In this document: positions 1 through 64,000 of the stretch, one piece after another | How positions within the stretch are numbered: the stretch's first letter is position 1 | How the letters are laid out: each line of letters opens with the position of its first letter | Translations under genes and position numbers: made by a program | The notes under the pieces: generated by a model | Seen by the model: only the letters and a program-made list of their open reading frames with translations | The model's database searches: none | What the model was told of the DNA's origin: nothing | Origin: Candidatus Buchananbacteria bacterium | GTDB lineage: Bacteria; Patescibacteriota; Patescibacteriia; Buchananbacterales; UBA6539 | DNA length: 64,000 nt | Reading direction: 5' to 3' | Assembly (NCBI GenBank): GCA_013359225.1 | Contig: JABWCG010000001.1 | Span: 432,916 to 496,915, forward strand

Positions 1-353
1 ACCCAGTCCTCATTAGGATTTTGGACTTGCGCCACAAAATCATACCGCCCTTCCCTTCCTCCTAAAGCATCAAAACTTAAAATTTGAATATCAAGCGGCT
101 TATTCGCCTGGCGAAAATAGGAATAGTCAATCAGATTAAGGCTCAAAACGCTCAAATCCTGTTTAAAATTCTTGTCCTCAACAACCAAGATCATAAGCAC
201 CTTATATAAACTATATCCATACAGCAAAACGCTAAGCAACATTAATAAGACAATCAGCGCTTGGCGCAGTCGAATCTTGTGGCTAACATACCAATAGCTT
301 AGTTTGATTTTCCAGCCACTAACTTGATGAGGGTTTCCTGTCGCTAAAACCAT
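1..353 (-). CDS. Hypothetical membrane protein, 3' end beyond the window; ATG near 351-353, begins MVLATGNPHQVSGWKIKLSYWYVSHKIRL
   Basis: An open minus-strand frame runs from an ATG near 353 to the window edge with no stop. It contains a hydrophobic helix (LIVLLMLLSVLLYGYSLYKVLMILVV). It is missing from the ORF track, probably because it is truncated. Confidence 0.3.
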   Translation of the reverse strand, partial: MVLATGNPHQVSGWKIKLSYWYVSHKIRLRQALIVLLMLLSVLLYGYSLYKVLMILVVEDKNFKQDLSVLSLNLIDYSYFRQANKPLDIQILSFDALGGREGRYDFVAQVQNPNEDW

Positions 354-442
354 AAAAATAAAAATAGGTTATTTATATTATAACACAAAATAATCTTTCG
401 TGGGTAACCTTAATTTTCATTTGATTTTTTTTCATCAGCTCT

Positions 443-469
443 TGAAAATTTCGACGGTTATGCTATACT
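443..469 (+). promoter_or_regulatory. Candidate sigma70-type promoter upstream of gyrB (TTGAAA ... TATACT, short 15-nt spacer)
   Basis: The hexamers sit about 90 nt upstream of the gyrB start in an AT-rich leader. The spacer is sub-optimal. Confidence 0.25.
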
Positions 470-534
470 TAATACAGAAAAAAATGACTAAAAATAAACA
501 AATTTAAGCCATTTTTTAGTCATCATTGTATTGA

Positions 535-2610
<2,076 letters not shown>

Positions 2611-2629
2611 AAAAATTTAACAAAAAAAT

Positions 2630-2676
2630 AAAAAAGGGCTTGATTCGAAGTTACGCGAATAAAGCCCTTTTGCTTT
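2630..2676. terminator. Bidirectional rho-independent terminator between convergent gyrB and the 2683-3126 gene
   Basis: Stem AAGGGCTT / AAGCCCTT with a loop of about 20 nt. An A-run lies 5' and a T-run lies 3'. Confidence 0.55.
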
Positions 2677-2682
2677 TAGCGG

Positions 2683-3126
2683 CTAAAGCCGCTGAAGTTC
2701 CCCAAAGGTCAAGTCATCAGGCAGCAGTGCCCGATGAAACCCTTTGTAATCAGCGTCGTTGATCGGACGCATGGTTTTGAAATGGACCTGTTCGGCCTGG
2801 CTGGAAAACTGTAAACTTTCCGTAATTTTTTTGGTCAACGTATCAACCAAATCCTCAAGACCTAAAACTTCCGGATGATTTCTCATGAACCAGACCAACT
2901 GGTCTCGGATGTGTTCCGTCTGGCGAATTGCCGACGAGCCAATCATAATATCGGGATTAAGTCTGACCGATCCGCAAATGCCGCCAGACATCACAATCAC
3001 TAGCGATGGCTTGCCGCACTTACTACAGGTAATAGTCATGACTCCTGAGACAATTTCAATTTGCAGCGGAACGCCGCAATGAGAACAACGCATCATCGCC
3101 GTTGTTTTCATAGTGCCACCCTCCAT
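2683..3126 (-). CDS. Hypothetical zinc-ribbon protein (CSHCG...CSKCG); the start may be the internal Met at about 3111
   Basis: 147-aa ORF with a C4 zinc-ribbon near the N-terminus and a soluble C-terminal domain of unrecognised family. It is convergent with gyrB and shares its terminator. Confidence 0.5.
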   Translation of the reverse strand: MEGGTMKTTAMMRCSHCGVPLQIEIVSGVMTITCSKCGKPSLVIVMSGGICGSVRLNPDIMIGSSAIRQTEHIRDQLVWFMRNHPEVLGLEDLVDTLTKKITESLQFSSQAEQVHFKTMRPINDADYKGFHRALLPDDLTFGELQRL

Positions 3127-3192
3127 TGGTGCAAGTATTATTATTGTAGATACGGTCGAAAAAATAAGTCAACTAATTAAAAATAAAGATGC

Positions 3193-3222
3193 TTGACAAA
3201 ACAAAAATAAAATTGCTATAAT
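3193..3222 (+). promoter_or_regulatory. Sigma70-type promoter of the secE-nusG-rplK-rplA operon (TTGACA, 18-nt spacer, TATAAT)
   Basis: Consensus -35 and -10 hexamers lie about 70 nt upstream of the secE start. Confidence 0.5.
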
Positions 3223-3239
3223 AGTACTACAATCAATAA

Positions 3240-3257
3240 CCCCCAAAAGGGGGTTTT
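3240..3257 (+). promoter_or_regulatory. GC hairpin plus U-tract in the secE leader (CCCCC AAAA GGGGG TTTT); possible attenuator
   Basis: A perfect 5-bp G:C stem with a tetraloop is followed by TTTT. It sits between the promoter and the secE start. Confidence 0.3.
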
Positions 3258-3292
3258 AAAATCCTTGCAAATTTTGACTAATTTTAGCAAAT

Positions 3293-3481
3293 ATGAATAT
3301 TATTAACCGCTTAGTGAACTATCTAAAAGCTTCACAACTGGAGCTTAAAAAAGTAGTATGGCCTTCCAAAAAGGAAGTTATTACCCACACCATGCTGGTA
3401 ATCGGCATTAGTGTCGGCGTGGCTTTATTTTTGGGCGTTACCGACTACGTCTTAACGCTGCTATTGGACATCCTGCTTTAA
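3293..3481 (+). CDS. secE: Preprotein translocase subunit SecE
   Basis: 62-aa protein with a single C-terminal TM helix. It sits in the conserved position immediately upstream of nusG-rplK-rplA. Confidence 0.8.
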   Translation: MNIINRLVNYLKASQLELKKVVWPSKKEVITHTMLVIGISVGVALFLGVTDYVLTLLLDILL

Positions 3482-3491
3482 TTTTAAAACT

Positions 3492-4037
3492 ATGCCAAAA
3501 CAAACACTACAACAAGGTCGTCGCTGGTACGTCATCCATACCTACTCCGGTTACGAGGAAAACGTCAAACGAAACCTCGAACAGCGTATTGAATCAATGG
3601 ATATGGAAGATAAAATTTTTAATGTTTTGATCCCTACCGAAAAAAAGATCAAGATTAAAAACGGCAAACGTAAAGTAGTAACTGAGAAAATCTTTCCTGG
3701 CTACGTCCTGGTTGAAATGGTTGTTGATGATAACTCCTGGTACGTCGTGCGAAACACCCCGAACGTTACCGGTTTCATCGGTTCTGGCACTACCCCAACC
3801 CCCATTTCTGAAAGTGAAATTAAAAACTTACAGAAACGAATGGGTGTTGAAGAACCAACCTTCAAAATTGATGTCACTGTCGGCGCGCCAGTTCGAATCA
3901 CCGACGGCCCGTTCAAAGGTTATGAAGGTAAAGTCAATAAAATTGATGAGGATCGCGGTAAAATTAAAGTCTTGGTTTCGATGTTTGGCCGCGAAACGCC
4001 AGTTGAGCTCGATTTCCTACAAGTTAAAAAAATCTAA
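3492..4037 (+). CDS. nusG: Transcription termination/antitermination factor NusG
   Basis: 181 aa. The N-terminal NGN domain (RWYVIHTYSGYEENV) and a C-terminal KOW motif (GPFKGYEGKV) are present. It lies in the secE-nusG-rplK-rplA synteny. Confidence 0.92.
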   Translation: MPKQTLQQGRRWYVIHTYSGYEENVKRNLEQRIESMDMEDKIFNVLIPTEKKIKIKNGKRKVVTEKIFPGYVLVEMVVDDNSWYVVRNTPNVTGFIGSGTTPTPISESEIKNLQKRMGVEEPTFKIDVTVGAPVRITDGPFKGYEGKVNKIDEDRGKIKVLVSMFGRETPVELDFLQVKKI

Positions 4038-4062
4038 TGCAAAATTATAATTATCTAACCTT

Positions 4063-4488
4063 ATGGCTAAGAAAGTAAAAACAGTTATTAAACTGCAAAT
4101 CACCGGGGGGCAAGCTAATCCAGCACCACCAGTTGGTCCGGCGCTCGGTCAGCATGGTTTAAACATTGCTGAATTCTGTCAGCGTTTTAATGAGGCAACC
4201 CGCGATCGTCAGGGCGAAGTGACACCGGTTGAAATCACTGTCTATGAAGATCGAACTTATAGTTTTATCACTAAAACCCCTCCTGCCGCTGAACTACTAA
4301 AGAAAGTGGCCGGCGTGCCCAAGGGTTCAGGCGAGCCGCTTAAGAAAAAAATCGGCAAAATCACCCGGGCTCAGATTAAAGATATCGCTCAAAAGAAAAT
4401 GCCCGATTTAAACGCCAAAGATATCGAAGGCGCAATGAAGATTATTGAAGGCACTGCCCGACAGATGGGCTTGGAAGTTGTTGACTAA
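4063..4488 (+). CDS. rplK: 50S ribosomal protein L11
   Basis: 141 aa. The N-terminus reads [35 protein letters not shown]. Confidence 0.95.
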
Positions 4489-4509
4489 ATTACTAATTAA
4501 TTTGCGGGA

Positions 4510-4528
4510 CCCTGAAAATTAATCAGGG
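4510..4528 (+). promoter_or_regulatory. Hairpin in the rplK-rplA intergenic region (CCCTGA AAATTAA TCAGGG); possible L1 autoregulatory site or attenuator
   Basis: A perfect 6-bp stem lies 27 nt upstream of the rplA start, just ahead of the Shine-Dalgarno AAAGGAA. Confidence 0.2.
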
Positions 4529-4554
4529 GTTTGTACCGCGAAAGGAAACATCAT

Positions 4555-5235
4555 ATGAAACGTTCAAAGCGTTATCAGGAATTAATCAAAAAGGTTGATA
4601 AGACAAAAGTCTATTCAATCGAAGAAGCAATTAAATTGATCAAAGAAACGGGAAAAACTAAGTTTGATAGTTCCGTTGAAGTCCACGCCCGGCTCGGGAT
4701 TGATCCCAAAAAAAGTGATCAGCAGGTCCGCGGCGCGGTCAGTCTTCCCCATGGCACCGGCAAAACCAAAAGAATCGCCGCTTTCGTCATGCCTGACAAA
4801 GAAAAAGAGGCCAAAGAAGCCGGCGCTGACGTTGTTGGCGGTCAAGAGTTGATTGAAGAAATCAAAAAAACCGGCAAGTGCGACTTTGACGTTGCCGTTG
4901 CCACTCCAGACATCATGCCAAAAATGGCTGTTGTCGCCAAAACCCTTGGACCACGAGGATTAATGCCGTCGCCGAAAAATGAAACAATTACGACAAATCT
5001 TAAAAAAACCATTGGCGAACTGAAAAAAGGCAAAGTTAGCTTCAAAAATGATGACACCTCAAACGTTCACCAGATTATTGGCAAAGTTTCATTTGACGAT
5101 AAACAGCTGTTAGAAAATTATACCGCTTTCATTGACGTCTTAAAAAAATCAAAGCCGTCTTCAGCAAAAGGAACTTTCATCCAAAATGTCAGTATTAGCT
5201 CAACAATGGGTCCTGGCATTAAAGTTCAACTCTAA
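4555..5235 (+). CDS. rplA: 50S ribosomal protein L1; start at the ATG after the Shine-Dalgarno AAAGGAA, 8 codons inside the track ORF
   Basis: The protein starts MKRSKRYQELIKKVDKTKVYSIEEAIKLIKE and ends in L1 C-terminal motifs. Confidence 0.93.
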   Translation: MKRSKRYQELIKKVDKTKVYSIEEAIKLIKETGKTKFDSSVEVHARLGIDPKKSDQQVRGAVSLPHGTGKTKRIAAFVMPDKEKEAKEAGADVVGGQELIEEIKKTGKCDFDVAVATPDIMPKMAVVAKTLGPRGLMPSPKNETITTNLKKTIGELKKGKVSFKNDDTSNVHQIIGKVSFDDKQLLENYTAFIDVLKKSKPSSAKGTFIQNVSISSTMGPGIKVQL

Positions 5236-5254
5236 AAATCCCTTGAAATCTTGA

Positions 5255-5288
5255 AAAACTCCGCCTTCAGCTTGGCGGAGTTTTTGAT
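5255..5288 (+). terminator. Rho-independent terminator after rplA
   Basis: Stem CTCCGCC / GGCGGAG with a loop TTCAGCTTG, followed by TTTTT. Confidence 0.6.
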
Positions 5289-5334
5289 TGGGAATTCTGG
5301 CTCTTTTAATGGTAAAAAACTAAAAAATTTTTAT

Positions 5335-5364
5335 TTGCCAAAAGCAACTAAAATCTGTTAAAAT
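5335..5364 (+). promoter_or_regulatory. Candidate promoter of the dTTP-synthesis operon (TTGCCA, 18-nt spacer, TAAAAT)
   Basis: The hexamers lie about 35 nt upstream of the dCMP deaminase ATG. Confidence 0.4.
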
Positions 5365-5398
5365 ATACTCGTTATTAGTAACATTCTTGTCAAAAATT

Positions 5399-5941
5399 AT
5401 GGCTGAAGAACGCAAGCATTATCGTCCAAATTGGGATGACTATTTCATGGCAATTGCCAAAATAGTGGCGGCTAGAGGAACCTGCGACCGACTCTACGCC
5501 TCAGCGGTTTTGGTGAAAGACAACAGAATAATCTCAACCGGTTATAATGGTTCGCCGCCAGGTTTGCCCCACTGTAATGATGTTGGCCATTTAATGGAAG
5601 AGGGCCACTGTGTCCGCACAATTCATGCCGAACATAATGCAATTTTACAAGCGGCCGCCCAGGGTGGTACCAGTACCATCGGCTCAACCATCTACATGAA
5701 ATACAGCCCATGCATTCACTGCACTAAATATATTATCTCAGCCGGCATAAAAAGGGTTGTGTTTGAAAAAATTTATCGCAATCAAAAAGTTACCGAAATG
5801 TTCAAACAGGCAGGCGTTGTTGTTGAAGAATACAAATCAAATCCGGCCTGGCAGGAAGAAATCCTCAAAATATTTTCCGAAGAAACACCAACTCGCATTA
5901 ATGAGGGCGAAGTTAAATTGGAGGAAAAAAATGAAGCCTAA
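5399..5941 (+). CDS. dCMP deaminase (deoxycytidylate deaminase); ATG start inside the track ORF that begins at 5387
   Basis: The cytidine/deoxycytidylate deaminase zinc motifs HAEHNAI and PCIHC are present. Confidence 0.85.
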   Translation: MAEERKHYRPNWDDYFMAIAKIVAARGTCDRLYASAVLVKDNRIISTGYNGSPPGLPHCNDVGHLMEEGHCVRTIHAEHNAILQAAAQGGTSTIGSTIYMKYSPCIHCTKYIISAGIKRVVFEKIYRNQKVTEMFKQAGVVVEEYKSNPAWQEEILKIFSEETPTRINEGEVKLEEKNEA

Positions 5942-6491
5942 AATAATTATCGGCCTCATTGGTGAATTGGCCGCTGGCAAAGGCACTATTACCCGCTACT
6001 TAAAAGAAAATCATCAGGCTGTTAGCTTTCGCTTTTCCGATCCCCTGCGCGAAACCTTAAATATTTTTGATCTTGATGTCTCGCGCGAAAACATGCAGAA
6101 CATCTCAACGATGCTACGAACAAACTTCGGCGAAAATATTCTGGCTAAAGCCATTGCGAAAAAGGTTCGCGAAGGAGATGATAACTTCATTGTAATTGAC
6201 GGCGTCAGGCGCCACACCGATCTAGAAAATTTAAGCGACGTACCGGGTTTTAATCTCGTATATATCACTGCCGATCAAAAAATTCGGCACGATCGCTATG
6301 TCAAACGAAACGAGAATGTTGGCGACGATAAAATGACTTTTGCCGATTTTCAAATCAAAGAACAGGCCGAAGCCGACCGACAGATTCCTGAAGTCGCCAA
6401 ATCAGCCAACTATAAAATAAACAACGACGGTTCGCTAGAACAGCTATATCAGCAAATTGAAGATACCATTAAAAAAATAAATGAAAATTAA
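5931..6491 (+). CDS. P-loop deoxynucleoside-monophosphate kinase, T4 gp1-like; start at the ATG after GGAGG, inside the track ORF that begins at 5757
   Basis: A Walker A motif (GLIGELAAGKGT) is present. The C-terminus NNDGSLEQLYQQIEDTIKKI resembles, as I recall it, the C-terminus of phage T4 dNMP kinase (NDGSLEELF...). The gene sits inside a thymidylate-synthesis gene cluster. Confidence 0.55.
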   Translation: MKPKIIIGLIGELAAGKGTITRYLKENHQAVSFRFSDPLRETLNIFDLDVSRENMQNISTMLRTNFGENILAKAIAKKVREGDDNFIVIDGVRRHTDLENLSDVPGFNLVYITADQKIRHDRYVKRNENVGDDKMTFADFQIKEQAEADRQIPEVAKSANYKINNDGSLEQLYQQIEDTIKKINEN

Positions 6492-6903
6492 AGTCAAAAG
6501 ATTAAACCCAGAAGCTCAACTCCCCTCATATGCCCATCCCGGAGATGTCGGGCTTGATCTATATGCACTGGAAAATTATCAGCTGTTACCTGGGGAAAAC
6601 AAGATCTTTTTCTTGGGCTTTGCCCTGGAGTTTCCTGAAGGCTACGCGGCGATTGTTAAGGATAAAAGCAGTCTGCCAAAGAACGGCAAAATTCACACCA
6701 TGGGCGGCGTCTATGACGCCGGGTATCGGGGAGAATACAATGTCAACCTAATTAATCTAGGTGATAAACCATACTTAATTGAAAAAGGAAATAAAATTGC
6801 TCAATTACTAATTATGCCGGTTGTCTTAGCCGAACTGGAAACTGTTGACCAGTTAAGCGAAACTAGTCGCGGCGAGGGTCGGTTCGGATCAACCGGAAAA
6901 TAA
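6481..6903 (+). CDS. dut: dUTP diphosphatase (dUTPase)
   Basis: 140 aa. The trimeric dUTPase motifs AHPGDVGLDLY, GYRGE and the C-terminal RGEGRFGSTG are present. Confidence 0.9.
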   Translation: MKIKVKRLNPEAQLPSYAHPGDVGLDLYALENYQLLPGENKIFFLGFALEFPEGYAAIVKDKSSLPKNGKIHTMGGVYDAGYRGEYNVNLINLGDKPYLIEKGNKIAQLLIMPVVLAELETVDQLSETSRGEGRFGSTGK

Positions 6904-6909
6904 AAAAAT

Positions 6910-9255
6910 ATGGAGGACAAAAAAGTATTTTATATTATTGCCATAGTAATTATACTGGCTTTAATTGTAACCGGGGTAATCCTGCTATTTTTTTATTTTC
7001 AAAAAACCAGTACCACCCCTGATCCCAATGCAGTCGCAAACGTCAATCAGAATCAAACTGCCGGAACCCTGCCAAATAACCAAACAGTTGGCGATCCAAA
7101 TGACCCCAATAACGCCGCTGCCGCCTCTTTAGCCAAAGAAAAACAATTTATTTCATCATTCTGGCGTCCGAGCGAAATCAGCTTTAACCCAAGCCTGCCA
7201 ACTTACCAGACTCCCATTACTGAAATCAAAAATCAAATTGTTAATTATCGAGACTTTTCAAGAAAAATTGATGTTGAATCTAGTCTCGAAAAATTAGCAG
7301 CAAATAGTTTCGTCGTCATCGCAGATCCGTTCAAATCGCAGTCATCTGACTGGGAAACAAGTTATAAATTAATCAGGGAAAACGAGTTGCCCATATTTAT
7401 CAGCACCGATTCTGTAGCCGGAGTATATCAAACCACTTTGCATGTTATCTATAAAGAAATTGAACAAGATATTTTTTATCCGTCGCTTTGGAAATTACTA
7501 AACCAACTTTACCAGAAAAATAAAGCACGCTATGACCAAAAGCTCAAACAATTTGGTATTCAAACTGACTTACTGACTGAAGCTAACCGCCTTGAATTGT
7601 CCTACCTAGCCGTGGCTCTCAAACTCCTCCAGCCGGATGTGGCTCAAATTAGAGAGCCGCTCTCAACTGATGACAATAAATTTTTTACGCCCCAAGAAGC
7701 AGGTCAATATGCTTTTAACATCCCCGATTATCTTGATAAAGAAGTGACTGGCGAAATTGAATTAATTACCAAAAAAATCAAGGGTGCTGAATCAAAGGTT
7801 TTTCTTTATCCAAAAAATTATCAAGTTTTTGACGTTCCTGAACAATATCGTACTTCAGAAAAACTCAAAAATTATTACCTGGCGATCACCTGGCTCAACG
7901 AAGGATTTTTCCCGCTCTGGCATCAGGATAATGACTGTGCTGATTGTCTACTTGACGAACAAGATCATCAGATCAACTTGGTGGCAGCACTGTTGCTCAG
8001 CACCGATCTAGCCAGTGATCAAAATCTTAAAAACAGTTGGGCTAATATTTATAAATCAATTTCCTTTTTCAGAGGCTTGGAATCAAACTTAACTTACATT
8101 GACTATGCCCAATCACTAAAAAATATTTTTGGGGATGACTACGATATTGAACAATTATTTAGCGCTGACAATGCCACCGTTAAAGAACGAATCAGTCTTA
8201 TCCAAGAAGCACTTGGCTCCGTCACATTTTTGAGTGCACTTGGTGGCGATAACCAGTCCAAACCAAATACTGGCCTGCGCCTGCTTAGAAACTACCATCT
8301 ATTAGAAAATAAACTCTTTAACCGATTAACCTATCAGGCTACCGGAGAATATCTTGGCGAAACTAAAAATGTTGTCTTGCCATTCACCGGTTGTAATGTT
8401 GAAAAATTATTCCTACGATGCTGGCCGACCAGCCTTGATTTATTCAACCTGCTTGGCAATCAAACAGCTGCTAATATCTTAAGCGAGAATAAAAATAATC
8501 TTTACCAAAATTACCAGCCCAACCTTAACCAGCTTAAAGAGGAGCTGACAAAATTTGATCAAAATACCTGGCATGATAATGCATACTTAAGCCTGTTGTC
8601 GGCATTACAAAAAATCAATCATGATAACACTGCTGGTTACCCGGTTTTTATGACAACTGACGCTTGGCGGAAAAAAACTTTAACTACCAGTCTCGGAGCC
8701 TGGGTTGATTTTCACAAAGAAATAAACTTTGAGCGGTCAGAAACAAAAGAAAGTGGCGGCTTGGGTTCTTACTTTCCATACGGCTATGTCGAACCGCAGG
8801 TGGCGTTTTATGGTGAATTGCTTAGCAACGTAAAAATGATTATTGAGGGTTTTAATACCTTGCAAATAATCTCACCCGTCAGCCGCTCATACGAACGGCT
8901 TAATAACTTAAAAATTACGCTTGAAAAGTTAGCCGACATTTCAAAAAAAGAATTAGAAAATACTTCGCTTGAACAGACTGATTACGAATTTATTAATAAT
9001 TTCAACAAACATATCCGAACCTTTATTGGTGACGTCCGCAAAGAAAGCATCCAAAATACTCATACTCTCAGATTCCCGCTAGAAAATAATCGGCTCCTTG
9101 ATCAAAAAAATAAAGGGCTTGATTATTTGATCGTCGCTTATCCGAATTCTACGGGGCAGTTGTTTTTCGCCATTGGTCCGGTGTATAGTTTCACCGAGGA
9201 AAAAAATGGCGGAGCCGCCTCAACTAATTGGCAAACCGACTATAAAATAAAGTAA
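6910..9255 (+). CDS. Hypothetical large membrane-anchored protein (781 aa, N-terminal TM helix, Asn/Gln/Pro-rich linker)
   Basis: A long intact ORF with host-like codon usage. No recognisable family. It is inserted between dut and thyA. Confidence 0.7.
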   Translation: MEDKKVFYIIAIVIILALIVTGVILLFFYFQKTSTTPDPNAVANVNQNQTAGTLPNNQTVGDPNDPNNAAAASLAKEKQFISSFWRPSEISFNPSLPTYQTPITEIKNQIVNYRDFSRKIDVESSLEKLAANSFVVIADPFKSQSSDWETSYKLIRENELPIFISTDSVAGVYQTTLHVIYKEIEQDIFYPSLWKLLNQLYQKNKARYDQKLKQFGIQTDLLTEANRLELSYLAVALKLLQPDVAQIREPLSTDDNKFFTPQEAGQYAFNIPDYLDKEVTGEIELITKKIKGAESKVFLYPKNYQVFDVPEQYRTSEKLKNYYLAITWLNEGFFPLWHQDNDCADCLLDEQDHQINLVAALLLSTDLASDQNLKNSWANIYKSISFFRGLESNLTYIDYAQSLKNIFGDDYDIEQLFSADNATVKERISLIQEALGSVTFLSALGGDNQSKPNTGLRLLRNYHLLENKLFNRLTYQATGEYLGETKNVVLPFTGCNVEKLFLRCWPTSLDLFNLLGNQTAANILSENKNNLYQNYQPNLNQLKEELTKFDQNTWHDNAYLSLLSALQKINHDNTAGYPVFMTTDAWRKKTLTTSLGAWVDFHKEINFERSETKESGGLGSYFPYGYVEPQVAFYGELLSNVKMIIEGFNTLQIISPVSRSYERLNNLKITLEKLADISKKELENTSLEQTDYEFINNFNKHIRTFIGDVRKESIQNTHTLRFPLENNRLLDQKNKGLDYLIVAYPNSTGQLFFAIGPVYSFTEEKNGGAASTNWQTDYKIK

Positions 9256-9258
9256 ATT

Positions 9259-10131
9259 ATGAAAGCATACCTAGACATTGTTAAAAAAGTTCTAACCGAC
9301 GGAACTAAAAAAGAAAATCGTACCGGTATTGATACCATTTCAATCGCCGGCATGATGTTTGAACATGATATGGCCGAAGGCTACCCGTTGCTCACCACTA
9401 AAAAAGTACCATTTCGCCTAGTCGCTAGCGAACTTGAATTCTTTATCAAAGGCTTAACCGACAAACAGTGGCTAATTGACCGCAATAACCACATTTGGGA
9501 TGAATGGGCCAACCCTAAAAAAGCGCCATACGGCCACGACGAAGCGGCCAAAAACAAAATGGCTGCTGAACGCGACTTGGGCGCGATTTATGGCTTTCAG
9601 TGGCGGCATTTCAATGCCGCTTATGATAATTTTGATTCAAATTACTCCGGCCAAGGCGTTGATCAACTCAAAAAACTGGTTGAAACGATTAAAACTAATC
9701 CCAACGATCGCCGAATGATTGTTTCAGCCTGGAACCCATTACAAATGAACGAAATGGCGTTGCCTCCATGCCACTACTTATTTCAAGTAGTTATAACAGG
9801 CAACAAATTAAATTTAATGTGGAATCAGCGTTCCGTTGACGTCATGTTAGGCCTGCCATTTAACATCGCCAGCTATTCCCTGCTACTTCACCTGTTAGCC
9901 AAAGAAACCGGCTACCAGGAAGGCCGCCTGGTTGGTTTTTTAGGTGATGTTCATATTTATGAAAATCATATTAAAGGTGCTAAAGAACAACTCTCTCGCG
10001 ATCCGAATAAATATAAACTCCCCACAGTTGAAACTAAAAATTTCCAATCAATCTTTGAGTGGCAATATACCGACACCGAATTAATTAATTACCAAAGCTA
10101 TCCGACCATTAAGCTTGAAATCGCTGTTTAA
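9259..10131 (+). CDS. thyA: Thymidylate synthase ThyA
   Basis: 290 aa. The motifs RTGIDTIS, ...LPPCH..FQ and the conserved C-terminus are present. Confidence 0.95.
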   Translation: MKAYLDIVKKVLTDGTKKENRTGIDTISIAGMMFEHDMAEGYPLLTTKKVPFRLVASELEFFIKGLTDKQWLIDRNNHIWDEWANPKKAPYGHDEAAKNKMAAERDLGAIYGFQWRHFNAAYDNFDSNYSGQGVDQLKKLVETIKTNPNDRRMIVSAWNPLQMNEMALPPCHYLFQVVITGNKLNLMWNQRSVDVMLGLPFNIASYSLLLHLLAKETGYQEGRLVGFLGDVHIYENHIKGAKEQLSRDPNKYKLPTVETKNFQSIFEWQYTDTELINYQSYPTIKLEIAV

Positions 10132-10133
10132 CT

Positions 10134-10649
10134 ATGAAAATAATTCTCATGATGGCAATGACTGCCGATGGCATTATTGCTAAACACAAAGACCATACTG
10201 CTGACTGGACCACCAAAGCCGATAAAAAAGCATTTATCGCCGAAACTAAAAAACATGGGGTCATCATTATGGGCGAAACCACATTTAACACCATTGGCCG
10301 CCCCTTGCCTGGACGACTGAATTTAATTTTAACGCTAACGCCGGAAAAATATCAGGAGCAAGTTCAACCAGGTTTGTTGGAATTTATGAACGCCCCAGCT
10401 GAAACAGTGGTACAAACCCTGGAGCAACGAGGCTTTACGTCAGCGGTACTTGGTGGTGGCGCCAGAACAAACTCTTTCTTTTTAAAAGCAAATTTAGTAG
10501 ATGAGATTTTAATTACGGTTGAACCAAAAATTTTTGGAATGGGTATGAACTTTACCGAAGGTGAAGACCTCGACCTTAATTTACAGCTTCTGGCGGCAAA
10601 AGAAATTGGAGACCAGGCCGTTCAGCTTCATTACAAAATAATAAAATAA
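10134..10649 (+). CDS. folA: Dihydrofolate reductase
   Basis: 171 aa. The motifs MAMTADGIIA and IIMGETTFNTIGRPLPGR are present. It lies immediately downstream of thyA. Confidence 0.85.
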   Translation: MKIILMMAMTADGIIAKHKDHTADWTTKADKKAFIAETKKHGVIIMGETTFNTIGRPLPGRLNLILTLTPEKYQEQVQPGLLEFMNAPAETVVQTLEQRGFTSAVLGGGARTNSFFLKANLVDEILITVEPKIFGMGMNFTEGEDLDLNLQLLAAKEIGDQAVQLHYKIIK

Positions 10650-10668
10650 AAAAGAGGTAAAACCTCTT
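10640..10668 (-). terminator. Rho-independent terminator of the minus-strand gene 10676-11017 (also a hairpin after folA)
   Basis: Stem GAGGT / ACCTC with an AAAA loop. On the minus strand it is followed by TTTTTTATTTT. Confidence 0.45.
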
Positions 10669-10675
10669 AAGCGTG

Positions 10676-11017
10676 TCAGGACTGGCAAAATGCCAGACCG
10701 ACTTTCCGCAAAACAAAAGTAAAACAAACAAAGAACAAAACCAGCACTGCTGTCGTCAACCAGGACACATCTGGTATCTGGTAAAGCGACGTCAGCAATC
10801 GGGCGCCGAGCGTAAGCGGGCTCGCCAGATACAACGCATACATGCAGGGCATAAAACACCCGCTGATCAGCAGAACTGTTCTACCACACTCTCGTCCATT
10901 GCGAAGAGCGGCAAACATTGATAATCCGACGGCCAAAACCAGCCAGGCCGCCAAAACAGCTAACAGCACGATACCGATCATATTGCGTCCTCCAAGATGG
11001 TTGGGGCCAAACCGCAA
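10676..11017 (-). CDS. Hypothetical small membrane protein (113 aa), GC-richer than its surroundings
   Basis: Two or three predicted TM helices. It has its own terminator. It is antisense-embedded between folA and tmk. Confidence 0.4.
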   Translation of the reverse strand: MRFGPNHLGGRNMIGIVLLAVLAAWLVLAVGLSMFAALRNGRECGRTVLLISGCFMPCMYALYLASPLTLGARLLTSLYQIPDVSWLTTAVLVLFFVCFTFVLRKVGLAFCQS

Positions 11018-11047
11018 ACAATGCTACTCTAACTAATTACCAAATAA

Positions 11048-11722
11048 ATGTCAAACCACATCGGAAAACTTATCGTCATTGAAGGAATTGATGGTTCTGG
11101 TAAAGCCACTCAAACCAGAATTCTTTTTGAAAAACTTAAAGCTTCGCACCTGGATGTTGAGACAATTGATTTTCCTCAGTACACTAACAATTTTTTCGGC
11201 CGGCAGGTGAGGCGCTATCTAAATGGTGAATTTGGCGATCCAACAAAAGTTAATCCTTATCTGGCTTCAATTCTTTACGCTGCCGACCGCTGGGAATCAA
11301 GCGATAAAATCAAGCAGTGGCTTGATCAAGGAAAGATTGTCTTGCTGGACCGATATTATACAAGCAACCTTATCCACCAGGGTACTAAATTTTCTCAAGA
11401 TGAGTTAGAGAAATTTATTTCCTGGAATGAAGCAATGGAGTTTGATACTTTTCAAATCCCCAGACCCGACCTAATACTCTATCTTCATTTACCGGCGGCT
11501 ATGGCCTATGATCTGATTACCAAGCGCGGCCAAGGCCACGACGGACATGATACGCTTGAACATATGCAAACCGCCGAAACCCGATGTCAATATCTTGCCG
11601 CAAAACTTAACTGGCAAACCATTGAGTGTTGCGATACTACCGGGCTCTTACCAATTGAGGAAATCGCCAACATCATCTGGCACGCACTACAACCAATACT
11701 TGAGAAAAATAAAATTTTATAG
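11048..11722 (+). CDS. tmk: Thymidylate kinase
   Basis: 224 aa. The P-loop reads IVIEGIDGSGKATQ, and the DRY motif and lid region are present. Confidence 0.9.
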   Translation: MSNHIGKLIVIEGIDGSGKATQTRILFEKLKASHLDVETIDFPQYTNNFFGRQVRRYLNGEFGDPTKVNPYLASILYAADRWESSDKIKQWLDQGKIVLLDRYYTSNLIHQGTKFSQDELEKFISWNEAMEFDTFQIPRPDLILYLHLPAAMAYDLITKRGQGHDGHDTLEHMQTAETRCQYLAAKLNWQTIECCDTTGLLPIEEIANIIWHALQPILEKNKIL

Positions 11723-11727
11723 CTAAA

Positions 11728-11756
11728 ATTAAGCCTGATTTTAGGCTTTATTTTTC
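11728..11756 (+). terminator. Terminator after tmk
   Basis: Stem AAGCCT / AGGCTT with a loop GATTTT, followed by TATTTTT. Confidence 0.5.
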
Positions 11757-11811
11757 AGGCAGTTTATGATAAGCTAGTACAGTAAAACAATCATTTTTAT
11801 CAAAATATCCT

Positions 11812-13347
11812 ATGAAATTAACCCCGGTAATTGGGCTGGAAATCCATGTTCAATTAAAGACTAAATCAAAAATGTTTTCCCCGGCCGATAATACTGGCGA
11901 AGACAAGCCCGCTAACACCACCATTAATCCGATTGATCTGGCCCATCCTGGCACCCTGCCAGTAACAAACCGCCAAGCGGTTGAATGGTCAGTCATGTCA
12001 GCAATGGCCATTAACTGCACCATCCCCGAAATTTCCAAATTTGACCGCAAAAGTTATTTTTATCCCGACCTGCCCAAGGGTTACCAAATTTCACAATATG
12101 ATCAGCCTATCGGCCTGAAAGGCTATTTAGATATCGAAACAAAAGACGGTCAGCGACGAATTGGCATCACCCGCCTCCACCTCGAAGAAGATGCCGCTAA
12201 AAATTTCCACTCAGCCGATGGTAAATATACACTGGTAGATTACAACCGCGCCGGCACACCGCTGATGGAAATTGTTACCGAACCTGACATGCGCACCCCC
12301 GCTGAAGCTAAAACTTTCATGCAAGAGCTACGCATGATTATGCGCTATCTCGGAGTATCTGACGCGGACATGGAGAAAGGTCATTTGCGTTGTGATGCAA
12401 ATATTTCTCTTACTGACCAAGACCCGGAAAATATCAACATTAAAAAACTTAAACCAAAAACTGAAGTTAAAAACATTAACTCATTTCGAGCTGTCGAAAA
12501 AGCTTTGGAGTATGAGATTAAACGACAAACAAAGCTATGGGAGGAAGGAAAAATTCCTGATACACAAACAACTCGCGGCTGGAATGAAGACAAAGGCGTT
12601 ACCGAAGAACAGCGCACTAAGGAGGAAGCATCAGACTATCGATATTTCCCAGAACCGGATTTGCCACCAATTAATTTCACCCCCGGAGCGCCAAATGCAA
12701 TCGATGTAGCAAAAATCAAAAATAGTTTGCCAGAGTTACCTCAAAACAAACGCCTTCGCTTTATTCAAGAATTTGAATTAAGCCCCGACAATGCCAAAAT
12801 CATCACTGATGATAAAGGTTTAGCCAACTTCTTTGAACAGGCAATGTCTGAGCTTCGCGCCTGGCTAATTTCGCTGGATGAAACCGAAGGTACCAAAGAA
12901 GAAATTTGGGATACTAACAAGGCCAAGCTTGCTAAGCTATGCGCCAACTGGCTAATCAATAAACTAATGGCTTTGATTTACAAAGAAAATAAAGATCTGC
13001 AAAGCTGTCAGGAAATCACCGCTGAAAATTTTGCTGAATTTATATCGCTTGTTTATCAAAATAAAATCAACTCAACCGTTGCTCAAAAAATTCTTGAAAA
13101 AATGCACCAAACCGGCAAAGATCCTTCGGTTATCATAGAAGAAGATGATTTAGGCAGTACCCAAGACAGTGGAGCTTTAGAAAAGATTATTGACCAAATA
13201 ATCATTAATAACCCAAAACAGGTTGAACAATATAAAAATGGCAAGGAAACACTTATTCAGTTTTTTGTTGGCCAGGTGATGAAAGAAACCAAGGGTCAGG
13301 CTGACCCAAATGAAACTAAAGATTTACTAACAAATAAACTAAAATAA
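11812..13347 (+). CDS. gatB: Asp/Glu-tRNA(Asn/Gln) amidotransferase subunit B
   Basis: 511 aa. The N-terminus reads MKLTPVIGLEIHVQLKTKSKMF. The GatB/YqeY C-terminal domain is present. Confidence 0.93.
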   Translation: MKLTPVIGLEIHVQLKTKSKMFSPADNTGEDKPANTTINPIDLAHPGTLPVTNRQAVEWSVMSAMAINCTIPEISKFDRKSYFYPDLPKGYQISQYDQPIGLKGYLDIETKDGQRRIGITRLHLEEDAAKNFHSADGKYTLVDYNRAGTPLMEIVTEPDMRTPAEAKTFMQELRMIMRYLGVSDADMEKGHLRCDANISLTDQDPENINIKKLKPKTEVKNINSFRAVEKALEYEIKRQTKLWEEGKIPDTQTTRGWNEDKGVTEEQRTKEEASDYRYFPEPDLPPINFTPGAPNAIDVAKIKNSLPELPQNKRLRFIQEFELSPDNAKIITDDKGLANFFEQAMSELRAWLISLDETEGTKEEIWDTNKAKLAKLCANWLINKLMALIYKENKDLQSCQEITAENFAEFISLVYQNKINSTVAQKILEKMHQTGKDPSVIIEEDDLGSTQDSGALEKIIDQIIINNPKQVEQYKNGKETLIQFFVGQVMKETKGQADPNETKDLLTNKLK

Positions 13348-13348
13348 T

Positions 13349-13636
13349 ATGCCAGGATTAGACCGTCTCGAAAGACAAGGTGAACCAATTTTCGCTGAAG
13401 AAGAAAATCCAAATAAAGTTTTAGATGCAATTAGTCTTTTGGAACAGCTTGGGCCTAACCCAAACGTCTACGAACTGCCAACCGGCGATTTGTTTAGACC
13501 ATATGCTGATGCCGCCGAAACTTTCATCAGCGCTTTCAATAGAGAAGACAAAGCTGCACTTGATAATAAACAACTAAAGCGCTTAGCTGAAGAAATCAGG
13601 ACCGTCTCAACGACAATGAGTAAAGAAGTTGCCTAA
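13349..13636 (+). CDS. Hypothetical acidic protein (95 aa) immediately downstream of gatB
   Basis: The start abuts the gatB stop. No recognisable family. A GatC-like function is not supported by the sequence. Confidence 0.45.
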   Translation: MPGLDRLERQGEPIFAEEENPNKVLDAISLLEQLGPNPNVYELPTGDLFRPYADAAETFISAFNREDKAALDNKQLKRLAEEIRTVSTTMSKEVA

Positions 13637-13639
13637 AAT

Positions 13640-13682
13640 AAAAAAACAGCCTCGGATAAAACTATCGGGGCTCTTTTTTTAT
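13640..13682. terminator. Probable bidirectional terminator between the 13349-13636 gene and miaA
   Basis: A weak stem AGCC...GGCT is flanked by AAAAAAA upstream and TTTTTTT downstream. Confidence 0.35.
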
Positions 13683-14587
13683 TTTAAAAAATTATTCACC
13701 AATATAACGATTTTTGAATAATCATTTTCCCAAATTACACTCTTATCACGTTTAAACCAAGTCATCTGCCGCTTTGAAAAATCTTTAATTGCCTTTTCCA
13801 AAGATTCATACATTTCTTGATAAGTCGTCTTTCCTTGCAGATAACGGGCAATAAAGCGATATTCCAAACCAAAGGCCTCTAACCTTTTCCAACTAACACC
13901 GGACTGACGCAGTTTTTTAACCTCTTGAATCATTGCCTCTTTTTCAAGCCTAGTTCGCAACCGTTTACTAATTCGCTTAACCAAAACTTCCTGCGGGAAA
14001 GCGACACCGATCTTCAAAAAATCAAAATTTGGTTTTGATTTTCCAACTAATGCTGACTTTGGCTTACCGGTCTGATAATAAATTTCCAAAGCACGCTGAA
14101 CCCGACGACGATTATGGCGGTCAATATGAGCATACGTTTTAAAATCAACCCTTTTTAGCTCCCGCAGCAACTCATCTAATGTTTTTTTGGATAACCTAGA
14201 TCGAATAATTTTATTATTACCGGCCGGCGGCAGTAAATACCCTTCCGTAATTGCCGAAATATAAAGGCCAGTGCCGCCGCAAATAACTGGAACTTTTCCC
14301 CGCTTCAAGATATTTTTTATTTCTTGATTAGCCATCATTTGCCACCGAGCAACACTAAAATCCCTTTTGGGAGAGGCGCAATCAATCAGGTGGTATCGTA
14401 CGCCGGCATATTCTTTTAAATCTTTACCGCTACCAACATCCATCCCCCGATAGACTTGACGTGAATCAGCCGAAATTATTTCACCGTTAAATCGCTTTGC
14501 AAGACGAACGGCAATCTTTGTTTTTCCAGCAGCCGTCGTGCCAAGGATAATGATAACTTTATTATTTTCTTCCATGAATTTCTTCAA
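13679..14587 (-). CDS. miaA: tRNA dimethylallyltransferase
   Basis: 302 aa. The P-loop reads IIILGTTAAGKTKIAV. The motifs ISADSRQVYRGMDVGSGK and GGTGLY are present. Confidence 0.9.
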   Translation of the reverse strand: MKKFMEENNKVIIILGTTAAGKTKIAVRLAKRFNGEIISADSRQVYRGMDVGSGKDLKEYAGVRYHLIDCASPKRDFSVARWQMMANQEIKNILKRGKVPVICGGTGLYISAITEGYLLPPAGNNKIIRSRLSKKTLDELLRELKRVDFKTYAHIDRHNRRRVQRALEIYYQTGKPKSALVGKSKPNFDFLKIGVAFPQEVLVKRISKRLRTRLEKEAMIQEVKKLRQSGVSWKRLEAFGLEYRFIARYLQGKTTYQEMYESLEKAIKDFSKRQMTWFKRDKSVIWENDYSKIVILVNNFLK

Positions 14588-16325
14588 CTAATCGGTCAAA
14601 AAACTCATCTCGACCAATCAGTTCAACTTCCTTTTTGCCTCTGATTCTTACCTGAAGATCTTTACTCTTAGCTTCTTTCTCACCAATTACTAACATATAC
14701 GGAACTTTTGATTTTTCGGCCTTACGAATCTTATTGCCAACAGTTTCGTCAGCTTGGTCAACTTCAACTCTAATACCTTTACTTTTTAATTCCTCAGCTA
14801 ACTTCTGACAATTACTGACAAAGTCGGCCCCGACCGGAATGATTTGAACCTGAATTGGTGCCAACCAGACAGGAAACGCTCCGGCATAATGCTCAATTAA
14901 TATTCCCAAAAATCGTTCCGGCGAACCAATTAAAGCACGGTGGATCATTACCGGAGTCTTTTCCGAACCGTCCTTATCAATATACCGTAAGCCAAACCGA
15001 TTCGGCATACTAAAATCAATTTGAATTGTTGAAAGTTGCCACTCGCGGCCAATTGCATCTTTAGCCATTAAATCCATTTTAGGGCCGTAAAACGCGGCCT
15101 CACCTTCACCAATTTTATACTCAATTTTATTGTCTTTCAAAATTGATTCCAATATACCTTCGGCCTTATCCCAAACCTGATCTTCGCCAATATATTTTTC
15201 TTTATGATTCTTATCGCGTAATGAAAGCCGGATCCAGTAATCCATTTTATAAGTCTTCATTACTTCCTTAATCGCTTCCAGCACAGCATTAAACTCCTGT
15301 TGAATTTGATCTTCGCGGCAAAAACAGTGGCCGTCATCCTGAGCAAAACATCGCAAGCGTGCCAAACCATTAAGTTCGCCCGGTTTCTCATCCCGATACA
15401 AATTGGAAAAATCAGCAAACCGAATTGGCAAGTCCTTGTAACTACGAAGTTGCGATGCATAAATTTGAGTATGCTGTGGACAATTCATCGGTTTAAGATA
15501 ATATTGTTCATCTGTGTAATGAGATTTAACTTCAAGCATATCATCCTTATACTTGTCATAATGCCCTGAAATTTTAAACAATTCAGCCTTGTTGATGTTG
15601 GGAGTATGGACTTCTTGGTAACCAATTTTACCCTGTAATTCATTCGAATAGTTAATAATCAGCTTTCTAATCAAAGCCCCCTTTGGTGTATACATCGGCA
15701 TACCGGGACCAATTAATTCGGAAAATACAAACAAGCCAAGCTCTTTACCGAGTTTTCGATGATCGCGTTTTTCCGCTTCCGCCAACATATCAAGGTACTG
15801 TTTCAAATCATTTTCCGAAGCAAAGGCAGTTCCGTAAATACGAGTCAACATTTTGTTTTTCTCGTTTCCGCGCCAATAAGCTCCGGCCAATTTCATTAAC
15901 TTGACAGCACCAATTTCTTTGGTTGATTTAACATGGGGTCCGGCGCACATATCATTAAATTTACGCTTACCGTCCTGCGCGACCATAACATAAAAACTCA
16001 ACTTCTTTTCGCCCTCCTTTTTTAGATCCTCAGCCAGTTCCACCTTATACGGCTGTTTTTTCTTTTTAAGATACTTAATTGCCTCATCAGTTTCCACGTC
16101 GTACTGCTCCATTTTCTGATTTTGTTTAATAATATGTTTCATCACCTTTTCGATTTCTTTTAGATCATCATCAGTCGGCATTTTTTTACCAAAATCAAAA
16201 TCATAATAAAAACCGTCTTCGATTGCCGGACCAATCGCGATTTTAGCATCAGGAAAAAGTTCTAAAACTGCCTGAGCCATGACGTGTGAAGCGGTGTGTC
16301 TAATTTTTAGTAATTTTTCGTCCAT
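14562..16325 (-). CDS. thrS: Threonyl-tRNA synthetase; starts at the editing (N2) domain and lacks the N-terminal TGS domain
   Basis: 587 aa. The editing motif HTASHVMAQAV is present. Class II aaRS catalytic motifs and the anticodon-binding domain are present. Confidence 0.93.
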   Translation of the reverse strand: MDEKLLKIRHTASHVMAQAVLELFPDAKIAIGPAIEDGFYYDFDFGKKMPTDDDLKEIEKVMKHIIKQNQKMEQYDVETDEAIKYLKKKKQPYKVELAEDLKKEGEKKLSFYVMVAQDGKRKFNDMCAGPHVKSTKEIGAVKLMKLAGAYWRGNEKNKMLTRIYGTAFASENDLKQYLDMLAEAEKRDHRKLGKELGLFVFSELIGPGMPMYTPKGALIRKLIINYSNELQGKIGYQEVHTPNINKAELFKISGHYDKYKDDMLEVKSHYTDEQYYLKPMNCPQHTQIYASQLRSYKDLPIRFADFSNLYRDEKPGELNGLARLRCFAQDDGHCFCREDQIQQEFNAVLEAIKEVMKTYKMDYWIRLSLRDKNHKEKYIGEDQVWDKAEGILESILKDNKIEYKIGEGEAAFYGPKMDLMAKDAIGREWQLSTIQIDFSMPNRFGLRYIDKDGSEKTPVMIHRALIGSPERFLGILIEHYAGAFPVWLAPIQVQIIPVGADFVSNCQKLAEELKSKGIRVEVDQADETVGNKIRKAEKSKVPYMLVIGEKEAKSKDLQVRIRGKKEVELIGRDEFFDRLVEEIHGRK

Positions 16326-16884
16326 ATTTTTTATGGTTAATTTTATTTAAATATTCTTCCCGCAATAAACCCATATGAATTTGATCATGCCAATATCCTT
16401 CGCGGTAAATGTGCTGCCGAAAAATTCCTTCTTGCTTAAAACCAATTTTTTCATACGACTTTTGTCCGCGAAAATTATAGGCAATAAAATTTAAATGAAT
16501 TCGATGCAATTTTAACTTCTTAAACCCATAATCAACAATAAGCTTGCCAGCTTCCGTACCACAACCCTGACCCCAATATTTTTTATCACCAATACTGATG
16601 CCATATTCTGCTATACCAACCGTATTTTTAGGCACCCGTAAACTAACAACTCCGACATGGACCCCTTCAATTGTATCAATTGCCAAAACTAAATTTCGCT
16701 TATTACGATTAGTTTCCCTAATCCATTCCCGTTCTTCTTTAAGCGTGGGTGGCGCCTGATCATAAATACTTAAATATTTAGTAACTTCACGGTCCTTCAA
16801 CCATTGGCAAAAACGCGGCGCATCATCCAATGACAGCGGACGTAAAACGACTTTTTTACCTTTGAGAATAAATTTTTTTGCCAT
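16300..16884 (-). CDS. GNAT family N-acetyltransferase (RimJ/RimL-like)
   Basis: 194 aa with the GNAT core WGQGCGTEAGKLIVDYGF. It overlaps the thrS start by 26 nt. Confidence 0.8.
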   Translation of the reverse strand: MAKKFILKGKKVVLRPLSLDDAPRFCQWLKDREVTKYLSIYDQAPPTLKEEREWIRETNRNKRNLVLAIDTIEGVHVGVVSLRVPKNTVGIAEYGISIGDKKYWGQGCGTEAGKLIVDYGFKKLKLHRIHLNFIAYNFRGQKSYEKIGFKQEGIFRQHIYREGYWHDQIHMGLLREEYLNKINHKKYGRKITKN

Positions 16885-16893
16885 ATTTTAAAC

Positions 16894-16927
16894 AAAAAAC
16901 CCAAGCCAGATTTATTTTCTGCTTGGG
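16894..16927 (-). terminator. Minus-strand rho-independent terminator with no annotated gene feeding it
   Basis: Stem CCCAAGC / GCTTGGG with a 14-nt loop. On the minus strand it is followed by TTTTTT. It lies just upstream of the GNAT start. Confidence 0.45.
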
Positions 16928-17113
16928 ACCCTTAAGCGGGTGGTTCCACCCAAGTTCCTCGCCTTAAGCTTAAAGCGGGCACTTTTCTATGAATTGGCCT
17001 AAAATTTAGTCCCCAACAACGGGAGTTTACAAAACATGAAGTTGGTAGCTTCATCAATCATTCTAGGTATTTTTATTATAGATTATTGACGACGTAATGT
17101 CAACCTCACCTTT

Positions 17114-17142
17114 TTGACGGCACTTGGCAAAATTAGTATTAT
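17114..17142 (+). promoter_or_regulatory. Candidate promoter for gene 17242-17562 (TTGACG, 17-nt spacer, TATTAT)
   Basis: Consensus-like hexamers lie about 100 nt upstream of the strong Shine-Dalgarno AAAGGAGG. Confidence 0.4.
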
Positions 17143-17241
17143 ATAGTTAACAATTTCATCTAAAATAGCAAAGTTAAGTAATGTTTTGTTCATTTTACAA
17201 GATATTTTGGAGAAGGAGTCAAAAGCAAAGGAGGATCACAG

Positions 17242-17562
17242 ATGTTTAACTTGTTAGTTTCAGCTGCATTGGTGGCACTGGGAATTGGTCTGGGAACAGT
17301 AATCAGCCGAATATGCGCCGGTACCAAAATCGATGACCAGTCCGCAAGACTGGCTTCAGCATTAAAGCAGGCAACGACTGAGTTCCATCACGTCGAACTA
17401 AACTATCAACGCATGACTCCACGGTTCATTTGTACGATCTACGACGATGGGTATCCCTGCTATGGCAAGTCTAGTAACGCAACCAGAGCTGTCGAATTAG
17501 CTCTACAGGCGACACAAGAAACCAGGGACGGGAAACTACTCTCTGAGCTAGCCGAAGCGTGA
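17242..17562 (+). CDS. Hypothetical small secreted or membrane-anchored protein (106 aa), elevated GC
   Basis: A strong Shine-Dalgarno AAAGGAGG lies 7 nt before the ATG. An N-terminal hydrophobic segment (LLVSAALVALGIGLGTVI) is present. GC is about 48% against a local background of about 38%. It is flanked by a promoter and terminators. Confidence 0.5.
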   Translation: MFNLLVSAALVALGIGLGTVISRICAGTKIDDQSARLASALKQATTEFHHVELNYQRMTPRFICTIYDDGYPCYGKSSNATRAVELALQATQETRDGKLLSELAEA

Positions 17563-17570
17563 TACCAGCT

Positions 17571-17598
17571 GGGGAAGGATTGGCTTCCCCTCTTTCTC
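17571..17598 (+). terminator. Terminator-like hairpin after gene 17242-17562
   Basis: Stem GGGGAAG / CTTCCCC with a 6-nt loop, followed by a T-rich stretch TCTTTCTCT. Confidence 0.4.
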
Positions 17599-17641
17599 TA
17601 AGGTATTTATTTCTGCGATAATAAACGCGCGTGGGCCAAAA

Positions 17642-17677
17642 TAAAATTCAGTCGCTTGGAGGCGACTGAATTTTTTA
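17642..17677. terminator. Bidirectional rho-independent terminator
   Basis: A perfect 11-bp stem AATTCAGTCGC / GCGACTGAATT with a loop TTGGAGG. An A-run lies 5' and TTTTTT lies 3'. Confidence 0.65.
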
Positions 17678-17690
17678 AGTAACCAATAAT

Positions 17691-18845
17691 TTACTGCCCG
17701 ACTATAATTTCAATCTTGTCTTTAATCCGGGGAATTTTTTTTAACCAGGCAGGATGGAACTCTACAGTCACTGATTGGATTTCTGAAAACTGAGAGAAAT
17801 AGGCCTGGACTTCTTCCGAAGTCATACCACCAAGTTCCGATTTATCAATTGTGTCATTAAGTTCCGAGATAATTGAACTGCCTGATAAAGAAACTTTAAC
17901 ACTCGCCTCTCCTGATTCAACATTATACTGCTCCACCTGATAATTAAAACTTTTCGGGTCAAGATCAAGTAATTGTTTTTCCGACGGCAATTCCGATTTT
18001 AATTTTTCGCGGGCTAAGCTCATTACCCGGCTTTCATCAAAAACCACCACTACGGTTTCAAGATTCATTGATGTTTTGAACTCTGAAATTTCATCACCAA
18101 CCTTTGAATCAAAGGTTGTCTGACCAACCTTAGAAGAAACTAGTTTTGGCCAAAGCCGTTCTTCTGCTTCAAGCTGGTCGTTAACATCATTTAAGGCTTT
18201 TTGGAATAAGCTATCTCTGAGTTTCTTTTCGGCGTCCGTCAAATCCTGATCAGTCACAACGGAAACTTGATACCCTCCCGGACGAAGAGTATTTTCAACT
18301 TCCGCATAAATTTGCTCCTGAAGCGGCCCCCAAAGTCCCGGCATAATCAATTTGGTCGGTTTTATTTCCTTAAAATTTTCCGGATCCTCGGGGTAGACTG
18401 GTACTTTTATTTTTTGGCCAGGCCCAACACTAACCGTTCGATCCAGACGCAGCAAAATTACCGACGGATTTTCCGCAGCAGCTAACCGGGTCGTTCTGAC
18501 TAATGACTGTTCTTTTGTATAATTGTTAACAATCGTCACCTCTCCCAAGATATCTGATTCAACTGATTTAGCACCGGTGGATGGAAAAATTTCCTCACCC
18601 GAAACGGTAAGCACCTTGATCCGGCCCGGTACAATATTAGTGTCAGTAAGCGATCCTAGGTTTGAACGATCTTTAACATTAAAAACAAACTCCTGGTTGA
18701 CAGTCTGAGCGCTTGGTGTCACAACAATAACCACCTTAGCCAAGGCCAAATAAAAAACTAAAGCCGAGACCAAAATAGACAAAATAAAAAAGCCGAGACC
18801 GATTTTTCGGTATGACTTTGGCAATATGTACGACGCATCCCTCAT
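17691..18845 (-). CDS. Hypothetical signal-anchored protein; start taken at the internal Met (MRDASY...) to avoid a 50-nt overlap with dnaE
   Basis: About 384 aa with a single N-terminal TM helix and a large soluble domain. No recognised family. Confidence 0.6.
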   Translation of the reverse strand: MRDASYILPKSYRKIGLGFFILSILVSALVFYLALAKVVIVVTPSAQTVNQEFVFNVKDRSNLGSLTDTNIVPGRIKVLTVSGEEIFPSTGAKSVESDILGEVTIVNNYTKEQSLVRTTRLAAAENPSVILLRLDRTVSVGPGQKIKVPVYPEDPENFKEIKPTKLIMPGLWGPLQEQIYAEVENTLRPGGYQVSVVTDQDLTDAEKKLRDSLFQKALNDVNDQLEAEERLWPKLVSSKVGQTTFDSKVGDEISEFKTSMNLETVVVVFDESRVMSLAREKLKSELPSEKQLLDLDPKSFNYQVEQYNVESGEASVKVSLSGSSIISELNDTIDKSELGGMTSEEVQAYFSQFSEIQSVTVEFHPAWLKKIPRIKDKIEIIVGQ

Positions 18846-18882
18846 ATTAATATAATACAGAAAAAATACTAAGCTGGCAACG

Positions 18883-21800
18883 TTAGCGTGTGGTTTCAAT
18901 CTTAAAACAATTTTTTCCAACCAATGATTCAACCGATTCTACAAGGGTTTCTGATGAATCAACTAAATAATTAGTAACAATTTTATTAAATCCCTGTCCA
19001 TTTCTCATAACTAAACAAACCTTGTTATGCCCCGGATGCCGGTCAAAGACTTCCTTTAGGCGGTCAGTTAAATTCTGGTCAGCAGTCGAAGGTAAAAGGA
19101 CAAAAGCTGTCCCGCCAATTACCGTTTCCCGGTCATTAGCAACCGGCTTGGCGAAATTTTTTCGGTAAAATCGGTTGCCATCACTCCCATTTCCGGCGGA
19201 ATCAAGCTCCTGAAGGATTGATGAAATATTTTCAGCCCTCATTTCCTTGGCATGATTGCAGATCAGTTTAGCATCGCCGTCCTTATCAGATAAGCGGCAA
19301 TTCATAATAATTACTTTATCCTCCTGCCAAATTTCTGGATTTGACCGCAAAATTGTCGGAAACACCAAAACCTCAATGCCGTTAGTCATGTCTTCTATCC
19401 TAACAAAAAGCATCGGCTCGCCTTTTTTAGTAATTATCTTTTTTACCTTAGTAATAACTCCGGCAACCTTTAAGGCTTGCTCCCCATAACCATTATCCTC
19501 ATTCAGCAAGTCTTTAACCGGCGTGACTTCGTGCCGGATATGATCATGAAACTCTGATAGCGGGTGGGCTGAAACATACAGGCCTAAAAATTCCTTTTCC
19601 CAGTTGAGCCGTTGTTTATCGTCAGCAGGATCAATCGGATCAAGATACAGCTTTGGTAATGACACGGTTGTTGCCATCATACCAAACAAACTAGACTGCA
19701 TGCTATCCGCTTCCTGATTGATATTTTTTATAAAAATAAGAAGCTTATCAATATTGTAAAGCAGTCGATTGCGCTCGCCTAGCGTATCAAGCACTCCAGA
19801 TTTGATCATGGCCTCTAACGATTTTTTATTCAAATCTTTAGTCTTAACTCGACTCAAAAAATCTTCTAGCGTCAAAAATGGTCCATTCCCTTTTCGCTCC
19901 TTAATGACTTCCCTGATAATATTCTCCCCCAAATTTTTTACAGCACTCAGGCCAAACCTAATTTTATTGCTTTTCTTGTCAGCCCGACGCTCAGGAGTGT
20001 CATACACCACGGTAAAAGTTGAAAAACTTTCGTTGATATCCGGCGGCAACACTTCAATTCCCATTTGGCGACACTCCTCAACTTCAATGGCAATACGGTC
20101 AACGTTTCCGTGATCAGCCGTCAATAGTGAAGCCATAAATTCTGAAGGGTAGTGGGCCTTAAGATAAGCTGTCTGATAAGCAATCATTGCATAACACGCA
20201 GCATGAGAACGATTAAACCCATAACGGGCGAACGGTAAAACATAATCCCAAATCTGTTTTGCAATCTTTGGTTTAATACCATTTTTAACCATACCTGCGA
20301 TCATTTTTTCCTCCTGTTTATTCAACAATGCGGCAATTTTTTTGCCGACCGCTTTACGTAAGACGTCAGCTTCGCTATAAGAAAATCCGGCCAATACTCG
20401 GGCGATCTCCATCAGTTGTTCCTGATAAACGATAATACCGTTAGTCTTTTCTAAAATTGGCCGCATCCGTTCATCTAGATACTCCACTTCCCTGCGACCA
20501 TGTTTGGCGCCAATATAATCAGGAATAAACTCCATTGGACCGGGACGATATAAAGAAACCATTGCGATAATATCTTCTAACTCTGTTGGTGCCAACTGCT
20601 TTAGATAGCGTTTCATCCCGGAACTTTCTAGCTGAAATACTCCCGTAGTCTCAGCCCGTTGAAACACTCCAAACGTCTTCTTGTCATCAAGCGGTAAACG
20701 GTCAATTTTAATCTCAATCCCCAGTGCCTTGGTTAAAATTTCTAAAGTATTTTCAATAATGGTTAAATTTTTCAAGCCCAATAAGTCAATTTTCAACAAG
20801 CCCAACTCTTCAATTGCATGCATCTCATACTGGGTTACAATTTCATTTTCATCCTGGCTTGAGCGTTGGCGAGGGATATAAGCATCCATTGAATCCGGTG
20901 TAACTACAACACCGCAAGCGTGGGTTGAGGCATGGCGAGCACATCCCTCTAACTTTTTAGCAATTTCAAGCAATCGTCGGCCGTCCGGCTCAACCATCAC
21001 TGCCTGCAAATCAGGTACTGTTTTGATGGCATCGTCAAGCGACGTAAACATAGGAATCATTTTTGCCACTTTATCACAATAAGCATACGGCAGCCCCATT
21101 ACCCGGCCAACGTCTCTAATCGCCGCCCGGGCAGCCATCGTTCCAAAAGTGATAATTTGTGCCACATGATCATTGCCGTATTTTTGGGAAACATAACTAA
21201 TAACTTCGTCACGTCTCGTATCCGCAAAGTCAGAGTCAATATCAGGCATTGATATTCTTTCGGGGTTCAAAAATCTTTCAAAAATCAAATTATACTGCAA
21301 GGGATCAATATTGGTAATATTGGTTAAATAAGCAACTAAACTGCCGGCCGCTGACCCACGGCCCGGGCCGACAACAATATCGTTATTTTTTGCCCAATTA
21401 ATAAAGTCAGAAACAATCAAAAAGTAAGAAGCAAAACCAGTCTTCTTGATAATATCAAGCTCATACGTAAGTCGTTGTCTAATATTTGATGCGACATCAG
21501 TTGTGCCGTATCGTATTTTTAAGCCTTGTTCACAAAGCTCCTTTAAAAATTCAATATCTGTTTTGCCGCTAGGCACCTCAAAATGAGGCAGCAACGTTTT
21601 GCCAAGTTCAAGTTCAACATTGCAGCTCTCAGCAATTTTCAAAGTATTAGCGATAACCTCCGGGTGGTCTTTCCAAATTGCCTGCATTTCCGCCGGAGTT
21701 TTCATGGAAAAATCTTCCCCCATATAGCTCATCCGGTCCGTATCAGCTAAAGTTCTTTTGGTTTGAATACACAACAAGACATCCTGAGCATAATCATCGT

Positions 21801-22437
21801 CAGAATTCAGATAGTGGATATCGTTTGTTGCTACAATCGGTATGCCTAATTTTTCTCCCAGCGCAAAAATTTTTTTATTTACCTGTGCCTGGTGGTTAAT
21901 ATTGGGGTGATGTTGAACCTCTAAATAGTAATTCCCCTCCCCAAAAAGTTTAAGATATCGCTTGGCCGTTTCTTCGGCAGCAATATCATCACCATTCACA
22001 ATATGCTTAGAAACTTCTCCCGCCAAACAAGCCGAAGTACAGATCAAACCCTCGTGATATTTTTCTAGCAATTCAAAATCAATTCTTGGTTTATAATAAA
22101 ACCCATCAAGATGGGCAATGCTTGTTAATTTAATCAAATTTTGATAGCCTTCGAGATTTTTCGCTAATAAGATCAAATGATACGGACTCGTATCAATATT
22201 CGGCCGCTTATTAAGGTGACCATTTCGAGCAACGTATGCCTCAACCCCCAGAATCGGCTTAATTCCGGCCTTTTTTGCTTTTTGATAAAACTCGACCAAA
22301 CCATACATAACGCCGTGGTCAGTCAATGCCAAAGCTGGCATGTTGTATTGCTTGGCTTTTGCAACCAGCTGATCAATTTTTGACAAGCCGTCGAGTAATG
22401 AAAAATGAGAATGGGTATGGAGATGGACAAAAGACAT
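18883..22437 (-). CDS. dnaE: DNA polymerase III alpha subunit
   Basis: 1184 aa. The N-terminal PHP domain (HLHTHSHFSLLDG) is present. The polymerase core and an OB fold are present. Confidence 0.95.
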   Translation of the reverse strand: MSFVHLHTHSHFSLLDGLSKIDQLVAKAKQYNMPALALTDHGVMYGLVEFYQKAKKAGIKPILGVEAYVARNGHLNKRPNIDTSPYHLILLAKNLEGYQNLIKLTSIAHLDGFYYKPRIDFELLEKYHEGLICTSACLAGEVSKHIVNGDDIAAEETAKRYLKLFGEGNYYLEVQHHPNINHQAQVNKKIFALGEKLGIPIVATNDIHYLNSDDDYAQDVLLCIQTKRTLADTDRMSYMGEDFSMKTPAEMQAIWKDHPEVIANTLKIAESCNVELELGKTLLPHFEVPSGKTDIEFLKELCEQGLKIRYGTTDVASNIRQRLTYELDIIKKTGFASYFLIVSDFINWAKNNDIVVGPGRGSAAGSLVAYLTNITNIDPLQYNLIFERFLNPERISMPDIDSDFADTRRDEVISYVSQKYGNDHVAQIITFGTMAARAAIRDVGRVMGLPYAYCDKVAKMIPMFTSLDDAIKTVPDLQAVMVEPDGRRLLEIAKKLEGCARHASTHACGVVVTPDSMDAYIPRQRSSQDENEIVTQYEMHAIEELGLLKIDLLGLKNLTIIENTLEILTKALGIEIKIDRLPLDDKKTFGVFQRAETTGVFQLESSGMKRYLKQLAPTELEDIIAMVSLYRPGPMEFIPDYIGAKHGRREVEYLDERMRPILEKTNGIIVYQEQLMEIARVLAGFSYSEADVLRKAVGKKIAALLNKQEEKMIAGMVKNGIKPKIAKQIWDYVLPFARYGFNRSHAACYAMIAYQTAYLKAHYPSEFMASLLTADHGNVDRIAIEVEECRQMGIEVLPPDINESFSTFTVVYDTPERRADKKSNKIRFGLSAVKNLGENIIREVIKERKGNGPFLTLEDFLSRVKTKDLNKKSLEAMIKSGVLDTLGERNRLLYNIDKLLIFIKNINQEADSMQSSLFGMMATTVSLPKLYLDPIDPADDKQRLNWEKEFLGLYVSAHPLSEFHDHIRHEVTPVKDLLNEDNGYGEQALKVAGVITKVKKIITKKGEPMLFVRIEDMTNGIEVLVFPTILRSNPEIWQEDKVIIMNCRLSDKDGDAKLICNHAKEMRAENISSILQELDSAGNGSDGNRFYRKNFAKPVANDRETVIGGTAFVLLPSTADQNLTDRLKEVFDRHPGHNKVCLVMRNGQGFNKIVTNYLVDSSETLVESVESLVGKNCFKIETTR

Positions 22438-22520
22438 AATTAAATATTTCTGGAAGTCTTAAATGATTAAATGACCCCCAAGGAAAGCAGCGCTTTCCCT
22501 CAAACTTGATTTTATTAAAC

Positions 22521-22826
22521 CTACTTTCGGCGTTTCTTGTTTGCCGGACCGGAATTTTTCTGTTTTTCCATTAAAAACCCAACCAGTTTGATTACTGAAT
22601 CAGAAATCATCGCCGCATGATTCGAGCCTTTCTCTAATTTATCCTTAATCAATTTTAAAATTTTATCAACTAGCTCCAACTTTTCGCGGGCGCTGATAGT
22701 CATCTTGCTAATATTTTTAAGCATGACAATCACATAATAAACCGCCCAGCAAGCAAAAACGGTAAAAAGAAAGATTGACAACGCAATGGTCAAAAAAAGT
22801 ATGTCTTTTGATGATTCAATAATCAT
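22521..22826 (-). CDS. Hypothetical small membrane protein (101 aa)
   Basis: One TM helix plus a lysine-rich tail. It lies between pheT and dnaE on the same strand. Confidence 0.4.
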   Translation of the reverse strand: MIIESSKDILFLTIALSIFLFTVFACWAVYYVIVMLKNISKMTISAREKLELVDKILKLIKDKLEKGSNHAAMISDSVIKLVGFLMEKQKNSGPANKKRRK

Positions 22827-22855
22827 ATAATTTTTGTTTTAAGATTTATCCTAAT

Positions 22856-25231
22856 TTATTTTCTAATTTGCGCGCCAAATAGCTGAACTAACTTCTTTTC
22901 AACCGCTAATAAAACCCGATCAATTTCTTCTGATTTTAACGTTCGTTCCGGAGACCTGAATGTCAACCGAAACGCTAAACTCTTTTTGCCATCGCCAATA
23001 TTTTGATTCACAAACGTACTCAGATAGTTAACTGAAACAATTAAATTATCGATTCCTGACACTTTAGCAAAAACGTCGCCCCAGGCAACCCCTTGATCCA
23101 CAATAATTGCCATATCACGCGTGGCACTTGGAAATTCCGGCAAAGGCTCAAAAATATTTTCCGCTTTGGCATGAGCGGTTAACAGCTGGAAATTAAAATC
23201 AACTAATGCTACGCCGCGATTAATCCCAAATCGTTCTCGGATTTCAGCTTTGGGAATACCAAACTGGCCTAAAAATTCTTCGCCCAAATAAACATCAAGA
23301 CATCTGCCCGCTTCCCAGATCGGACAATTGTCATCCGTCGACTTAAACGTGTAATTAGTAATCCCCATTTTTTTAAGCAGAAACTCGGTTGTCCCTTTAG
23401 CCAGAGAAAACACGGCTGACTGCTCGTCAACTACCGCGGCAGTTAATTTTAAAAGTTCTTTTGGCAAATCGTTAGTCTTAGCCGGGATATAAATATTGCT
23501 TAATTCAAAGATTTTTTGTGTTTGATAGTTATTCAGGTTGTCTGAAACATTCTGTAGCATTTGAGGCAACAAGGTATTTCTCATATACACCATATCTTCG
23601 TTAAGCGGATTATCAATTTTAACTGCCGGCGCAGACGAATACCCCATTGTTGCCAATAATTTTTCCGATACCATTGAATAATTATAGACTTCACTAAACC
23701 CTAAGCCGGATAAACAATTCTTAACCTTTTTCTCCCAATAAAAAATTGGGTCTTTTACTTCAACTGGCACCTGGCCGCTCGGCAATGAAACCGGCAGCTT
23801 ATGATAGCCATATACACGGGCAATCTCTTCAATCAAATCGTGACTGGCGGTAACATCATATGCCCGATACCAAGGAACTATCACCTTAAACCTGGCGCTT
23901 CCTGAAACTTCAAATCCTAAATTGGTCAAAATATTTTTTATTTCGCTTGGTTTTAATTCCACCCCTAAATATCGTTTGACATCAGTAAGGTCTAATTCAA
24001 TTTTTTTAGGTTTATATGGCTGATCATAAATATCAACAATCGGCGAGGCCACCTGGCCGCCCGCCAACGCCTGAGTTAATTCAATTGCTCGCAAGATTCC
24101 AACAAAGGTTGATTCCGGATGGAGATTTTTTTCAAATAGGTCTGAGGATGCTGAATGTAAATTCAGCTCCCGGGCCGTTTTTCTGGTTGCTAGCGGATCA
24201 AATGTCGCCGATTCAAAAATAATTGTCTTAGTGTTTTCATATGCCGCCGAATCGGCGCCACCCATAACACCGGCAATAGCAACGGCGCGCTGACTGTCGG
24301 CAATCACCAGATGATTTGGCTGAAGCTGATATGTTTGTCCGTCAAGGGCCAATACTGTTTCACCTTTTTTAGCCAAGCGAACAATAATCTCCTGGCCGCT
24401 AATTTTATCATAATCAAAAACATGCATCGGCCGGCCGTATTCTAAAAGAATATAATTCGTAATATCAACCAAATTATTAATCGGCCTCATGCCGGCAGCA
24501 ATCAGGCGTAGCTGCATCCAAAGCGGTGACGGACCAACAGTAATATTCGTCATTACCACTGCATTATATCTCGGACACAGTTTTGATTCCTTTACATTTA
24601 TTCCAAGCGGCAAATCATGGACTGATTTTAATTTTGGTTCAGCCAGTTTGGTCAAAAAGGTGCCCCCCAGCACCGCCGCGGCATCCCGTGCCAATCCGAC
24701 AACCGACATTGCGTCAGTCCGATTGGAAGTTACCTCAATATCCAAGACATAGTCGTCAAAATCAAAAACTTCTTCAAATTTTTTTCCAATTTTTGTATCG
24801 GACGGCAGTACCATAATGCCAGAATGGTCTTCACCTAATCCTAATTCCCGGGGAGAACAAATCATGCCATCGCTCTCGATATCTCTAATTTTTGCTTTTT
24901 TGATTTCAAAAGTCGTACCATCCTGATCAATTACCTGCGCTCCGACCCGTGCTAGCGGCACCACCTGCCCAACCGCTATATTAGGTGCACCGCAAACTAC
25001 CGTCTGTTTACCCTGGCCAGTATCAACAGTCGCTAAACGTAACCGGTCGGCGTTAGGATGAGGATTAATTTCTAAAATTTTTGCCGTTATTACATTTCTA
25101 AACGGCGGCCGGATCGGACGAAACCGATCAATAGTCTGACTGCGCAAAGAAAACTCCTTAACAAACTCCTCAACAGATTTATTTGTTTTGAGGTACTCTT
25201 TTATCCAGTTGTAAGAAAGTGATAAATTCAT
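22856..25231 (-). CDS. pheT: Phenylalanyl-tRNA synthetase beta subunit
   Basis: 791 aa with tRNA-binding, B3/B4, B5 and FDX-ACB domains. It lies downstream of pheS. Confidence 0.93.
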   Translation of the reverse strand: MNLSLSYNWIKEYLKTNKSVEEFVKEFSLRSQTIDRFRPIRPPFRNVITAKILEINPHPNADRLRLATVDTGQGKQTVVCGAPNIAVGQVVPLARVGAQVIDQDGTTFEIKKAKIRDIESDGMICSPRELGLGEDHSGIMVLPSDTKIGKKFEEVFDFDDYVLDIEVTSNRTDAMSVVGLARDAAAVLGGTFLTKLAEPKLKSVHDLPLGINVKESKLCPRYNAVVMTNITVGPSPLWMQLRLIAAGMRPINNLVDITNYILLEYGRPMHVFDYDKISGQEIIVRLAKKGETVLALDGQTYQLQPNHLVIADSQRAVAIAGVMGGADSAAYENTKTIIFESATFDPLATRKTARELNLHSASSDLFEKNLHPESTFVGILRAIELTQALAGGQVASPIVDIYDQPYKPKKIELDLTDVKRYLGVELKPSEIKNILTNLGFEVSGSARFKVIVPWYRAYDVTASHDLIEEIARVYGYHKLPVSLPSGQVPVEVKDPIFYWEKKVKNCLSGLGFSEVYNYSMVSEKLLATMGYSSAPAVKIDNPLNEDMVYMRNTLLPQMLQNVSDNLNNYQTQKIFELSNIYIPAKTNDLPKELLKLTAAVVDEQSAVFSLAKGTTEFLLKKMGITNYTFKSTDDNCPIWEAGRCLDVYLGEEFLGQFGIPKAEIRERFGINRGVALVDFNFQLLTAHAKAENIFEPLPEFPSATRDMAIIVDQGVAWGDVFAKVSGIDNLIVSVNYLSTFVNQNIGDGKKSLAFRLTFRSPERTLKSEEIDRVLLAVEKKLVQLFGAQIRK

Positions 25232-25238
25232 GGATAAA

Positions 25239-26270
25239 TTAAAACTGTTTTAAAAACCGTAAATCGTTTTGGTACATCATCCTAATGTCAGGGATACGCA
25301 GGCCGGATTTCATCATATAAGTGCGCTCAACTCCCCAACCAAACGCAAAACCGGAATATTTTTTTGCGTCAATTTTGCCAGCTTTCAAGACATTCGGATG
25401 CACCATTCCAGCACCGCCAAGCTCTAGCCAGCCGCTCTTACACATTTTACACCCCTTACCAAGACATAGCCCGCAAGAAACATCAATTTCAAAACTCGGT
25501 TCGGTGAATTGAAAATGAAACGGCCTAATCCTCGCTTGGCGTTCCGGTCCAAAAAAATTCTTAACAAAATAATCAAGCGTTCCTTTCAGATCGGCGATGG
25601 TAACATCTTTATCAATTAACAACCCCTCAAACTGATGAAACATCGGAACATGACTAACGTCAATTTGTCGCCGATAACATTTTGATATGTTCATCATTCT
25701 AATTGGCAGATTTCCCTTTTCCATCTCCCGTACTTGCCCCGATGAGGTGTGCGGTGTTAACACTCGCTGCCCTTTGGGGCCCACTGGCTTTGGATCAATA
25801 AAAAAGGTTTCCCACTCATCACGGGCCGGATGATCAGTTGGCATATTTAAAGCTTCAAACGCATAATAGTCCCATTCGACTTCCGGATATCGCCGCCGGA
25901 TAAAACCTAAGCGCTCAAATGTTTCTGAAATTTCCTCAATCGCTTTAGTCACTAAATGCAAACTGCCTTCTGGAAACTGGTACCCAGGCACTGTGACGTC
26001 AAAACTGTCCGCCCGGCCACCCTGAGTTTTGAGCCGTTGATTGGTTTTACTTATTTCTTCAGTAATTTTATTTTTTAACTGATTAGCCAAATGTCCAACA
26101 ATCTTTCTTTCTTCTTCCTGCAAATCTTTCAAGCCACGCAAAACATCTGTCAGTACACCGGCCTTGCGACCGAGATACTTAATATCCAGTCGCGCCAAAT
26201 CATCAAGGTTGGTGACCCCGGCGATATCTTGCTCAAACTCTTGTTGTATTTTTGCTAGTTGTTCATTCAT
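25239..26270 (-). CDS. pheS: Phenylalanyl-tRNA synthetase alpha subunit
   Basis: 343 aa with the class II core motifs (FHQFEGL, GWGVERT). Confidence 0.93.
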   Translation of the reverse strand: MNEQLAKIQQEFEQDIAGVTNLDDLARLDIKYLGRKAGVLTDVLRGLKDLQEEERKIVGHLANQLKNKITEEISKTNQRLKTQGGRADSFDVTVPGYQFPEGSLHLVTKAIEEISETFERLGFIRRRYPEVEWDYYAFEALNMPTDHPARDEWETFFIDPKPVGPKGQRVLTPHTSSGQVREMEKGNLPIRMMNISKCYRRQIDVSHVPMFHQFEGLLIDKDVTIADLKGTLDYFVKNFFGPERQARIRPFHFQFTEPSFEIDVSCGLCLGKGCKMCKSGWLELGGAGMVHPNVLKAGKIDAKKYSGFAFGWGVERTYMMKSGLRIPDIRMMYQNDLRFLKQF

Positions 26271-26662
26271 AAATTGCTATGCGGACGCTGTTTCTGAGAA
26301 GAGATAAAGAAAAATTCCAAAACCGTTAAAGCCATCATGTACAAAATCAAATTCCACCAATACAGCAAGCCATATCCTTTAAGAACCGTCCAACCAACCA
26401 CCAGCAACGTCAATAATATCGCATGGCGAATTGAAGTTTTTAGACGGTGATATGGCATTTGTTTTTTTAACAATTTAGCTTTAACTAAATCGCCGATAAC
26501 AAACACCGTGCCGCCAAAAGCCATAAAAAAACTAAGGTAAAACAAGCTAAATCCGATAAAACTAATCTGAGTCGGATCAAAATAAAAAAGAACCGCCACC
26601 CAAGTAACCCATGAGATGATAGTCCCCAAAATAATTAAAGTTAAAAATAGTCGATAGTTCAT
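26267..26662 (-). CDS. Hypothetical membrane protein (131 aa, 4 TM helices)
   Basis: Hydrophobic ORF whose stop overlaps the pheS start by 4 nt (translational coupling). Confidence 0.5.
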   Translation of the reverse strand: MNYRLFLTLIILGTIISWVTWVAVLFYFDPTQISFIGFSLFYLSFFMAFGGTVFVIGDLVKAKLLKKQMPYHRLKTSIRHAILLTLLVVGWTVLKGYGLLYWWNLILYMMALTVLEFFFISSQKQRPHSNL

Positions 26663-26725
26663 ATCTTAACTATTCTATTATAACAAAAAAAGATTGGCCA
26701 GGCAATCAAAAAAATAATCAAAAAA

Positions 26726-27022
26726 CTAGGCCAAAAACCGTAAGCTCGAAACAACTCTCTTATGGTAGAAACTATTAAGATTTTTCAAAATATAGGGCTC
26801 CTGAGCCTTTAATTTCTCAGCTAAAACTGAAGAAAGACACGTTACCGACAATACGCCATTTTTCAGATAAAGCGGCTTAACTTTGGCGAATACTTTTGGT
26901 TCGAACATTACTTCCATAACATTGGAAAAATCTTCCAAAACTTTTGCCTCCTGGACCTGCTGCTGAATACCCGCCTTCTTGACTGATCGATCAAGTAATT
27001 TTTCGATTTTTGTAAAACCCAT
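26726..27022 (-). CDS. DUF721/DciA-like protein (putative replicative-helicase loader)
   Basis: 98 aa. The C-terminal motif VLSVTCLSSVLAEKLKAQEPYILKNLN matches the DUF721 signature (V.V..SS.WA.EL......I...LN). It is translationally abutted to the upstream helicase-nuclease gene. Confidence 0.5.
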   Translation of the reverse strand: MGFTKIEKLLDRSVKKAGIQQQVQEAKVLEDFSNVMEVMFEPKVFAKVKPLYLKNGVLSVTCLSSVLAEKLKAQEPYILKNLNSFYHKRVVSSLRFLA

Positions 27023-30000
27023 TTATAAATTGTTTAAATTATTAAAGCGGCAGGTACAATCGGATTTTTTCGCCGGCCACGGATATTCCAAGATGGCTTT
27101 AATAGTTTTTACCATTTTGCGCGACAAGTTATCCAAATCTTTTTGGGAACCGATAAAAGACGCCTTGGTACCGTCTTCCAAATAATAGTACGTCAATTTT
27201 TCAACGGTTTCTCCGAGATGCTGACTTGCAGCTAATTGATAAATTAATAACTGGTTTTTATCTTCTGGCTCTAGGCGATCCTGTTTCTTGCTAGCGCCAG
27301 TCTTATAATCAATTAGCTCAACACCATTATTAATCTGATCAACCCGGTCGATTTTACCAATCAGCGTATAATGCTCACCGCTCTCTTCATCTTTTAAATG
27401 AAGATTAAAAGGCGTTTCTAAAAATTTTGGCACTGTTAATTCTTTTTCATACTGCTGATAGAAATCTTTAAGCATTCGTCGGCCATTGGCCTTGTATTCG
27501 TCATGCTCTCGGCGAGTACCATACCAATCATCAATCCAAACCCGTTCGTAAATTTCCAACAACTCTTCCAAGCTAACCAGTGGTTTTTTGACAGCCGTTA
27601 AGCCCTTTTTACTACCAAATAAATCTTGCTGGCCAACATCTGAACGTTCTTTCACCTTTAAAAAGAAATTCTGCAAAGTGGCGTGGATTGAAGAACCAAA
27701 CGAAAAAAAGTTTTTACCGCGCTGCGGAATCTTTAGGATATACTCCAACCAATAATGATAGGGACAGTTTTCAAAAGAGTTTAGCTGAGTGAAAGAAAAC
27801 TTTTTTGGCAACAAATAGCTAATGTCGTCAGACTCGATTTTTCTGACCGTAACTTCCGAGGCGGACGGTGCCAACTTGAGCTTATGTTTAACAGTTTTTT
27901 CTTCAGGCTGGTCAAGCGGCAACCCGAGCGTTGCCAACTCCGCCAAAAACCGAGAAATCTTTTTTTGCCGGCTGCCACCGTAATCTGAAGCGCTCGTTAA
28001 ATACAATCCGGATTTTGCCCGCGTCATGGCCACATAAAAAAGCCGGCGCTCTTCTTGCAAGTGTACATCGCCTTGAGGCAAAATTTCTTTCACCAAAGAA
28101 TCGGGCAGACTAATGGGATCGGGACGATTATCAGTCGGAAATCGCCGGTCAACCATCGTGACTACCCACACATACTGAAATTCCAGCCCTTTAGCAGCAT
28201 GAATCGTCATCACTTTAACCGCGTCCGGACCCTCATCCATATTTTGTTCCAAATCCCCCGTCTGACCGGCTTCCAACTCAAGATTCATTAATTCCAAAAA
28301 ATTCTTGACTGACGGATCTTGCGCCGACTGTTCAAAATCATTAATTCGTTTATAAAACTGATTTAAATATGCCGTCGTTTGAATCATTTCCGCGTTCTCA
28401 TCCTTAGTCATATGTTGCAGATAACCAGAGTCTTCCAAGAAGGCCATAACCACTTCTGTCACCGATCTATCACGGGCAATTTGAGTGTGACGCTCTACTA
28501 AGCCTAAAAATTTCTGAATTTTTGATCTGGTATCCATGTCGGCCTGACGAACCACTTCTGGTTGCTGTATTGTTGCAAATAATGAATAGCCTTTGCGACG
28601 CGCCCAGTAATTAAGCTGAACAATTGTCCGGTCTGGCAAACCAACGATTGGTGAATTTAAAATCCGGTATACCGCGCTGCTTTCATGATAATCATCCAGC
28701 AACCTCAGATAAGCCAAAATATCCAATACCACTGGTTTTAAATAAAGGCCGCGCGACGCCACAAAGCGGTACGGAATTTGAGTTTGACTCAATGCCTGAG
28801 AAAAAAAGTTGGCGACTTCATTTGTTCGGGCCAAAATAGCAAAATCGCCCCAACTGGCATCCGGATTTTTTTCTTTCAGATCAGCAATGTGCTTAAGCAC
28901 TGCCCGGACTTCATCGTCGGCCGTCTCAAAATGAAAGTGACAAATTTCTCCCTTCTCCTTATTTTGAGAAATTAATTTTTTTGTTAAGGCGGCCGGCGCT
29001 TTTTTATTCTTTGCCAATTTTACCTCAAGCCGGTTTGGATTATTCTGCTGAATAAAACTATATGATAAATCAAGAATATTTTGGGTTGAACGATAATTTT
29101 TTGTCAGAAAAACTTCTTTGGAATTTTTATAATCTTTTTTAAACTCTAAAATATTAGAAACCGACGCCCCGCGAAATTTATAAATTGACTGATCATCATC
29201 ACCGACTACAGTAATATTTTGATTGGGTTCAGCTAATAATTTTACCAACTCATACTGGGCATAATTGGTGTCTTGAAATTCATCAACTAAAATATATTTA
29301 AACTTCTGGCGATATTTAGCTAATACAGCCGGCCGAGTTTTAAACAGTTTTAAACAATAGTTAATCAAGTCGCCAAAATCAAGCGCGTTATTTTCCAGCA
29401 GCAATTGCTGATAGACGTGATAGGCATTAGCCACTTCCTGTACTTTTTTAATTTCTTGTGCTACTAATTCTTTTCGTTCTTGCTTACTTAATGTTTTAAT
29501 TTCATCCTGACTCAAAAAATCTTTAATAAAATCAGCCCCGTCGGCGTTTAGTTGTAAATTTTTAGCGTATTCCAAATAATCCTGGGCTGAGATAACTTCA
29601 TCTTTTGCCCGCGAGAAAAGTTTGATTAACGCATGAATGAATTTAGTCGGATTGCCAAGCGGTTTATAAAAATCAAGTTCAAATTTATCTAGGTTCTGCC
29701 TGATCAGCATCCACTGTTCCGTTTGGTTTAACATTTTAAAATCATTAGGCACACCAATCTCAAGCGCATGTTGCTGCAAAATTTTTTCGGCAAAGGCGTG
29801 AAAAGTTAAGATCCATAAATCAACATAGCCATACGGCAACAGTCGATCAACCCGTTCTGCCATTTCGGTGGCCGCTTTTTCCGTAAACGTTAAAGCCAAA
29901 ACCTCGTCCGCCTTAGCTTTCTCCTGTTCAATCAACCAGCCAATCCGTTGAGTAATTACCGTCGTTTTCCCGGTTCCCGCACCGGCGACAATCAAAAGAG

Positions 30001-30064
30001 GCCCGGCATCATGAGTTACAGCCTGCCTTTGTTCGTCATTTAAACTTTTAAGATTAATTTCCAT
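27023..30064 (-). CDS. UvrD/PcrA-family helicase fused to a C-terminal Cys-containing PD-(D/E)xK (RecB/Cas4-like) nuclease
   Basis: 1013 aa. The Walker A reads AGAGTGKTT, and UvrD helicase motifs I-VI are present. The C-terminus has CPYHYW, GKIDRVD, ELIDYKTG, QLLIYQLA and a terminal CTC cysteine cluster. Confidence 0.88.
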   Translation of the reverse strand: MEINLKSLNDEQRQAVTHDAGPLLIVAGAGTGKTTVITQRIGWLIEQEKAKADEVLALTFTEKAATEMAERVDRLLPYGYVDLWILTFHAFAEKILQQHALEIGVPNDFKMLNQTEQWMLIRQNLDKFELDFYKPLGNPTKFIHALIKLFSRAKDEVISAQDYLEYAKNLQLNADGADFIKDFLSQDEIKTLSKQERKELVAQEIKKVQEVANAYHVYQQLLLENNALDFGDLINYCLKLFKTRPAVLAKYRQKFKYILVDEFQDTNYAQYELVKLLAEPNQNITVVGDDDQSIYKFRGASVSNILEFKKDYKNSKEVFLTKNYRSTQNILDLSYSFIQQNNPNRLEVKLAKNKKAPAALTKKLISQNKEKGEICHFHFETADDEVRAVLKHIADLKEKNPDASWGDFAILARTNEVANFFSQALSQTQIPYRFVASRGLYLKPVVLDILAYLRLLDDYHESSAVYRILNSPIVGLPDRTIVQLNYWARRKGYSLFATIQQPEVVRQADMDTRSKIQKFLGLVERHTQIARDRSVTEVVMAFLEDSGYLQHMTKDENAEMIQTTAYLNQFYKRINDFEQSAQDPSVKNFLELMNLELEAGQTGDLEQNMDEGPDAVKVMTIHAAKGLEFQYVWVVTMVDRRFPTDNRPDPISLPDSLVKEILPQGDVHLQEERRLFYVAMTRAKSGLYLTSASDYGGSRQKKISRFLAELATLGLPLDQPEEKTVKHKLKLAPSASEVTVRKIESDDISYLLPKKFSFTQLNSFENCPYHYWLEYILKIPQRGKNFFSFGSSIHATLQNFFLKVKERSDVGQQDLFGSKKGLTAVKKPLVSLEELLEIYERVWIDDWYGTRREHDEYKANGRRMLKDFYQQYEKELTVPKFLETPFNLHLKDEESGEHYTLIGKIDRVDQINNGVELIDYKTGASKKQDRLEPEDKNQLLIYQLAASQHLGETVEKLTYYYLEDGTKASFIGSQKDLDNLSRKMVKTIKAILEYPWPAKKSDCTCRFNNLNNL

Positions 30065-30093
30065 GCCCCCATTTTAACATAAAAAATGATTAA

Positions 30094-30141
30094 ATAAAAA
30101 AGAGTTTAAAATAGGCCGACGCATCGACTATTTAAACTCTT
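30094..30141 (-). terminator. Rho-independent terminator of the pyrE-pyrF-microprotein operon
   Basis: An 11-bp stem AAGAGTTTAAA / TTTAAACTCTT with a 19-nt loop. On the minus strand it is followed by TTTTTTATTT. Confidence 0.5.
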
Positions 30142-30152
30142 AAGTCAAGGTT

Positions 30153-30326
30153 CTATTTCTTTTTTGCAGCCCCCAACCAGGCCACACAGTCTCGACAATA
30201 CATGCCCCCATTTGTTCGACACTTCTTACAGGCCTTAGTGTCTGGCACGATATCGCACCTATGAGGACGCCCCGGATATTTAGCCTTACCACCACCGTCA
30301 TAGTTATGGCTTGGCTTTTTGCTCAT
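30153..30326 (-). CDS. Cys-rich zinc-ribbon microprotein (57 aa); below the ORF-track length cutoff
   Basis: The translation is MSKKPSHNYDGGGKAKYPGRPHRCDIVPDTKACKKCRTNGGMYCRDCVAWLGAAKKK. Its ATG overlaps the pyrF stop in an ATGA arrangement, indicating translational coupling. A terminator follows. Confidence 0.4.
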   Translation of the reverse strand: MSKKPSHNYDGGGKAKYPGRPHRCDIVPDTKACKKCRTNGGMYCRDCVAWLGAAKKK

Positions 30327-31165
30327 GCAGTCTGCTCCAGAGCAGCATTGATTTGATCGCGTAGCTCACAGGCTCGTTGCCCGGCGACTTCCGCAAAATC
30401 AGCCTCAGACGAGGCGTGAATAATGCCTCGTGACGAATTAATGACAAACGGATATGTCCTGGCGTATCTGACGGTTTCCAGTAATTCACCTCCCTGGGAA
30501 CCAACGCCGGGAATCAGGAGCGGAATTTCCGCGGGCCGCCAAATGGGGTTGTCGGTCCCCAAAAATTTAATCTGACCCGGAAATGTTGCTCCCATCACAA
30601 ACCCAATCCGGGTACTTTCCTCGGTTTGCAATGCAGCAACTTCGTGAGCCAGATAAACGAATAACGGTTTGCCGCCGCCAACGCAGTCCTCCTGAAACTT
30701 GGCCGCGCCCTTATTGCTGGTATGCGACAAAACGTACAGTCCTTTCGCCGCGCCCCACCTCAACCACGGCGCCAATGTGTCGGTACCCAGGTAGGCATTG
30801 AGCGTCACGGCATCAGCGCCGAATCGTTCAAATGCCGCGACGGCATATTTCTCGGCCGTGTTGCCAATGTCGCCATACTTGGCGTCCAAGATAACCGGCA
30901 AGCAAACCTCCGACTGAATAAAGCTGATCAGTTTTGCCAGCTCCGGTTCGGCTTCGCAGCTTTGCCAAAAAGCCAAATTCGGTTTGTAGCAACATGCGTA
31001 CGGCGCAGTCCGCTCGACAATATCGCTTGCAAACCGGATCAACTGTTCCCGCAGACTGCCTTTGAGCACTGGCAGTTTATCAGGGTCGGGATCCAACCCA
31101 ACACAGACGCGAGTTTGGTGCTGAGCCTGAATCTCGCACAATCGGTCCAGAAAAGATATCATCAC
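30323..31165 (-). CDS. pyrF: Orotidine-5'-phosphate decarboxylase, type 2 (long, actinobacterial-like form); high GC
   Basis: 280 aa. The N-terminal RVCVGLDPDPDKL and overall length fit type-2 OMP decarboxylase. GC is about 55% against a genome background of about 40%. Confidence 0.8.
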   Translation of the reverse strand: MMISFLDRLCEIQAQHQTRVCVGLDPDPDKLPVLKGSLREQLIRFASDIVERTAPYACCYKPNLAFWQSCEAEPELAKLISFIQSEVCLPVILDAKYGDIGNTAEKYAVAAFERFGADAVTLNAYLGTDTLAPWLRWGAAKGLYVLSHTSNKGAAKFQEDCVGGGKPLFVYLAHEVAALQTEESTRIGFVMGATFPGQIKFLGTDNPIWRPAEIPLLIPGVGSQGGELLETVRYARTYPFVINSSRGIIHASSEADFAEVAGQRACELRDQINAALEQTA

Positions 31166-31190
31166 GAAATCTCCTTTTTTCGTCCCGGCG

Positions 31191-31883
31191 CTAGAGTGCT
31201 AACACACCGCGCGGCACGGAACTTTGCGGATGACGCTCGTAAAACTCCTTGCCGTGACCAACCATCATATTGATCGGCACAAGATCAGCACACTGTGGGC
31301 AGGTTTCTTCCGGGTGCATCACCATCGGAATATCATACAGCGTTTCAAGAACCGGAACGCCAAGCTGTTCAGCAGTAATGCCGCCGCGGTTACAAATCAC
31401 CGCCACTCCGGCGACAATGCCACCAACCTCATTAACAGCGTTAATCGTCGCCACGGCGGAACCACCGCTGGCAAACACGTCTTCAGTCACGAGCCCGTTT
31501 TGGCCAGCGACAATTGTCGGGAAATAACGGCCGATGACACGTTCTCCCTTTTTAACACCGTCGCCTGTCTTTTCCTGGGCAAACACCCAGTTAACTTCCC
31601 GACCAGTGATCCGGCTCAGCCAACACGCTGTCGCCGCTGCCAGACCAACCGCACCATACGTCGGTCCGATCACAACGCTGATGTCGTGATCAACGAAACG
31701 CAAGGCGATGATTCGGGCGGCTGCCGAAAGCAGCCGACCGCTGGACAACAGTCGATCCTTGTCAAAGTACCCGGGAGCATGAAAATGCCCGGCGGGCTTA
31801 GGAGTTAACACGACATGGTCGTCGGTCAAAATCGCTCCTCGAGCTTTGGCAGCTTCAAGGATTTCAGCCAAACTCATCTCCAT
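31191..31883 (-). CDS. pyrE: Type I phosphoribosyltransferase, orotate PRTase-like; start at the internal Met (MEMSLAEILE) preceded by GGAGG; high GC
   Basis: The PRTase PRPP-binding motif LVTEDVFASGGS is present. It lies directly upstream of pyrF in the same orientation. There is an unusual C-terminal extension containing CPQC. Confidence 0.55.
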   Translation of the reverse strand: MEMSLAEILEAAKARGAILTDDHVVLTPKPAGHFHAPGYFDKDRLLSSGRLLSAAARIIALRFVDHDISVVIGPTYGAVGLAAATACWLSRITGREVNWVFAQEKTGDGVKKGERVIGRYFPTIVAGQNGLVTEDVFASGGSAVATINAVNEVGGIVAGVAVICNRGGITAEQLGVPVLETLYDIPMVMHPEETCPQCADLVPINMMVGHGKEFYERHPQSSVPRGVLAL

Positions 31884-32041
31884 ACGACTTTTCCTCCTGT
31901 AACCGGTTGTTTTATTCGCCAGAATAAATAGATTGGAAGGTACACAGCCCCCCAACTGCCTAATTACTTTAGTTAGTATTAAAAATAAAGTCAAGGATAA
32001 TTTTTATCTCAATTAAGCTAAAATATAGGCCTGAATCAATC

Positions 32042-32073
32042 AAAAATTCCTGCTATATATGCAGGAATTTTTT
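32042..32073. terminator. Bidirectional rho-independent terminator
   Basis: A perfect stem ATTCCTGC / GCAGGAAT with a loop TATATAT, flanked by AAAA upstream and TTTTTT downstream. Confidence 0.6.
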
Positions 32074-32158
32074 AACGGCAAAATAACCTAAAACAAATCT
32101 TTAGATTTTTTTATACTAGGATTCTTTCGCTTCAACCGCGAAATCAATATCTAAAAAA

Positions 32159-32278
32159 CTAGTAGCAGCACTCGCCAGCCGGTTTTCCGGAACCGCAGTC
32201 GCATGGCTCTGCCGCACCGCAGCACTCGCCATACGGACGTTCTGACCCGCAAGGGCAATCGTCACCCAAATGTGGCAT
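32159..32278 (-). CDS. SEC-C motif microprotein (39 aa) with two tandem SEC-C metal-binding motifs; not in the ORF track
   Basis: The translation is MPHLGDDCPCGSERPYGECCGAAEPCDCGSGKPAGECCY. The two motifs CPCGSERPYGECCG and CDCGSGKPAGECCY match the SecA C-terminal SEC-C consensus CPCGSGKKYKxCCG. It begins 8 nt after the tatD stop, and a terminator follows. Confidence 0.4.
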   Translation of the reverse strand: MPHLGDDCPCGSERPYGECCGAAEPCDCGSGKPAGECCY

Positions 32279-32286
32279 ATTGTAGG

Positions 32287-33087
32287 TTATGAATTAAATT
32301 TAAATAAATTAAATGAATTTTTAGTCATCTCCTCCACTACTGTAGTATAAGAAACACTCTTAATTTCTGCAATCTTTTCCGCCACCTGTCTCACATATTG
32401 TGGCTGATTTCGTTTGCCGCGATGCGGCTCCGGTGCTAGGTACGGTGAATCAGTTTCAATCAGCATTGAACTTAAAGAAATCTTACTGGCGATTTCCGGC
32501 AACTTGCCGGTTTTGTCAAAAGTAACAATACCGGTAAAGCCAACGTAGAAACCTAATTCTGAAAATTCCAAAGCCTGACTTAAATTACCACCATAGCAAT
32601 GCACCACTCCTCGATTATATTTTTCAGTTTTAACAATATTTAAAATTTCCTGATATGCATCTTTGGTCCCATCCTTGCTGTTACGACCATGAATAATTAT
32701 CGGCAAATCAAATTCTTTAGCCAGCCGTATCTGTTTAGTAAAAACTTTTTTTTGATTTTCAAAATTACTGTCACTGTGAAAAAAATCAATACCGGTCTCA
32801 CCAATTGCGACAATTTTTTTAGAACTTAACACTAACGCTCGATAATCATCAACATTAAAAGCTTCCGGATGAAATTCACTGCCAGAGACATGAATCGGGT
32901 GCAGCCCAATTGCCGCATAAACACCCCTTTCATATTGTTGGGCAATATCTACGGCCCGACGACTCGTTGCTAGTTGCGCCCCCACATTGATCATCCATAT
33001 TTCATGCTGTTGACAGTCGGCAATCACTTCCTGCCAATCCGATTCAAACGCCTCAAAATTTACGTGAGCATGAGTATCAATGATCAT
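32287..33087 (-). CDS. tatD: TatD-family metal-dependent hydrolase/DNase
   Basis: 266 aa. The N-terminal IDTHAHV motif and other TatD His/Glu/Asp metal ligands are present. Confidence 0.85.
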   Translation of the reverse strand: MIIDTHAHVNFEAFESDWQEVIADCQQHEIWMINVGAQLATSRRAVDIAQQYERGVYAAIGLHPIHVSGSEFHPEAFNVDDYRALVLSSKKIVAIGETGIDFFHSDSNFENQKKVFTKQIRLAKEFDLPIIIHGRNSKDGTKDAYQEILNIVKTEKYNRGVVHCYGGNLSQALEFSELGFYVGFTGIVTFDKTGKLPEIASKISLSSMLIETDSPYLAPEPHRGKRNQPQYVRQVAEKIAEIKSVSYTTVVEEMTKNSFNLFKFNS

Positions 33088-33605
33088 ACAACCGCTTTAA
33101 TTATTTCCGGTAATAACGGAGTTAGAATTGACGCTAATTGAATCAATAGCTGAGCAACCTGGGAGCCAGCTACGGCCGTCTGCCACCAATCTATCGGCGC
33201 CAGCTGAACCGTAAAATAAACTATCGTACCAATCGCCAATACGGCTTCAATTAAACCGAACAAGGCACCAAGAATTCTGTTGAAACTCTTGGCAAACGGA
33301 ATAATTGAAATCAAATTAAAAATTTTATTAACTAGCCAAAAAGCTAAGCCGACCAGGCGATTGACAATCGTGAACAACAAAATAAACGCAATCACTCGCG
33401 CGGCGACAGCATTGCCTAAAAGAATAATCTCCAACCAACCGGCAACCGGCTCATAGTACATTCCCGCTAACCATGTACCCGCCACGACTCCCACCAATGC
33501 GCCGATACTCTGTACCAACCCCAGAGCAAATCCAAATGCGACAAATGCAAAAATAACAAGGATTAAAACTAAATCAAGAATGCTTAAATACATATAGTTA
33601 ATCAA
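33084..33605 (-). CDS. CvpA-family membrane protein
   Basis: 173 aa, 4 TM helices, CvpA-like N-terminal pattern. It overlaps metG and tatD by 4-8 nt. Confidence 0.55.
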   Translation of the reverse strand: MINYMYLSILDLVLILVIFAFVAFGFALGLVQSIGALVGVVAGTWLAGMYYEPVAGWLEIILLGNAVAARVIAFILLFTIVNRLVGLAFWLVNKIFNLISIIPFAKSFNRILGALFGLIEAVLAIGTIVYFTVQLAPIDWWQTAVAGSQVAQLLIQLASILTPLLPEIIKAVV

Positions 33606-35028
33606 GGCGCGGGAATAATGGCTCGCCTTTGGTTATTTTTTTAGCGGTTATAATTTGTTCAATCCTAGCAGCAGTTTCCGGCAAAAATGGCGACAAAAGC
33701 TGGCTGATTTCGTAAATTTCCTGAGCCGACTGCTGAAGAATCTTTTCGACTTCCTTCGATTTTCCTTCTTTAGCTAACTGCCAGGGCTTAGTTTCCGAAA
33801 CCAACCCGTCAACGCGAGCCATCTTATCCCAAATGAACTTTAGTACCTGATCAAACAAGAATCCGTCTATTAAGCGGTAGAATTCTTCCGGAGCCTGATA
33901 CTTAGTCTTGATTCTAACGCTGACATTATTTTGCTCAATTAACCCGACGATTCGGTTGACCAAATTCCCTAAACCATTAGCCAAATCGGAATTATATGCC
34001 TCCTTGAGGCGGCTCTCGGAAAAATCACTGTCCTGGACCGGGTGGATATAGCGCAACAAATAGTAGCGGACTGGCTCAACTCCATACTGTCGAATAAGAC
34101 TAAATGGATCAACAACATTGCCAAGCGACTTAGACATCTTGCCCCCGTCAATATTGATATAACCATGAACAAATAACTTTTCCGGCAATGGCAAACCAGC
34201 GGAGAGTAGCATCGCTGGCCAGTACACCGCATGAAATCTGATAATGCCCTTACCAACGGTATGGACATCGGCCGGCCAAAACTTTTTAAACAGCTTGCCG
34301 GATGTATCATAATCAATACCAGTGATATAGTTACTCAACGCGTCAAACCAAACATACATCACTTGGTTTTGGTCGCCGGGTACCGGCACGCCCCAATGTT
34401 TCGCCCGAGCCTGAGATCGGGAAATTGAAAAATCTTCAAGCCCCATTTTAATAAAACTTAAAACTTCATTCTTGCGAGACTCTGGTACGATTTGGTATTT
34501 ATCTGACTCAATTAATTGCTCCAAAATTTTTTGGTAATTAGAAAGTTTGAAAAAATAATTTTCTTCTTCAACTACATCCGGTTTGGTTTGATGTTCCGGG
34601 CACTTGCCGTCAATAAGCTCTTTTTCCGTATAAAATTGTTCACAGCCAACACAGTAAAGTCCCTTGTACTTTTTTTTATAGATGTCTTCCGGCTTGCAGG
34701 CCGCCCATAATTTTTGAGCGCCGGCAAAATGCTTATCCGAGACTGTTCGAATAAAATCATCATTGGAAATATTTAAAGCCTTTGCAAGATCAATAAATTT
34801 TTGAGTGTTTTTATCAACTAGCGCCCTAACTGAAATTCCTTCTTTTTCTGCCGTCTGAACGTTTTTTAAACTGTTTTCATCGGCACCTGTTAAGAAAAAA
34901 ACCTGTTCGCCAATCTGGCGATGATATCTAGCGACCACATCAGCTTGAATTAACTCAAAAGCAAAACCAATATGCGGACTGGCATTAACATACGGAATAG
35001 CTGTAGTAATATAAAATTTCTTTGGCAT
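33598..35028 (-). CDS. metG: Methionyl-tRNA synthetase (short form)
   Basis: 476 aa. The HIGH motif (PHIGFA), KMSKS, and a zinc knuckle (CVGCEQF...CPEH) are present. Confidence 0.93.
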   Translation of the reverse strand: MPKKFYITTAIPYVNASPHIGFAFELIQADVVARYHRQIGEQVFFLTGADENSLKNVQTAEKEGISVRALVDKNTQKFIDLAKALNISNDDFIRTVSDKHFAGAQKLWAACKPEDIYKKKYKGLYCVGCEQFYTEKELIDGKCPEHQTKPDVVEEENYFFKLSNYQKILEQLIESDKYQIVPESRKNEVLSFIKMGLEDFSISRSQARAKHWGVPVPGDQNQVMYVWFDALSNYITGIDYDTSGKLFKKFWPADVHTVGKGIIRFHAVYWPAMLLSAGLPLPEKLFVHGYINIDGGKMSKSLGNVVDPFSLIRQYGVEPVRYYLLRYIHPVQDSDFSESRLKEAYNSDLANGLGNLVNRIVGLIEQNNVSVRIKTKYQAPEEFYRLIDGFLFDQVLKFIWDKMARVDGLVSETKPWQLAKEGKSKEVEKILQQSAQEIYEISQLLSPFLPETAARIEQIITAKKITKGEPLFPRLD

Positions 35029-35694
35029 TTATTTATTTCCTATAACGACAACAAATTCTCCTTTAGTCTCTTCATTTGTTATATTATTTAAAACCTCTTG
35101 GGCAGTGCCGCGATAAACCGTTTCAAACTTCTTGGTTAATTCTCGCGCCACAACAATCTGGCGAGTTAACCCTGCTGCAATTAATTGCTCCAACGCCTTT
35201 ATGATCCGGTGAACTGATTCGTAAAACACGACCGTATGATCAGACTCAATAATTTTTTTGATCAAAGTCTCCCGACCTTTTTTGTGAGGTAAAAAACCAA
35301 AAAAGGTAAAACGATCTGTTGGGAATCCCGACAACGCCAAGGCGGCCGTCAAAGCACTAGCACCAGGAACCGATTCAACCGTAATGCCTTCCGCGACTGC
35401 CGAGGCCACCAACAACCCACCGGGATCTGAGATGCCCGGCGTGCCGGCATCAGAAACTAGCGCAACGTGCTTTCCTGATTGTAATTTTGAAATTAAAAAG
35501 TCGACCTTACCGACTTTACTGTGTTGATGATAGCTCACCGTGGGCGTAACAATCTGATAATGGTCTAACAGCCTCTTGGTTACCCGAGTATCTTCGCAGG
35601 CAATAACATCAACCGTTTTCAAAATTTCCAAGGCCCGCAAGGTGATATCTTTAAGGTTACCAATTGGTGTTGAAACCACGTAGAGAATTCCCAT
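35029..35694 (-). CDS. rsmI: 16S rRNA (cytidine1402-2'-O)-methyltransferase RsmI; start at the internal Met MGILYVV
   Basis: Tetrapyrrole-methylase-fold motifs YVVSTPIGNLKDITLRALEIL and ACEDTR are present. Confidence 0.85.
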   Translation of the reverse strand: MGILYVVSTPIGNLKDITLRALEILKTVDVIACEDTRVTKRLLDHYQIVTPTVSYHQHSKVGKVDFLISKLQSGKHVALVSDAGTPGISDPGGLLVASAVAEGITVESVPGASALTAALALSGFPTDRFTFFGFLPHKKGRETLIKKIIESDHTVVFYESVHRIIKALEQLIAAGLTRQIVVARELTKKFETVYRGTAQEVLNNITNEETKGEFVVVIGNK

Positions 35695-35741
35695 ATACTT
35701 AAAAATACCACAAAAATCATCGTTTTTCAAGTTTAATTTAC

Positions 35742-36968
35742 TTAACGTAATTGCTCTTGCCAGCTTTTAATTGTTTCAAAATAATCCTGTCTGCTTTCTT
35801 CCTTTATAGCCTCCCCGGACGGCAACTCTTCAAGAAGCGGGTTAATTTTAGTGCCGTTTTTTACCATCTCGTAATGTAAATGTGGACCCGTTGAAAGACC
35901 GGTTGAACCGACATAACCAATTATTTGTCCCTGAGTAACTTTTTGACCACGTTTAACGGCAATGCGTGAAAGGTGTGCGTAGTTGGTTGAATATGTCCCA
36001 TTATGTCTGATACTTACCTTATTTCCATATGAACCATCCCAGCCCGCCAAGCTTACCGTCCCGTCGCCAACCGCGCGAACCGGCGTTCCGGCCGCAGCGG
36101 CATAATCAATCGCCCGATGGCCGGTTGAAATATTAAATGCTGAAATGTATCGCGAGCCGGTCGTAAATCCGGAAGTAATATATTTAAAAGACAACGGCGC
36201 TTTTAAAAATATCTTTTGGGTTGAATTGGCATCCTGATCATAATAACCTTCAATCTGATCTTTGGCATAATAAAAAGCAAATAAATCCTTACCTTCATTG
36301 GTAAACTTACCGGCTAAAATTTTTCCTGGCATTATATATTCTCCCTTTAAATAGCGCTCTTCATAAATGAACTTATATTTGTCGCCCGACCTAACTTGCC
36401 AAGCAAAATCAACTGTCCATTGAAACACGTCCGCAAAAGCAATGATTGCCCGCTCATCAATACCTTGGCTTAAAGCAGACTCCCACATCGAACTATCAAT
36501 TGTACCTTCAACTGTTTTAATTTTTATTTCATAGGGAATCATCTTTCTTTCGGCCGCCCAAACGTTCACTGTGGTTGTAGCCTGACTATTCTGCTCGCGG
36601 GTCACAAACAACTCTTCTTCACTGTCAATTTGATATATCAATTGTTTAAATTCATCAGTTTGTTTGTCATAAACTAAATTAATTACTCTGCCCAACCGAA
36701 TGTTTGTTAAATCATAAACGTTTTGAGCCGCATCAAAAATAGCCTGACTGATCAGCGGGCTGACGCTTGCTGTTTCCATTAATTTTCCAAAAGTTGAACC
36801 TTCGGTTACTTCAATATTCTTAACATATGTTGTTTCAGCTTTCGGATTAACTACTGTGCTGTCTTCAGGCGCCGGCTCAGCAGTTTTTAAACGGCCGGAT
36901 TGCCAGACAAAGAATGACACCAAACCTAAAATAGCTGCAAACAGTAAAATATTCTTGACTAATTTCAT
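35742..36968 (-). CDS. M23-family metallopeptidase with an N-terminal membrane anchor
   Basis: 408 aa. The C-terminal M23 signature HRAIDYAA...GSTGLSTGPHLHYE is present. Confidence 0.85.
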   Translation of the reverse strand: MKLVKNILLFAAILGLVSFFVWQSGRLKTAEPAPEDSTVVNPKAETTYVKNIEVTEGSTFGKLMETASVSPLISQAIFDAAQNVYDLTNIRLGRVINLVYDKQTDEFKQLIYQIDSEEELFVTREQNSQATTTVNVWAAERKMIPYEIKIKTVEGTIDSSMWESALSQGIDERAIIAFADVFQWTVDFAWQVRSGDKYKFIYEERYLKGEYIMPGKILAGKFTNEGKDLFAFYYAKDQIEGYYDQDANSTQKIFLKAPLSFKYITSGFTTGSRYISAFNISTGHRAIDYAAAAGTPVRAVGDGTVSLAGWDGSYGNKVSIRHNGTYSTNYAHLSRIAVKRGQKVTQGQIIGYVGSTGLSTGPHLHYEMVKNGTKINPLLEELPSGEAIKEESRQDYFETIKSWQEQLR

Positions 36969-37145
36969 AGATTTTTATTATATCACAAATCACCTACTAT
37001 GTTATACCAAAAAAACTGACGTTTATTTCAAGCTCTTCAAAATACACACATGAATTGTCCAAACCACTATTAGTAATCCATTGCTGTTAATCAAGCATCC
37101 TGCGCGGAGATTTAATTTTTTATTAAATACCTAGTCTATTCTGAT

Positions 37146-37178
37146 AAAAAATGAGCCTTCCGACAGGGAAGGTTTTTA
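37146..37178. terminator. Bidirectional terminator downstream of uvrC
   Basis: Stem CCTTCC / GGAAGG with a loop GACAG, flanked by AAAAAA upstream and TTTTT downstream. Confidence 0.55.
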
Positions 37179-37285
37179 TTCATTACTTAGGGGGTTATCA
37201 ATAATGCATAACACACCACAACAACAGTTATTTTAGAGGTATTTATATTAAAATCAAATGATTTTAAAGGATGAATAGCCCATTT

Positions 37286-38866
37286 TTATTGTCTTTTTAG
37301 CCTCAAAGAACGCTGATAAGTAATGGCAAAACGGTGAGCCTCATCTCTAATGCGTTGCAATAATTTTAAGGCCGATGAACGCTTTGAAAGACGAATCGGA
37401 TATTTACTCTTCAGGGTGTAAATTTCTTCCTCTTTTTTTGCTAAAGCAATAAGCGGTATTTGATCCAAACCCAATGCCGACAACGACTGACGTGCGGCCG
37501 AAAGTTGGGGTTTGCCGCCGTCAACCATAATTAAATCCGGCAGTTGTTCCTGCTGCTTGGTAATTCGGTAATACCGACGATACACCACCTCCTTCATAGC
37601 GTCAAAATCCGATTGTCCCTGAAAAGTTTTTATTTTAAACCGCCGATAATTATCCTTGTCTGGTTTGCCCTGATCAAACCGAACCATTGAAGCAACAACA
37701 TCAGACGGCCCTAAATTAGAAATATCAAACGCTTCAATTATTCTTGGCGAACTCGTTAGCCCGAGAACGTTCTGCAATTCAAACAAATTGGCCTCGCCTG
37801 TCTGCAAATTTATTTCAATATTTTTTTTAACTAACTCCAAGAGCTTTAGCTTGTCTCCTTTTTGGGGAACAATGATCTTAAGCCGATGTCCTGCTAGGTT
37901 AGAAAAATACTGCTCTAAAATATTTTGATCAGCAAGCTGAATCGGCAGAATAATTTCTTGCGGGATATCTTGTGTATAGTAATATTGGGAAAGAAAATCA
38001 GCCAGGTTTACTGCCGGTTCTGTGCTTAAAGGAGTTTGAAATGTAAACTCTTTACGGCCGGAAATAATTCCTTTATTAATATTAAATAATTGAACAACTA
38101 ATTTGTTCGGCGTCTGAATATAGTTTATAACATCCTGATCATAGTTACGGCGCAGTTCAATTTTTTGTTTTTGAGCAATGTTCTCCAGAGCCATAATCTG
38201 ATCACGTCTAATTTTAGCTTGCTCAAAATTATTCTGAGCGGCATACTCATGCATTTCCGATTGTAATTTTTTAATCAACTCTTCATTTTGACCTTTTAAA
38301 AGCAGTCGCACTCGGTCAACTCGCTGTCGGTATTCAATCTGGCTAATTTCCTCAGACCACGGCGAGGTTGCCAATTTAATCCGTCCTCGTTGAATCTCTT
38401 TCTTGGTCATCCGTTTATTGACTCTCATTTTGAATAATCGATTTGCGATTCTCACTAACTCTTGCCGAGCCTGGCCGGAAGCATAGGGACCGTAGACTTC
38501 ATCACTATTTTTAAAGGATCGTACGGCGACTAGTCTGGGGTATTCTTCATTGGTTATCAGCAGATGGGCATAGCGCTTTCCAGCTTTTAACTCAATGTTA
38601 TATTTTGGCTGGTGCTTATTAATCAATCGGGCTTCTAACAAAAATGCTTCAAGTTCGTTATCAGTAATAAAAAAATCAACGTCACTTATTTTTTTCACCA
38701 GCTCGACAGTTTTAGAATCTAAATCATATTTATGAAAATAACTCTTAACCCGTTTACTGATATTTTTTGCTTTGCCAATATAAATAATTCTCCCGTTTTT
38801 ATCCTTAAAGATATAACAACCGGGATTTTGTGGTGAATCTTTAATTTTTTGCTTTAAATTAGACAT
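37286..38866 (-). CDS. uvrC: Excinuclease ABC subunit C; start taken at MSNLKQKIK, 18 codons inside the track ORF
   Basis: The GIY-YIG domain (GCYIFKDKNGRIIYIGKAKNISKRV) is present. UvrBC-interaction, RNaseH-like and HhH domains are present. Confidence 0.9.
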   Translation of the reverse strand: MSNLKQKIKDSPQNPGCYIFKDKNGRIIYIGKAKNISKRVKSYFHKYDLDSKTVELVKKISDVDFFITDNELEAFLLEARLINKHQPKYNIELKAGKRYAHLLITNEEYPRLVAVRSFKNSDEVYGPYASGQARQELVRIANRLFKMRVNKRMTKKEIQRGRIKLATSPWSEEISQIEYRQRVDRVRLLLKGQNEELIKKLQSEMHEYAAQNNFEQAKIRRDQIMALENIAQKQKIELRRNYDQDVINYIQTPNKLVVQLFNINKGIISGRKEFTFQTPLSTEPAVNLADFLSQYYYTQDIPQEIILPIQLADQNILEQYFSNLAGHRLKIIVPQKGDKLKLLELVKKNIEINLQTGEANLFELQNVLGLTSSPRIIEAFDISNLGPSDVVASMVRFDQGKPDKDNYRRFKIKTFQGQSDFDAMKEVVYRRYYRITKQQEQLPDLIMVDGGKPQLSAARQSLSALGLDQIPLIALAKKEEEIYTLKSKYPIRLSKRSSALKLLQRIRDEAHRFAITYQRSLRLKRQ

Positions 38867-38871
38867 TTTCG

Positions 38872-38900
38872 TTGACAATAATATAGTACCATGATATAGT
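38872..38900 (+). promoter_or_regulatory. Candidate promoter for gene 38946-39308 (TTGACA, 17-nt spacer, TATAGT)
   Basis: Consensus -35 with optimal spacing. A GGAG Shine-Dalgarno lies 8 nt before the ATG. Confidence 0.4.
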
Positions 38901-38945
38901 TCATTTTTCATGGTTTTCACTCATCTGGCAACTTGGAGAATATAG

Positions 38946-39308
38946 ATGCCTCCACAGACAAAGACCAACAGCATACCATGGTCGACCTTTAACAAAAACA
39001 ATTACCGAGGGCAGCTGCTTGTCTGGCACGAAGACAACCATCAGTTCTCGGGAACAATCAGCGAAATCAACGTTAGGCCCGGTCACGGCATTGAAGTTTC
39101 TCTCAAAGAAATTGAGGTCAGAGAAAAAATCGATGACCCCTGGAGAGATTCGTCCTGTCCGGTCCGATCAATCCATTTTAATGCCAGTCGTGAACCGATC
39201 AACGACGAACTCGGCGTTTCAATCGGACACGGCGGCAACAACACCGCAACAATCATTCCTGTTCGCAATCGCGACGATCTGCAAAAGGTGCTTTTGCAAC
39301 AACAGTGA
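38946..39308 (+). CDS. Hypothetical small protein (120 aa), elevated GC, divergently placed between uvrC and uvrA
   Basis: It has its own promoter and Shine-Dalgarno. GC is about 50%. It was preferred over the overlapping alternative-frame ORF 39019-39354. Confidence 0.45.
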   Translation: MPPQTKTNSIPWSTFNKNNYRGQLLVWHEDNHQFSGTISEINVRPGHGIEVSLKEIEVREKIDDPWRDSSCPVRSIHFNASREPINDELGVSIGHGGNNTATIIPVRNRDDLQKVLLQQQ

Positions 39309-39345
39309 TTTTCTCATGGCAGTTTCCAACAACTGCCTTATTTTT

Positions 39346-42171
39346 TTATCCTAAAACTTTTTTTAAATACTTACCGGTATAACTCCACTTAGCACACTTC
39401 GCAATTTTTTCCGGCGTACCCTCGGCCACAATTCTACCGCCCCGATCACCGCCTTCCGGACCTAAATCAATAATCCAATCGGCTGATTTAATGACATCCA
39501 AATTATGTTCAATAACCAAAACGCTATTCCCTTTATCAACCAATCTGTTTAAGACTCCAAGCAGTCGGGCAACATCGTCAAAATGAAGCCCGGTTGTTGG
39601 CTCGTCAAGAATATATAGCGTATTTCCACCCTTGCGCGACAATTCAGAAGTTAGCTTAATTCGCTGAGCTTCACCCCCGGAAAGCGTAGTGGCACTCTGC
39701 CCAAGGGCAATATATCCCAAACCAACGTCATAAAGAGTTTGTAGTTTATTTTTGATAGCCGTGACATTCTTAAAAAACTCCAACGCTTCTTCAACGGTCA
39801 TATTAAGCACTTGCGAAATATTTTTGTCTTTATATTTCACTTCAAGTGTTTCATGATTATAACGTGTTCCTTTACATTGCTCACATTCAACATAAACATC
39901 CGGCAAAAAATGCATTTCGATTTTTTTTACACCGTCTCCTTCGCATTCCTCGCACCGACCGCCGCTGACATTAAAACTAAACCGCCCCGGCTTATAGCCC
40001 CTCAACCTTGCCTCGGGAGTCTGGGCAAATAAATCACGAATTAACGTAAAAACTCCAATGTATGTCACGGGATTACTGCGTGGCGTCCGACCAATTGGCG
40101 ACTGATCGACAATAATAGCTTTGTCTAAATTGCCATACCCTTTCAATGCCTTATGTTTTCCCGGCTTATCCGTGCTGGCCCAAAATATTTTATACAGTGC
40201 TTTGTACAAAATATCGTTAATTAAACTACTTTTGCCGGAACCAGACACCCCGGTGACACAAGTAAACACTTTCAACGGAATTTTAACATCGATGTTCTTC
40301 AAATTATTCTGAGCGGCGCCGATAATTTCAAGGTAATCAAACGCCCGACGCCGTTTATCGGGAACTTCAATCTTCTTTTCACCCGTCAGATACTGGCCCG
40401 TGATTGATTTTTTGCTCTTTTTGATCTGCTCTGGAGTCCCGGCAAAGGTTATCTCGCCGCCATGAATTCCTGCCCCCGGACCCAAATCAATAACATAGTC
40501 GGCTGCTAAAATAGTGTCTTCATCGTGTTCAACAACAATCACCGTATTGCCAAGGTCTTTAAGATGACGCAGCGTTTTAATAAGCTTCTCATTATCACGC
40601 TGGTGCAAACCGATTGACGGCTCATCAAGAATATATAAAACTCCTCGCAATTCAGAACCAATTTGAGTGGCCAATCTGATTCGTTGAGCTTCTCCCCCGG
40701 AAAGTGTTCTTGCTTCACGTGACAGAGTCAGATAATCAAGCCCGACGTCAACCAAAAACTGCAGCCGATTTTTAATTTCCTGTAAAATCAACTTGGCAAT
40801 TTCTGATTGCTCTTTATTGAGCTTTAGGCTAGCAAAAAAATCAACCAGCTTGCCGATTGAAACCTGCCCGACATCCCAAATGTTCTGATCATTTATAGTA
40901 ACTGCTAAAGTTTCAGGCTTTAACCGCTTACCTTGACACGATTGGCAATTGCCAATTCGCATATACTTTTCCATTTCTCGACGACGATATTCAGAATCAG
41001 TCTGTTTATAAAGCCGCTCAATCTGAGGAATAATACCTTCAAACTCACCAATCCAACTGTAGCTTGATCCTTTTTTGCTTGACGTCAGATGAAAATCAAT
41101 GTCTTCAGTTGAACCATATAAAATAATATTTTGAATTTTTTCCGGCAAATCTTTGAATGGTGTCCATAAATCAAATTTATAGTGTTCAGCCAGGCCTTCT
41201 AAAAGTTGCTGCCGCCAGCCTTCACCATAAGTCTGCCACGGCTTAACCGCCCCTTCGGCCAGCGACAAGCTGGAGTTTGGTATTACCAGATCCCGATCAA
41301 CCTGCTGCAAAAAACCTAACCCATGGCATTGAGGGCAGGCACCAAATGGCGAATTAAAAGAAAACATTCTTGGCTGTAATTCTTCAATTGAAATACCGCA
41401 ATCAAGACACGCATTATGCTGAGAAAACAATCGTTCAGTGTCGCCAATGATCACTAGGACTAGGCCGTCCGCTTCAGAAAGCGCAACCTCAATCGAATCA
41501 GTTAAACGGTTAGCTACTCCTTTTTTAATAATCAGGCGATCAACAATTAATTCAATGGCATGCTTGGTCTGTTTATTAAGCTTGAAATCTTCCCAGTCAT
41601 CAAGATCTTTTACCTCACCATTAATTCTAATTCGACTAAAACCTTTTTGTTGCAAATCAGAAAATAACTTTTCGTATGTTCCTTTTTTGCCCCTGATAAT
41701 CGGCGCTAGAATTTGAATTTTTGAGCCCGCTTTCTCTTTTTGAATTATTTCACTAATAATCTCTGCTGACTGAGGCGTAATTAATTTGCCGCAGTTCGGA
41801 CAATGCGGCACACCCACTCTGGCATACAAGAGACGAAGGTAATCATAAATTTCAGTGATCGTACCGACGGTTGACCGAGGATTTTTTGAAATTGATTTTT
41901 GCTCAATTGAGATTGCCGGCGACAAACCGGTAATTTTATCAACGTCCGGTTTATTCATTAACCCTAAAAATTGTCGAGCATAAGCCGACAAACTCTCAAC
42001 ATACCGCCGCTGACCTTCGGCGTACAACGTATCAAAAGCTAATGTTGATTTACCAGAACCAGACAAACCGGTGATAACCGTCAACTGGTCAATCGGAATT
42101 TCAGCATTAATATTCTTTAAGTTATGCTCTCGAGCACCCTTAATTACAATTTTTTCAGCATTTTTAGACAT
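39346..42171 (-). CDS. uvrA: Excinuclease ABC subunit A
   Basis: 941 aa with two ABC ATPase modules ([18 protein letters not shown]), zinc fingers and LSGGE signatures. Confidence 0.95.
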
Positions 42172-42186
42172 AATTTAACATTTTTA

Positions 42187-42215
42187 TTGACTTTTTATAA
42201 TAAATATGATATAAT
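42187..42215 (+). promoter_or_regulatory. Near-consensus sigma70 promoter (TTGACT, 17-nt spacer, TATAAT) for gene 42288-43169
   Basis: The hexamers are followed by the Shine-Dalgarno GGGAG and the ATG at 42288. Confidence 0.5.
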
Positions 42216-42287
42216 ATATAATCCCTTTACTACGTAGTATTGGGACCAGAGACTATCAAAAAGAAAAAGAAAACAGGGAGATAAGTC

Positions 42288-43169
42288 ATGAACTTCGTTC
42301 TTTTCAACATTGCGCTGGTATTGGTCGGGGCGGCAATCGCCGGACTTGAAGGTCGGTTGTCACACCGCCAACTTGGGTCGAAATCAATCCCTTGGCTTGC
42401 TCACGGCGGGATGTGGGCCGACTTGGTACTAATCAGTACCATGGCGTATTTCATTGGTCCGCAACTCTCCGACGTTTCGCCGCGCATGTTCGTCTTCGCC
42501 GGGGTAGTTGGGATACTGGCAAGTATTGTAATGCACTTAGCATACGTCCAGTGGGCCGACCTGTCTGGTCATATTGTCGAGCCGAGCAACCAAGGCTTGA
42601 ACAAATTGACCGCTGGCGGCTGGTACCACTTGGCGTATATGGCGTTAGTCATTACCGCCATCGTCGCCTACTATGCCGGTACGAGCGCAAACAAGTTTTG
42701 GGTGTCACTACTACTAGTGGCATTCATCATTCCCGCTGTCTGGCAGCCAGGGTGGTACGCTCACAAGCTTCACCACGGCTACGGTCGCATCGACGCCAAT
42801 GGCTGGGGTCAGGCGGCTGTAATGGTCATCTTGATTAGTATCTCGTTTTGGTACTTCACTCCCTACGACTTCAAAGTTGAGGTGGTGGGCACCAGCGAGC
42901 CAACGATCCAGTTGACCGCCACGAAACTTCCATGGCAAGCAACACCCTTTGACGAACAAGGTCAGGCCATCATCCAGAGCTACACCGTTGTTCGTTTTTT
43001 CCAGAAAAACGAGGTTTGGCAGACGACTGGCGATCACCTATCAGCAAATGTCATTGCCTACCATCTTATTGGAAAAGACGACAACAGCCTACTACCACTC
43101 ACGACGACGATTCATATCGACAAAGTCGGCGGCGGCGAAATGCAGAACCTTGACATCAAATTGCCGTAA
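42288..43169 (+). CDS. Hypothetical integral membrane protein (293 aa, about 6 TM helices plus a C-terminal soluble domain); high GC (about 55%)
   Basis: A long intact ORF with a strong promoter, Shine-Dalgarno and terminator. Its composition is foreign to the neighbouring uvrA and uvrB. Confidence 0.6.
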   Translation: MNFVLFNIALVLVGAAIAGLEGRLSHRQLGSKSIPWLAHGGMWADLVLISTMAYFIGPQLSDVSPRMFVFAGVVGILASIVMHLAYVQWADLSGHIVEPSNQGLNKLTAGGWYHLAYMALVITAIVAYYAGTSANKFWVSLLLVAFIIPAVWQPGWYAHKLHHGYGRIDANGWGQAAVMVILISISFWYFTPYDFKVEVVGTSEPTIQLTATKLPWQATPFDEQGQAIIQSYTVVRFFQKNEVWQTTGDHLSANVIAYHLIGKDDNSLLPLTTTIHIDKVGGGEMQNLDIKLP

Positions 43170-43179
43170 GGCCTTCATC

Positions 43180-43226
43180 ACGACCCCCAACAGAAAAAAT
43201 TTCTGTTCCGGGGTCGTTATTTTTTT
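43180..43226. terminator. Bidirectional rho-independent terminator
   Basis: Stem ACGACCCC / GGGGTCGT enclosing an inner hairpin CAGAAA...TTTCTG. A T9 run lies downstream. Confidence 0.55.
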
Positions 43227-43238
43227 ATAAGGATCATT

Positions 43239-45173
43239 CTACAGTTTCTTTTTCAGCTTTTCAATTTTTTCTCGAAACATAATCGCTTTTTCAAATTCCA
43301 AATTTTCTGCCGCCGCTCTCATTTGGCCTTCCAAATCAATAATCATTTTATCCAACGTCAATTCCTTGCCTTTTTCTCCTGGCTCAATCACCACTTCTTC
43401 TTCGGCGATTGCTTTAATAATGCTGGTCGGGGTTATTCCGTGTTCTTTATTGTATGCCAACTGAATTACTCGCCGTCGATCAGTTTCCCGAATTGCTTCC
43501 TTGATTGAACCAGTTTGTCGGTCGGCATACATAATCACTTTTGAATTCACGTTCCGCGCCGCACGGCCGATGGTTTGGATAAGACTGGTGGTATTGCGCA
43601 AAAATCCCTCCTTATCAGCATCTAAGATTGCCACCAGAGCAACTTCCGGAATATCAAGCCCTTCTCGTAACAAGTTAATTCCGACCAGTACCTCATACTT
43701 TCCAATTCGCAGATCACGAATGATCTTTGTGCGCTCAAGCGTATCAATTTCCGAATGCAGATAAACCGCCTTGATCCCCTGATCAATAAAATACGTCGCC
43801 AGATCTTCAGCCATACGTTTAGTCAAAGTTGTCACCAATACCCGATGATCCTTGGCCACCACTGCTTGGATTTCATGCAATAAATCATCAACCTGGCCGG
43901 TTACCGGACGAACCTCAATGACTGGATCAATCAGGCCGGTTGGTCTGATAATTTGTTCAACCACATTTTTACTGTTCTCAAATTCATACTGACCGGGTGT
44001 TGCCGAAACAAAAATGGTTTTTTTGAGACGTTTTTCGAATTCTCCAAATTTTAACGGTCGGTTATCATACGCTGAAGGCAGACGAAAACCATAATCAACC
44101 AGATTCTTTTTTCGGGCCTTATCACCATGGTACATTCCTCCAACCTGCGGAATCGTCTGATGGCTTTCGTCAATGACCATCAGCCAATCTTTGGTAACAT
44201 AATTAAAGAAATCAACCAATGTGAAGGGCGGCTGTCCGGCCTTACGGCCGTCAAAATGCCGAGAATAATTTTCAATACCTTTACAATACCCTAGCTGTTC
44301 AATCATTTCCAAATCATAATTTGTCCGCTGATTTAATCGGTATGATTCAATAGTTTCTAATTGGGGCAAGCGTTCGGCCAATTCTTCCCTAATCGCCTTT
44401 AAGGCTTGGGGAATACGATCTTTAGGGACAACAAACGGCTTGGCGGGATAAATAAAAATATCGGACAAGGCATTGATTTTTTTACCCGACATTTTATCAA
44501 CATCCAAAATTTCTTCTATAATGTCGTCAAAAAACTTAATTCGGACGATATTACTATTGGCTGAACCCTGAACAATATCAACCGTATCGCCCCGAACTCG
44601 AAACCGGCCAGATCGTAATTCAGTGTCATTACGTTCGTATTGAATGTTAATCAGCGCTCGCTGGAAATCCTTTTTTTCTAATTTCTGCCCAACCGTCAGA
44701 TGAAAACTTTCGCCCTCAAAATCTTTAGCCTGGCCTAAGCCATAAATACAAGAAACTGAAGCGACCACTATAACATCTTCACGGGCCAAAAGTGATGTTG
44801 CCGCTTCCATACGCAAACGTTCAATCTGCTCATTAACGCTTGAATCTTTCTCGATATAGGTATCTGACGCCGGCAAATAGCTTTCCGGCTGGTAATAATC
44901 GTAATAGGAAACAAAATAACACACCTTATTTTTTGGAAAAAAGGTTTGGAACTCTTGATACAACTGAGCCGCTAACGTTTTATTATGAGATAATACTAAC
45001 GTCGGTTTTTGAATCTGTTGGATAACATTCGCAATCGTGAAAGTCTTACCGGAACCAGTCACGCCTAAAAGCGTCTGGTATGGATGTTTTTTATATCCTT
45101 CCACCAAACTCTTGATTGCCTTAGGTTGGTCGCCCCGCGGGGGGTATGGACTAAAAAGTTGGAACTTTGGCAT
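43239..45173 (-). CDS. uvrB: Excinuclease ABC subunit B
   Basis: 644 aa. The helicase motifs (GVTGSGKT, DESH) are present. The beta-hairpin region is present, and so is the C-terminal UVR domain. Confidence 0.95.
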   Translation of the reverse strand: MPKFQLFSPYPPRGDQPKAIKSLVEGYKKHPYQTLLGVTGSGKTFTIANVIQQIQKPTLVLSHNKTLAAQLYQEFQTFFPKNKVCYFVSYYDYYQPESYLPASDTYIEKDSSVNEQIERLRMEAATSLLAREDVIVVASVSCIYGLGQAKDFEGESFHLTVGQKLEKKDFQRALINIQYERNDTELRSGRFRVRGDTVDIVQGSANSNIVRIKFFDDIIEEILDVDKMSGKKINALSDIFIYPAKPFVVPKDRIPQALKAIREELAERLPQLETIESYRLNQRTNYDLEMIEQLGYCKGIENYSRHFDGRKAGQPPFTLVDFFNYVTKDWLMVIDESHQTIPQVGGMYHGDKARKKNLVDYGFRLPSAYDNRPLKFGEFEKRLKKTIFVSATPGQYEFENSKNVVEQIIRPTGLIDPVIEVRPVTGQVDDLLHEIQAVVAKDHRVLVTTLTKRMAEDLATYFIDQGIKAVYLHSEIDTLERTKIIRDLRIGKYEVLVGINLLREGLDIPEVALVAILDADKEGFLRNTTSLIQTIGRAARNVNSKVIMYADRQTGSIKEAIRETDRRRVIQLAYNKEHGITPTSIIKAIAEEEVVIEPGEKGKELTLDKMIIDLEGQMRAAAENLEFEKAIMFREKIEKLKKKL

Positions 45174-45274
45174 AGCAAGCGAAAGGGACCGGCAAGTCCC
45201 TTTAATAAAATTGTTTAATTTAACACATTAATCGTAACAATCTTAAGACAAAAAGTCAATCCTGCTTAGCGCCG

Positions 45275-46264
45275 TTACTTTTTCATTATTCCCTTATCAG
45301 CCGCTGGGGTTCGTTTTTTCTTATTTAGAATATAATTGTAAGCCGCTAATGCTGCCTTAACTCCATCACCGGCAGAAATGTTATTTTGTTTATATGGATC
45401 ATTCGTAACGTCGCCAGCGGCAAAAATGCCTGGTTCAGACGTGCTGGCATGGCGAGAATTAATCATAATTTGGGCGTACTTATCAAGTTTAACAATATCT
45501 CTAACCAGATCAGAGTTAGGCATTGAACCAATCTCCACAAAGATTCCTTCAACCTTTAGAGTCTGCTCCTGATCAGATTGGTCAAGATACTTTAAGCCGC
45601 TCACTAACGTATGGCCAAAAATTTGAATAATTTTGGCATTAAAAATCTTTATTACTTTTGGATTTCCGGAAATTTGATCTTGAGATACCGGATCGGCTTT
45701 TAGTTTATTTGTATTACTAATCAGGTAGATCTTGTCGGCATATGGCAAAAGGTCGATAACTGCCTCAACGCCGGCATTACCGCCGCCAATAACAGCGACT
45801 GCCTTGCCGTTAAACAGCGGCGCGTCACACGTTGAACAATATGAAACTCCTTTTCCGTTGAATTCTACTTCACCAGGCACATCCAGGCGACGTCGGCTCG
45901 CGCCCGATGCCACAATAACAGTTTTGGCGGTATACTGCTTCCTATCATCCACAGTAACCACAAAATCAAATGCTCGGACACTTTGCTTGTCGGAAACTGG
46001 CACCTTTTTTACTCCTACAGCTTTTCGACCCGTCTGCACATCAACCACATCGGGAAAATTTCGAGCATGGGCCTCTAACCGCTTACCAAGCTCAAAACCG
46101 GAAATATTTTTCTCGCCAATCCAGTTTTCAATCTGATCAGACACTACCGACTGCCCGCCAAATGAGTACGCCAAAAGTAACGTCTTCATCTTTTTTCGGG
46201 CTGCATACACCGCTGCAGCAACACCGCCCGGTCCACCGCCAATTATGATTACATCGTAAATCAT
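45275..46264 (-). CDS. trxB: Thioredoxin reductase-like FAD-dependent disulfide oxidoreductase
   Basis: 329 aa. The FAD motif GGGPGG is present. The redox-active CSTCDA is present, and an NAD(P) motif GGGNAG is present. Confidence 0.82.
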   Translation of the reverse strand: MIYDVIIIGGGPGGVAAAVYAARKKMKTLLLAYSFGGQSVVSDQIENWIGEKNISGFELGKRLEAHARNFPDVVDVQTGRKAVGVKKVPVSDKQSVRAFDFVVTVDDRKQYTAKTVIVASGASRRRLDVPGEVEFNGKGVSYCSTCDAPLFNGKAVAVIGGGNAGVEAVIDLLPYADKIYLISNTNKLKADPVSQDQISGNPKVIKIFNAKIIQIFGHTLVSGLKYLDQSDQEQTLKVEGIFVEIGSMPNSDLVRDIVKLDKYAQIMINSRHASTSEPGIFAAGDVTNDPYKQNNISAGDGVKAALAAYNYILNKKKRTPAADKGIMKK

Positions 46265-46271
46265 ATGAATG

Positions 46272-46784
46272 CTACCCTTCCAATAAATAGGCTAACCGTT
46301 CACCGAATTCCTTAGCAGCAGCGGGATCTTTAGCAGTAACAATCAGATCATCAACTTCAACCGGCATTCCGGTATAATCTGCTCCCCGATCTTTTAAATT
46401 TTCTTCTTCTGAGGGAAATGCCGTCACCGTTTTGCTAATTAAAATTCCGGCATTGGCCAAAATGGACGGGGCGATACAAATTGCGCCAATTAATTTTCTT
46501 TTAGCCCTAAAATCCCGCACCAATTGTAAAACTTCACCGTCATTGAAATAGGACACCGCTCCCGGACCACCAATAAAAACTGCCGCATCGAAATCTTGCG
46601 GCTTCACCTCAGCCACCGCCATGTCCGGAGTGATTTCCGTACCAAGTTTGCCAACTGCCCGGTTGCGGGTTTTGGCGGCTACTTTCGCTTCGAAGCCCCG
46701 ATTATCCAAAATCTTTTTAGGCTCAAGAAGCTCTTCGTCGCGAAAAGCATTTTGAGCGACAATAAATACTACTCTTTTTTTCAT
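46272..46784 (-). CDS. DJ-1/PfpI-family protein
   Basis: 170 aa. The nucleophile-elbow cysteine lies in the motif IGAICIAPSILA. Confidence 0.8.
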   Translation of the reverse strand: MKKRVVFIVAQNAFRDEELLEPKKILDNRGFEAKVAAKTRNRAVGKLGTEITPDMAVAEVKPQDFDAAVFIGGPGAVSYFNDGEVLQLVRDFRAKRKLIGAICIAPSILANAGILISKTVTAFPSEEENLKDRGADYTGMPVEVDDLIVTAKDPAAAKEFGERLAYLLEG

Positions 46785-46820
46785 ACATTTTTAGCAACTT
46801 ATTTATATATTAAATATAAC

Positions 46821-46860
46821 AAAAATCTGACCCGACTGAAAGGTTAGGGGTCAGATTTTC
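46821..46860. terminator. Terminator downstream of the pilin gene (bidirectional)
   Basis: A 10-bp stem AATCTGACCC / GGGTCAGATT with a 14-nt loop, flanked by an A-run and TTTT. Confidence 0.55.
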
Positions 46861-46876
46861 TCAAATTAATCTTAGA

Positions 46877-47348
46877 TTACCGGCTAACTTCAATGTCCTG
46901 ATCGCGTTCCGGATCGCAAGAACCAACCTGGATTCTACCTGTTGCAGTTTTTCTGATATAGTAATCGGTATTTCCGGCATCAGCACCAACCGAATCTCCC
47001 AAAGGGTCAATTGGAATTGAAGCAATATATTCGTCAACTATATCAGGGGCAAGATTTAGACAAGCGCCTGCTGTAGTTTGAGCGCCACAGGCCGCATCAC
47101 AACCAATGCCATCAGTGCCCAAAACATAATAAGTGCCAACTGTTGCGCTGGCAAGTGCGTTCGGCAATGTACCGGCGTTATCAACCGTATATTTCAAAAC
47201 AGCATTCAAGATTGAATTAACTGAACTCCAACGTTCAGCATTTCTGGCTTCGGCCAATCGGCGCGCCGGATCAACGGCGACAAAAATAATGGCGGCCAAA
47301 GATAACAATCAACAGTTCAATAAGGGTAAACCCTTGATTTTTTTTCAT
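46877..47348 (-). pseudogene. Type IV major pilin gene with an apparent frameshift between the prepilin leader/N-terminus and the body
   Basis: The ATG at about 47348 encodes MKKNQGFTLIELLIVI, then reaches a stop 9 codons later. The pilin body (LAAIIFVAVDPARRLAEARNAERW... two Cys pairs ...VSR) continues in the +1 frame from 47308. Removing one T from the TTT at about 47298-47300 restores a canonical pilin. The shift coincides with the boundary of a 99-bp repeat. Confidence 0.55.
47202..47300. repeat. 99-bp segment 100% identical to 47691-47789 (pilin conserved N-terminal body region); about 123 bp with 3 mismatches when extended
   Basis: Direct comparison of the two stretches. Flanking sequence on both sides is divergent. 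Confidence 0.85.
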
Positions 47349-47362
47349 AAGGCTCCTTTTAA

Positions 47363-47788
47363 TTATCGTGAGACACGGATAGTCGGGGTTTCGCTGTTGA
47401 CCTCTTCAGCACCACAGGCGCCAACAGTTACCCGGCCACTCGGACTCTTATAAATATAATAAAATGTTTTAGTCGCACCAGCTCCCGATTCGTTTGAATC
47501 GTAAGGAATCGAAGCTAGATAGGTATCAACTAATGGTGACAGATCAATTACCGCTGTGGTGGTTGTAGCAGTCCCGCCGCCGGCAGTTTCACAGTCAGTA
47601 GCGCTCGCGCCCGTTCCAATCATATAGGTCGTACCAGCCGTCAAATTAGCCGGGGGCGCACCAGCATTATCAACCGTATATTTCAAATAGGCATTCAAGA
47701 TTGAATTAACTGAACTCCAACGTTCAGCATTTCTGGCTTCGGCCAATCGGCGCGCCGGATCAACGGCGACAAAAATAATGGCGGCCAA
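47363..47788 (-). CDS. Second pilin copy lacking the prepilin leader and first TM residues (leaderless cassette); begins at TTG, body LAAIIFVAVDPARR...
   Basis: 141-aa ORF with an identical conserved 5' segment but a divergent C-terminal variable region containing a Cys pair. No ATG, leader or Shine-Dalgarno lies upstream; the upstream sequence is ...ATGAGCTTTTAA. Confidence 0.5.
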   Translation of the reverse strand: MAAIIFVAVDPARRLAEARNAERWSSVNSILNAYLKYTVDNAGAPPANLTAGTTYMIGTGASATDCETAGGGTATTTTAVIDLSPLVDTYLASIPYDSNESGAGATKTFYYIYKSPSGRVTVGACGAEEVNSETPTIRVSR

Positions 47789-47789
47789 A
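47691..47789. repeat. Copy 2 of the 99-bp perfect repeat (see 47202-47300)
   Basis: Identical to 47202-47300. Confidence 0.85.
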
Positions 47790-47835
47790 TTAATTGCTTT
47801 AAAAGCTCATTTATAGTATATCACTAAAAATCGTT

Positions 47836-49662
47836 TTATTCTACAATATCAAAATAAATTCCGTATACCCATCCTTCCACCGAGGCGTCTTTAATCTTAT
47901 ACCAACCATCCGACTCCTCTACTACTTCATAAACACCCCCCACCGGCACCGAGCCAACTTTCTTAAAGCTGGTTGCCGCACCTTCCCGGACATTTAGATA
48001 ACCAACAGCATTTTCCTTAACTCTAATTTTGATTGGCTTAGTTTCATTTGAAACCCCCAAAACCTCCGGATTATTCTCAGCACTGCTTTCTGCTGCCGGC
48101 GTCGTCGTTGAAGTTTCAAACAGTTCAGTAAACGTACTAAACACCCAGCCCGAAATTTTGTCGTCCAACTTGATCTTATGCCACTCTTCACCGCGCTCTA
48201 ACAATTCGTATTCACTACCGGACTTTGCCTCTCCAACTTTACTGAATTCCGCGCCCGCGCCGTCACGAACGTTCGCATAGCCAGCACTGGTAGGCAGGAT
48301 GCGCACCATCGTTTTTGGCGCTAATGCCTCGGTGGTACTCGCCAATTCCCGCTGAATTGCCTGGTCTCGGAGCTGATCTAAAACATCAAGATTAATATCA
48401 GCCGGAACGAACTTGCCGGTGTCTGATGCAGGAGAAAAATAATTATAGAAATCCACACCTTGCTGTTTTGTTGTAATCACCGCCAACAAGCCGGCCAACA
48501 TTAAAATTAAAATCGCCAACCGGGTAAAAAATCTCTGCCAGTGTTTACGATCGCCTTTTTCAGGCAAAAATTTAAGCAGTGGATTTTTCCTTAGCGGTAG
48601 CAAATTAATGTCGCTGGTCTCTGGTTTTTTTTCAATCCCCCGCAATGCCAGCCCTAAAACATTGGAAAAAATAATTTCCTTGCCCTTAACGTTGCCTAAA
48701 GCTCCCGGATCCTTAATCTTGGCAAAAGGTTTGCCAAGATTTACCACCAAACCAAAGCTGTTGGCAAAATGCTGATCAATACTTGGCAACAAAGCCGAAC
48801 CACCAGCCAAAATAATTTCATCAACATGACGCTGAGCTTCAGCTTGATAAAATTCAATCAATTGTTTTGCTTCCCCGACAACTTTTTTAGATTCGTTTTG
48901 CAAGATAGCCACCACTTTACCGGTATCTTTTTTGGAGTCAAAACCCGTTTTAATCTTCAATTCATTGGCGCTCTTTTCAGTTATCTTTTTAGCGGCCATA
49001 ATCGCTTTAGTGAACCGGCCGCCGGCAACCTTCACCACGCCACTAGCTCTAATGCCCTGGCGATCAAAAATGGTTAGGTTAGTCGTTCGTGAACCAATAT
49101 CCATCAACAGCTTGGCCGATTTTTTATTATTAACGTCAATCAGAATACGTGCCAAACTTAATGATTCTAAATCAAAAGCAATCGGCTTTAAGCCAATTGC
49201 TTCAAGTACTTCAACGTAGGCGTCGACAACTTTTACCGGCACTGCCGCATAAAAGATTTCTTGTGACGCACCCTCAACGGTAATGGTTTTAAAATCGTAA
49301 TAAACTTCTGATGATTTAAACGGAATTACTTCTTCCGCCTTAAAGGGAATTGTATTTTTTATTTCTTTATGTTTCAGTCCGGCGGGTAATTTGAAAACTG
49401 TTGTAAAAACCTGCGAATCAGGCAACGACAGCACACAAAAAGGCGTTCTGATTTTTTGCGGTTTTGCCGAATCAAGCAATTTAACCAGACTGTCTTGAAG
49501 CTTCTTTTTATCTTTAATAATACCGTCTTTAACCAGGCTGGTTTTAAAAACTGAACGAGCGTAAGCAGTAATCTTAGGCTTACCAAAAAGCGGCTTCGTC
49601 AACTGCAAGGCCTCAATTGAATAATCTGAAATGTCCAAACCAAAAATTTCTTTTTTTACCAT
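47836..49662 (-). CDS. pilM: Type IV pilus assembly PilM-PilN-like fusion with two C-terminal SH3b-like domains; start at MVKKEIFGLDIS after AGGAGG
   Basis: The N-terminal actin-like PilM fold is present, about 350 aa. A TM segment follows (RFFTRLAILILMLAGLLAVI). Two repeats of about 60 aa close the protein (NVRDGAGAEFSKVG...GWVFSTF and NVREGAATSFKKVG...GWVYGIYF). Confidence 0.75.
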   Translation of the reverse strand: MVKKEIFGLDISDYSIEALQLTKPLFGKPKITAYARSVFKTSLVKDGIIKDKKKLQDSLVKLLDSAKPQKIRTPFCVLSLPDSQVFTTVFKLPAGLKHKEIKNTIPFKAEEVIPFKSSEVYYDFKTITVEGASQEIFYAAVPVKVVDAYVEVLEAIGLKPIAFDLESLSLARILIDVNNKKSAKLLMDIGSRTTNLTIFDRQGIRASGVVKVAGGRFTKAIMAAKKITEKSANELKIKTGFDSKKDTGKVVAILQNESKKVVGEAKQLIEFYQAEAQRHVDEIILAGGSALLPSIDQHFANSFGLVVNLGKPFAKIKDPGALGNVKGKEIIFSNVLGLALRGIEKKPETSDINLLPLRKNPLLKFLPEKGDRKHWQRFFTRLAILILMLAGLLAVITTKQQGVDFYNYFSPASDTGKFVPADINLDVLDQLRDQAIQRELASTTEALAPKTMVRILPTSAGYANVRDGAGAEFSKVGEAKSGSEYELLERGEEWHKIKLDDKISGWVFSTFTELFETSTTTPAAESSAENNPEVLGVSNETKPIKIRVKENAVGYLNVREGAATSFKKVGSVPVGGVYEVVEESDGWYKIKDASVEGWVYGIYFDIVE

Positions 49663-49669
49663 TTTGTTT

Positions 49670-50044
49670 TTATTCCTCCTGCCAAGAGATAACTGCAAGA
49701 TTGTTATCAACCTGGATTTCTATTTTTTGATGATAGGTATCAACGGTACCGGTTGCGGTTACTGTTGCTATATTACCGCTCACCTCTACCGTTAGTATAC
49801 AAGAATTCGAACCAATTGACAACGTTCCAACATAATCAACAAAATTATTGCGCAGACGCTCAAGTCCGTCTTCGATACAAGCATTGGCCAAGTTGCGAGC
49901 AATCGCTGCTTGAGTACTGCTAAAGCTAGATTGCAACTCATCAACGCCAGACAAGCTAATTGATAAACCAATCGCCAAGCCGGCAACGGCAACAATTAAA
50001 AGCGCGATCAATGCAATATATCCTTTTGGTTTAGTAGTATACAT
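49670..50044 (-). CDS. Minor pilin/pseudopilin-like protein; start at the internal Met MYTTKPKGYIALIALLIVAVAGL
   Basis: The N-terminal hydrophobic helix resembles a degenerate prepilin N-terminus. A GGAGG Shine-Dalgarno lies upstream of this Met. Confidence 0.45.
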   Translation of the reverse strand: MYTTKPKGYIALIALLIVAVAGLAIGLSISLSGVDELQSSFSSTQAAIARNLANACIEDGLERLRNNFVDYVGTLSIGSNSCILTVEVSGNIATVTATGTVDTYHQKIEIQVDNNLAVISWQEE

Positions 50045-50048
50045 TTGT

Positions 50049-50549
50049 TTATTTCCTCCCCCGCAATTCAGCAGAAAATATCGCTGTCGTACTGGCGGCA
50101 TATTCAGGCTGATTGCTTGGATTATCGTACTCCAAACGCAATGTCACGGCAACATTTTTCGTTCTGGCGTCGTATGATTGATCGGCAAAAACTCCGGTTA
50201 CCTTAACCGAGGTGTCATGAAGAATAATCAGATTACTAAAGCCGACTTGTCTGGTCAGGGTGCTGTTAGCTGTGTCAAAATGCAAAGTAATATCATCACC
50301 GGGCATAGTTAACACTAAATTGTCATCGCTAATACTAGTGATATCCTGAGCCGCCCTAATGTCTTTGGTAATAATATTTGAAATAAACCGCAACTGCTGG
50401 TTAATATCTTGACTGGTATAATTTTTAGTTTGGCCGCTTAACATGTCAAGCATTAAATAAGAAATGCTAACCAAGATAATTGAAACGATTGCCAAATACA
50501 ATATCAATTCAATTAAGGTAAACCCTGATTGTTTTTGAGACTTTTTCAT
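50049..50549 (-). CDS. Type IV pilin-like (pseudopilin) protein with the prepilin motif KQSGFTLIEL
   Basis: 166 aa. The N-terminus reads MKKSQKQSGFTLIELILYLAIVSIIL. Confidence 0.7.
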   Translation of the reverse strand: MKKSQKQSGFTLIELILYLAIVSIILVSISYLMLDMLSGQTKNYTSQDINQQLRFISNIITKDIRAAQDITSISDDNLVLTMPGDDITLHFDTANSTLTRQVGFSNLIILHDTSVKVTGVFADQSYDARTKNVAVTLRLEYDNPSNQPEYAASTTAIFSAELRGRK

Positions 50550-53500
50550 TATGGTAAATAATTTATTTTGACTGATTCAAGACTTGGCGTGTTAACCCCG
50601 TCACCCACTAATTCGGCGCGATACTGCACCCAGCGGTTGAAGTTTAAATCAGCCGGAATAATTGATCCGCCACTATTGGTAAAGTAGGTACCTGGTCCGT
50701 TGTCACCGTACCAGGCGGTCCAGCTTCCGGGAAGACCTGCCGCGTCTGGAGCCGTTCTGACTTGCATTTTAATGTCACAATCGGGATTACACGACGGCAC
50801 TGTTTCCTCCCAAGTGATGATATTAACTGATGCGTCGCCACCCATATCAAATGCCGACGATTCAAGCCAACCATTAGTTGCATACCCAGTTCCTCCAGCA
50901 CCCGCCGCCTGGCCCCAGCCGATTTGAACATTGTCCAGTTCAACAGACTGTGCACCATTGCTGGATAAAAATGCCTTAAACATAATCTGCCCCGTTGTAG
51001 TCGGAAAACTGGCAATATTAGCATTAACTTCAACAGCAGTGTTACCGGAGTTTACCGGCACTCCCGAACTGGTCCAACTGGCACCATTCCAAAACTGCCA
51101 GGTCGCGCCGTTGTCATCAGAAAGCTGATAATAAATTTCACCGCTGTTTTTATTGGCTGTTTCTGTAAATGAAGCCCACGTGTCTAAGTCCGCTACAGTC
51201 AGGGCATTTATAGGGACAATTGATGGATTTGTTGTTGAATAGCTGCCCGACTCACTAATTTGAATTGTCTTTACCCAGCCGTCAGCGCCCGGACCAGTAT
51301 AACCAACGGCCAAATAATCTGATGACAATGCGATCAGGCTTGGTGCATTAGCATTTACCGTATCAAATTCATACGTTGCAATAACTGAATCCGAGGTGTT
51401 CCCGGTGTTATCAACAGTAAACATTGCCACAAAACCGTCGTTACCGTTGCCGCGATAAGCCACGGCATAGTAATCGTCAAACCAATGAACAACGCTCGGT
51501 TCATACCCATTACTTGAATCAAACTCCAAGCTGTCAATTATCACGTTTGAAATATTACCCGCGCCATCAATCGCAAACGTTCGCACCCAGCCATCAGCGC
51601 CCGAACCGCGGTAGGCGACCGCATACACATCGCCGGCAACATGGATCAGGTCTGGCTCAAAACCGTTTGCCGTATCATACTCAAAATTATCAATTATCAA
51701 ATTGCCAATGTTACCTGAACCGTTAATAGTAAAAGTTTTCACCCAGCCGTCATCTCCCGGACCCTGATAGGCGACCGCATACACATCGCCCGCAACATGG
51801 ATCAGGTCTGGTCGACGACCATTGTTAGTATCAAACTCCAGCCGGTCAATCGTGGTATTAGAAATATTACCGCTACCGTCAATAGTAAAAGTTTTCACCC
51901 AGCCGTCATCTCCCGGACCGCGGTAGGCTACGGCGTAAACGGTCGCGGAAACCTGAACGATACTTGGTTCACGTCCATTGTTAGTATCAAACTCCAGCCG
52001 GTCAATCGTGGTATTAGAAATATTACCAAAGTTATCAATAGTCAGAGTTGCAACAAAACCGTCAGCGCCCGAACCGCGGTAGGCGACCGCATACACATCG
52101 CCCGCAACATGGATCAGGTCTGGCTCAAAACCGTTATACATGTCAAACTCCAGCTGGTCAATCGTGGTGTTAGAAATATTACCGCTACCGTCAATAGTAA
52201 AAGTTTTCACCCAGCCGTCATCTCCCGGTCCTTGATAGACGGCAGCATAAATGTTGCCAAAAATCGGCAACACCTCAACATAAAGACCCTCAGCGGTATC
52301 AAATTCTAGACTATCAATAAACGGCGAACTAAATCCGTTAACTGTTGCACCCGACGTTTTAAGCCGGGCGATCCCACTGCCAACCTCAATATTGTTTGCA
52401 TCATAAACATACTCAGCCGGCTCTAAAAAAGTCCAGTCATAGTACTGGGAACAACTGATACTGATTTCATCAAGCTGAACAAACGCCGCACCATCGCTCT
52501 CTAAAAATGCCCGAAAGATTATTTGAGCACTGGTGGTTGAAAAATTTTGGATCGCTGAATTGACCACGCTGGCCTGGTTATAATCAGCCGGACCTGCAAT
52601 CGTCCAACTGGCACCATTCCAAAACTGCCAGGTCGCGCCGTTGTCATCAGAAAGCTGATAATAAATTTCACCGCCGTTTTTATTCGCCGTTTCCGTAAAC
52701 GAAGTCCAACGATCGATACCGCTAACTAGATGACTACTGCTTGGACCAATCGTCGGGCGAGTAGTCGGATAATTTGACGACTGTTGCCAATTCAAAACAA
52801 CATTATCGTACCCAATCTGAAAGGGTCCGTTGGATGGGCCTCCGGGAGTCTCAACCCAAGCGGCAATTTTTAAATAGTATGTTCCGGCAGTTGCTAATTT
52901 TGAAGAAACATCAATATTAATTTGAGAATTCCAGCTCTGCGTCGACGTTATTTCGCCGGAAGACCAGACTTCTTGGCCAATCACCGGCGCACCGGGCGAC
53001 GAATCAACAAAAACATACAGTTTAAAAGTATTAGGTGTTGCATCATACTGGCTCACCTGCCAGTCAAAACTTACTGTTGCGCTCGGATTATTAACAGTCG
53101 TGGTAAACGACTGATACCCATAGCCCCCTACTTCGTCATTGCTACCAGCCGGGACAGTAATATACACCCAGCCTCCTGGATTACCGCCGACAGATTGCCA
53201 ACCGCCAGTAACGTCAGCCTCACCACCGCCCTGATTCCAATCAGCATACGACCAACCGGAAATATCGGTAGTAAACCCCGGATTAATAGTCAAATCAGAC
53301 ACGCCGCCAGGAGCGGAAACTAGTTGGGCAAATCCGCCGGCAATTTCAATTTCACCGGGAGTATACACATACTCGGCATCTGTGGTAAAAGACCAAACGT
53401 TTGTCCCACAACCGCCGCCGGTAAGAGGCGCCAAAGTCACCTGTCCGGCAGTGGCAACATTAACATTTCCGTCATCGCTAGCATACCGAGTATTGTCAGA

Positions 53501-54043
53501 CCAGACGGTCTGCCCGGAGGCGCCAACCCAGTTCGTTTGAATCCAATCGTCAGTCTGCCAAGTGGTCAAATAGGAAACCAGCTCAACCAAATTGCCGATG
53601 CCATTAATCGACGTATAATCAACCTGAACGGTAACTTTTTTGGTGTGCACATCAACGACTGATCCTGGATCAGCACAATCAACAATTTCACCGCCGCCAT
53701 CTCGACAAGCGTCAGCAATACTGACTGTTCTGGTATAATCATCATCAATCGCTTCGCTGGTGCCGGCAAACGTCCAATGCCCGCTTGAGTTATCAAGGCC
53801 ATGAACGCCATTCTCCAATAAATTCCAAGCTTGTCGCCTAATTGACCACGCTGCTTCAATACCTTCCTGGGCATGAAGCAATGCCACATCACGCTGGCTC
53901 GCTTGGACATCGCTGCCATACGAACTCATTAATAAACCGATTAATGCCGTTGCAAATAAACCAAAAAGCGCGACGGCCAGTATTACTTCCACCAAACCGA
54001 CACCTTTGGAATAAAATTTTTGACGGCTAATTTGGGGCATCAA
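50549..54043 (-). CDS. Giant pilin-like protein (1164 aa): prepilin-type N-terminus, two BNR/Asp-box modules, and about 7 repeats of 47 aa predicted to form a beta-propeller; putative pilus tip adhesin
   Basis: The N-terminus reads KGVGLVEVILAVALFGLFATAL. The module TWASFTETANKNGGEIYYQLSDDNGATWQFWNGASWT occurs twice. The unit YAVAYRGPGDDGWVKTFTIDGSGNISNTTIDRLEFDTNNGR.PDLIHVAGDV recurs at least 6 times. Confidence 0.8.
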   Translation of the reverse strand: MMPQISRQKFYSKGVGLVEVILAVALFGLFATALIGLLMSSYGSDVQASQRDVALLHAQEGIEAAWSIRRQAWNLLENGVHGLDNSSGHWTFAGTSEAIDDDYTRTVSIADACRDGGGEIVDCADPGSVVDVHTKKVTVQVDYTSINGIGNLVELVSYLTTWQTDDWIQTNWVGASGQTVWSDNTRYASDDGNVNVATAGQVTLAPLTGGGCGTNVWSFTTDAEYVYTPGEIEIAGGFAQLVSAPGGVSDLTINPGFTTDISGWSYADWNQGGGEADVTGGWQSVGGNPGGWVYITVPAGSNDEVGGYGYQSFTTTVNNPSATVSFDWQVSQYDATPNTFKLYVFVDSSPGAPVIGQEVWSSGEITSTQSWNSQINIDVSSKLATAGTYYLKIAAWVETPGGPSNGPFQIGYDNVVLNWQQSSNYPTTRPTIGPSSSHLVSGIDRWTSFTETANKNGGEIYYQLSDDNGATWQFWNGASWTIAGPADYNQASVVNSAIQNFSTTSAQIIFRAFLESDGAAFVQLDEISISCSQYYDWTFLEPAEYVYDANNIEVGSGIARLKTSGATVNGFSSPFIDSLEFDTAEGLYVEVLPIFGNIYAAVYQGPGDDGWVKTFTIDGSGNISNTTIDQLEFDMYNGFEPDLIHVAGDVYAVAYRGSGADGFVATLTIDNFGNISNTTIDRLEFDTNNGREPSIVQVSATVYAVAYRGPGDDGWVKTFTIDGSGNISNTTIDRLEFDTNNGRRPDLIHVAGDVYAVAYQGPGDDGWVKTFTINGSGNIGNLIIDNFEYDTANGFEPDLIHVAGDVYAVAYRGSGADGWVRTFAIDGAGNISNVIIDSLEFDSSNGYEPSVVHWFDDYYAVAYRGNGNDGFVAMFTVDNTGNTSDSVIATYEFDTVNANAPSLIALSSDYLAVGYTGPGADGWVKTIQISESGSYSTTNPSIVPINALTVADLDTWASFTETANKNSGEIYYQLSDDNGATWQFWNGASWTSSGVPVNSGNTAVEVNANIASFPTTTGQIMFKAFLSSNGAQSVELDNVQIGWGQAAGAGGTGYATNGWLESSAFDMGGDASVNIITWEETVPSCNPDCDIKMQVRTAPDAAGLPGSWTAWYGDNGPGTYFTNSGGSIIPADLNFNRWVQYRAELVGDGVNTPSLESVKINYLP
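51440..52290. repeat. Intragenic tandem DNA repeats (about 141-bp period, near-identical copies) encoding the propeller blades of the giant pilin-like protein
   Basis: Strings such as ccgtcatctcccggaccgcggtaggc..gcatacacatcgcccgcaacatggatcaggtctgg recur. The antisense ORF 51797-52309 is a by-product of these repeats. Confidence 0.7.
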
Positions 54044-54482
54044 TAATACCTAACTCATTAATCTTAATTGTTTTGATGAACAGCGCTTCGGTACTAGTGA
54101 CAGTCACCGTGCCAGTGGCGCTTGGTGTGCCTGAATATACACTAAAGTAAATTTCAGCGCCGAACGTGGGAACAACATTAAGTGCCGGCGAGTAAGTAAT
54201 TTCCTGGTCATAATGCGGATCACGACTGACATACTCACTACCCTGAAAAATGACCATTTTATTTTGTGCTTCATCAAAATAAACCCCCCAGGGCATGCCA
54301 GTATAGCCATTAATTGATTGTAGTTGTGCTCGCCGTAAAGTTCGTTCAATATCATTAGCATAGGTTGTGACATCACCTGAAACCGAGTAAGAAAACAAAA
54401 AAGGGATGCTTAATCCGGCAACCACTAAAATTATCCCGACCGTAATCAGCATTTCAATTAAGGTAAACCCACGAAATGTCAT
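54027..54482 (-). CDS. Type IV pilin-like (pseudopilin) protein with the prepilin motif RGFTLIEM
   Basis: 151 aa. The N-terminus reads MTFRGFTLIEMLITVGIILVVAGL. Confidence 0.7.
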   Translation of the reverse strand: MTFRGFTLIEMLITVGIILVVAGLSIPFLFSYSVSGDVTTYANDIERTLRRAQLQSINGYTGMPWGVYFDEAQNKMVIFQGSEYVSRDPHYDQEITYSPALNVVPTFGAEIYFSVYSGTPSATGTVTVTSTEALFIKTIKINELGIIDAPN

Positions 54483-54495
54483 ACGGTAAATTTCA

Positions 54496-55722
54496 TCACC
54501 TCTGGAATTGAGAGGTTACTTGGTAAATTGGAGTAATGACCGATACTGCCACAAAACCGACGATCAACCCAACTGTTAAAAGCAGCGCCGGTTCAAGGAC
54601 TGTGGTCATATTCTTGGTGGCATTAGCCACTTCCTTTTCATAATAATTTGCCAAATAATTTAATGATTCATCCATCCGACCACTACGCTCGCCAACGCCA
54701 ATCATTTTAATTGCTAGCAACGAAATCAATGGTTTTCGCTTTGATTGATTCAACATACTAATAACATCAGACATCTTCTTACCTTTGCGCACTTCCGGCA
54801 ATACGTTGTTTAAAAGTTTCCGGTAAACATAATTATTGGTCGTGGTTATGGCAACTTCCAAACTACGATCAATTGTCAGTCCGCTTTTCAATAAGATAGA
54901 CAAGGTTCTGGTGATTAAAACCATATTGTAGTTAATGACCAAGTGTCCGATTACCGGTAACGCAATTAATAACCGGTGCCAGTATGGTTTTGCAAATTTC
55001 TGGGCAACCAAAATTCGCAGTGCAATTAGTGTTCCAAGCAAGCTCAGCACAATCAAACCGCCGTGCTTATCCATTAGATCAGCCGCCCAGAGTAAAATTC
55101 TGGTACTTAGCGGCAATTCAAAATTGAGCGACACAAACAGTTTTGAAATTTTCGGCAACACAAAATAAGACAACACTAGCCCTAGGCCGAAAGTAGCAAA
55201 CAATATGATCGCCGGATAAAATGAAGCGGCTTTGATGGTCCGACGTAATTCTAGACGCGACTCGAGTTCGTTTCCTAAATAATCAAGATTTTCTTCCAGG
55301 GTGCCACTTGATTCACCAACCTTAATGATGTTAACAAATAGCGGATCAAATACCTTTGGGTATTTTGCCAGTGAACCACCCAGGCTCTGACCCGATCTCA
55401 CTTTGGCTAAAACGTCTTTAATAACAGAACTAAATTTCTTCGAGGCGGTCTGCTCGGCAATTACCTCCAACGCCTCATGGAGATTAATCCCAGATTTAAT
55501 CATCGTTGATAAGTGTTTAATAAACAACACTTTATCAACCAGTGCTACCCGGCCGAAATTTAATTCAAGAATGTTTTCTTTTACTTTTCCCCGCGGAGAA
55601 ATTTTTTTTACAAACCAACCCTTACTAATCAAAATTTCTGTGGCTTCTCGAAGCGATGAGGCATCAAGAACACCTTTTTGTTCACGGTTAAGCGCATCAA
55701 AAGCACGATAACTAAATTTCAT
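54496..55722 (-). CDS. pilC: Type IV pilus platform protein PilC (GspF family); start at the internal Met MKFSYRAF
   Basis: Two T2SS-F domains with three TM helices, typical of PilC/GspF. Confidence 0.85.
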   Translation of the reverse strand: MKFSYRAFDALNREQKGVLDASSLREATEILISKGWFVKKISPRGKVKENILELNFGRVALVDKVLFIKHLSTMIKSGINLHEALEVIAEQTASKKFSSVIKDVLAKVRSGQSLGGSLAKYPKVFDPLFVNIIKVGESSGTLEENLDYLGNELESRLELRRTIKAASFYPAIILFATFGLGLVLSYFVLPKISKLFVSLNFELPLSTRILLWAADLMDKHGGLIVLSLLGTLIALRILVAQKFAKPYWHRLLIALPVIGHLVINYNMVLITRTLSILLKSGLTIDRSLEVAITTTNNYVYRKLLNNVLPEVRKGKKMSDVISMLNQSKRKPLISLLAIKMIGVGERSGRMDESLNYLANYYEKEVANATKNMTTVLEPALLLTVGLIVGFVAVSVITPIYQVTSQFQR

Positions 55723-55732
55723 ATTTTTATTT

Positions 55733-57415
55733 TTATTCTCTGGTAGCGCGAAGAACTTCTTCAATGGTCGTAAGACCGGACAAAACTTTTTTAATGCCGT
55801 CATCAATCATGGTTTTCATTCCTTCAGTGATCGCTTGTTGCTTGATTTGATCGGCGTTGGCGCGCTTCATAATTAAATCTCTGATTGCTTCTGACATTAC
55901 CAAAATTTCACAAATTGCCACTCGACCCCGATAACCGGTTTGACCGCATAATTCGCACCCCTTACCGCGATAGATCCGAAATTCTTTATTTTCGGTTCCA
56001 AAATGTTTATCGATTAATTCTCGGGAAAAATGTTGTGCTAGTTGTTCCGTGGTCACTTTTTCACTCACAATACAATTTGAACAAATCCGGCGGACTAAGC
56101 GCTGAGCAATAATAATATTAACCGTTGAGGCAATTAAAAATGGCTCGATCCCCATCTTTAAAAATCGCGGTAGCGCCGTCGCCGCGTCATTGGTATGCAA
56201 TGTCGACAACACCAAGTGCCCGGTCATCGCCGAATTAATAGCGATATCGGCTGTTTCCTGATCACGGATTTCACCGACCATAATAATATCCGGATCTTGC
56301 CGTAATAAAGACCGCAACCCTTGGGCAAACGTTAAATTGGTTTTCGGATTAACCTGGACTTGGTTGACCCCCTCAATATCATACTCCACCGGATCCTCAA
56401 TCGTCGCAATGTTAACTTCCCGACGATTCAAATTTTTTAATACGGCGTACAATGTTGTGGTTTTACCTGAGCCGGTCGGGCCAGTTGCTAAAATTGCCCC
56501 GTACGGCTTTGCATATTCTTTTTTCAGTTTTACCAAATCTTCATTACTAAAACCCAAATCCTCCAGACTTAGCTGGCGAGATTTTTCTGACAACAAACGC
56601 AATACCACTTTTTCTCCTTCAACCACCGGGATAATAGAAACACGGATATCCAAATTTTCCGCCTCAAACTTCATTCTGATTTTACCGTCCTGAGCGCTAC
56701 GGTGTTCATCAGTTCGCAACTGGGACATGATTTTAATCCTGGTCACCACTAATTCATGAAAACTTTTTGGCAAATCAATAATGTCGTGCAAAATCCCATC
56801 GATGCGAAAACGTACCAGCGTTTTTTCTTCCATCGGTTCAATATGGATATCTGACGCCTTATTCTCATAGGCATATTGCAAGATAGTGTCCACAATTTTA
56901 ATAATTGGTACATCTTCCGCCTTAGCACCGCCGGTGGCCTGTGAAATATTTTCTTGAATAATATCAGCAAATTCTTTCTTAAGTCCTTTTTGATATTTCG
57001 GCAAAGTGTTTTCAATATTTTGCCAAGTAGTGTAATAAGGAATCACTCGCTGGCCGGTTTTTTTCTCCACTAAATTGATCGCTCGCAAATCACTGGGGTT
57101 AACCATAGCCAACTTGATAGTATCTCGGTCGCGCTCAAAGGCAATGACTTTTTGATTTTTAGCCATGACGCGCGGAATCAAATTTAATACTTCCGGGTCA
57201 ATTGGCTGACGATCCAAGTCAACAAAGTCAAACCCCAATTGTCCGGCTACCACCTGGCCCAGATGATCATCGGAAATCAAGTCGCTTGCCACCAACACTT
57301 CGCCAAGCGACTTATTGTTTTGCTCCGCAAAGCGATATGCCGCGTCTAGCCGCTCTTTTGGAATTAAATCCAATTCTTCAACCAGCAATTTTAAACGCTC
57401 GTTGGTTACTTTCAT
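55733..57415 (-). CDS. pilB: Type IV pilus assembly ATPase PilB (GspE family)
   Basis: 560 aa. The Walker A reads GPTGSGKTTT. The Asp and His boxes are present, and the tetracysteine motif (CSNC...CELC) is present. Confidence 0.93.
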   Translation of the reverse strand: MKVTNERLKLLVEELDLIPKERLDAAYRFAEQNNKSLGEVLVASDLISDDHLGQVVAGQLGFDFVDLDRQPIDPEVLNLIPRVMAKNQKVIAFERDRDTIKLAMVNPSDLRAINLVEKKTGQRVIPYYTTWQNIENTLPKYQKGLKKEFADIIQENISQATGGAKAEDVPIIKIVDTILQYAYENKASDIHIEPMEEKTLVRFRIDGILHDIIDLPKSFHELVVTRIKIMSQLRTDEHRSAQDGKIRMKFEAENLDIRVSIIPVVEGEKVVLRLLSEKSRQLSLEDLGFSNEDLVKLKKEYAKPYGAILATGPTGSGKTTTLYAVLKNLNRREVNIATIEDPVEYDIEGVNQVQVNPKTNLTFAQGLRSLLRQDPDIIMVGEIRDQETADIAINSAMTGHLVLSTLHTNDAATALPRFLKMGIEPFLIASTVNIIIAQRLVRRICSNCIVSEKVTTEQLAQHFSRELIDKHFGTENKEFRIYRGKGCELCGQTGYRGRVAICEILVMSEAIRDLIMKRANADQIKQQAITEGMKTMIDDGIKKVLSGLTTIEEVLRATRE

Positions 57416-57795
57416 TATTTCTTTGGTAAAAGTTTGTTTAATTTATCAACCACGTCATCAAGACTTAAATCACTTTTTACAATGTAATCCAACACCCCCA
57501 ATTTACGACCCTGCTGCATATCTTCGGGTTGGCCCAAGTTGGACAAAATTACCACCGGGATTTTGTTGGTTATCTCCTGATTTTTTAATGATTCTAACAC
57601 CTCAAAACCGTCTATATCCGGCAACATAATATCCAATAAGATTAAGTCAGGATTTTCTGAAGCTGCCTTAGTTAACCCTTCTTTGCCGCTACTGGCAATT
57701 GAAATTTGATAGTTGCTTGCTTCAAGCATTTTGGAGAGCATTTTCCCCAAAAATTTATCATCTTCAACGATAAGAACTTTTTTTCCGGTAGCCAT
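57415..57795 (-). CDS. CheY-like single-domain response regulator; start at MATGKKVLIVEDD
   Basis: The receiver domain has the conserved DD...D...K pattern (phospho-acceptor within ILLDIMLPDIDG). Its stop overlaps the pilB start. Confidence 0.8.
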   Translation of the reverse strand: MATGKKVLIVEDDKFLGKMLSKMLEASNYQISIASSGKEGLTKAASENPDLILLDIMLPDIDGFEVLESLKNQEITNKIPVVILSNLGQPEDMQQGRKLGVLDYIVKSDLSLDDVVDKLNKLLPKK

Positions 57796-57858
57796 GAATA
57801 CAAAATAATTATTAATAACTATATTATACCACATTTCTTAGTCCATTACTATCAGATA

Positions 57859-57887
57859 TTGACAAAAAAAGCTATTTATGATATAAA
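57859..57887 (+). promoter_or_regulatory. AT-rich host-type promoter (TTGACA, 17-nt spacer, TATAAA) driving the high-GC gene 57983-59140
   Basis: The hexamers lie about 95 nt upstream of the ATG. The Shine-Dalgarno AAGGAG precedes the start. Confidence 0.45.
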
Positions 57888-57982
57888 ACAATGATACCGT
57901 CTGAAACAGGAGTAAGGCGGTATTATTGCGGAATTGGTCCGCAAAGGTCCACAACTCACAATAAAGAAGGAGAGCAGGACAC

Positions 57983-59140
57983 ATGTTTGGAAAACGCGGT
58001 TTTTTCGGATTCGGACGTCAGGACGATAATTCGGGTGCCGGCAACAACGTTGAACCTTGCGCCATATGCGGCGTGGTCCACGAAAACCCGGTGACGGCGA
58101 ATGAGATGAAAGGCATGGGCATGCTTCCGGGCCTGCTGGGCGCACTGCTGAGCGGCGGGCTTGGCGGTGGCATCCCCGGAGTCGATGTCGAAACCACCAC
58201 GGTGATGATCAACCCCAAAACCGGCGAAGTCAAGACCCTGACGCGCGGCTCGCGCCTGGAAGAAGTCGACCTTTCGGCGTTCGATCCGGACGTGATCCGG
58301 CAACTCGAAGAGGTGGCCAATTTCGACCGCCTCGTCGACGAGAAGTCCAGCAAGGCATCCGAGCTACGGCGCGAAGTCTCCCTGTTGGAGCGTAACCTCC
58401 GTCGCGCCGAAACCCGCCTCAAGCATTCGCTCTGGGGCCAGGTCGACGGACGCTACTATGGCGACGACCAGCTCGAGATCGGGCGTGAAGGCGAAGAAAC
58501 GGTTCGCATCAGCCGCCGCGGCGACCACATCTGCATCGTGGAGGGCGAACTGGGTCAGCAACTGATGTCCCAGCAAGACGCCATCGAACAGATGAGTGGC
58601 ACCATCCGCGACAAGAACCGCGAAGCCGAAACCCTGGAGCGCGAGGCCAAGCACCAACCGGAGCTGGCGAGGGTGATGCATGAAGAGGCCACAGAGGCGC
58701 TGTTCAACTACCTGCGCCAGACCGGCAACCGCGAGCTGATGCGTCAGCTCATGACCGACCGCGCGTTCCTCCACGTCGACGAAACCGGCAAGCTCGGCAT
58801 CTCTGCGATGGTCGACATCAACGAGCAGACCGACGGCGTGCCCGAGGAAATCCGCGACATGATGGCCGTGATGCAGAAGCATCACCCCAGCGGTCGCGCG
58901 CTACCCCCCGCCGTGGCCAAGCTTCTCGGCCTGAATACTCCCGAACTGCCGCCGGTGTCGGATGAACTGCCGGTCGGACCCATCACCTCTCCCGACGCCA
59001 TCAGCGACGAAGGCGCGGCCGCCGAAAACAACGGCAAAGACGTGGTTCCTCCCGGAACCTTCATGGCCGACGAACCCGTCCTGGTCGCGGCCAACGAACC
59101 GCCCCTGGGCGACCCCGACGGCGGCAAACTCGGCGACTAG
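57983..59140 (+). CDS. Hypothetical protein (385 aa) of strongly foreign composition (about 62% GC): Gly-rich N-terminus with a CAICG motif, central charged coiled-coil-like region, Pro/Asp-rich acidic tail
   Basis: A single long ORF with GC3-rich codons (GGC, CTG, GAC, CGC). All overlapping opposite-strand ORFs are stop-poor artefacts of the high GC. A native promoter, a Shine-Dalgarno and a downstream terminator flank it. Confidence 0.6.
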   Translation: MFGKRGFFGFGRQDDNSGAGNNVEPCAICGVVHENPVTANEMKGMGMLPGLLGALLSGGLGGGIPGVDVETTTVMINPKTGEVKTLTRGSRLEEVDLSAFDPDVIRQLEEVANFDRLVDEKSSKASELRREVSLLERNLRRAETRLKHSLWGQVDGRYYGDDQLEIGREGEETVRISRRGDHICIVEGELGQQLMSQQDAIEQMSGTIRDKNREAETLEREAKHQPELARVMHEEATEALFNYLRQTGNRELMRQLMTDRAFLHVDETGKLGISAMVDINEQTDGVPEEIRDMMAVMQKHHPSGRALPPAVAKLLGLNTPELPPVSDELPVGPITSPDAISDEGAAAENNGKDVVPPGTFMADEPVLVAANEPPLGDPDGGKLGD

Positions 59141-59175
59141 TCTAACAGTCGCCTCCATCGTACCTTAACCCCCAC

Positions 59176-59222
59176 GCACCAAGTCATTTCCTCTCTGGAA
59201 AAGACCTGGTGCTCTTTTTTTT
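59176..59222 (+). terminator. Rho-independent terminator after the high-GC gene
   Basis: Stem GCACCAAGTC / GACCTGGTGC (one mismatch) with a 17-nt loop, followed by T9. Confidence 0.5.
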
Positions 59223-59271
59223 GACTCAAAATTTTTACTGTGATATTTTTTAGGGTAAGGAGGATTTTGCC

Positions 59272-59454
59272 ATGTATGACGCCAAACTCAACGCACCACG
59301 AAAACTAGCGCCGGCTACAACTGCGATCTTTGAACCAAACCGTCACCTCAACCGCTGGCCCCAAGGCCAAACGACCACAACCGACAGAATTCTACGGGTT
59401 TTTGCCATCATTGCGAAAAAACCCCTCAACGGCTGCTGCGGTTGTGGAAACTAA
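59272..59454 (+). CDS. Small protein (60 aa) with a strong Shine-Dalgarno and a C-terminal GCCGCG motif
   Basis: The Shine-Dalgarno AAGGAGG lies 8 nt before the ATG. The translation is MYDAKLNAPRKLAPATTAIFEPNRHLNRWPQGQTTTTDRILRVFAIIAKKPLNGCCGCGN. GC is moderately elevated. Confidence 0.35.
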   Translation: MYDAKLNAPRKLAPATTAIFEPNRHLNRWPQGQTTTTDRILRVFAIIAKKPLNGCCGCGN

Positions 59455-59495
59455 AAAGCCCTGGAATTTCACAGAGCTTTTTTTATTTAAAAAAA

Positions 59496-60407
59496 TTATT
59501 GTTGGGGTTGAGGTAACAACGACACTCGATAAATTGCAAACAGCAACACTGCCGCGCCAACCAGCTGAGTAACACTCAGCAATCTACCCCGCAAAATAAA
59601 TTCCAAAATAATCGCCGAAAGCGGGAATGCCAGTTCACAGATGGTTGAAACTGACGCTGTTACCCGCTTAAGACCATAGTAGTATAAAAACATCGCTAGT
59701 CCGCCGGAACTAAATACAATAATAAAAAACGTTAGCCACTGTTGCGGCGCAATGGCTGGCAATTTAAAAATATCTTTTGTTGCTAAAGAAATCAGTAGCA
59801 TAATCACCGTTGTCAAACCAAAGCGTAAATACGTCCCGGTCCGAAAATTCACCTGTGCCAAAGCTCGCTTGCCAAATACTGTAGACGATCCCCAGGCAAA
59901 CGCCGCACCAAGAGCAAACAGTGCTGCAACCAAAGTTTTATCGCCGGTATTAAAATTCGGCACCAGACCGTCAAACGTTATGAAATATGTGGCCACAATT
60001 GCCAGGCTCGCCCAACTAAAAAATTTCTTTGGCAGCTTTTCTTTTAAAACAATAGCGGCCAGCAACAAGGCAAACACCGGTTGTAACTTTTGAATTAAAA
60101 CCACAACCGACAAATTGACAAAATTAACATAAAATAGCGCTTTCGTGATGCACATTGTTCCGATTACTCCACCAAAAAGCGCCACCCAGGCAAACGCTCC
60201 CCAGTCACTGCGTCGTAACTTTTTTACTTCAGCAAACTCCTTGATAAAAAACGGCAGCATAAACATAAACGCCAGCGCGTGCTCAACCAACACCACTAAA
60301 GGCACGGGTAAAGTGTATAGCGCCGGACGCAACACCACGCCGTCTAACGCCCAAAAAAATGCAGCAACAATAATAAACAGGGGTCCGTAATTAATAAATT
60401 GTTTCAT
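59496..60407 (-). CDS. EamA/DMT-family transporter (10 TM helices)
   Basis: 303 aa with two EamA repeats. Confidence 0.8.
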   Translation of the reverse strand: MKQFINYGPLFIIVAAFFWALDGVVLRPALYTLPVPLVVLVEHALAFMFMLPFFIKEFAEVKKLRRSDWGAFAWVALFGGVIGTMCITKALFYVNFVNLSVVVLIQKLQPVFALLLAAIVLKEKLPKKFFSWASLAIVATYFITFDGLVPNFNTGDKTLVAALFALGAAFAWGSSTVFGKRALAQVNFRTGTYLRFGLTTVIMLLISLATKDIFKLPAIAPQQWLTFFIIVFSSGGLAMFLYYYGLKRVTASVSTICELAFPLSAIILEFILRGRLLSVTQLVGAAVLLFAIYRVSLLPQPQQ

Positions 60408-60415
60408 AAATTTAT

Positions 60416-60787
60416 TTATAGGCCAAAAAATTTCTTGGCCGCCGTTACATCTTTTTTAATCTGTCGCTTTAAAGCGGCAACAGTTGGATATTTTTCAATA
60501 TCGCGAAATTTAAAAATAAGCTTTTTTTGAACCCGCGTGCCGTACAGATCATCACGCAAAGTCAGTAAATATGTCTCGCAAGTTTTGTTTCGCAGACTAA
60601 ACGTTTTCACCGGGCCCAGGTGAGTTACTCCGGGATACACCTTACCATCAATATTAACTAAAGAAAAATAAATTCCCCATTGGTCTTTTTTCAAACCCCT
60701 GGGGACAGATACATTGATTGTTGGAAAACCGATCCTCTTGCCTCGGCGCTGTCCGGTTTTTACTTCTCCTGTAATCGTCAAAAACAT
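60416..60787 (-). CDS. Riboflavin kinase (stand-alone flavokinase domain)
   Basis: 123 aa. The motif GEVKTGQRRGKRIGFPTINV resembles the RibF C-terminal domain (GxGRG..LGFPTAN), followed by the glycine-rich flap. Confidence 0.7.
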   Translation of the reverse strand: MFLTITGEVKTGQRRGKRIGFPTINVSVPRGLKKDQWGIYFSLVNIDGKVYPGVTHLGPVKTFSLRNKTCETYLLTLRDDLYGTRVQKKLIFKFRDIEKYPTVAALKRQIKKDVTAAKKFFGL

Positions 60788-61545
60788 TACTTAATTGTCG
60801 TAATTATTCCCAAACTGACCACAAGCATTTCAAACACTGCTGCTAACACTGACATTAAAAAGAAAGATAAAAAGGCAACTGCCAAAAACTCATTAGCGAA
60901 ACCACCAACTAGACCGATCGCTGATGAAAACAAAATAATTAATGCCAAAATTGGTAGCACGGATATCAAAACTACTAATGAACCATTAACCACTTTTTTA
61001 TCCTTAAAATGGCCGCTGAGTAGCTGGCCAAACCGAAACCAAACCAGGGCACTGCTGGCGGCAAAAATAAATAACGACAATAACGGCACAAATGCCACCG
61101 CTAAACCCTGCCAATCAAAAATTTTTATTAAAAGCGAAACTCCAAAAAATCCAAACAAAAAAATCAGAATCAGCGCTAAATTAAAGCCGAATAAAATCAA
61201 ACCATTTTTCAATATTTCCTCAAGAGCCTTAACCTGTCTTTTCTTTTTAAAAATATTGATTGAAAACATAATTTTTTTGATTATTTCTAAATTGCTTAAA
61301 AAATTCCCAATCCGTACAACCCGAAGGTGGATTTTTGGCGTTACTCGGCCGTAGCCCTTCTTTACTAACAACGAATAAATGCCGGCCGCCAATCCAAAAA
61401 TAAATAATCCCGGCAAAAACGGCAGAAACACTCCCATAATCCCAACAATCATCACTAAAAAAATCAAAATCAACAATACCGCTTCGACCATCAACGCGAT
61501 AATCAAAGAAAAATGTCCCGACATTTTGTTGGCAATTTTTCTCAT
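60787..61545 (-). CDS. Hypothetical polytopic membrane protein (252 aa)
   Basis: 6-7 predicted TM helices. Its stop overlaps the riboflavin kinase start. Confidence 0.55.
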   Translation of the reverse strand: MRKIANKMSGHFSLIIALMVEAVLLILIFLVMIVGIMGVFLPFLPGLFIFGLAAGIYSLLVKKGYGRVTPKIHLRVVRIGNFLSNLEIIKKIMFSINIFKKKRQVKALEEILKNGLILFGFNLALILIFLFGFFGVSLLIKIFDWQGLAVAFVPLLSLFIFAASSALVWFRFGQLLSGHFKDKKVVNGSLVVLISVLPILALIILFSSAIGLVGGFANEFLAVAFLSFFLMSVLAAVFEMLVVSLGIITTIK

Positions 61546-61628
61546 TTAAAAAACAAAATAAAAAAATCAAGCAAATCTATTATACCATTTTATGGCAAAA
61601 AAAGATAGATTTTATAAACAGGAGAAAA

Positions 61629-62948
61629 TTAATCCAAAACGTAGGTTTCCGGAATCGGCTTGATAAAGTTTTGGGCCAAAGTATATGTATAAGCCCCCTG
61701 ATTAGGAATCATGATAATATCACCCTCTTTAATTGCCTTGGCATAACAGTAATATCCGAACAGATCATACGGAGTGCACAATGAGCCGTACAAATGACAC
61801 GACAACTCTTTGGTGTCCGGTCGGGTTAAATTAACAACCGGATAATAAAAATATTCAAATAATTCATATCCAACCATATTCACACCGCCGTCTAAAATTA
61901 CTAGGTCTGAGCGTTTGACATCCATAACTTTCAAAATCAAATGCATTGATTTAGTGGAGATCGCCCGGCCGGGCTCGCAATAGTATTTTGGTTTAATAAT
62001 AGGGTCTAGGTGCAACTTGATTGATTTGGCGATTGCCTGCGCATAACCGGCCAGCGGCACCGTTTCAGTCAAATAGTATTTGTCTTTAAAATCAGCCTGC
62101 CGGCCAAAATGTTCAGCGGCCGCCTTAATCACTTCCCCCTGCGACGTGGTCCAGGGAAAATACCCCTCAAGCTGGTAGGTTTCAAACCCGCCGCCAAAAT
62201 CGATAAATTTTATTTGTGACCGATCTTCTTCACTAAGCAGTTTCAAATATTTAGCTATTTCTTTAATCAGGTTCTGATACGGCTCAACTCCCTTATTCCA
62301 ACTCATATGACACTGAATGCCCTGCAGCTGGATTTCCGGATATTTTTTAGCTTCATTTAAAAACCGCTTTAGGTCGGTCAAAGGGATGCCAAACTTATTC
62401 CAGGTATTATGATATTTGGTGGCAATCCTAACCCCTGCTCGGATAGTCGTTTTTTCCTGGCGCAAACGCACTCCTAGCCGCCGTAATTCTGTAAAACTGT
62501 CCAGATTAATAATCAGCTTCTTTCGGTATTTAATCGCTAAATTAAGCTCACGATCAGTTTTTGCCGGACCGGTAAAAATAATTTTTTTAGCGCCATATTT
62601 GATGGCTAGCTCAAGTTCGCGGCCACTAGAAACGTCCAAGCCCAAAGCCTGTCTAACAACCTCTTTGAGTAAAAATGGATGGGGATTTGATTTAACCGCG
62701 TAAAAAATTTCTAGGCGCGGAATTTGTTTAGTGAAAACCGACTTAAACTTTTTAATATCGGCTCGAACCGACTGACGGTCAAAAAGATAAAAAGGGGTTT
62801 CGTGTTTTTTAGCCAGTTTCAAAATCGCTTGCCGCTTTTTAAGGCTGGTTTTTACCACCGGCGCCAAACTGCCGCGCTTTAATTTTAAGTGTTGATCCAA
62901 ATACTTAGATACTACTTTTTTACTTACAGCATGATTTTTGGTGAGCAT
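61629..62948 (-). CDS. PLP-dependent decarboxylase of the Orn/DAP/Arg decarboxylase family (fold type III); diaminopimelate or carboxynorspermidine decarboxylase-like
   Basis: 439 aa. The PLP-lysine motif FYAVKSNPHP is present. The glycine-rich GGGFE is present. The C-terminal CHLYGSLCTPYD motif is present. Confidence 0.8.
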   Translation of the reverse strand: MLTKNHAVSKKVVSKYLDQHLKLKRGSLAPVVKTSLKKRQAILKLAKKHETPFYLFDRQSVRADIKKFKSVFTKQIPRLEIFYAVKSNPHPFLLKEVVRQALGLDVSSGRELELAIKYGAKKIIFTGPAKTDRELNLAIKYRKKLIINLDSFTELRRLGVRLRQEKTTIRAGVRIATKYHNTWNKFGIPLTDLKRFLNEAKKYPEIQLQGIQCHMSWNKGVEPYQNLIKEIAKYLKLLSEEDRSQIKFIDFGGGFETYQLEGYFPWTTSQGEVIKAAAEHFGRQADFKDKYYLTETVPLAGYAQAIAKSIKLHLDPIIKPKYYCEPGRAISTKSMHLILKVMDVKRSDLVILDGGVNMVGYELFEYFYYPVVNLTRPDTKELSCHLYGSLCTPYDLFGYYCYAKAIKEGDIIMIPNQGAYTYTLAQNFIKPIPETYVLD

Positions 62949-62952
62949 ATAT

Positions 62953-64000
62953 TTAGTAGGTGAAATGTTGTAATATCATCTTACCATATTTATTAAGTTG
63001 CCCATGATGATCGTATAATCGAAAATTGGAAATTACGGTACCCAGCACCACACCTTTAGCTAACACCTCTCCTGGTTGAGTATCAGAATAAAAGATAAAA
63101 TATCTGCCGCCACGGCTAATTTTTGTGATATCTGGCGTCACAAACCTTATTTTCTTGCCGTCGATTACATACACACCGCCCGGATACTGCTGACGAATTA
63201 AAAATTTGTCTTGGGGGCTTTGGATATACACGGTTGCACCATAAAAATTTGATTGGCGAGGAAACGCCGCAAACGTCGATCTTGCCGCCGGCTTGCGCGA
63301 GGCCGATAACATTGCCTCAAGGTACAACCGACCCGTATTGATTTGGGAAATAGTTTCCGGGAACAACACCAACTGACAGCTTGAGGCGGCGAGTCTTGGA
63401 TTAGCTTCTAAAATCTTAACGCCTAAACGAGTGGCGATAAAATCAATATTAGCATATCCGACAAAGCCGAGGCGGCGCAAACATTCCCCTAAATGATAAA
63501 ATACCGAATTAATCTCTGATGTTAATTTTGAATTGATTTCTTTAGCGCCAACCCACTGAATCCCCAAAAAATCTTTTTGCTGGTAGCGGTTTTTTTTACC
63601 GTACTGCTGACGGCGCAATGCCGATAATGCTGTCAAAGACGGACTGACAAAAATAGTAATGCCATACGATTGGCCCGGCACAAACATTCGTGCTAAATAT
63701 CGCCGACTCCCGATAATCCGCCCGGCTGAAATTAATTTTTTTATTTCAGCGGCAGTTGAAACAAAATACGTCCCTTCACCGCCCCGAGATGAAGGTTCCT
63801 GCAAAACAACTCTACCTTTTAGTTTCAAAGCGGTTTTGCCAGGACGGATAATTTGGCTTAGCGGCGCTGGTAAATTATTTTTGGCTAAAAAATTATCAAA
63901 CCAAATTTTATCTTCCAACTGCTTGGCTAATCTGAAATCAGGGGCAATCAGCGTAATGCCGTTGTCTTGAGCCCAGCGGTAAAATGACGGCTCAATGCCA
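62953..64000 (-). CDS. ATP-grasp-like protein, 5' end beyond the window (the frame stays open upstream of the TTG at 63918, which the ORF track used as its start)
   Basis: Fragments resembling the ATP-grasp B and C domains (ILEANPRL, GYANIDF). The upstream in-frame translation ...GIEPSFYRWAQDNGITLIAPDFRLAKQ continues to the window edge. Confidence 0.55.
   Translation of the reverse strand, partial: GIEPSFYRWAQDNGITLIAPDFRLAKQLEDKIWFDNFLAKNNLPAPLSQIIRPGKTALKLKGRVVLQEPSSRGGEGTYFVSTAAEIKKLISAGRIIGSRRYLARMFVPGQSYGITIFVSPSLTALSALRRQQYGKKNRYQQKDFLGIQWVGAKEINSKLTSEINSVFYHLGECLRRLGFVGYANIDFIATRLGVKILEANPRLAASSCQLVLFPETISQINTGRLYLEAMLSASRKPAARSTFAAFPRQSNFYGATVYIQSPQDKFLIRQQYPGGVYVIDGKKIRFVTPDITKISRGGRYFIFYSDTQPGEVLAKGVVLGTVISNFRLYDHHGQLNKYGKMILQHFTY

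Follow-up and report, generated by a model that had tools for sequence, protein, structure and literature searches.

A probable housekeeping dTTP-synthesis operon of Candidatus Buchananbacteria carries a predicted (d)NMP kinase related to archaeal UPF0200 proteins

The deoxynucleoside-monophosphate kinase of phage T4, gp1 (PDB 1DEK/1DEL, Pfam PF21448), is a protein of 241 aa in which K37, R68/R132, and R177 are ligands of the dNMP phosphate, E181 of the base, and R197 and N223 of ATP (PMC10653934, Table 2). In the T4 genome, gene 1 is surrounded by tail genes, and no nucleotide-metabolism gene adjoins it. Judging from the published description, a cellular member of the gp1 family has a precedent in the chromosomal kinase PP_1964 of Pseudomonas putida: its gene lies in a prophage-like island disrupting tmk, and its product takes over from Tmk with an essential role in thymidylate phosphorylation (PMC10653934). 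Related kinase domains occur in the anti-phage dCTP deaminase DcdV, a defence protein with an N-terminal kinase and a C-terminal deaminase in one polypeptide, both domains of which are required for dC-nucleotide depletion (bioRxiv 10.1101/2021.03.31.437871), and in the archaeal UPF0200 proteins, for which SSO1041, PDB 3H0K, PDB 3LW7 (AMP bound), and NCBIfam PRK08356 served as our references. A literature search for "UPF0200" found no paper, and searches for papers on thymidylate metabolism in Patescibacteria or on the kinase domain of DcdV gave no functional data for the kinase family described here.

We analysed a 64,000-nucleotide stretch of a Candidatus Buchananbacteria chromosome, referred to below as the window. 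An earlier note on this DNA had reported six co-oriented nucleotide-metabolism genes, and both the coordinates and the shared forward strand of all six were confirmed by ORF calls and profile matches. Two genes were absent from that account, one for a 781-aa DUF3160 protein and the other a small antisense membrane ORF. The features of the region are as follows.

5335..5364, forward strand: promoter-like site 5' of the deaminase gene, TTGCCA-18-TAAAAT with TG (pattern match alone)
5387..5941, forward strand: dCMP deaminase, ComEB-type, with an alternative ATG start at 5399 (PF00383 8.9e-26, 90.2 bits against a cutoff of 25; TIGR02571 ComEB 2.2e-44; phrog_174 dCMP deaminase 1.1e-51)
5931..6491, forward strand: P-loop kinase of 186 aa with an NMP-kinase fold, assigned to the UPF0200/phage dNMP kinase/DcdV kinase domain clade
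6481..6903, forward strand: dUTPase, trimeric Dut type (PF00692 5.1e-26; TIGR00576 126.4 bits against a cutoff of 102.55)
6910..9255, forward strand: DUF3160 protein of 781 aa, between dut and thyA (PF11369 4.2e-93)
9259..10131, forward strand: thymidylate synthase ThyA (PF00303 6.8e-97; TIGR03284 309.5 bits against a cutoff of 108.35)
10134..10649, forward strand: DHFR, DHFR_1/RibD_C type (PF00186 3.1e-13, 50.2 bits against a cutoff of 25; PF01872 1.7e-19)
10652..10668, no strand assigned: hairpin AAGAGGT-TTT-ACCTCTT with A/T runs on both sides, a terminator-like match on the reverse strand
10676..10981, reverse strand: hydrophobic ORF of 101 aa, antisense, between the DHFR gene and tmk, preceded by GGAGGA
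11048..11722, forward strand: thymidylate kinase Tmk (PF02223 1.6e-26; TIGR00041 89.1 bits against a cutoff of 83.25)
11731..11748, forward strand: terminator-like hairpin 3' of tmk (pattern match alone)

All five canonical dTTP enzymes (dCMP deaminase, Dut, ThyA, DHFR, and Tmk) exceeded the curated cutoffs of their families, and the deaminase translation contains the HAE and PCxxC motifs. The kinase gene begins within the end of the deaminase gene, and the dUTPase gene within the end of the kinase gene, with an overlap of 11 bp in each case. The DUF3160 protein has a hydrophobic N-terminal segment, and its gene occupies this operon position only in loci L005 and L008-L010 among the related loci compared; it is a lineage-specific insert into the operon and probably lies outside the dTTP pathway.

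We read the region as a housekeeping dTTP-synthesis operon whose extra kinase is a predicted (d)NMP kinase not acquired from a phage, and place the probability of this reading at roughly 0.6. By the reactions established for the families that the profiles matched, the deaminase would convert dCMP to dUMP and the dUTPase dUTP to dUMP, ThyA together with DHFR would convert dUMP to dTMP, and Tmk would phosphorylate dTMP to dTDP. The kinase is predicted to phosphorylate a nucleotide bearing a 5'-phosphate, namely a (d)NMP, with ATP, because its invariant arginines fall at the acceptor-phosphate sites of gp1- and adenylate-type kinases. Gene order and the translational coupling with the deaminase gene suggest that it acts on pyrimidine dNMPs, so that a (d)NMP kinase at the dCMP/dTMP level is its most likely identity as far as sequence tells. 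The reversible conversion of dCMP to dCDP would be the most likely reaction, dividing dC nucleotide between dCTP and the path through the deaminase to dTTP; dTMP, dUMP, or dGMP may be further substrates. Two observations run counter to a dNMP kinase role: the cluster already encodes Tmk, and the closest family, archaeal UPF0200, is found in an RNA-processing neighbourhood rather than a dTTP one. The heavy dependence of thymidylate on dCMP/dUMP salvage proposed in the earlier note is plausible.

A profile search with an alignment of ten kinase sequences provided 76 other species-level loci from Patescibacteria for comparison. Within 6 kb of the kinase gene, a dCMP deaminase was found in 68 of the 76 loci, a thymidylate synthase likewise in 68 (ThyA in 50 and ThyX in 18), a dUTPase in 54, and Tmk in 38. 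The deaminase gene lies directly upstream of the kinase gene in 36 loci, and tmk lies directly downstream in 25. The linkage is retained where ThyX replaces ThyA and DHFR, and likewise where MazG replaces Dut. Recurrence in 68 of the 76 other species puts the clustering far above chance, and the operon is normal for the phylum rather than a T4-like import; the earlier description of it as unusual for a chromosomal operon does not hold. The kinase family comprises 509 clusters (50% identity) at E ≤ 1e-30, and all close relatives of the kinase belong to Patescibacteria. Relatives of 380-395 aa were considered as deaminase-kinase fusions and rejected as such, being tandem kinases. No paralogue of the kinase was detected by HMM search within the window, and E. 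coli CoaE and Cmk as tblastn queries gave no match in the window or in any of the related loci, a result that covers these stretches and not the full genomes.

The proposal that the kinase is a gp1-like dNMP kinase stands as far as homology at the profile level is concerned. PHROG_139, which includes gp1, matched the kinase over residues 1-184 (2.5e-19) and all 33 members of the family set used for profile tests (best 1e-24). Of the E. coli controls, CoaE matched at 5.6e-7 through its N-terminus and P-loop only, and Cmk did not match. An hhalign comparison of the family with a 21-sequence gp1 alignment was end to end (98.5% probability, E 4e-15, 152 columns), and the phage BC-VP kinase gave 7.4e-15. 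The signal was weaker elsewhere. The Pfam DNMK profile (PF21448) reached 28.8 bits against a cutoff of 27.1 over residues 6-45 only; Pfam hits among the 33 members were weak and divided between CoaE (22/33) and DNMK (17/33), all within the P-loop region; and in single-sequence hhalign the family profile matched T4 gp1 at 1.3e-4, no better than CoaE (2.7e-5, across the C-terminal 63 columns) or Cmk (4.8e-5). The kinase C-terminus, which the earlier note had likened to that of gp1 (NDGSLEELF...), was quoted correctly and does align with T4 gp1 "...ITNDGSLEELFSKIKNTLK" (BLASTP, 15/40 identities, pairwise E 3e-5, with 1DEK matched); however, the NDGSLE motif is not diagnostic, being present in kinases of the CoaE type too, and the corresponding residues are VIDNNG in CoaE and ITNDS in UPF0200. 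Taken at the level of sequence, the kinase is a real yet remote relative of T4 gp1.

The AF2 model of the kinase has a pLDDT of 93.7. The residues invariant in the family (R40, R52, R63, R93/R94, D97, R122, R126, and N165) align with the gp1 ligands of the dNMP phosphate, the base, and ATP. R40, R52, R63, R93, and D97 correspond to the dNMP and base positions by alignment, without structural superposition, and the mapping of R52 and R63 differs between programs: hhalign pairs R52 with R132, while in the MAFFT alignment R52 falls opposite R68 and R63 next to R132/R133. The P-loop reads GELAAGKGT in the kinase and GxKRSGKDT in gp1. The kinase lacks the helical domain that is inserted in gp1 after helix 2 (residues ~45-130), showing gaps opposite gp1 43-130, and gp1's extra insertion amounts to ~60-70 residues. 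Short PHROG_139 members such as the Herelleviridae-type kinase of BC-VP likewise lack this insertion, and the BC-VP kinase shares the thymidylate context, being also encoded between thyA and the DHFR gene. Unlike the phage kinases, the Patescibacteria family is cellular, vertically conserved, and found alongside a canonical Tmk. It also differs from PP_1964 in that the kinase gene adjoins an intact tmk and has no mobile-element setting.

The nearest relative of the kinase is archaeal UPF0200 and not gp1. The hhalign comparison with UPF0200 gave 5.9e-34, and the two resemble each other in sequence and fold over their full length. They have in common a DGVR(R/S) motif, the LID arginines, and a C-terminal I-x-N-(D/N), and both matched the anti-phage dCTP deaminase model in its kinase region. 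Nonetheless, the identity is just ~23%, the PRK08356 score of the kinase (80.9 bits) is below the cutoff of 189, and the S-R-E-N-x-Q motif invariant in the Patescibacteria family is missing in UPF0200. The settings differ as well: a PF01877 RNA-binding gene follows both archaeal copies examined, no thymidylate genes are present there, and the Sulfolobus copy is also near a CCA-adding enzyme and LigT. With the PADLOC dCTPase model, the kinase matched at 9.4e-11 (positions 152-333) and the deaminase at 1.2e-24 (positions 437-507). Its kinase region matched kinases of the Patescibacteria (CPR) family at 1e-10 to 1.8e-18 and UPF0200 at 8e-22; CoaE, Cmk, and T4 gp1 gave no match. The NCBIfam antiphage_deaminase model (NF041025) also matched both proteins, with scores of 22 and 74 bits that are far below its cutoff of 400. 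On these sequence comparisons, the kinase belongs to a clade that joins archaeal UPF0200, the PHROG_139 phage dNMP kinases, and the kinase domain found in anti-phage dCTP deaminases. As in DcdV, a homologous kinase is paired here with an enzyme of the dCMP-deaminase fold; in contrast to DcdV, each is encoded by its own gene, the deaminase gene coming first, inside a housekeeping operon and not a defence island.

Two other readings of the kinase concern its origin and its current annotation. The earlier note regarded the cluster as a phage-T4-like nucleotide-precursor module, taken from or left by a phage. The enzyme set does resemble the dNTP-synthesis enzymes of T4, the kinase and gp1 share PHROG_139, and in Herelleviridae phages such as Bacillus phage BC-VP a kinase of this clade occurs together with thyA and DHFR (in the order thyA, kinase, DHFR). 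Yet no integrase, phage structural, or other mobile-element gene was found within ~15 kb of the cluster; the flanks consist of the core genes gyrB, secE, nusG, rplK, rplA, gatB, miaA, thrS, a GNAT acetyltransferase gene, and dnaE. The interval between rplA and gatB is a recurring chromosomal position of the cluster in many species, and the GC content is even (0.40-0.42) along it. A Buchananbacteria contig of 601,517 bp encodes a protein with 100% identity to the kinase. The ten-sequence alignment found no relative in IMG/VR, tblastn against a phage collection gave just seven weak matches (25-28% identity), and T4 gene 1 itself, amid tail genes, offers no such module. The phage-derived reading is largely refuted by these data and highly improbable; the cluster is best read as a housekeeping chromosomal operon. 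Similarly remote is the chance that the kinase is a dephospho-CoA kinase. The databases label the family "AAA family ATPase" or "dephospho-CoA kinase", the latter used by JGI and some NCBI records for UPF0200 as well, and the weak Pfam CoaE matches and the C-terminal hhalign match to E. coli CoaE noted above agree with it, as do the shared fold of P-loop kinases and a C-terminus that resembles the DNNG motif. Neither CoaE nor adenylate kinase is the best profile match, however: PF01121 scored 19.1 bits against a cutoff of 27 within the P-loop (residues 5-27 only), and TIGR00152 scored 27.8 bits against 65.55 (residues 6-30). CoaE in turn matched PHROG_139 at the P-loop only and failed to match the PADLOC kinase region that the kinase family matches. 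CoaE is characterised by an acidic D-x-D motif after strand 2. At this site E. coli CoaE reads VIDADIIAR, with D-A-D where the kinase family has the L-R motif of NMP kinases; the family has no invariant Asp there, and S36, L39, and R40 of its S36-x-x-L-R40 are invariant. Its conserved neighbours are thymidylate genes and never CoA genes. Both database labels are almost certainly wrong.

The remaining readings accept a housekeeping kinase and assign it a different activity. It might be a partner of the deaminase, a split housekeeping form of DcdV that binds or dephosphorylates dCDP/dCTP and passes on dCMP, or that controls the deaminase. The matches of both proteins to the PADLOC and antiphage_deaminase models, the restriction of the DcdV kinase domain to the UPF0200/CPR clade, the frequent position of the deaminase gene directly upstream with its 11-bp overlap in the window, and the need for both domains in DcdV all point in this direction. 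We consider it rather unlikely all the same, as many loci have the kinase apart from the deaminase and beside tmk or dhfr, the gene order is the reverse of that in the fusion, no deaminase-kinase fusion was found among the 150 closest cluster representatives, and the complete catalytic-type arginine set is invariant, consistent with an active kinase. It is equally doubtful, though conceivable, that the pair represents a free-standing form of the two-domain dCTP deaminases whose complex channels any dC nucleotide to dUMP, for example through a reverse kinase reaction on dCDP or through binding of dCTP. If so, the pair would show the role of the DcdV kinase domain and give the UPF0200-like clade its first function. 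A deoxynucleoside kinase that turns salvaged deoxycytidine into dCMP or salvaged thymidine into dTMP would suit Patescibacteria, which reportedly have no de novo nucleotide synthesis and rely on salvage (PMC12455944), as well as the position of the gene at the pathway entry beside the deaminase gene; weak Pfam dNK matches occur in 4 of the 33 members. The fold and motifs are those of NMP kinases, though, the invariant arginines align with the phosphate-binding residues of gp1, and the closest solved structure carries bound AMP, a nucleotide, which makes this activity unlikely. Finally, the conversion of dTDP to dTTP is the sole step with no enzyme in the cluster. A kinase substituting for NDP kinase on dTDP or another dNDP would let the operon lead all the way from dCMP to dTTP, and tmk often follows the kinase gene directly. 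In E. coli, a deficiency in NDP kinase can be covered by adenylate kinase. Such an activity is not usual for the fold and the arginine pattern suits a monophosphate acceptor, so that we hold this possibility to be quite improbable.

Under the preferred reading of a dTTP operon with a (d)NMP kinase, the biochemistry is ordinary: dC and dU nucleotides would be turned into dTTP along the route of Gram-positive bacteria and eukaryotes, here in a bacterium with a reduced genome. Relabelling the kinase takes a false CoA-biosynthesis call out of metabolic reconstructions of Patescibacteria and gives their nucleotide-salvage scheme a candidate dNMP kinase. The homology to the DcdV domain and the conserved adjacency to the deaminase gene offer a simple system for probing the DcdV kinase domain.

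The region also contains several possible signals. In a consensus scan of 5100-11900, the promoter-like site at 5335..5364 (10/12 matches) tied as best with four others and was alone among the five in having TG before the second hexamer. Rfam at gathering thresholds and ARAGORN found no RNA element and no tRNA anywhere in the window, so the gap between the DHFR gene and tmk (10650-11047) is not explained by an RNA element. The 101-aa antisense ORF in this gap, of which none of the 76 related loci has a homologue, is treated as an orphan outside the pathway. Its local GC content is 0.51, and a pattern scan placed a reverse-strand promoter-like site for it at 11054-11026. The hairpin at 10652..10668 is terminator-like for this ORF and possibly for the operon too.

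The six genes that the earlier note had read as a phage-T4-like dTTP-synthesis module are all present on the forward strand at the positions given there, as determined by ORF listing and profile scans. The observation thus stands, and its interpretation is supported in part.

Features of the dTTP cluster (window positions, strand, description, best profile match)
5335–5364: promoter-like site
5387–5941, +: dCMP deaminase, ComEB-type (PF00383, 8.9e-26); the earlier note placed its ATG at 5399
5931–6491, +: P-loop kinase, 186 aa
6481–6903, +: dUTPase (TIGR00576, 126 bits)
6910–9255, +: DUF3160 protein between dut and thyA, 781 aa, with a hydrophobic N-terminus (PF11369, 4e-93)
9259–10131, +: ThyA (TIGR03284, 309 bits)
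10134–10649, +: DHFR
10652–10668: hairpin 3' of the DHFR gene
10676–10981, −: hydrophobic 101-aa ORF, antisense between the DHFR gene and tmk
11048–11722, +: Tmk (TIGR00041, 89 bits)

The deaminase and kinase genes, and likewise the kinase and dUTPase genes, overlap by 11 bp, and the remaining junctions are 2–6 bp, so that the region 5387–10649 reads as a single tightly packed transcription unit. Two features had been absent from the earlier note: the DUF3160 gene, and the hairpin with the antisense ORF after the DHFR gene. The DUF3160 gene lies inside the dTTP operon only in a Buchananbacteria-like lineage (the window and loci L008–L010 and L005); in two other loci (L053 and L068), a DUF3160 gene is located approximately 6 kb away on the opposite strand. 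The antisense ORF is equipped with a GGAGGA ribosome-binding site and with a promoter-like site (11054–11026) and a terminator-like site (10668–10652) of its own. It has two or three predicted membrane segments, and the local GC content is 0.51 versus approximately 0.41 nearby. No homologs of this ORF were found in 76 related loci. In the related marine genome of L005, two small, unrelated antisense genes occupy the same spot between the DHFR gene and tmk.

The setting of the cluster is chromosomal. A 601,517-bp contig of Candidatus Buchananbacteria (Patescibacteria/CPR) encodes a protein with 100% identity to the kinase. The cluster is preceded by gyrB, secE, nusG, rplK, and rplA and followed by gatB, miaA, thrS, a GNAT acetyltransferase gene, dnaE, and pheT, and the GC content stays at 0.40–0.42 both within the cluster and on either side of it. 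Neither integrase genes nor phage structural genes occur near the cluster, and no relatives of the kinase turned up when the IMG/VR viral contigs were scanned. These core-gene flanks, the even GC content, and the absence of both nearby phage genes and IMG/VR relatives led us to reject a phage-derived module, and the description "phage-like" was incorrect. A search of a phage collection with the kinase gave only seven matches, with 25–28% identity. T4 gene 1, which encodes the dNMP kinase gp1, sits among tail genes with no adjoining nucleotide-metabolism gene, and the parallel with T4 is therefore limited to enzyme content; the shared enzymes are simply the universal enzymes of the dTTP pathway.

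The contigs of three diverse kinase homologs show the same neighborhood. When one genome was scanned for each species, 76 kinase loci were obtained, mostly named as Patescibacteria lineages or just "bacterium"; roughly a dozen have been labeled automatically as "uncultured Gammaproteobacteria," and one as Lysobacteraceae. Within 6 kb of the kinase gene, dCMP deaminase was found in 68 of the 76 loci, thymidylate synthase also in 68 (ThyA in 50 and ThyX in 18), dUTPase in 54, GatB in 40, Tmk in 38, and DHFR in 34, all of which are lower bounds because contig ends interrupt many loci. The gene directly upstream of the kinase gene encodes the deaminase in 36 loci, DHFR in 15, and ThyX in 12, and that directly downstream is tmk in 25 and dut in nine. 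The gene order is shuffled between lineages, ThyA and DHFR are swapped for ThyX in some lineages and Dut for MazG in others, and the kinase gene is nevertheless retained in the cluster. The recurrence of this linkage indicates that the operon is the rule in the phylum and that the function of the kinase is linked to thymidylate metabolism. The operon itself is ordinary, contrary to the earlier view that it is unusual on a chromosome. ThyA and DHFR give way to a ThyX-like protein of 429 aa in loci of the Falkowbacteria type (L054, 6684–7973), in which the kinase gene lies between the gene for this protein and that of a 436-aa Tmk–dUTPase fusion (L054, 8552–9862). A MazG-family pyrophosphohydrolase occupies the place of dUTPase in L003 (7561–7890), L058, and L079, where the order is thyA-dhfr-kinase-mazG-tmk.

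An alignment of 33 family sequences, down to 41% identity, revealed invariant residues in the P-loop (G11, G16, and K17) and beyond it (S36-x-x-L39-R40, R52, N54, S59, R63, G91, R93-R94, D97, R122, R126, N129, D132, and N165). The AlphaFold model of the kinase (pLDDT 93.7) displays a classical NMP-kinase fold. The curated models give no clear family assignment: Pfam DNMK scored 28.8 bits (cutoff 27.1) over residues 6–45 only, Pfam CoaE 19.1 bits (cutoff 27), and NCBIfam PRK08356 80.9 bits (cutoff 189). In profile–profile comparisons, the family matched the archaeal family UPF0200 with an E-value of 5.9e-34 (99.9%) and the T4 gp1 family with 4e-15 (98.5%, end to end), and UPF0200 matched the gp1 family with 3.6e-10. 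Against single sequences, the family profile gave E-values of 1.1e-19 for SSO1041 (a UPF0200 member), 7.4e-15 for the Bacillus phage BC-VP kinase, 2.7e-5 for E. coli CoaE (the C-terminal 63 columns only), 4.8e-5 for E. coli Cmk, and 1.3e-4 for T4 gp1.

Two libraries that were searched with controls proved more informative. PHROG_139, to which T4 gp1 (1.8e-65) and the BC-VP kinase (8e-56) belong, matched all 33 family members over their full length (best E-value, 1e-24). Among the controls, it matched E. coli CoaE in the P-loop only (5.6e-7), and did not match E. coli Cmk. With the kinase region of the PADLOC model of the anti-phage dCTP deaminase, the E-value was 9.4e-11 for the window kinase, as low as 1.8e-18 for other family members, 8e-22 for UPF0200, and 2.7e-8 for the BC-VP kinase; CoaE, Cmk, and T4 gp1 gave no match. 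Together with their controls, these results place the kinase in a clade with UPF0200, short phage dNMP kinases, and the kinase domain of DcdV, an anti-phage kinase–deaminase fusion. T4 gp1 appears to be a more derived member of this clade, and CoaE lies outside it. Identity of the kinase with CoaE was rejected on the basis of the sub-cutoff Pfam score, the P-loop-only PHROG_139 match, and the unmatched PADLOC kinase region. The kinase is a new, mislabeled protein of a known enzyme kind, and the connection with anti-phage dCTP deaminases makes it modestly interesting. Among the relatives of 380–395 aa, P0190, P0202, and P0213 are tandem two-kinase proteins, in which a generic P-loop kinase domain precedes the family domain; L082 contains two separate kinase copies.

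The C-terminal resemblance to gp1, on which the earlier note had relied, is real but not specific to gp1. The motif belongs to the ATP-base site in gp1 (N223 and G225; PMC10653934). CoaE ("VIDNNG"; also in T. maritima CoaE) and UPF0200 ("ITNDS") share this "hydrophobic-x-N-(D/N)-G" motif, again with a helix after it, and the motif hence marks a wider kinase group. The helical insertion and RSGKD P-loop of T4 gp1 are both missing from the kinase. The term "gp1-like" holds for remote homology and the probable reaction type, and for nothing beyond those levels.

Comparison with gp1 at the residue level suggests that the acceptor would already carry a phosphate. The "L-R", "DG-x-R", and LID arginines are the pattern of adenylate- and UMP/CMP-type kinases. 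The invariant R40, R52, R63, and R93 align with gp1 K37, R68/R132, and R177, which are ligands of the dNMP phosphate; D97 is aligned to E181, a base ligand, and R126 and N165 to the ATP ligands R197 and N223 (PMC10653934, Table 2). The pairing of R52 and R63 with R68 or R132 differs between hhalign and MAFFT, although arginines are there in both. Since the kinase gene is always kept with the thymidylate genes and its translation is coupled to that of the deaminase gene, the substrate would be a pyrimidine deoxynucleotide from the thymidylate pathway. Our best guess is that the kinase would run the reversible conversion dCMP <-> dCDP at the dCTP/dTTP branch point; the substrate assignment is weak. 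A wider dNMP range, by analogy with the phage enzymes, is possible. In Bacillus phage BC-VP (Herelleviridae; L089, 3045–5426), the thymidylate synthase gene is followed in direct succession by genes for a short dNMP kinase of PHROG_139, a hypothetical protein, and DHFR, the same kinase–thymidylate linkage as in Patescibacteria.

Other roles have to be weighed against dCMP phosphorylation. P. putida PP_1964 has been shown to replace Tmk (PMC10653934); the presence of Tmk makes a plain replacement of this kind unlikely here. The kinase may instead work together with the deaminase, as a split counterpart of DcdV, the activity of which requires both domains (bioRxiv 10.1101/2021.03.31.437871), or it may act as a deoxynucleoside kinase or an NDP-kinase substitute. 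The neighborhood of UPF0200 is different: in both copies examined, from Sulfolobus and Thermococcus (L084, 5001–5997; L085, 5001–6020), the next gene belongs to PF01877 ("RNA_binding"), and the Sulfolobus copy is also near genes for a CCA-adding enzyme and a LigT-type 2',3'-phosphoesterase. These gene neighbors hint at an RNA-related role for UPF0200, a warning that function may vary inside the clade.

Neither tRNAs and rRNAs nor members of other Rfam families were detected in the whole 64-kb window, and the cumulative GC skew declines steadily over 1–64000. The highest GC content (0.554) occurs at 58–60 kb, where a 385-aa ORF without a Pfam match (57983–59140, +) has overlapping ORFs on the other strand. 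Another patch of elevated GC content (30323–31994, −; 0.515 versus approximately 0.41) encodes OMP decarboxylase (PF00215, 1.6e-26) beside a weak phosphoribosyltransferase-domain match (PF00156; 24.4 bits, just under the cutoff of 26.3). If the PF00156 gene encodes orotate phosphoribosyltransferase, the pair would account for the two final reactions of UMP synthesis, in a genome from a group reported to lack de novo nucleotide synthesis (PMC12455944). This gene pair may have been acquired horizontally.

Follow-up and report, generated by a model that had tools for sequence, protein, structure and literature searches.

A predicted orotate-to-UMP operon with a coupled four-cysteine microprotein and a leader hairpin in a GC-rich chromosomal slot of Candidatus Buchananbacteria

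Patescibacteria are thought to be host-dependent for nucleotides. In OMP decarboxylases (ODCases), the roles of the catalytic Lys, the DxKxxD motif and the phosphate-binding GxGxQGG loop are established, and leader attenuators of pyrimidine genes are known from E. coli pyrBI and pyrE, from the PyrR sites of Bacillus and from Bacillus pyrG. The decarboxylase (PyrF) is linked to the orotate phosphoribosyltransferase (OPRTase, PyrE) in bifunctional UMP synthases and PyrF-PyrE fusions (PDB 3qw4, NCBIfam NF004034). Within the Patescibacteria, de novo nucleotide synthesis is absent in 93% of the genomes; it is reported to be kept in about 7%, OMP decarboxylase having served as its marker in that study, and the pathway genes are phylogenetically scattered (bioRxiv 10.64898/2026.06.21.733656). 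In the genomic islands of Patescibacteria, most of the reported transfers run between Patescibacteria (PMC12455944). In our literature search, no publication dealt with orotate or OPRTase of CPR bacteria.

The locus analyzed here lies within a stretch of 64 kb (the window) on a contig of at least 601 kb from Candidatus Buchananbacteria (Patescibacteria). Candidatus Buchananbacteria is a small symbiotic-type bacterium. On the minus strand, a promoter-like site, a leader hairpin, a Shine-Dalgarno sequence, a phosphoribosyltransferase (PRTase) gene, pyrF, a Cys-containing ORF and a terminator follow each other (Table 1) and are predicted to be transcribed as one unit. All elements of the self-contained operon proposed by the initial annotation, an OPRTase-like gene, a type-2 PyrF, a coupled Cys microprotein and a terminator, were recovered. 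The start of pyrF was set to the ATG at 31162 and not to the GTG at 31165, since the database protein P0014 (279 aa) matches PyrF with 100% identity and coverage. The terminator hairpin folds with -16.6 kcal/mol (z = -2.3, RNA fold), and the closest relative, L008, possesses in the corresponding position a hairpin and T-run that differ in sequence. The GC content of 30094-31883 is indeed elevated, as first annotated, but amounts to 53.3% and not to about 55% (window mean 42.3%, sd 3.4, in 1790-nt windows), and only one other site of the window, at about 57.3-58.3 kb, is equally GC-rich. GC3 reaches 0.58 in PyrF (z = 3.1) and 0.56 in the PRTase (z = 2.8), compared to a background of 0.408 +/- 0.054.

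Table 1. Features of the operon, with positions counted within the window.
Feature	Position	Strand	Remark
Sigma-70-like promoter TTGACT, 17 nt, TAAAGT	31966..31994	-	consensus scan
Leader hairpin and U-rich tract	31923..31961	-	between promoter and Shine-Dalgarno sequence
Shine-Dalgarno AGGAGG of PRTase gene	31893..31898	-	9 nt before ATG at 31883; read from sequence
PRTase, 230 aa, divergent Thermus-type OPRTase homologue (family A)	31191..31883	-	
Shine-Dalgarno AAGGAG of pyrF	31171..31176	-	read from sequence
pyrF, type-2 orotidine-5'-phosphate decarboxylase, 279 aa	30323..31162	-	
57-aa basic Cys microprotein	30153..30326	-	ATGA overlap with pyrF stop (30326-30323)
Intrinsic-terminator-like hairpin and U-run, operon end	30091..30141	-	hairpin 30141-30100

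PyrF passes the curated cut-offs of TIGR02127 (pyrF_sub2; 191.8 bits, cut-off 110.6) and of PF00215 (94.1 bits, cut-off 27). K60, the D93-x-K95-x-x-D98 motif and the GxGxQGG loop (G219, G221, Q223, G225) are invariant in a 12-sequence alignment that included named proteobacterial PyrFs. Thus, curated models and intact catalytic motifs identify PyrF as an OMP decarboxylase, as judged from sequence, and its assignment to type 2 stands. While it shares the catalytic Lys, the DxKxxD motif and the phosphate-binding loop with the type-2 enzymes of TIGR02127, it differs from them in forming a separate metagenomic clade with its own indels. Its identity to named proteobacterial enzymes does not exceed 47%, and its closest named outsiders, from Burkholderiales and Xanthomonadales, share 44-46% identity. 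In a search against the PDB, the best chains were 3qw3 (110 bits) and 3qw4, deposited as ODCase/OPRTase and UMP synthase, while 3v75 scored 67 bits. We take 3qw3 to be from Leishmania and 3v75 from Streptomyces.

Together, the PRTase and PyrF would most likely convert orotate and PRPP via OMP to UMP and CO2. Among 45 ORFs of the 64-kb window scanned against Pfam, there was no pyrB, pyrC, pyrD or carAB, in line with the first reading of the sequence, and the thymidylate module noted there was located at 5387-11722 with six genes (dCMP deaminase, kinase, dUTPase, ThyA, DHFR and Tmk). Since most Patescibacteria lack de novo pyrimidine synthesis, it is plausible that UMP is made from orotate supplied by a host or the community. 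Alternatively, the pair might provide the two final steps of a de novo pathway that is complete, with pyrB, pyrC, pyrD and carAB elsewhere in the genome and no orotate salvage. In most bacteria pyrE and pyrF go with the full pathway, and the search covered 64 kb of the much longer contig. Roughly 7% of Patescibacteria genomes are reported to keep de novo synthesis, with OMP decarboxylase used as its marker in that study (bioRxiv 10.64898/2026.06.21.733656). However, neither the window nor a range of about 10 kb around the pair in related loci contains another pyr gene, and 93% of the phylum are without the pathway, whose genes are scattered (bioRxiv 10.64898/2026.06.21.733656). A complete pathway is therefore unlikely, but it retains a real share of the probability. 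We consider it probable that the locus is one transcription unit with a predicted orotate-to-UMP pair that has been inherited vertically along with its microprotein, and in which orotate salvage is a plausible function.

The substrate of the PRTase deserves closer attention. Its best model was TIGR01367 (pyrE_Therm), which it matched over positions 4-182 of 187 with a score of 56.9 bits (cut-off 150.25), and it scored 47 bits against TIGR00336 (pyrE, cut-off 106.8) and 24.4 bits against PF00156 (cut-off 26.3). Consequently, it reached the curated cut-off of no PRTase model. A PyrR-like regulator was considered as its identity and rejected, because there was no PyrR model among the NCBIfam matches. 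The AlphaFold2 model (pLDDT 87) found OPRTases as best Foldseek matches (E about 1e-12 to 1e-9), with adenine PRTases (APRTs) structurally almost as close. In common with the Thermus-type OPRTases of TIGR01367, the protein comprises a type I PRTase fold with the PRPP motif LVTEDVFASGGS and, at the C-terminus, a CPxC motif followed by (V/I)N..VG.G. The PRPP-binding acidic motif and the [ST]-G-G-[ST] loop read LVTEDVFASGGSA, in which E134, D135, S139, G140, G141 and S142 are invariant. In contrast to the Thermus-type enzymes, it carries an insertion in the N-terminal hood, a remodelled flexible loop and, at the C-terminus, an extra tail, F..R.P.S.VPR. The flexible loop is variable in length, and some members of the family have insertions of about 18-40 residues. 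Compared to the orotate-contacting hood motif of the wider Thermus-type group, T-S-G-x-H-G-x-x-Y-x-N-K-D, TSGxHGxxY is replaced by TPKPxGHFHAPGY. An alignment of this specificity motif, suggested along with the first annotation, gave a divided result: the H, the Y and [ND]-K-[DE] are kept (H-x-x-x-Y-x-[ND]-K-[DE]), whereas S-G is replaced by P-K-P-x-G-H-F, with an insertion of 5-7 residues.

An exhaustive profile search yielded six cluster representatives that form a tight group at E <= 1e-84, within 436 relatives at E <= 1e-30. This tight family is rare (six cluster representatives in 1.84 billion proteins; two of 185,579 species genomes) and occurs only on Patescibacteria-type contigs. All ten sampled relatives scored best on pyrE_Therm, and half of them are fused to a type-1 or type-2 PyrF, in either order. 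The PRTase domain of one natural PyrF-PRTase fusion is 34% identical to the window PRTase (E = 7e-29, residues 6-214), and the window protein aligns to such a fusion over its full length, including the C-terminal CPxC...IN..VG.G motif. Furthermore, an OMP decarboxylase lies directly downstream of the family-A PRTase in 9 of 9 distinct loci, while the decarboxylases are of four kinds. Homology and PyrF linkage thus favor the annotation as an OPRTase-like gene, but the curated equivalog cut-offs do not. The PRTase is best described as a rare, divergent relative of the Thermus-type OPRTases, and its fold, family placement, strict pairing with OMP decarboxylase and homology to PyrF fusions point to orotate as substrate. 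As in the bifunctional UMP synthases and PyrF-PyrE fusions, the same two predicted activities are linked in the window; in contrast to these, they are encoded by separate genes, PRTase followed by decarboxylase, plus a microprotein gene coupled to pyrF. One might argue that the family-A PRTase ribosylates another acid or base and that the decarboxylase acts on this product in a non-canonical nucleotide pathway. The sub-threshold scores against all OPRTase models, the insertion in the base-contacting hood loop, the variable flexible loop and the extreme rarity of the family would fit this scenario. However, the PyrF encoded next to it is a canonical enzyme with all catalytic residues in place, and four ordinary kinds of OMP decarboxylase occur interchangeably as partners of the PRTase. 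In addition, close homologues of the PRTase exist as fusions with PyrF, and its hood keeps the H-x-x-x-Y-x-[ND]-K-[DE] residues. A substrate other than orotate is thus improbable.

Besides the two enzymes, the operon encodes a third, small protein. Its homologues were found directly 3' of pyrF in L008, L009, L010 and L013 (hmmsearch E = 1e-13 to 1e-32), detected only through a six-frame HMM search of the fetched loci. Compared to L008, identity at the three codon positions amounts to 0.84, 0.84 and 0.46, with a dN of 0.22 and saturated dS. On this sequence evidence the microprotein is a real, conserved and translated third gene in five lineages. Four cysteines are invariant across the family (C24, C33, C44 and C47), while C36, the second Cys of the first CxxC, is confined to the window and L008, and two conserved CxxC knuckles are absent from the family in these five lineages. 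Neither Pfam, NCBIfam and PHROG nor a word-indexed search of 5.8 billion proteins gave a match to the microprotein. One match from a metagenome scan (L017) was discarded as spurious, as it lies inside an unrelated high-GC gene. Thus, of the coupled 57-aa zinc-ribbon ORF proposed at the outset, the ATGA coupling was confirmed, while the zinc-ribbon assignment was not, given only four conserved Cys and no family match. The AlphaFold2 single-sequence model is helical and, with a pLDDT of 63.6, not reliable. The microprotein possibly acts as a metal-binding partner or regulator.

The leader of the operon is conserved as well. Its hairpin consists of the 5' arm GUUGGGGGG, a 7-nt loop and the 3' arm CCUUCCAAU, followed by CUAUUUAUUCU, and a scan placed a terminator-like site within the leader (31956-31932). 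In 10 aligned loci, the region before the homologous operon keeps a -35 TTGAC and a -10 box at a constant distance, while the remaining spacer varies. The resulting AT-rich module comprises a promoter, a GGGAGGG/CCUUUCC hairpin and a U-tract. The covariance model R1, whose training alignment contained the window leader site itself, matched the leader with 28.3 bits (E = 3.5e-4), as the only match below E = 0.1 in the 64-kb window. In alignment A8, 90.8% of the cells pair (78% in shuffles), with a covariation score of 0.55 (0.32 in shuffles); none of 500 shuffles reached the observed value. Rfam gave no credible family, neither for the whole window at the gathering threshold nor in a permissive scan of the leader. 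The hairpin and U-tract between promoter and first gene of a pyrimidine operon resemble the known pyrimidine attenuators. However, unlike the E. coli pyrBI and pyrE and the Bacillus PyrR and pyrG leaders, that of the window has no leader peptide (the aligned leaders share no consistently placed start codon), no Rfam PyrR site and no conserved, riboswitch-like alternative fold. Nor is the module restricted to pyrimidine genes: in relatives it also precedes a HAD hydrolase, a CoA-transferase, a fucose-isomerase-C-domain protein and an orphan ORF. Possibly, the hairpin acts as an attenuator or as a 5' stem-loop. Both the four-cysteine microprotein and the conserved leader hairpin are undescribed operon companions.

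The operon occupies a fixed slot with variable content between TatD/SEC-C and a UvrD-like helicase. All 7 related genomes that reach the helicase flank contain an OMP decarboxylase in this slot, with a PRTase upstream of it in 6 of them. The slot cargo of related genomes, OMP decarboxylase included, is always GC-rich; GC and GC3 are elevated in every relative, with an excess of 10-18 GC points, while synonymous sites are saturated. Consequently, simple vertical inheritance does not account for the GC content. Furthermore, three forms of PRTase and four kinds of decarboxylase make up a mosaic in the slot among relatives, which indicates replacements at deeper levels. Relative to L008, dN is alike for PyrF, PRTase, UvrD and PheS (0.10-0.11), and the identity of PyrF to the window decreases from L008 over L010 and L013 to L014, in the same rank order as that of PheS. 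In a neighbor-joining tree restricted to best hits, the window PyrF falls into a clade of 16 (bootstrap 90/100), five from Patescibacteria-type loci and eleven unannotated metagenomic sequences. This clade, with Patescibacteria as its examined members, and the host-congruent identity ranks do not agree with the nesting within Actinobacteria that had been expected; a horizontal origin, if any, would thus be old or recurrent and not traceably actinobacterial. The scans revealed no tRNA, no direct repeats bracketing the operon and, in those flanking genes of the window and relatives that were scanned or called, no domains related to mobility. A mobile or phage origin was rejected as well, as the PRTase has no viral-contig relatives and PHROG matched neither the microprotein nor the GC-rich orphans nor the small basic ORFs of relatives. 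Like the genomic islands of Patescibacteria (PMC12455944), the slot is a compositionally deviant accessory metabolic block in a streamlined genome. In contrast to them, it comprises no mobility genes, tRNA or flanking repeats, and slot and pyrF persist between deeply diverged genomes and are not patchily distributed. Among the hallmarks of genomic islands, deviant composition was found here, whereas absence from relatives or incongruence and signs of mobility were not. A recent transfer of an actinobacterial pyrE-pyrF cassette, in line with the horizontal origin initially proposed, would fit a GC of 53% versus 42%, a GC3 z of about 3 and a PyrF of subfamily 2, which Actinobacteria also use, but is refuted and scarcely credible given a slot that is syntenic in every relative examined, housekeeping-rate dN to L008 with saturated dS, the 16 closest PyrFs in one clade, proteobacterial nearest named outsiders, a 3v75 score well below the top PDB chains and no tRNA, integrase, flanking direct repeat, viral or PHROG match. 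From the separation of the L008 lineage onwards, at the least, the window operon appears to have been passed on vertically. At greater depth, the ancestor of the clade may have acquired it, or it may have been replaced repeatedly in situ, since all relatives have a GC-rich, mosaic slot.

One might speculate further that this slot is a cassette-type accessory locus, in which a copy of the module drives each GC-rich cargo (pyrE-pyrF, HAD hydrolase, CoA-transferase, fucose-isomerase-C-domain protein, orphan ORFs). The module would then be an undescribed, lineage-specific leader/attenuator or cassette-capture element that controls metabolic genes of foreign composition, and the UMP-forming pair would have a partner of its own in the Cys4 microprotein, dedicated to it. 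This is a tentative idea, to which we assign a rather low probability.

Taken together, the locus adds a rare putative OPRTase subfamily whose base-binding loop is remodelled, a four-cysteine microprotein translationally coupled to pyrF and a leader hairpin module common to all GC-rich cargo of one chromosomal slot. It is also a cautionary case for calling transfer from GC deviation: since an excess of 10-18 points persists across deep vertical divergence, GC deviation alone is no sign of recent transfer in these genomes. If true, the two-enzyme route from orotate to UMP would define orotate as a metabolite that some Patescibacteria may take from their partners, and such an orotate dependence would be useful for cultivation attempts and for models of host dependence.

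The pyrimidine genes form a compact transcription unit on the minus strand, extending from 31994 to 30091. All operon elements described in the initial annotation (Shine-Dalgarno sequence, pyrE-like PRTase, pyrF, an ATGA-overlapping Cys ORF and a terminator-like hairpin) are present, and PyrF starts with the ATG at 31162. The GC content is indeed elevated (53.3% for 30094-31883 vs. 42.3% ± 3.4 in equal-sized windows), with a measured 53% replacing the 55% first given, and comparable GC-richness occurs at just one other spot of the 64 kb. GC3 amounts to 0.58 for PyrF and 0.56 for the PRTase, compared to 0.41 ± 0.05 for the gene background.

Coordinates of the operon, its surroundings and the features compared in related loci
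Locus	Feature	Position	Strand	Basis
window	promoter-like site TTGACT-17-TAAAGT	31994-31966	-	sequence
window	short hairpin with U-rich tail	31956-31932	-	sequence
window	AGGAGG	31898-31893	-	sequence
window	PRTase ORF, 230 aa	31883-31191	-	sequence
window	AAGGAG, then ORF of 279 aa (PyrF)	ORF 31162-30323	-	sequence
window	Cys-containing 57-aa ORF; start overlaps preceding stop as ATGA	30326-30153	-	sequence
window	long hairpin and U-run	30141-30091	-	sequence
window	SEC-C ORF, 39 aa	32159-32278	-	
window	terminator hairpin accompanying SEC-C ORF	32042-32072		
window	thymidylate block	5387-11722	+	
window	DUF3160 protein, 781 aa	6910-9255		
window	GC-rich ORF, GC 63%, GC3 0.78	57983-59140	+	
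window	GC-rich ORF, GC 52.5%, GC3 0.63	42288-43169	+	
window	GC-rich ORF, GC 51.5%, GC3 0.56	10676-11017	-	
window	GC-rich ORF, GC 48%, GC3 0.53	2683-3126	-	
L007	leader copy before HAD hydrolase	12066-12104		
L013	leader copy before fucose-isomerase-C-domain protein	10160-10198		
L014	leader copy before CoA-transferase	8048-8092		
L009	leader copy before orphan ORF	5939-5977		
L003	UvrD-like helicase, 1376 aa	15409-19539		
L008	V/A-type ATPase operon	58-4834	opposite to pyr operon	
L009	V/A-type ATPase operon	557-2952	opposite to pyr operon	
L010	V/A-type ATPase operon	276-9002	opposite to pyr operon	
L010	small basic GC-rich ORF	11020-11262		
L013	small basic GC-rich ORF	9595-9939		
L014	small basic GC-rich ORF	6386-6925		
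L018	small basic GC-rich ORF	1992-2297		

The type-2 OMP decarboxylase named in the initial annotation was confirmed. The 279-aa protein scores 191.8 bits against the curated type-2 PyrF model TIGR02127 (cut-off 110.6) and retains the catalytic Lys together with the DxKxxD motif and the phosphate loop; all sequence criteria available here agree in making it a bona fide OMP decarboxylase. The PRTase in turn scores under the threshold of all curated models, the best being pyrE_Therm with 56.9 bits (cut-off 150.25) and PF00156 with 24.4 (26.3). It belongs to a rare, tight family, here called family A: of 5.8 billion proteins covered by a word-indexed search, no more than 11 were relatives at E < 1e-40, the few named ones being from Patescibacteria, and the family is present in 2 of 185,579 species genomes. 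In an exhaustive profile search, six 50%-cluster representatives form a tight group; scores then drop, and 436 relatives with E <= 1e-30 follow. Ten of these 436 were sampled; pyrE_Therm was the best model for all ten (105-164 bits), and five are fusions, either with type-2 PyrF (P0183, P0192) or with type-1 PyrF (P0202, P0214, P0231). These five natural single-chain proteins combine a Thermus-type OPRTase-like domain with an OMP decarboxylase in both domain orders; they are prokaryote-style UMP synthases among metagenomic proteins. Residues 6-214 of the window PRTase align to the PRTase domain of P0183 (34% identity, E = 7e-29), and the C-terminal CPxC...IN..VG.G motif falls inside this alignment. 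For an AlphaFold2 model (pLDDT 87), the best structural matches are OPRTases, closely followed by adenine PRTases.

In all nine distinct loci, an OMP decarboxylase is the next gene after the family-A PRTase, and four kinds occur: canonical type 2 (window, its closest relative L008, and L018), type-2-like of roughly 397 aa (L003, a 922-kb relative, and L009), type 1 (L007) and type-1-like of 239 aa (L019; partial in L021). The fact that the partners are interchangeable, combined with the PyrF fusions, provides strong indirect evidence for the prediction that the family-A PRTase makes OMP. Two caveats apply to this reading: the hood that contacts the base carries an insertion of 5-7 residues, and the flexible loop is remodelled.

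The third ORF had been annotated as a zinc ribbon, an assignment that could not be established: the Cys pattern differs from the one assumed, conservation of the first 'CxxC' does not extend to its second Cys, and no described family in Pfam, NCBIfam or PHROG matches. Searches of large protein and metagenome databases yielded no homologs. A six-frame HMM search of the related loci detected the microprotein directly 3' of pyrF in L008, L009, L010 and L013 (E = 1e-13 to 1e-32), next to type-2 and long-type decarboxylases and to family-A and other PRTases. Fifteen alignment columns are invariant, including P18, G19, P21, C24, P28, C33, K35, R37, C44, C47, A49 and W50. Compared to L008, identities at the three codon positions are 0.84, 0.84 and 0.46; dN reaches 0.22 while dS is saturated, a signature of translation and purifying selection. 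The operon does have a genuine third gene in this ORF, and it is conserved. The single-sequence structure model was unreliable, and a putative metal site of four Cys is no more than a reasonable proposal.

The operon resides in a chromosomal slot that is shared by the seven relatives whose contigs extend to the helicase flank (L003, L007, L008, L010, L013, L014, and L018). On the left side, MetRS, CvpA, TatD and a SEC-C microprotein precede variable cargo; on the right side follow the PRTase (absent in L014 only), the OMP decarboxylase, small ORFs, the UvrD-like helicase, DciA and, further on, PheST. L009 has a V-ATPase flank and the PRTase/decarboxylase pair, while its contig stops short of the helicase. 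Compared to L008, dN is alike (0.10-0.11) for PyrF, PRTase, UvrD and PheS, with synonymous sites saturated, and identity to the window ranks L008 > L010 > L013 > L014 for PyrF as for PheS. In a neighbor-joining tree of 52 type-2 PyrFs, a sample of best database hits only that holds no actinobacterial sequence, the 16 closest form one clade (bootstrap 90/100), five of them from loci shown to be Patescibacteria-type and the other 11 being unannotated metagenomic proteins. Its sister group in the tree is formed by the Xanthomonadales and Burkholderiales sequences sampled, whose identity to the window PyrF is 44-47%. A PDB search with PyrF gave 110 bits for 3qw3, 103 for 4mjz and 67 for 3v75, which we take to be from Leishmania, Toxoplasma and Streptomyces, respectively. 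No tRNA, integrase, bracketing repeat or viral relative was found. Because of the synteny, the housekeeping-level dN, the PyrF clade with its proteobacterial nearest outsiders, the PDB scores and the absent signs of mobility, we reject a recent import from Actinobacteria; contrary to the horizontal acquisition initially proposed, PyrF is congruent with the host lineage at the resolution available.

Further features of the slot vary between relatives. A complete V/A-type ATPase operon lies 5' of the pyr operon in L008, L009 and L010; in L010, the sole contig of the three reaching that flank, it comes after TatD/SEC-C, and L003 and L014 carry an H+-pyrophosphatase in its place. Small, very basic, GC-rich ORFs 3' of pyrF or the microprotein occur in L010, L013, L014 and L018 and are missing from the window; they match no family, and two share a NQLRASA[RH]K motif, tandemly repeated in L013. 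The helicase of L003 carries Hint/intein-splicing domains, which indicates an inserted intein. The SEC-C ORF directly 3' of TatD contains two tandem SEC-C-type metal-binding motifs (MPHLGDDCPCGSERPYGECCGAAEPCDCGSGKPAGECCY) and is near-identical in L003, L007, L010 and L014, with one motif only in L013; TatD itself is just ~60% identical. Its 62% GC is due to amino-acid composition, and it is part of the conserved core, not of the island.

How did the slot become GC-rich? Its cargo exceeds the host genome by 10-18 GC points in every relative, for example with 47-50% vs. about 30% in L010 and 57% vs. 40-41% in L003, and at deeper levels three forms of PRTase and four kinds of decarboxylase make the slot a mosaic. 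Both observations fit repeated replacement in situ, with a pool of higher GC as the source. They likewise fit a substitution equilibrium that differs locally, e.g., through biased gene conversion at a recombination hot spot. A single recent event does not fit an excess found in every relative, nor the mosaic. Four other GC-rich ORFs of the window are flanked by conserved housekeeping genes, in most cases encoded on the other strand, and have no Pfam or PHROG match.

The window and ten related loci share a 5' arrangement before the operon: a -35/-10 pair (TTGACW-17-TAAAGT), within about 10 nt a hairpin with a purine-rich 5' arm (UGGGAGGG) and a pyrimidine-rich 3' arm (CCUUUCCAA), then a U-tract. 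We trained a covariance model on 14 copies, including the one in the window. Across the 64 kb it matched just one site at E < 0.1, namely this leader (E = 3.5e-4, a training site), and it recovered a copy outside the training set in L003 (E = 0.009). In the alignment of model matches, which is fitted to the model and takes in two weak hits, 90.8% of cells pair vs. 78% in shuffles, and the covariation score is 0.55 vs. 0.32, reached by none of 500 shuffles; both values drop when partners are slid. The module is not pyrimidine-specific, as it also precedes GC-rich non-pyrimidine cargo of the same slot; in L014, the copy before the CoA-transferase and the one before pyrF match almost perfectly across about 75 nt. 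It precedes none of the four other GC-rich ORFs of the window. It matched no Rfam family, and neither a leader peptide nor a conserved alternative fold was detected; possible roles are those of an attenuator, a 5' stabilizing stem-loop or a SD/anti-SD mimic.

The enzymes belong to established types, and for Patescibacteria genomic islands have been documented before (PMC12455944). In the searchable literature we found no description of a stand-alone pyrE-pyrF module in the Candidatus Buchananbacteria lineage, of the rare family-A PRTase subfamily, of the pyrF-coupled Cys4 microprotein or of the slot's shared promoter-hairpin module.

The window gene set is typical of Patescibacteria, encoding GyrB, NusG, L11, L1, GatB, MiaA, ThrRS, DnaE, PheST and DciA as well as an UvrD/PD-(D/E)XK helicase, TatD, CvpA, MetRS, UvrABC and type IV pilus genes. 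As initially noted, pyrB, pyrC, pyrD and carAB are all absent from the 64 kb, and a thymidylate module is present (dCMP deaminase, a dNMP-kinase-like protein, dUTPase, ThyA, a DHFR/RibD_C protein and Tmk), its block broken up by a DUF3160 protein and an opposite-strand GC-rich orphan. Most likely, the operon turns orotate and PRPP into OMP, the step we infer for the PRTase, and OMP then into UMP through PyrF, which is assigned by curated models and motifs. According to a recent preprint, de novo nucleotide synthesis is absent from 93% of Patescibacteria genomes, and nucleotide-synthesis genes are scattered within the phylum (bioRxiv 10.64898/2026.06.21.733656). Thus the operon may plausibly serve an uptake-dependent formation of UMP, which would feed the thymidylate block of the same window.

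Follow-up and report, generated by a model that had tools for sequence, protein, structure and literature searches.

A free-standing 39-residue protein of two tandem SEC-C knuckles, encoded behind tatD in Buchananbacteria

The minus strand of the window, by which we mean the whole 64-kb stretch of DNA analysed, carries at 32159–32278 a coding sequence of 39 codons that runs from an ATG start to a TAG stop (included in these coordinates) and encodes the peptide MPHLGDDCPCGSERPYGECCGAAEPCDCGSGKPAGECCY. The ORF is free-standing, with in-frame stops on both sides of its 39 codons. Pfam-A finds a single family in the peptide, SEC-C (PF02810), in two matched stretches, with E = 1.4e-8 and a score of 34.9 bits that passes the gathering cut-off of 20.4; there is no match other than SEC-C at E ≤ 1. 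Knuckle 1, CPCGSERPYGECC (32219–32257, minus strand), contains Cys8, Cys10, Cys19 and Cys20 together with Ser12 and Tyr16, and knuckle 2, CDCGSGKPAGECC (32165–32203, minus strand), contains Cys26, Cys28, Cys37, Cys38 and Ser30. Both are canonical CxCx8CC knuckles in an overall arrangement of CxCx8CC-x5-CxCx8CC, and both show the CxCx8C[CH] ligand spacing and the Ser after CxCG. Directly after knuckle 2 the chain ends with Tyr39, which is invariant in 15 orthologues, and the peptide as a whole is acidic, with 7 Asp/Glu vs 2 Lys/Arg. When the pattern C.C.{8}C[CH] is searched for in the six-frame translation of the 64-kb window, only two matches are returned, and both lie in the microprotein. A chance origin of the motifs is therefore excluded, in agreement with the initial annotation, which had picked out the two SEC-C motifs and judged their chance occurrence implausible. 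Its description of the ORF as unannotated is incorrect, as GenBank already contains the exact sequence as NUM25475.1, "SEC-C domain-containing protein" (Candidatus Buchananbacteria bacterium), from a contig of 601,517 bp. The names of about a dozen close homologues likewise refer to the domain, and further ones are entered as "hypothetical protein". Because the ORF was already called and domain-named there, what is new is the characterization of the family and not the discovery of the ORF.

The microprotein gene is preceded on the same strand by tatD (32287–33087), which encodes a TatD-family metal-dependent hydrolase (PF01026 TatD_DNase, E = 6e-74; NUM25476.1) and belongs to the same transcription unit. 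Since tatD ends at 32287 and the ATG lies at 32278, the two are separated by a spacer of 8 nt (32279–32286), exactly as had been proposed. Further upstream, again on the minus strand, cvpA (33084–33605; colicin V production membrane protein family, PF02674) overlaps tatD by 4 nt, and metG (33598–35028), for methionyl-tRNA synthetase, overlaps cvpA by 8 nt; PF09334 is present in metG orthologues that are 50–76% identical. Finally, an rsmI-like TP_methylase gene (35029–35730, minus strand; PF00590) abuts metG with 0 nt between them and, as synteny indicates, is probably the first gene of the conserved block. The placement of the microprotein at the end of a metG-cvpA-tatD operon is thus borne out and extended to rsmI, with the whole block kept in 12 of 13 genomes.

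Downstream of the gene there is an intrinsic-terminator-like hairpin (32042–32073, minus strand) with a perfect 12-bp stem, whose arms are AAAAAUUCCUGC and GCAGGAAUUUUU, a 7-nt loop, a U-run and an A-run upstream. The perfect terminator claimed to follow the ORF is accordingly real as a hairpin with a U-run, but it is not immediately adjacent, lying ~85 nt past the microprotein stop. A consensus terminator scan does not include this hairpin among its listed elements; a hairpin with a U-run is also found downstream of the microprotein gene at most orthologous loci. No Rfam family reaches threshold within 31000–33500 of the window, and the 29.5-bit match to STnc370 (gathering score 54) is no more than an overlap with this hairpin. 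The spacer ahead of the ATG contains no Shine-Dalgarno-like sequence, and no recognisable ribosome-binding site precedes the microprotein ATG in the window. Among 12 distinct orthologous loci, 10 have a gap of 2–14 nt from the tatD stop to the ATG. This short gap across loci, together with the missing Shine-Dalgarno sequence, makes it likely that translation of the microprotein is coupled to that of tatD, and expression of the window gene would rest on this assumed coupling. A strong AGGAGGTGA lies 5–8 nt ahead of the ATG in relatives from outside the candidate phyla radiation (CPR).

The operon is flanked by DNA-repair genes, namely a UvrD-type helicase with a PD-(D/E)XK nuclease domain, uvrC and uvrA (window 27023–30064, 37286–38920 and 39346–42171), and UvrC and UvrD-like neighbours are found again in related genomes (for example, locus L002). 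The segment at 30150–31990, which holds pyrF and phosphoribosyltransferase genes, has a G+C content of 52–60% vs ~30–45% in its flanks, and it may have been replaced or acquired, since relatives have other versions or genes there. Within it lies a 57-aa Cys/Lys-rich ORF (30153–30326, minus strand; …CKKCRTNGGMYCRDC…), whose start codon and the pyrF stop codon overlap in ATGA; Pfam gives no match for it, and the protein collection does not contain its exact sequence.

When one genome per species was scanned for orthologues of the microprotein, 13 Patescibacteria/Buchananbacteria genomes with an 82–92% identical peptide were returned. The thirteenth genome, in which the rsmI-metG-cvpA-tatD-microprotein block is not seen, is represented by a 3-kb contig (L021) on which none of the block neighbours is detected. 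All 15 sequences compared share the ATG, the length of 39 codons and a stop right after CCY, and an in-frame stop lies 1–8 codons upstream of the ATG in all orthologues. Across the 15 orthologues, the variable columns at the three codon positions number 14, 15 and 38 of 39, and the Nei-Gojobori means are 0.75 for pS (saturated) and 0.10 for pN. In the same loci the peptide is 82–92% identical while TatD is 48–67%, MetG 50–76%, CvpA 46–66% and RsmI 59–73%, which makes the microprotein the best-conserved gene of its block. As judged from these comparisons, the ORF is a genuine protein-coding gene under strong purifying selection. The conservation in related genomes that the initial annotation had called for is thus present, in both the reading frame and the coding pattern of substitutions, and its concern that the segment might be a degraded remnant is dispelled.

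The shortness of the ORF and the lack of a Shine-Dalgarno sequence in the window are what could be said for the view that nothing functional is encoded here, whether the ORF arose by chance, was left over from a longer SEC-C protein or is part of an RNA element. Against this stand the purifying selection in this very frame, the conserved start and stop, the in-frame stops upstream in all orthologues and the AGGAGGTGA of relatives outside the CPR, so that we give this view almost no weight. A chance ORF and the remnant of a longer gene are rejected by the conserved start, stop and length and by the pS of 0.75 vs pN of 0.10; an RNA element is rejected on the Rfam result given above. A RiPP precursor was also considered and rejected, the neighbours being tatD, cvpA, metG and phosphoribosyltransferase genes and the core being highly conserved. 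The gene shows that strong selection can act on very small genes in CPR genomes.

The closest known counterparts of the knuckles are the metal-binding domain of SecA (PDB 1SX0/1SX1, 1TM6, 1OZB) and YchJ (UPF0225; PDB 9L6B, 9VXG), a ROS-sensing regulator in Salmonella. With the SecA domain the microprotein shares the CxCx8C[CH] spacing, the Ser after CxCG and the aromatic residue of knuckle 1, and profile matches to structures of the SecA C-terminal metal-binding domain reach E values of 1e-5 to 5e-5. However, the SecA domain sits C-terminally on an ATPase after a flexible linker, whereas the microprotein is free-standing and duplicated, and its ligands are all Cys (CC) in place of the CH of SecA. 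The residues are different as well where E. coli SecA contacts SecB: the GSGKKYKQ of SecA corresponds to GSERPYGE and GSGKPAGE in the microprotein, which is acidic and without Lys-rich residues. YchJ is, to our knowledge, the only characterized protein with two SEC-C motifs, and its N-terminal motif is of the same CxCx8CC form. In YchJ, however, the motifs flank an NTF2-like domain (PF17775) of ~100 residues, whereas the two knuckles of the microprotein are joined by a five-residue linker with no PF17775 match; YchJ also has a DNA-binding basic region, and the microprotein has no other domain. The YchJ models of NCBIfam give only 13–14 bits on the microprotein vs cut-offs of 120–158. YecA (UPF0149), which copurifies with iron, has one C-terminal SEC-C motif, and its likeness to the microprotein is confined to that motif, as the large N-terminal UPF0149 domain is absent from the microprotein in both Pfam and NCBIfam.

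Very small proteins with little beyond paired cysteines are known elsewhere. The small zinc-finger micro-proteins of Haloferax volcanii, such as HVO_2753, are ~40–60 aa long and consist only of paired Cys knuckles; they are archaeal and use a different motif, the C(P)XCG zinc ribbon, and no sequence relationship to the microprotein is detected. Bacterial metallothioneins (SmtA/BmtA) and desulforedoxin are likewise very small and Cys-rich, with CxC and CC pairs, and are candidate analogues for metal buffering or Fe(Cys)4 chemistry; the microprotein has no Pfam match to bacterial metallothionein, desulforedoxin or rubredoxin-type profiles.

The AlphaFold2 model, built on an alignment of 50 sequences, has a mean pLDDT of 90.6 and shows two repeats of a strand-strand-short-helix unit. 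Both halves can be superposed on the knuckles of YchJ, of SecA and of SecA-SecB, at 0.5–0.8 Å. In Foldseek the best structural match of one knuckle is YchJ (9l6b_C; rmsd 0.5 Å over 18 residues), and one knuckle also matches the SecB-bound SecA peptide (1ozb_I; 0.5 Å over 20 residues) and SecA itself (1sx0; 0.8 Å over 19 residues). The PDB contains only the single knuckles of SecA and YchJ and no structure of a whole protein of this kind. The model predicts two separate mononuclear sites and no metal-thiolate cluster. The SecA metal-binding domain, which coordinates Zn through CxCx8C(H/C), has SecB and ribosomes as binding partners, and its preferred metal in vivo is iron, a preference to which the conserved Ser contributes; YecA and YchJ also copurify with iron, and binding of the ribosome/SecB type has been proposed for their SEC-C domains (bioRxiv 10.1101/613315). 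The crystal structure of YchJ from Salmonella shows Zn2+ bound by the N-terminal CxCx8CC motif, and the ROS-sensing cysteines of the C-terminal motif, Cys149/Cys150, form a ROS-induced intermolecular disulfide (PMC13377102). Because of this homology to SecA, YecA and YchJ, each knuckle of the microprotein is expected to bind one Zn2+ or Fe2+ through four thiolates.

Searching 1.84 billion representative proteins with a profile gave 84 representative clusters at E ≤ 1e-3, 60 of them ≤80 aa long, and most span both motifs in one stretch. Among the hits, the groundwater sites Rifle and Hainich predominate. Members occur in Clostridia, Bacillota, Actinomycetes, Deltaproteobacteria, Nitrospirota, Aminicenantes and Armatimonadetes, as well as in Peregrinibacteria, Staskawiczbacteria and other Parcubacteria, and a metagenome scan made with a narrower family alignment (A5) adds at least 263 relatives among the first 600 pattern matches. 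We define the family as proteins of ~36–80 aa with the arrangement CxCx8C[CH]-x5-CxCx8CC and no other domain. The window peptide falls within this definition and aligns end to end with 42–50 diverse members, across which 6 Cys are invariant and the other 2 are ≥90% conserved, the sole substitution being His, as in the CH of SecA. The Ser after each CxCG and the five-residue linker between the motifs are also found across these 42–50 members, and the variable parts are the N-termini and the C-terminal tails, which are often acidic. NCBIfam has no dedicated model, giving only sub-threshold single-motif matches to YchJ-like and SWIM/SEC-C models, and a full-text literature search returned no paper on free-standing tandem SEC-C proteins. 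Searches of plasmids and phages found no tandem SEC-C microprotein. The same tandem module is also fused C-terminally to an RNase_H_2-type predicted 3'-5' exonuclease (P0045), a TIR-domain protein (P0074) and a DUF378 membrane protein (P0063).

The ORFs lying up to 3 kb from the gene were clustered in 118 loci, and the neighbourhoods divided by subfamily. Subfamily A, the 39-aa type of the window, occurs in Buchananbacteria; tatD precedes it in 38 of 45 loci, and the others are mostly contigs of only 1–3 kb. Its neighbours are housekeeping and DNA-repair genes, not redox or metal genes. Subfamily B (MDEAQK...CFCGSGK...CCM..PE.H) occurs in Parcubacteria beside DUF5671, UPF0102 and CCA-adding enzyme genes. 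Subfamilies C, D and E, from Peregrinibacteria, Aminicenantes, Actinomycetes, Deltaproteobacteria and others, adjoin a Crp/Fnr gene in 16 loci and DsbD-thioredoxin genes in 8. As a rule, the Crp/Fnr gene directly precedes the microprotein gene on its strand, at a distance of 68–570 nt; it lies at 2746–3429 in L026, 4277–4897 in L027, 3412–4569 in L025, 5701–6381 in L040 and 2322–2996 in L045, and 11 further loci have one as well (L050, L051, L068, L089, L093–L095, L097, L103, L104 and L108). Single loci of these subfamilies also have thioredoxin, glutaredoxin, a MerT-like protein, MerR, ArsR, CopD, SMBP, DUF302, DUF2938 or multihaem cytochromes as neighbours. Of 7 distinct upstream regions from Peregrinibacteria, 6 (loci L027, L089, L094, L096, L097 and L104) have a Crp-type palindrome, (G/T)GTGA-N6-TCAC(C/T), 70–74 nt ahead of the ATG, and TGTAA-N6-TTACA is found upstream in two subfamily-D loci. 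No palindrome of this kind occurs in 32 upstream regions of subfamily A or 19 of subfamily B, and no Crp/Fnr gene is present within ~5–7 kb on either side in the window or beside the gene at any subfamily A or B locus. In another lineage (L037–L039 and L041–L044), a folC-like Mur-ligase gene and folD come directly after the microprotein gene, and in L041–L044 the first ~58 nt of the folC-like gene overlap with it.

Among the 118 loci, no lineage has a Sec gene as a conserved neighbour; a partial SecY gene ~2.9 kb from the microprotein gene is seen in one lineage only (L037/L038), and secA is not present in the 64-kb window. As the peptide is acidic, is not attached to SecA and has no conserved Sec neighbour, we think it less likely that the protein acts in Sec-dependent export. 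A mimic that binds SecB, in particular, was rejected, since the acidic peptide lacks basic residues of the KKYK type and conserved Sec neighbours. Of the candidate functions named in the initial annotation, the chaperone or adaptor mimic is weakened in this way, and the metal-buffering peptide is indirectly favoured by the neighbourhoods of relatives from other phyla.

Taken as a whole, we consider the better explanation to be that a real gene, coupled to tatD, encodes a two-metal thiolate microprotein for metal and/or thiol-redox homeostasis, and we hold this with some, though far from full, confidence. The product consists, in its 39 residues, solely of two SecA-type Cys4 knuckles and would be a cytoplasmic metalloprotein in which each knuckle binds one Zn2+ or Fe2+ by four thiolates. 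In Buchananbacteria its gene is the last cistron of rsmI-metG-cvpA-tatD, with translation probably coupled to tatD, and the protein may bind and hand over metal or report oxidation. A physiological role in metal or thiol-redox handling is weakly suggested by the neighbourhoods in other phyla, and it is these neighbourhoods, together with the 59–68% identity of subfamily A to members of other subfamilies, that lead us to rank the metal-thiolate role above the others. For subfamily A itself we infer the role by transfer, as the redox and metal neighbours occur in other subfamilies. Residues other than the ligands are very highly conserved in this lineage, as would be expected of a protein with a specific macromolecular partner more than of a simple metal buffer, and the C-terminal fusions of the tandem module likewise fit such a partner.

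The main rival takes this last point further and sees in the protein a portable binding module on its own, whose tandem knuckles dock on a conserved partner, such as the ribosome, TatD or another nuclease, as a regulator or competitor. The SEC-C domain of SecA binds SecB and ribosomes and those of YecA and YchJ are proposed to act alike (bioRxiv 10.1101/613315), the module is fused to unrelated enzymes and proteins, and its non-ligand residues are more conserved than all neighbouring genes. The 2–14 nt gap to tatD suggests a fixed stoichiometry with a nuclease-family protein, and this conserved tight coupling makes TatD a candidate partner. However, the link to tatD is restricted to one lineage, the exonuclease fusion is seen once, and the window peptide is acidic (7 vs 2) and without the SecB-contact basic patch, which makes binding to the ribosome or to nucleic acid unlikely for subfamily A. 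We regard the binding module as improbable, and the two readings that follow as weaker still. The protein could be a redox-switch partner of the adjoining Crp/Fnr regulator that releases it on thiolate oxidation or metal loss, in the manner of a zinc-containing anti-sigma factor. The Crp/Fnr gene in its immediate upstream position in several phyla argues for this, as does the evidence from YchJ that SEC-C cysteines can be ROS-sensing thiols (PMC13377102). The absence of such a regulator from the surroundings of the window gene and of every subfamily A or B gene, however, argues against it, and the Crp-type operator is equally explained if the gene is a mere regulated target; we find the switch partner very doubtful. 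Also highly unlikely is a two-centre Fe(Cys)4 electron carrier akin to rubredoxin or desulforedoxin. Both sites are all-Cys with an adjacent CC pair, as is found in desulforedoxin, and thioredoxin, DsbD and multihaem cytochromes adjoin the gene in other phyla; we know of no redox activity reported for any SEC-C domain, which counts against such a carrier. The preference of SecA-like domains for iron in vivo is consistent with it (bioRxiv 10.1101/613315), but Pfam finds only SEC-C at E ≤ 1 and there is no conserved oxidoreductase partner.

Returning to the metal-thiolate explanation, a broader form of it would have these proteins be an undescribed class of cytoplasmic metal-thiolate switches, controlled by Crp/Fnr and found with DsbD/thioredoxin and metal-resistance genes, of which Buchananbacteria would have one hard-wired into a housekeeping operon and translationally coupled to the TatD nuclease. 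This proposal is speculative and we think it unlikely; if true, a class of switches present in many phyla senses or relays oxidant or metal stress. The SEC-C knuckle is otherwise known to us only as an appendage, on SecA, YecA, YchJ and some methionine aminopeptidases, and its metal preference and role are still debated. A 39-residue protein of two knuckles is the minimal form of the module and offers a tractable test of what SEC-C domains do outside the Sec system. We found no published description of this architecture (SEC-C ×2 and nothing else), its breadth or its recurrent contexts. That the protein is better conserved than adjoining essential genes in a reduced-genome CPR bacterium and has relatives in many phyla, with a recurrent Crp/Fnr and thiol-redox neighbourhood among them, adds to its interest.

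Several further features were seen among the free-standing members. Long acidic C-terminal tails are present in P0051, P0024, P0026, P0016 and P0040; three of these end in an aromatic residue (e.g., ...DDDMGFDDDADDLDMDDDTNF) and recall the partner-binding acidic tails of other proteins. Two copies of the gene stand at separate places on the same 228-kb contig, Ga0209541_10000032 (L088 and L092), and two are also present in L045, at 2115–2255 and 4001–4144. Finally, mini-ORFs of 10–12 codons with a strong Shine-Dalgarno sequence lie just upstream of two SEC-C microprotein genes, at ~3920–3955 and ~2040–2080 of L045 (also in L046). Their products, MRGGKGGCGCG and MAIHGGKGGCGC, could be Cys/Gly-rich leader peptides.

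Follow-up and report, generated by a model that had tools for sequence, protein, structure and literature searches.

The pilin pair and its operon

In the window, the whole 64,000-nt stretch of DNA analysed, which comes from a Candidatus Buchananbacteria (Patescibacteria/CPR) genome, a type IV pilus operon ends in two tandem pilin bodies, with all genes here on the minus strand (Table 1). The last machinery gene ahead of the pair encodes a PilM-SH3 protein, which likewise precedes the pilins in the related genomes L002, L004 and L013 (labels of this form denote the genomes compared). The PilM protein (624 aa) has a predicted membrane-spanning stretch, judged by eye, and two C-terminal SH3 domains, a fusion also found in those three genomes. 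Among the minor-pilin-like frames, the 1164-aa ORF (50549-54043, minus strand) is flanked by small minor pilins with the N-methyl motif and matched only DUF5643, weakly and below threshold; its product may be a giant pilin component of the tip or adhesin-like kind. The hairpin after the pair, 100% complementary in its stem, was missed by the terminator scan because its loop exceeds 8 nt, and beyond it lie PfpI and then thioredoxin reductase genes. On the minus strand the same scan gave no terminator-like site between the two pilin genes, and a consensus scan for sigma-70 promoters and terminators returned nothing useful at the expected sites.

Table 1. Positions in the window of the pilin pair, its lesions and the neighbouring pilus genes.
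Feature	Position	Strand	Details
Response regulator	57834-57415	-	First listed gene of the pilus operon
PilB ATPase	57415-55733	-	Profile matches
PilC platform protein	55806-54496	-	Profile matches
Minor-pilin-like ORFs (n = 4)	Between PilC and PilM	-	One of 1164 aa
PilM-like assembly protein with two SH3 domains	47836-49710	-	Pfam PilM_2 6.6e-35, SH3_3 9.9e-21; TIGR01175 pilM
Retained pilin promoter and start of 5'UTR	47790-47835	-	Extended -10 TGaTATACT 47823-47815, then AGCT...CAATTAA; ends at left edge of the deletion
Upstream pilin (copy 2), NAYLKY type	47363-47789	-	5'-truncated; body ORF intact, 141 codons from TTG 47788
Upstream tract copy	47691-47789	-	Codons L16-A48 of the mature pilin; perfect identity to the downstream tract copy
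Spacer between pilin genes	47349-47362	-	14 nt; RBS AAGGAG 47358-47353 for the downstream gene, read from the sequence
Leader-bearing stub ORF	47271-47348	-	MKKNQGFTLIELLIVIFGRHYFCRR then stop; prepilin leader and 10 mature residues, then out of frame
14-nt deletion junction	47300-47301	-	GCN ATT ATY GCN AT (AIIAI minus 1 nt) absent between ATC (I10) and T-TTG (L16)
Downstream tract copy	47202-47300	-	Perfect identity to the upstream tract copy
Downstream pilin body (copy 1), NAVLKY type	46877-47300	-	+1 frame relative to its own leader; otherwise intact ORF
Likely operon terminator	46822-46859	-	Inverted repeat I1: hairpin with 12-bp stem and 14-nt loop, then a T run

Major pilin genes of this kind are of the GFTLIELLIVIAIIAILAAIIFVAVDP type. 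Assignment to the type IV prepilins was based on a class III signal peptide and on the families PF07963 and TIGR02532. A protein search with the joined downstream sequence returned 518 relatives, and the best 120 of these are nearly all prepilins of 150-185 aa with the N-methylation motif, coming from Patescibacteria, many of them Candidatus Buchananbacteria, with several named PilA or prepilin by their sources. PF07963 is carried by 119 of these best 120, establishing homology of the body to bona fide prepilins, and the downstream stub itself opens with a prepilin leader (MKKNQG/FTLIELLIVI), with TIGR02532 matching the joined sequence at E 2e-4, above the cutoff. The downstream body is 84% identical to the complete 161-aa prepilin P0001; above that level, the 518-match search found only this same MAG. 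Its 99%-identical match, P0002, is HUU49_02555 (140 aa), from a Candidatus Buchananbacteria MAG with a 601,517-bp contig, and represents the NCBI annotation of this genome's own leaderless downstream body. Exact-protein look-ups of the upstream ORF and of P0002 gave no match.

Leader, hydrophobic helix and globular domain do not share one reading frame in either gene. The downstream gene starts with an ATG at 47348 and reads MKKNQGFTLIELLIVI, followed by FGRHYFCRR and a stop 9 codons past I10, while the pilin body continues in a +1-frame ORF at 47308-46877. The upstream gene begins at L16, with neither RBS, start codon nor leader, and gave no family match in the profile search. The two tract copies agree at 99 of 99 positions, with similarity reaching 130 nt at 96%, and the C-terminal parts of the two genes are 51% identical at the nucleotide level. 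Perfect identity starts at 47300, the first base past the frame break, the preceding minus-strand bases being C (47301) in the downstream copy and A (47790) in the upstream copy. ORFs and alignment thus bear out the description in the earlier note of a tandem pair sharing a 99-bp identical segment, with the leader-bearing copy broken in frame exactly at the 5' edge of that segment and the other copy leaderless with a divergent C-terminal part; to the latter the missing RBS can be added.

In the 64-kb window a 41-nt piece of the tract has two exact occurrences, against 0 expected from shuffles, and allowing up to 3 mismatches revealed no copies of the tract in the window beyond these two. Searches for the exact 41-nt pattern in GTDB representative genomes and for a 32-nt pattern in JGI metagenomes each gave 0 matches, and no second assembly of the species turned up in these collections.

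Sequence exchange between the two genes in related genomes

The same two genes, in the same order and followed by PfpI, were found in four independent related assemblies: L001, L002/L003 (two NCBI assemblies) and L008/L009. The upstream gene is of the NAYLKY type and the downstream gene of the NAVLKY type throughout. In L002/L003 the pair directly follows PilM-SH3, and both genes are complete, each with its own RBS, ATG and leader. The upstream gene of L001 runs off the contig end, still reading LIVIAIIAIL, past the break point of the window. GTDB genomes that are less closely related (L010-L014) encode either a single pilin or two complete ones, and the NAYLKY-type pilins there carry leaders. 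Since its orthologues in relatives are complete genes, the upstream copy is not a conserved silent cassette.

Identity between the two genes is distributed very unevenly. The segment V24-A48 (75 nt) is 99% identical from copy to copy, both within the window and within L001, as against 80-88% between genomes, and the remaining ~320 nt are 74-77% identical between orthologues but 51% identical between the two copies of one genome. Clustering accordingly follows the genome for the tract and the orthologue for the bodies. Synonymous sites have reached saturation between the orthologues of the window and those of L001 (dS 1.7-2.5, with dN/dS about 0.05), whereas dS in the tract within the genome is 0.06; protein-level constraint therefore cannot explain the identity of the tract. 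Perfect runs measure 99 nt in the window, at least 125 nt in L001, at least 55 nt in L008 and 162 nt in L002/L003, where the run begins 1 nt ahead of the ATG; these are separate tracts, each with lineage-specific synonymous states. In the more distant pairs of L011 and L013 the copies are only about 75% identical.

Recurrent interlocus gene conversion between two normal paralogues is thus well supported by these comparisons, with the C-terminal parts remaining distinct and, as the substitution pattern shows, under purifying selection. The suggestion of ongoing conversion between the copies in the earlier note is upheld by tract identity within genomes set against saturated dS between orthologues, and relatives without an identical tract, which would have spoken against it, were not encountered among L001, L002/L003 and L008, each of which has a tract of its own. 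A literature search on pilin gene conversion in Patescibacteria found no paper.

Indels within the tract also spread from copy to copy, as the presence of a 63-nt insertion in both L002 copies shows. This insertion lies in the leaders of both pilins (L002:3517-3680 and 4245-4408, also in L003), giving a 27-residue leader, MKKNQEFT-SHLSGWGRVKQLSSNKKDD-GFTLIELL, and belongs to the perfectly identical 162 nt. Within the insertion, a 23-nt motif, CACCTTTCAGGGTGGGGGAGGGT, has a second occurrence at 78% in the 170-nt spacer separating the two genes, hinting at a small repeat element; an Rfam scan of L002 gave no family for this odd spacer and leader element. Short-read contigs of two relatives (L001:1 and L008:1) start within the identical 5' tract of the upstream pilin. 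Assemblies thus regularly break in this tract, and upstream pilins will often be reported as 5'-truncated for purely technical reasons.

Both genes lack 5' sequence in the assembly

In this assembly both genes are deleted at their 5' ends. The 14-nt gap in the downstream gene was seen against L001, L002 and L008 at the DNA level and against the homologues P0001-P0015 at the protein level. Close homologues all read GFTLIELLIVI-AIIAI-LAAIIFVAVDPARRLAEARN, and the window reads as far as LIVI and then, one base out of frame, LAAIIFVAVDP. The intact form of the downstream junction would be GTTATC-GCNATTATYGCNAT-TTTGGCC; the present junctions of the assembly are GTTATCTTTGGCCGCC and CAATTAATTTGGCCGCC. 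The 14-nt deletion has no obvious microhomology. Recoding of TGA was considered and rejected, the body frame 5' of L16 reading as a leader in no genetic code.

The stub ORF would encode a 25-aa peptide, MKKNQG/FTLIELLIVIFGRHYFCRR, with an intact prepilin-peptidase site and a strong RBS; if the lesion is real, this peptide could still be made and processed.

In the upstream gene the distal 5'UTR, RBS, ATG and leader are gone, as is the mature sequence up to codon 15 but for 1 nt. The missing coding part amounts to 16 codons of leader and helix plus the same 14 nt, and the whole loss is estimated at ~90-120 nt by comparison with L012, which has 57 nt more of 5'UTR with RBS before the ATG, and with L002, which has about 30 nt. 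The 46-nt flank that remains matches, over its whole length, the first part of the L012 spacer between PilM and the pilin gene (p=0.004 relative to shuffled sequences); alignment with L002 and L010 alone was not significant (p=0.13 and 0.42). The pattern TGnTATAAT-N6-AGCT is also present in the PilM-pilin spacers of L010 and L012. Together these features suggest that a strong promoter located downstream of pilM serves the pilin pair alone, apart from the machinery genes. The flank was also considered as a decayed leader; it has no similarity to pilin leaders (local alignment p=0.69) and corresponds to the native promoter and 5'UTR. With the leader lost from one gene and out of frame in the other, neither would be expected to yield a processable prepilin.

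On the right, both deletions stop at the T run ahead of L16, which is also the point where identity between the copies starts. By our own estimate, the chance of two independent deletions coinciding to within 0-2 nt in a tract of ~160 nt is roughly 1-3%, or a few percent.

Origin of the lesions and likeness to known systems

Restoration of a full downstream pilin by correcting a 1-nt sequencing error, by slippage at the TTT or by a programmed +1 ribosomal frameshift was suggested by the two frames, which are offset by +1 at ATC-TTT-GG, and the earlier note had named both the error and a slippage-prone TTT. This account is scarcely credible, as the true difference is 14 nt. A conserved proline occupies mature position 26 in 119 of 119 leader-bearing homologues among the best 120 of the 518, and any 1-nt repair of the downstream copy (giving FTLIELLIVI-LAAIIF) would place it at position 21, with a helix 5 residues shorter than in all 119; with 14 nt missing and the spacing invariant, none of the three could restore a normal pilin. 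The shift site is no repeat tract, the sole homopolymer of at least 6 at the locus being an A8 at 47338-47345, at the start of the leader and in frame, which speaks against slipped-strand phase variation. Programmed frameshifting fails as well: there is no slippery heptamer and no nearby SD-like stimulator, the relatives are unshifted, and the product would lack 5 residues of a segment invariant in length. A programmed pilin variation or on/off system would instead make the promoter-bearing leaderless copy a donor and the downstream gene an expression gene in the phase-off state; the recombination partners for switching would be these two genes themselves, other pilin loci or DNA that the pilus had taken up. 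The window would then show the 'off' state of a recombination-driven pilin switch, a counterpart in CPR to phase or antigenic variation of pilins. In its favour are the evident activity of conversion between the copies and a superficial likeness of the layout to Neisseria pilS/pilE with its non-piliated deletion variants, but this reading is highly improbable. The silent cassette upstream of an expression locus proposed in the earlier note is contradicted by the complete orthologue in L002/L003, by the leaders in L010-L014 and by those in 119 of the best 120 homologues, the sole leaderless protein among these being this MAG's own. Moreover, the 64-kb window holds no donor for the missing AIIAI segment, conversion homogenises the conserved rather than the variable part, and neither a G4 motif nor a repeat tract accompanies the shift. 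A diversity-generating retroelement, a shufflon and an invertase were likewise rejected, the differences not being adenine-specific, the repeats being direct, and no recombinase or reverse transcriptase lying nearby.

A local fault introduced at a short tandem repeat during assembly, polishing or curation, with the junctions made in silico, is unlikely but carries considerably more weight than either of these. The true genome would then resemble L002, with both prepilin genes intact and sharing an identical 5' tract of ~160 nt. Both anomalies fall exactly at the repeat edge, where assemblers and polishers fail, the contigs of L001 and L008 end within this repeat, strong purifying selection acts on both bodies, whose ORFs are intact, and the species is known from this MAG only. 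Against this, a de Bruijn assembler invents no junction k-mers and drops neither 14 nt nor a leader present in the reads, and the upstream flank is a genuine promoter and 5'UTR joined to the tract, having the appearance of a real deletion and not of a collapse. The 99-nt repeat is short enough for reads or a large k to span, in keeping with a contig that runs through it. The rest of the window is free of indel damage, with 91% of it in long ORFs, ~70 homopolymers (A/T runs of at least 7, G/C runs of at least 6) inside uninterrupted ORFs, and the other genes checked complete with full-length domain matches.

On balance, both tandem genes have probably been inactivated, really and recently, by 5' deletions linked to each other through conversion. 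The proposal of the earlier note that the leader-bearing copy was recently pseudogenised is in essence the conclusion reached here, widened to both copies. The normal state would be two complete prepilin genes, each with its own RBS and leader, whose 5' parts (leader, hydrophobic helix and first part of the head) are repeatedly homogenised by conversion. From this state the downstream gene would have lost 14 nt within the hydrophobic helix, so that its leader runs into a stop after 25 codons, and the upstream gene would have lost ~90-120 nt, from the 5'UTR to codon 15, while keeping its promoter. The damage would be recent, because the body ORFs are intact. Since an independent coincidence at one base is unlikely, we infer that the lesions are linked through conversion; the linking step itself is speculative, and two routes can be envisaged. 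The 14-nt deletion may have arisen once and been homogenised into both genes, as with the L002 insertion, after which a second deletion would have removed the upstream 5'UTR and leader between TT(T) microhomologies (CAATTAA-TT... and ATC-TTT-GG). On the other route, truncation of the upstream gene would have come first; a subsequent break in the downstream gene, within the stretch encoding the helix, would then have been repaired on the truncated copy and the non-homologous tail trimmed back to the limit of homology. Tandem duplication, unequal crossover, and circle excision with reintegration were each rejected as a single event: with bodies that are old orthologous paralogues, none of them yields the order seen. 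Speaking against decay, it would be biologically strange for both major pilins to be lost from an otherwise intact pilus operon, unless the remaining ~540 kb of the contig contain further pilin genes.

In Neisseria, the silent pilS copies are conserved and promoterless, donate variable segments to pilE and require a G4 element; variants in which pilE has lost its 5' part are non-piliated, an off state. The present locus shares with this system a leaderless pilin copy adjoining a leader-bearing copy, non-reciprocal transfer between copies and 5' loss. Unlike pilS, the upstream copy here keeps a promoter, its orthologues are complete genes and it is the conserved segment that is transferred; unlike pilE, the leader-bearing 'expression' copy is broken by the 14-nt deletion, so that the pair has no intact expression locus. 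A search of both strands of 46700-48100 for four runs of at least three G found no such motif. The likeness to pilE/pilS is only superficial.

A closer parallel in gene content is found in Streptococcus sanguinis, where the genes of PilE1 and PilE2 lie side by side. These two similar major pilins belong to one pilus system and form heteropolymeric pili (PMC6916266). The pair described here resembles them as a tandem major-pilin pair, both members being complete prepilins in the relatives of this genome, and differs in that both genes are damaged and that its bodies (51% nucleotide identity) are far more divergent than the 5' tract. In the Staphylococcus aureus lpl cluster, tandem paralogues evolve in concert, by unequal recombination or interlocus gene conversion at a conserved internal segment (PMC2568036). 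The likeness lies in the conserved segment as recombination substrate and in a repeat unit made of the 3' part of one ORF, the spacer and the 5' part of the next, here 489 nt; the differences are that only two copies are present here, in a number that looks stable across four genomes, and that two deletions lie at the tract edge.

Gene conversion of a tandem pilin pair is no new mechanism. The better-supported general point is that the tandem major-pilin paralogues of this lineage undergo recurrent conversion limited to the 5' part, which would keep the assembly interface identical while the surface-exposed parts diverge, and which would also let 5' damage spread or cluster. If the lesions are real, both subunit genes have just been lost from an otherwise intact type IV pilus operon, providing a natural knockout in CPR/Patescibacteria, where pili are considered central both for attachment and for taking up DNA. 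As a caveat for annotation, the leaderless body is called a 140-aa 'hypothetical protein' by NCBI.
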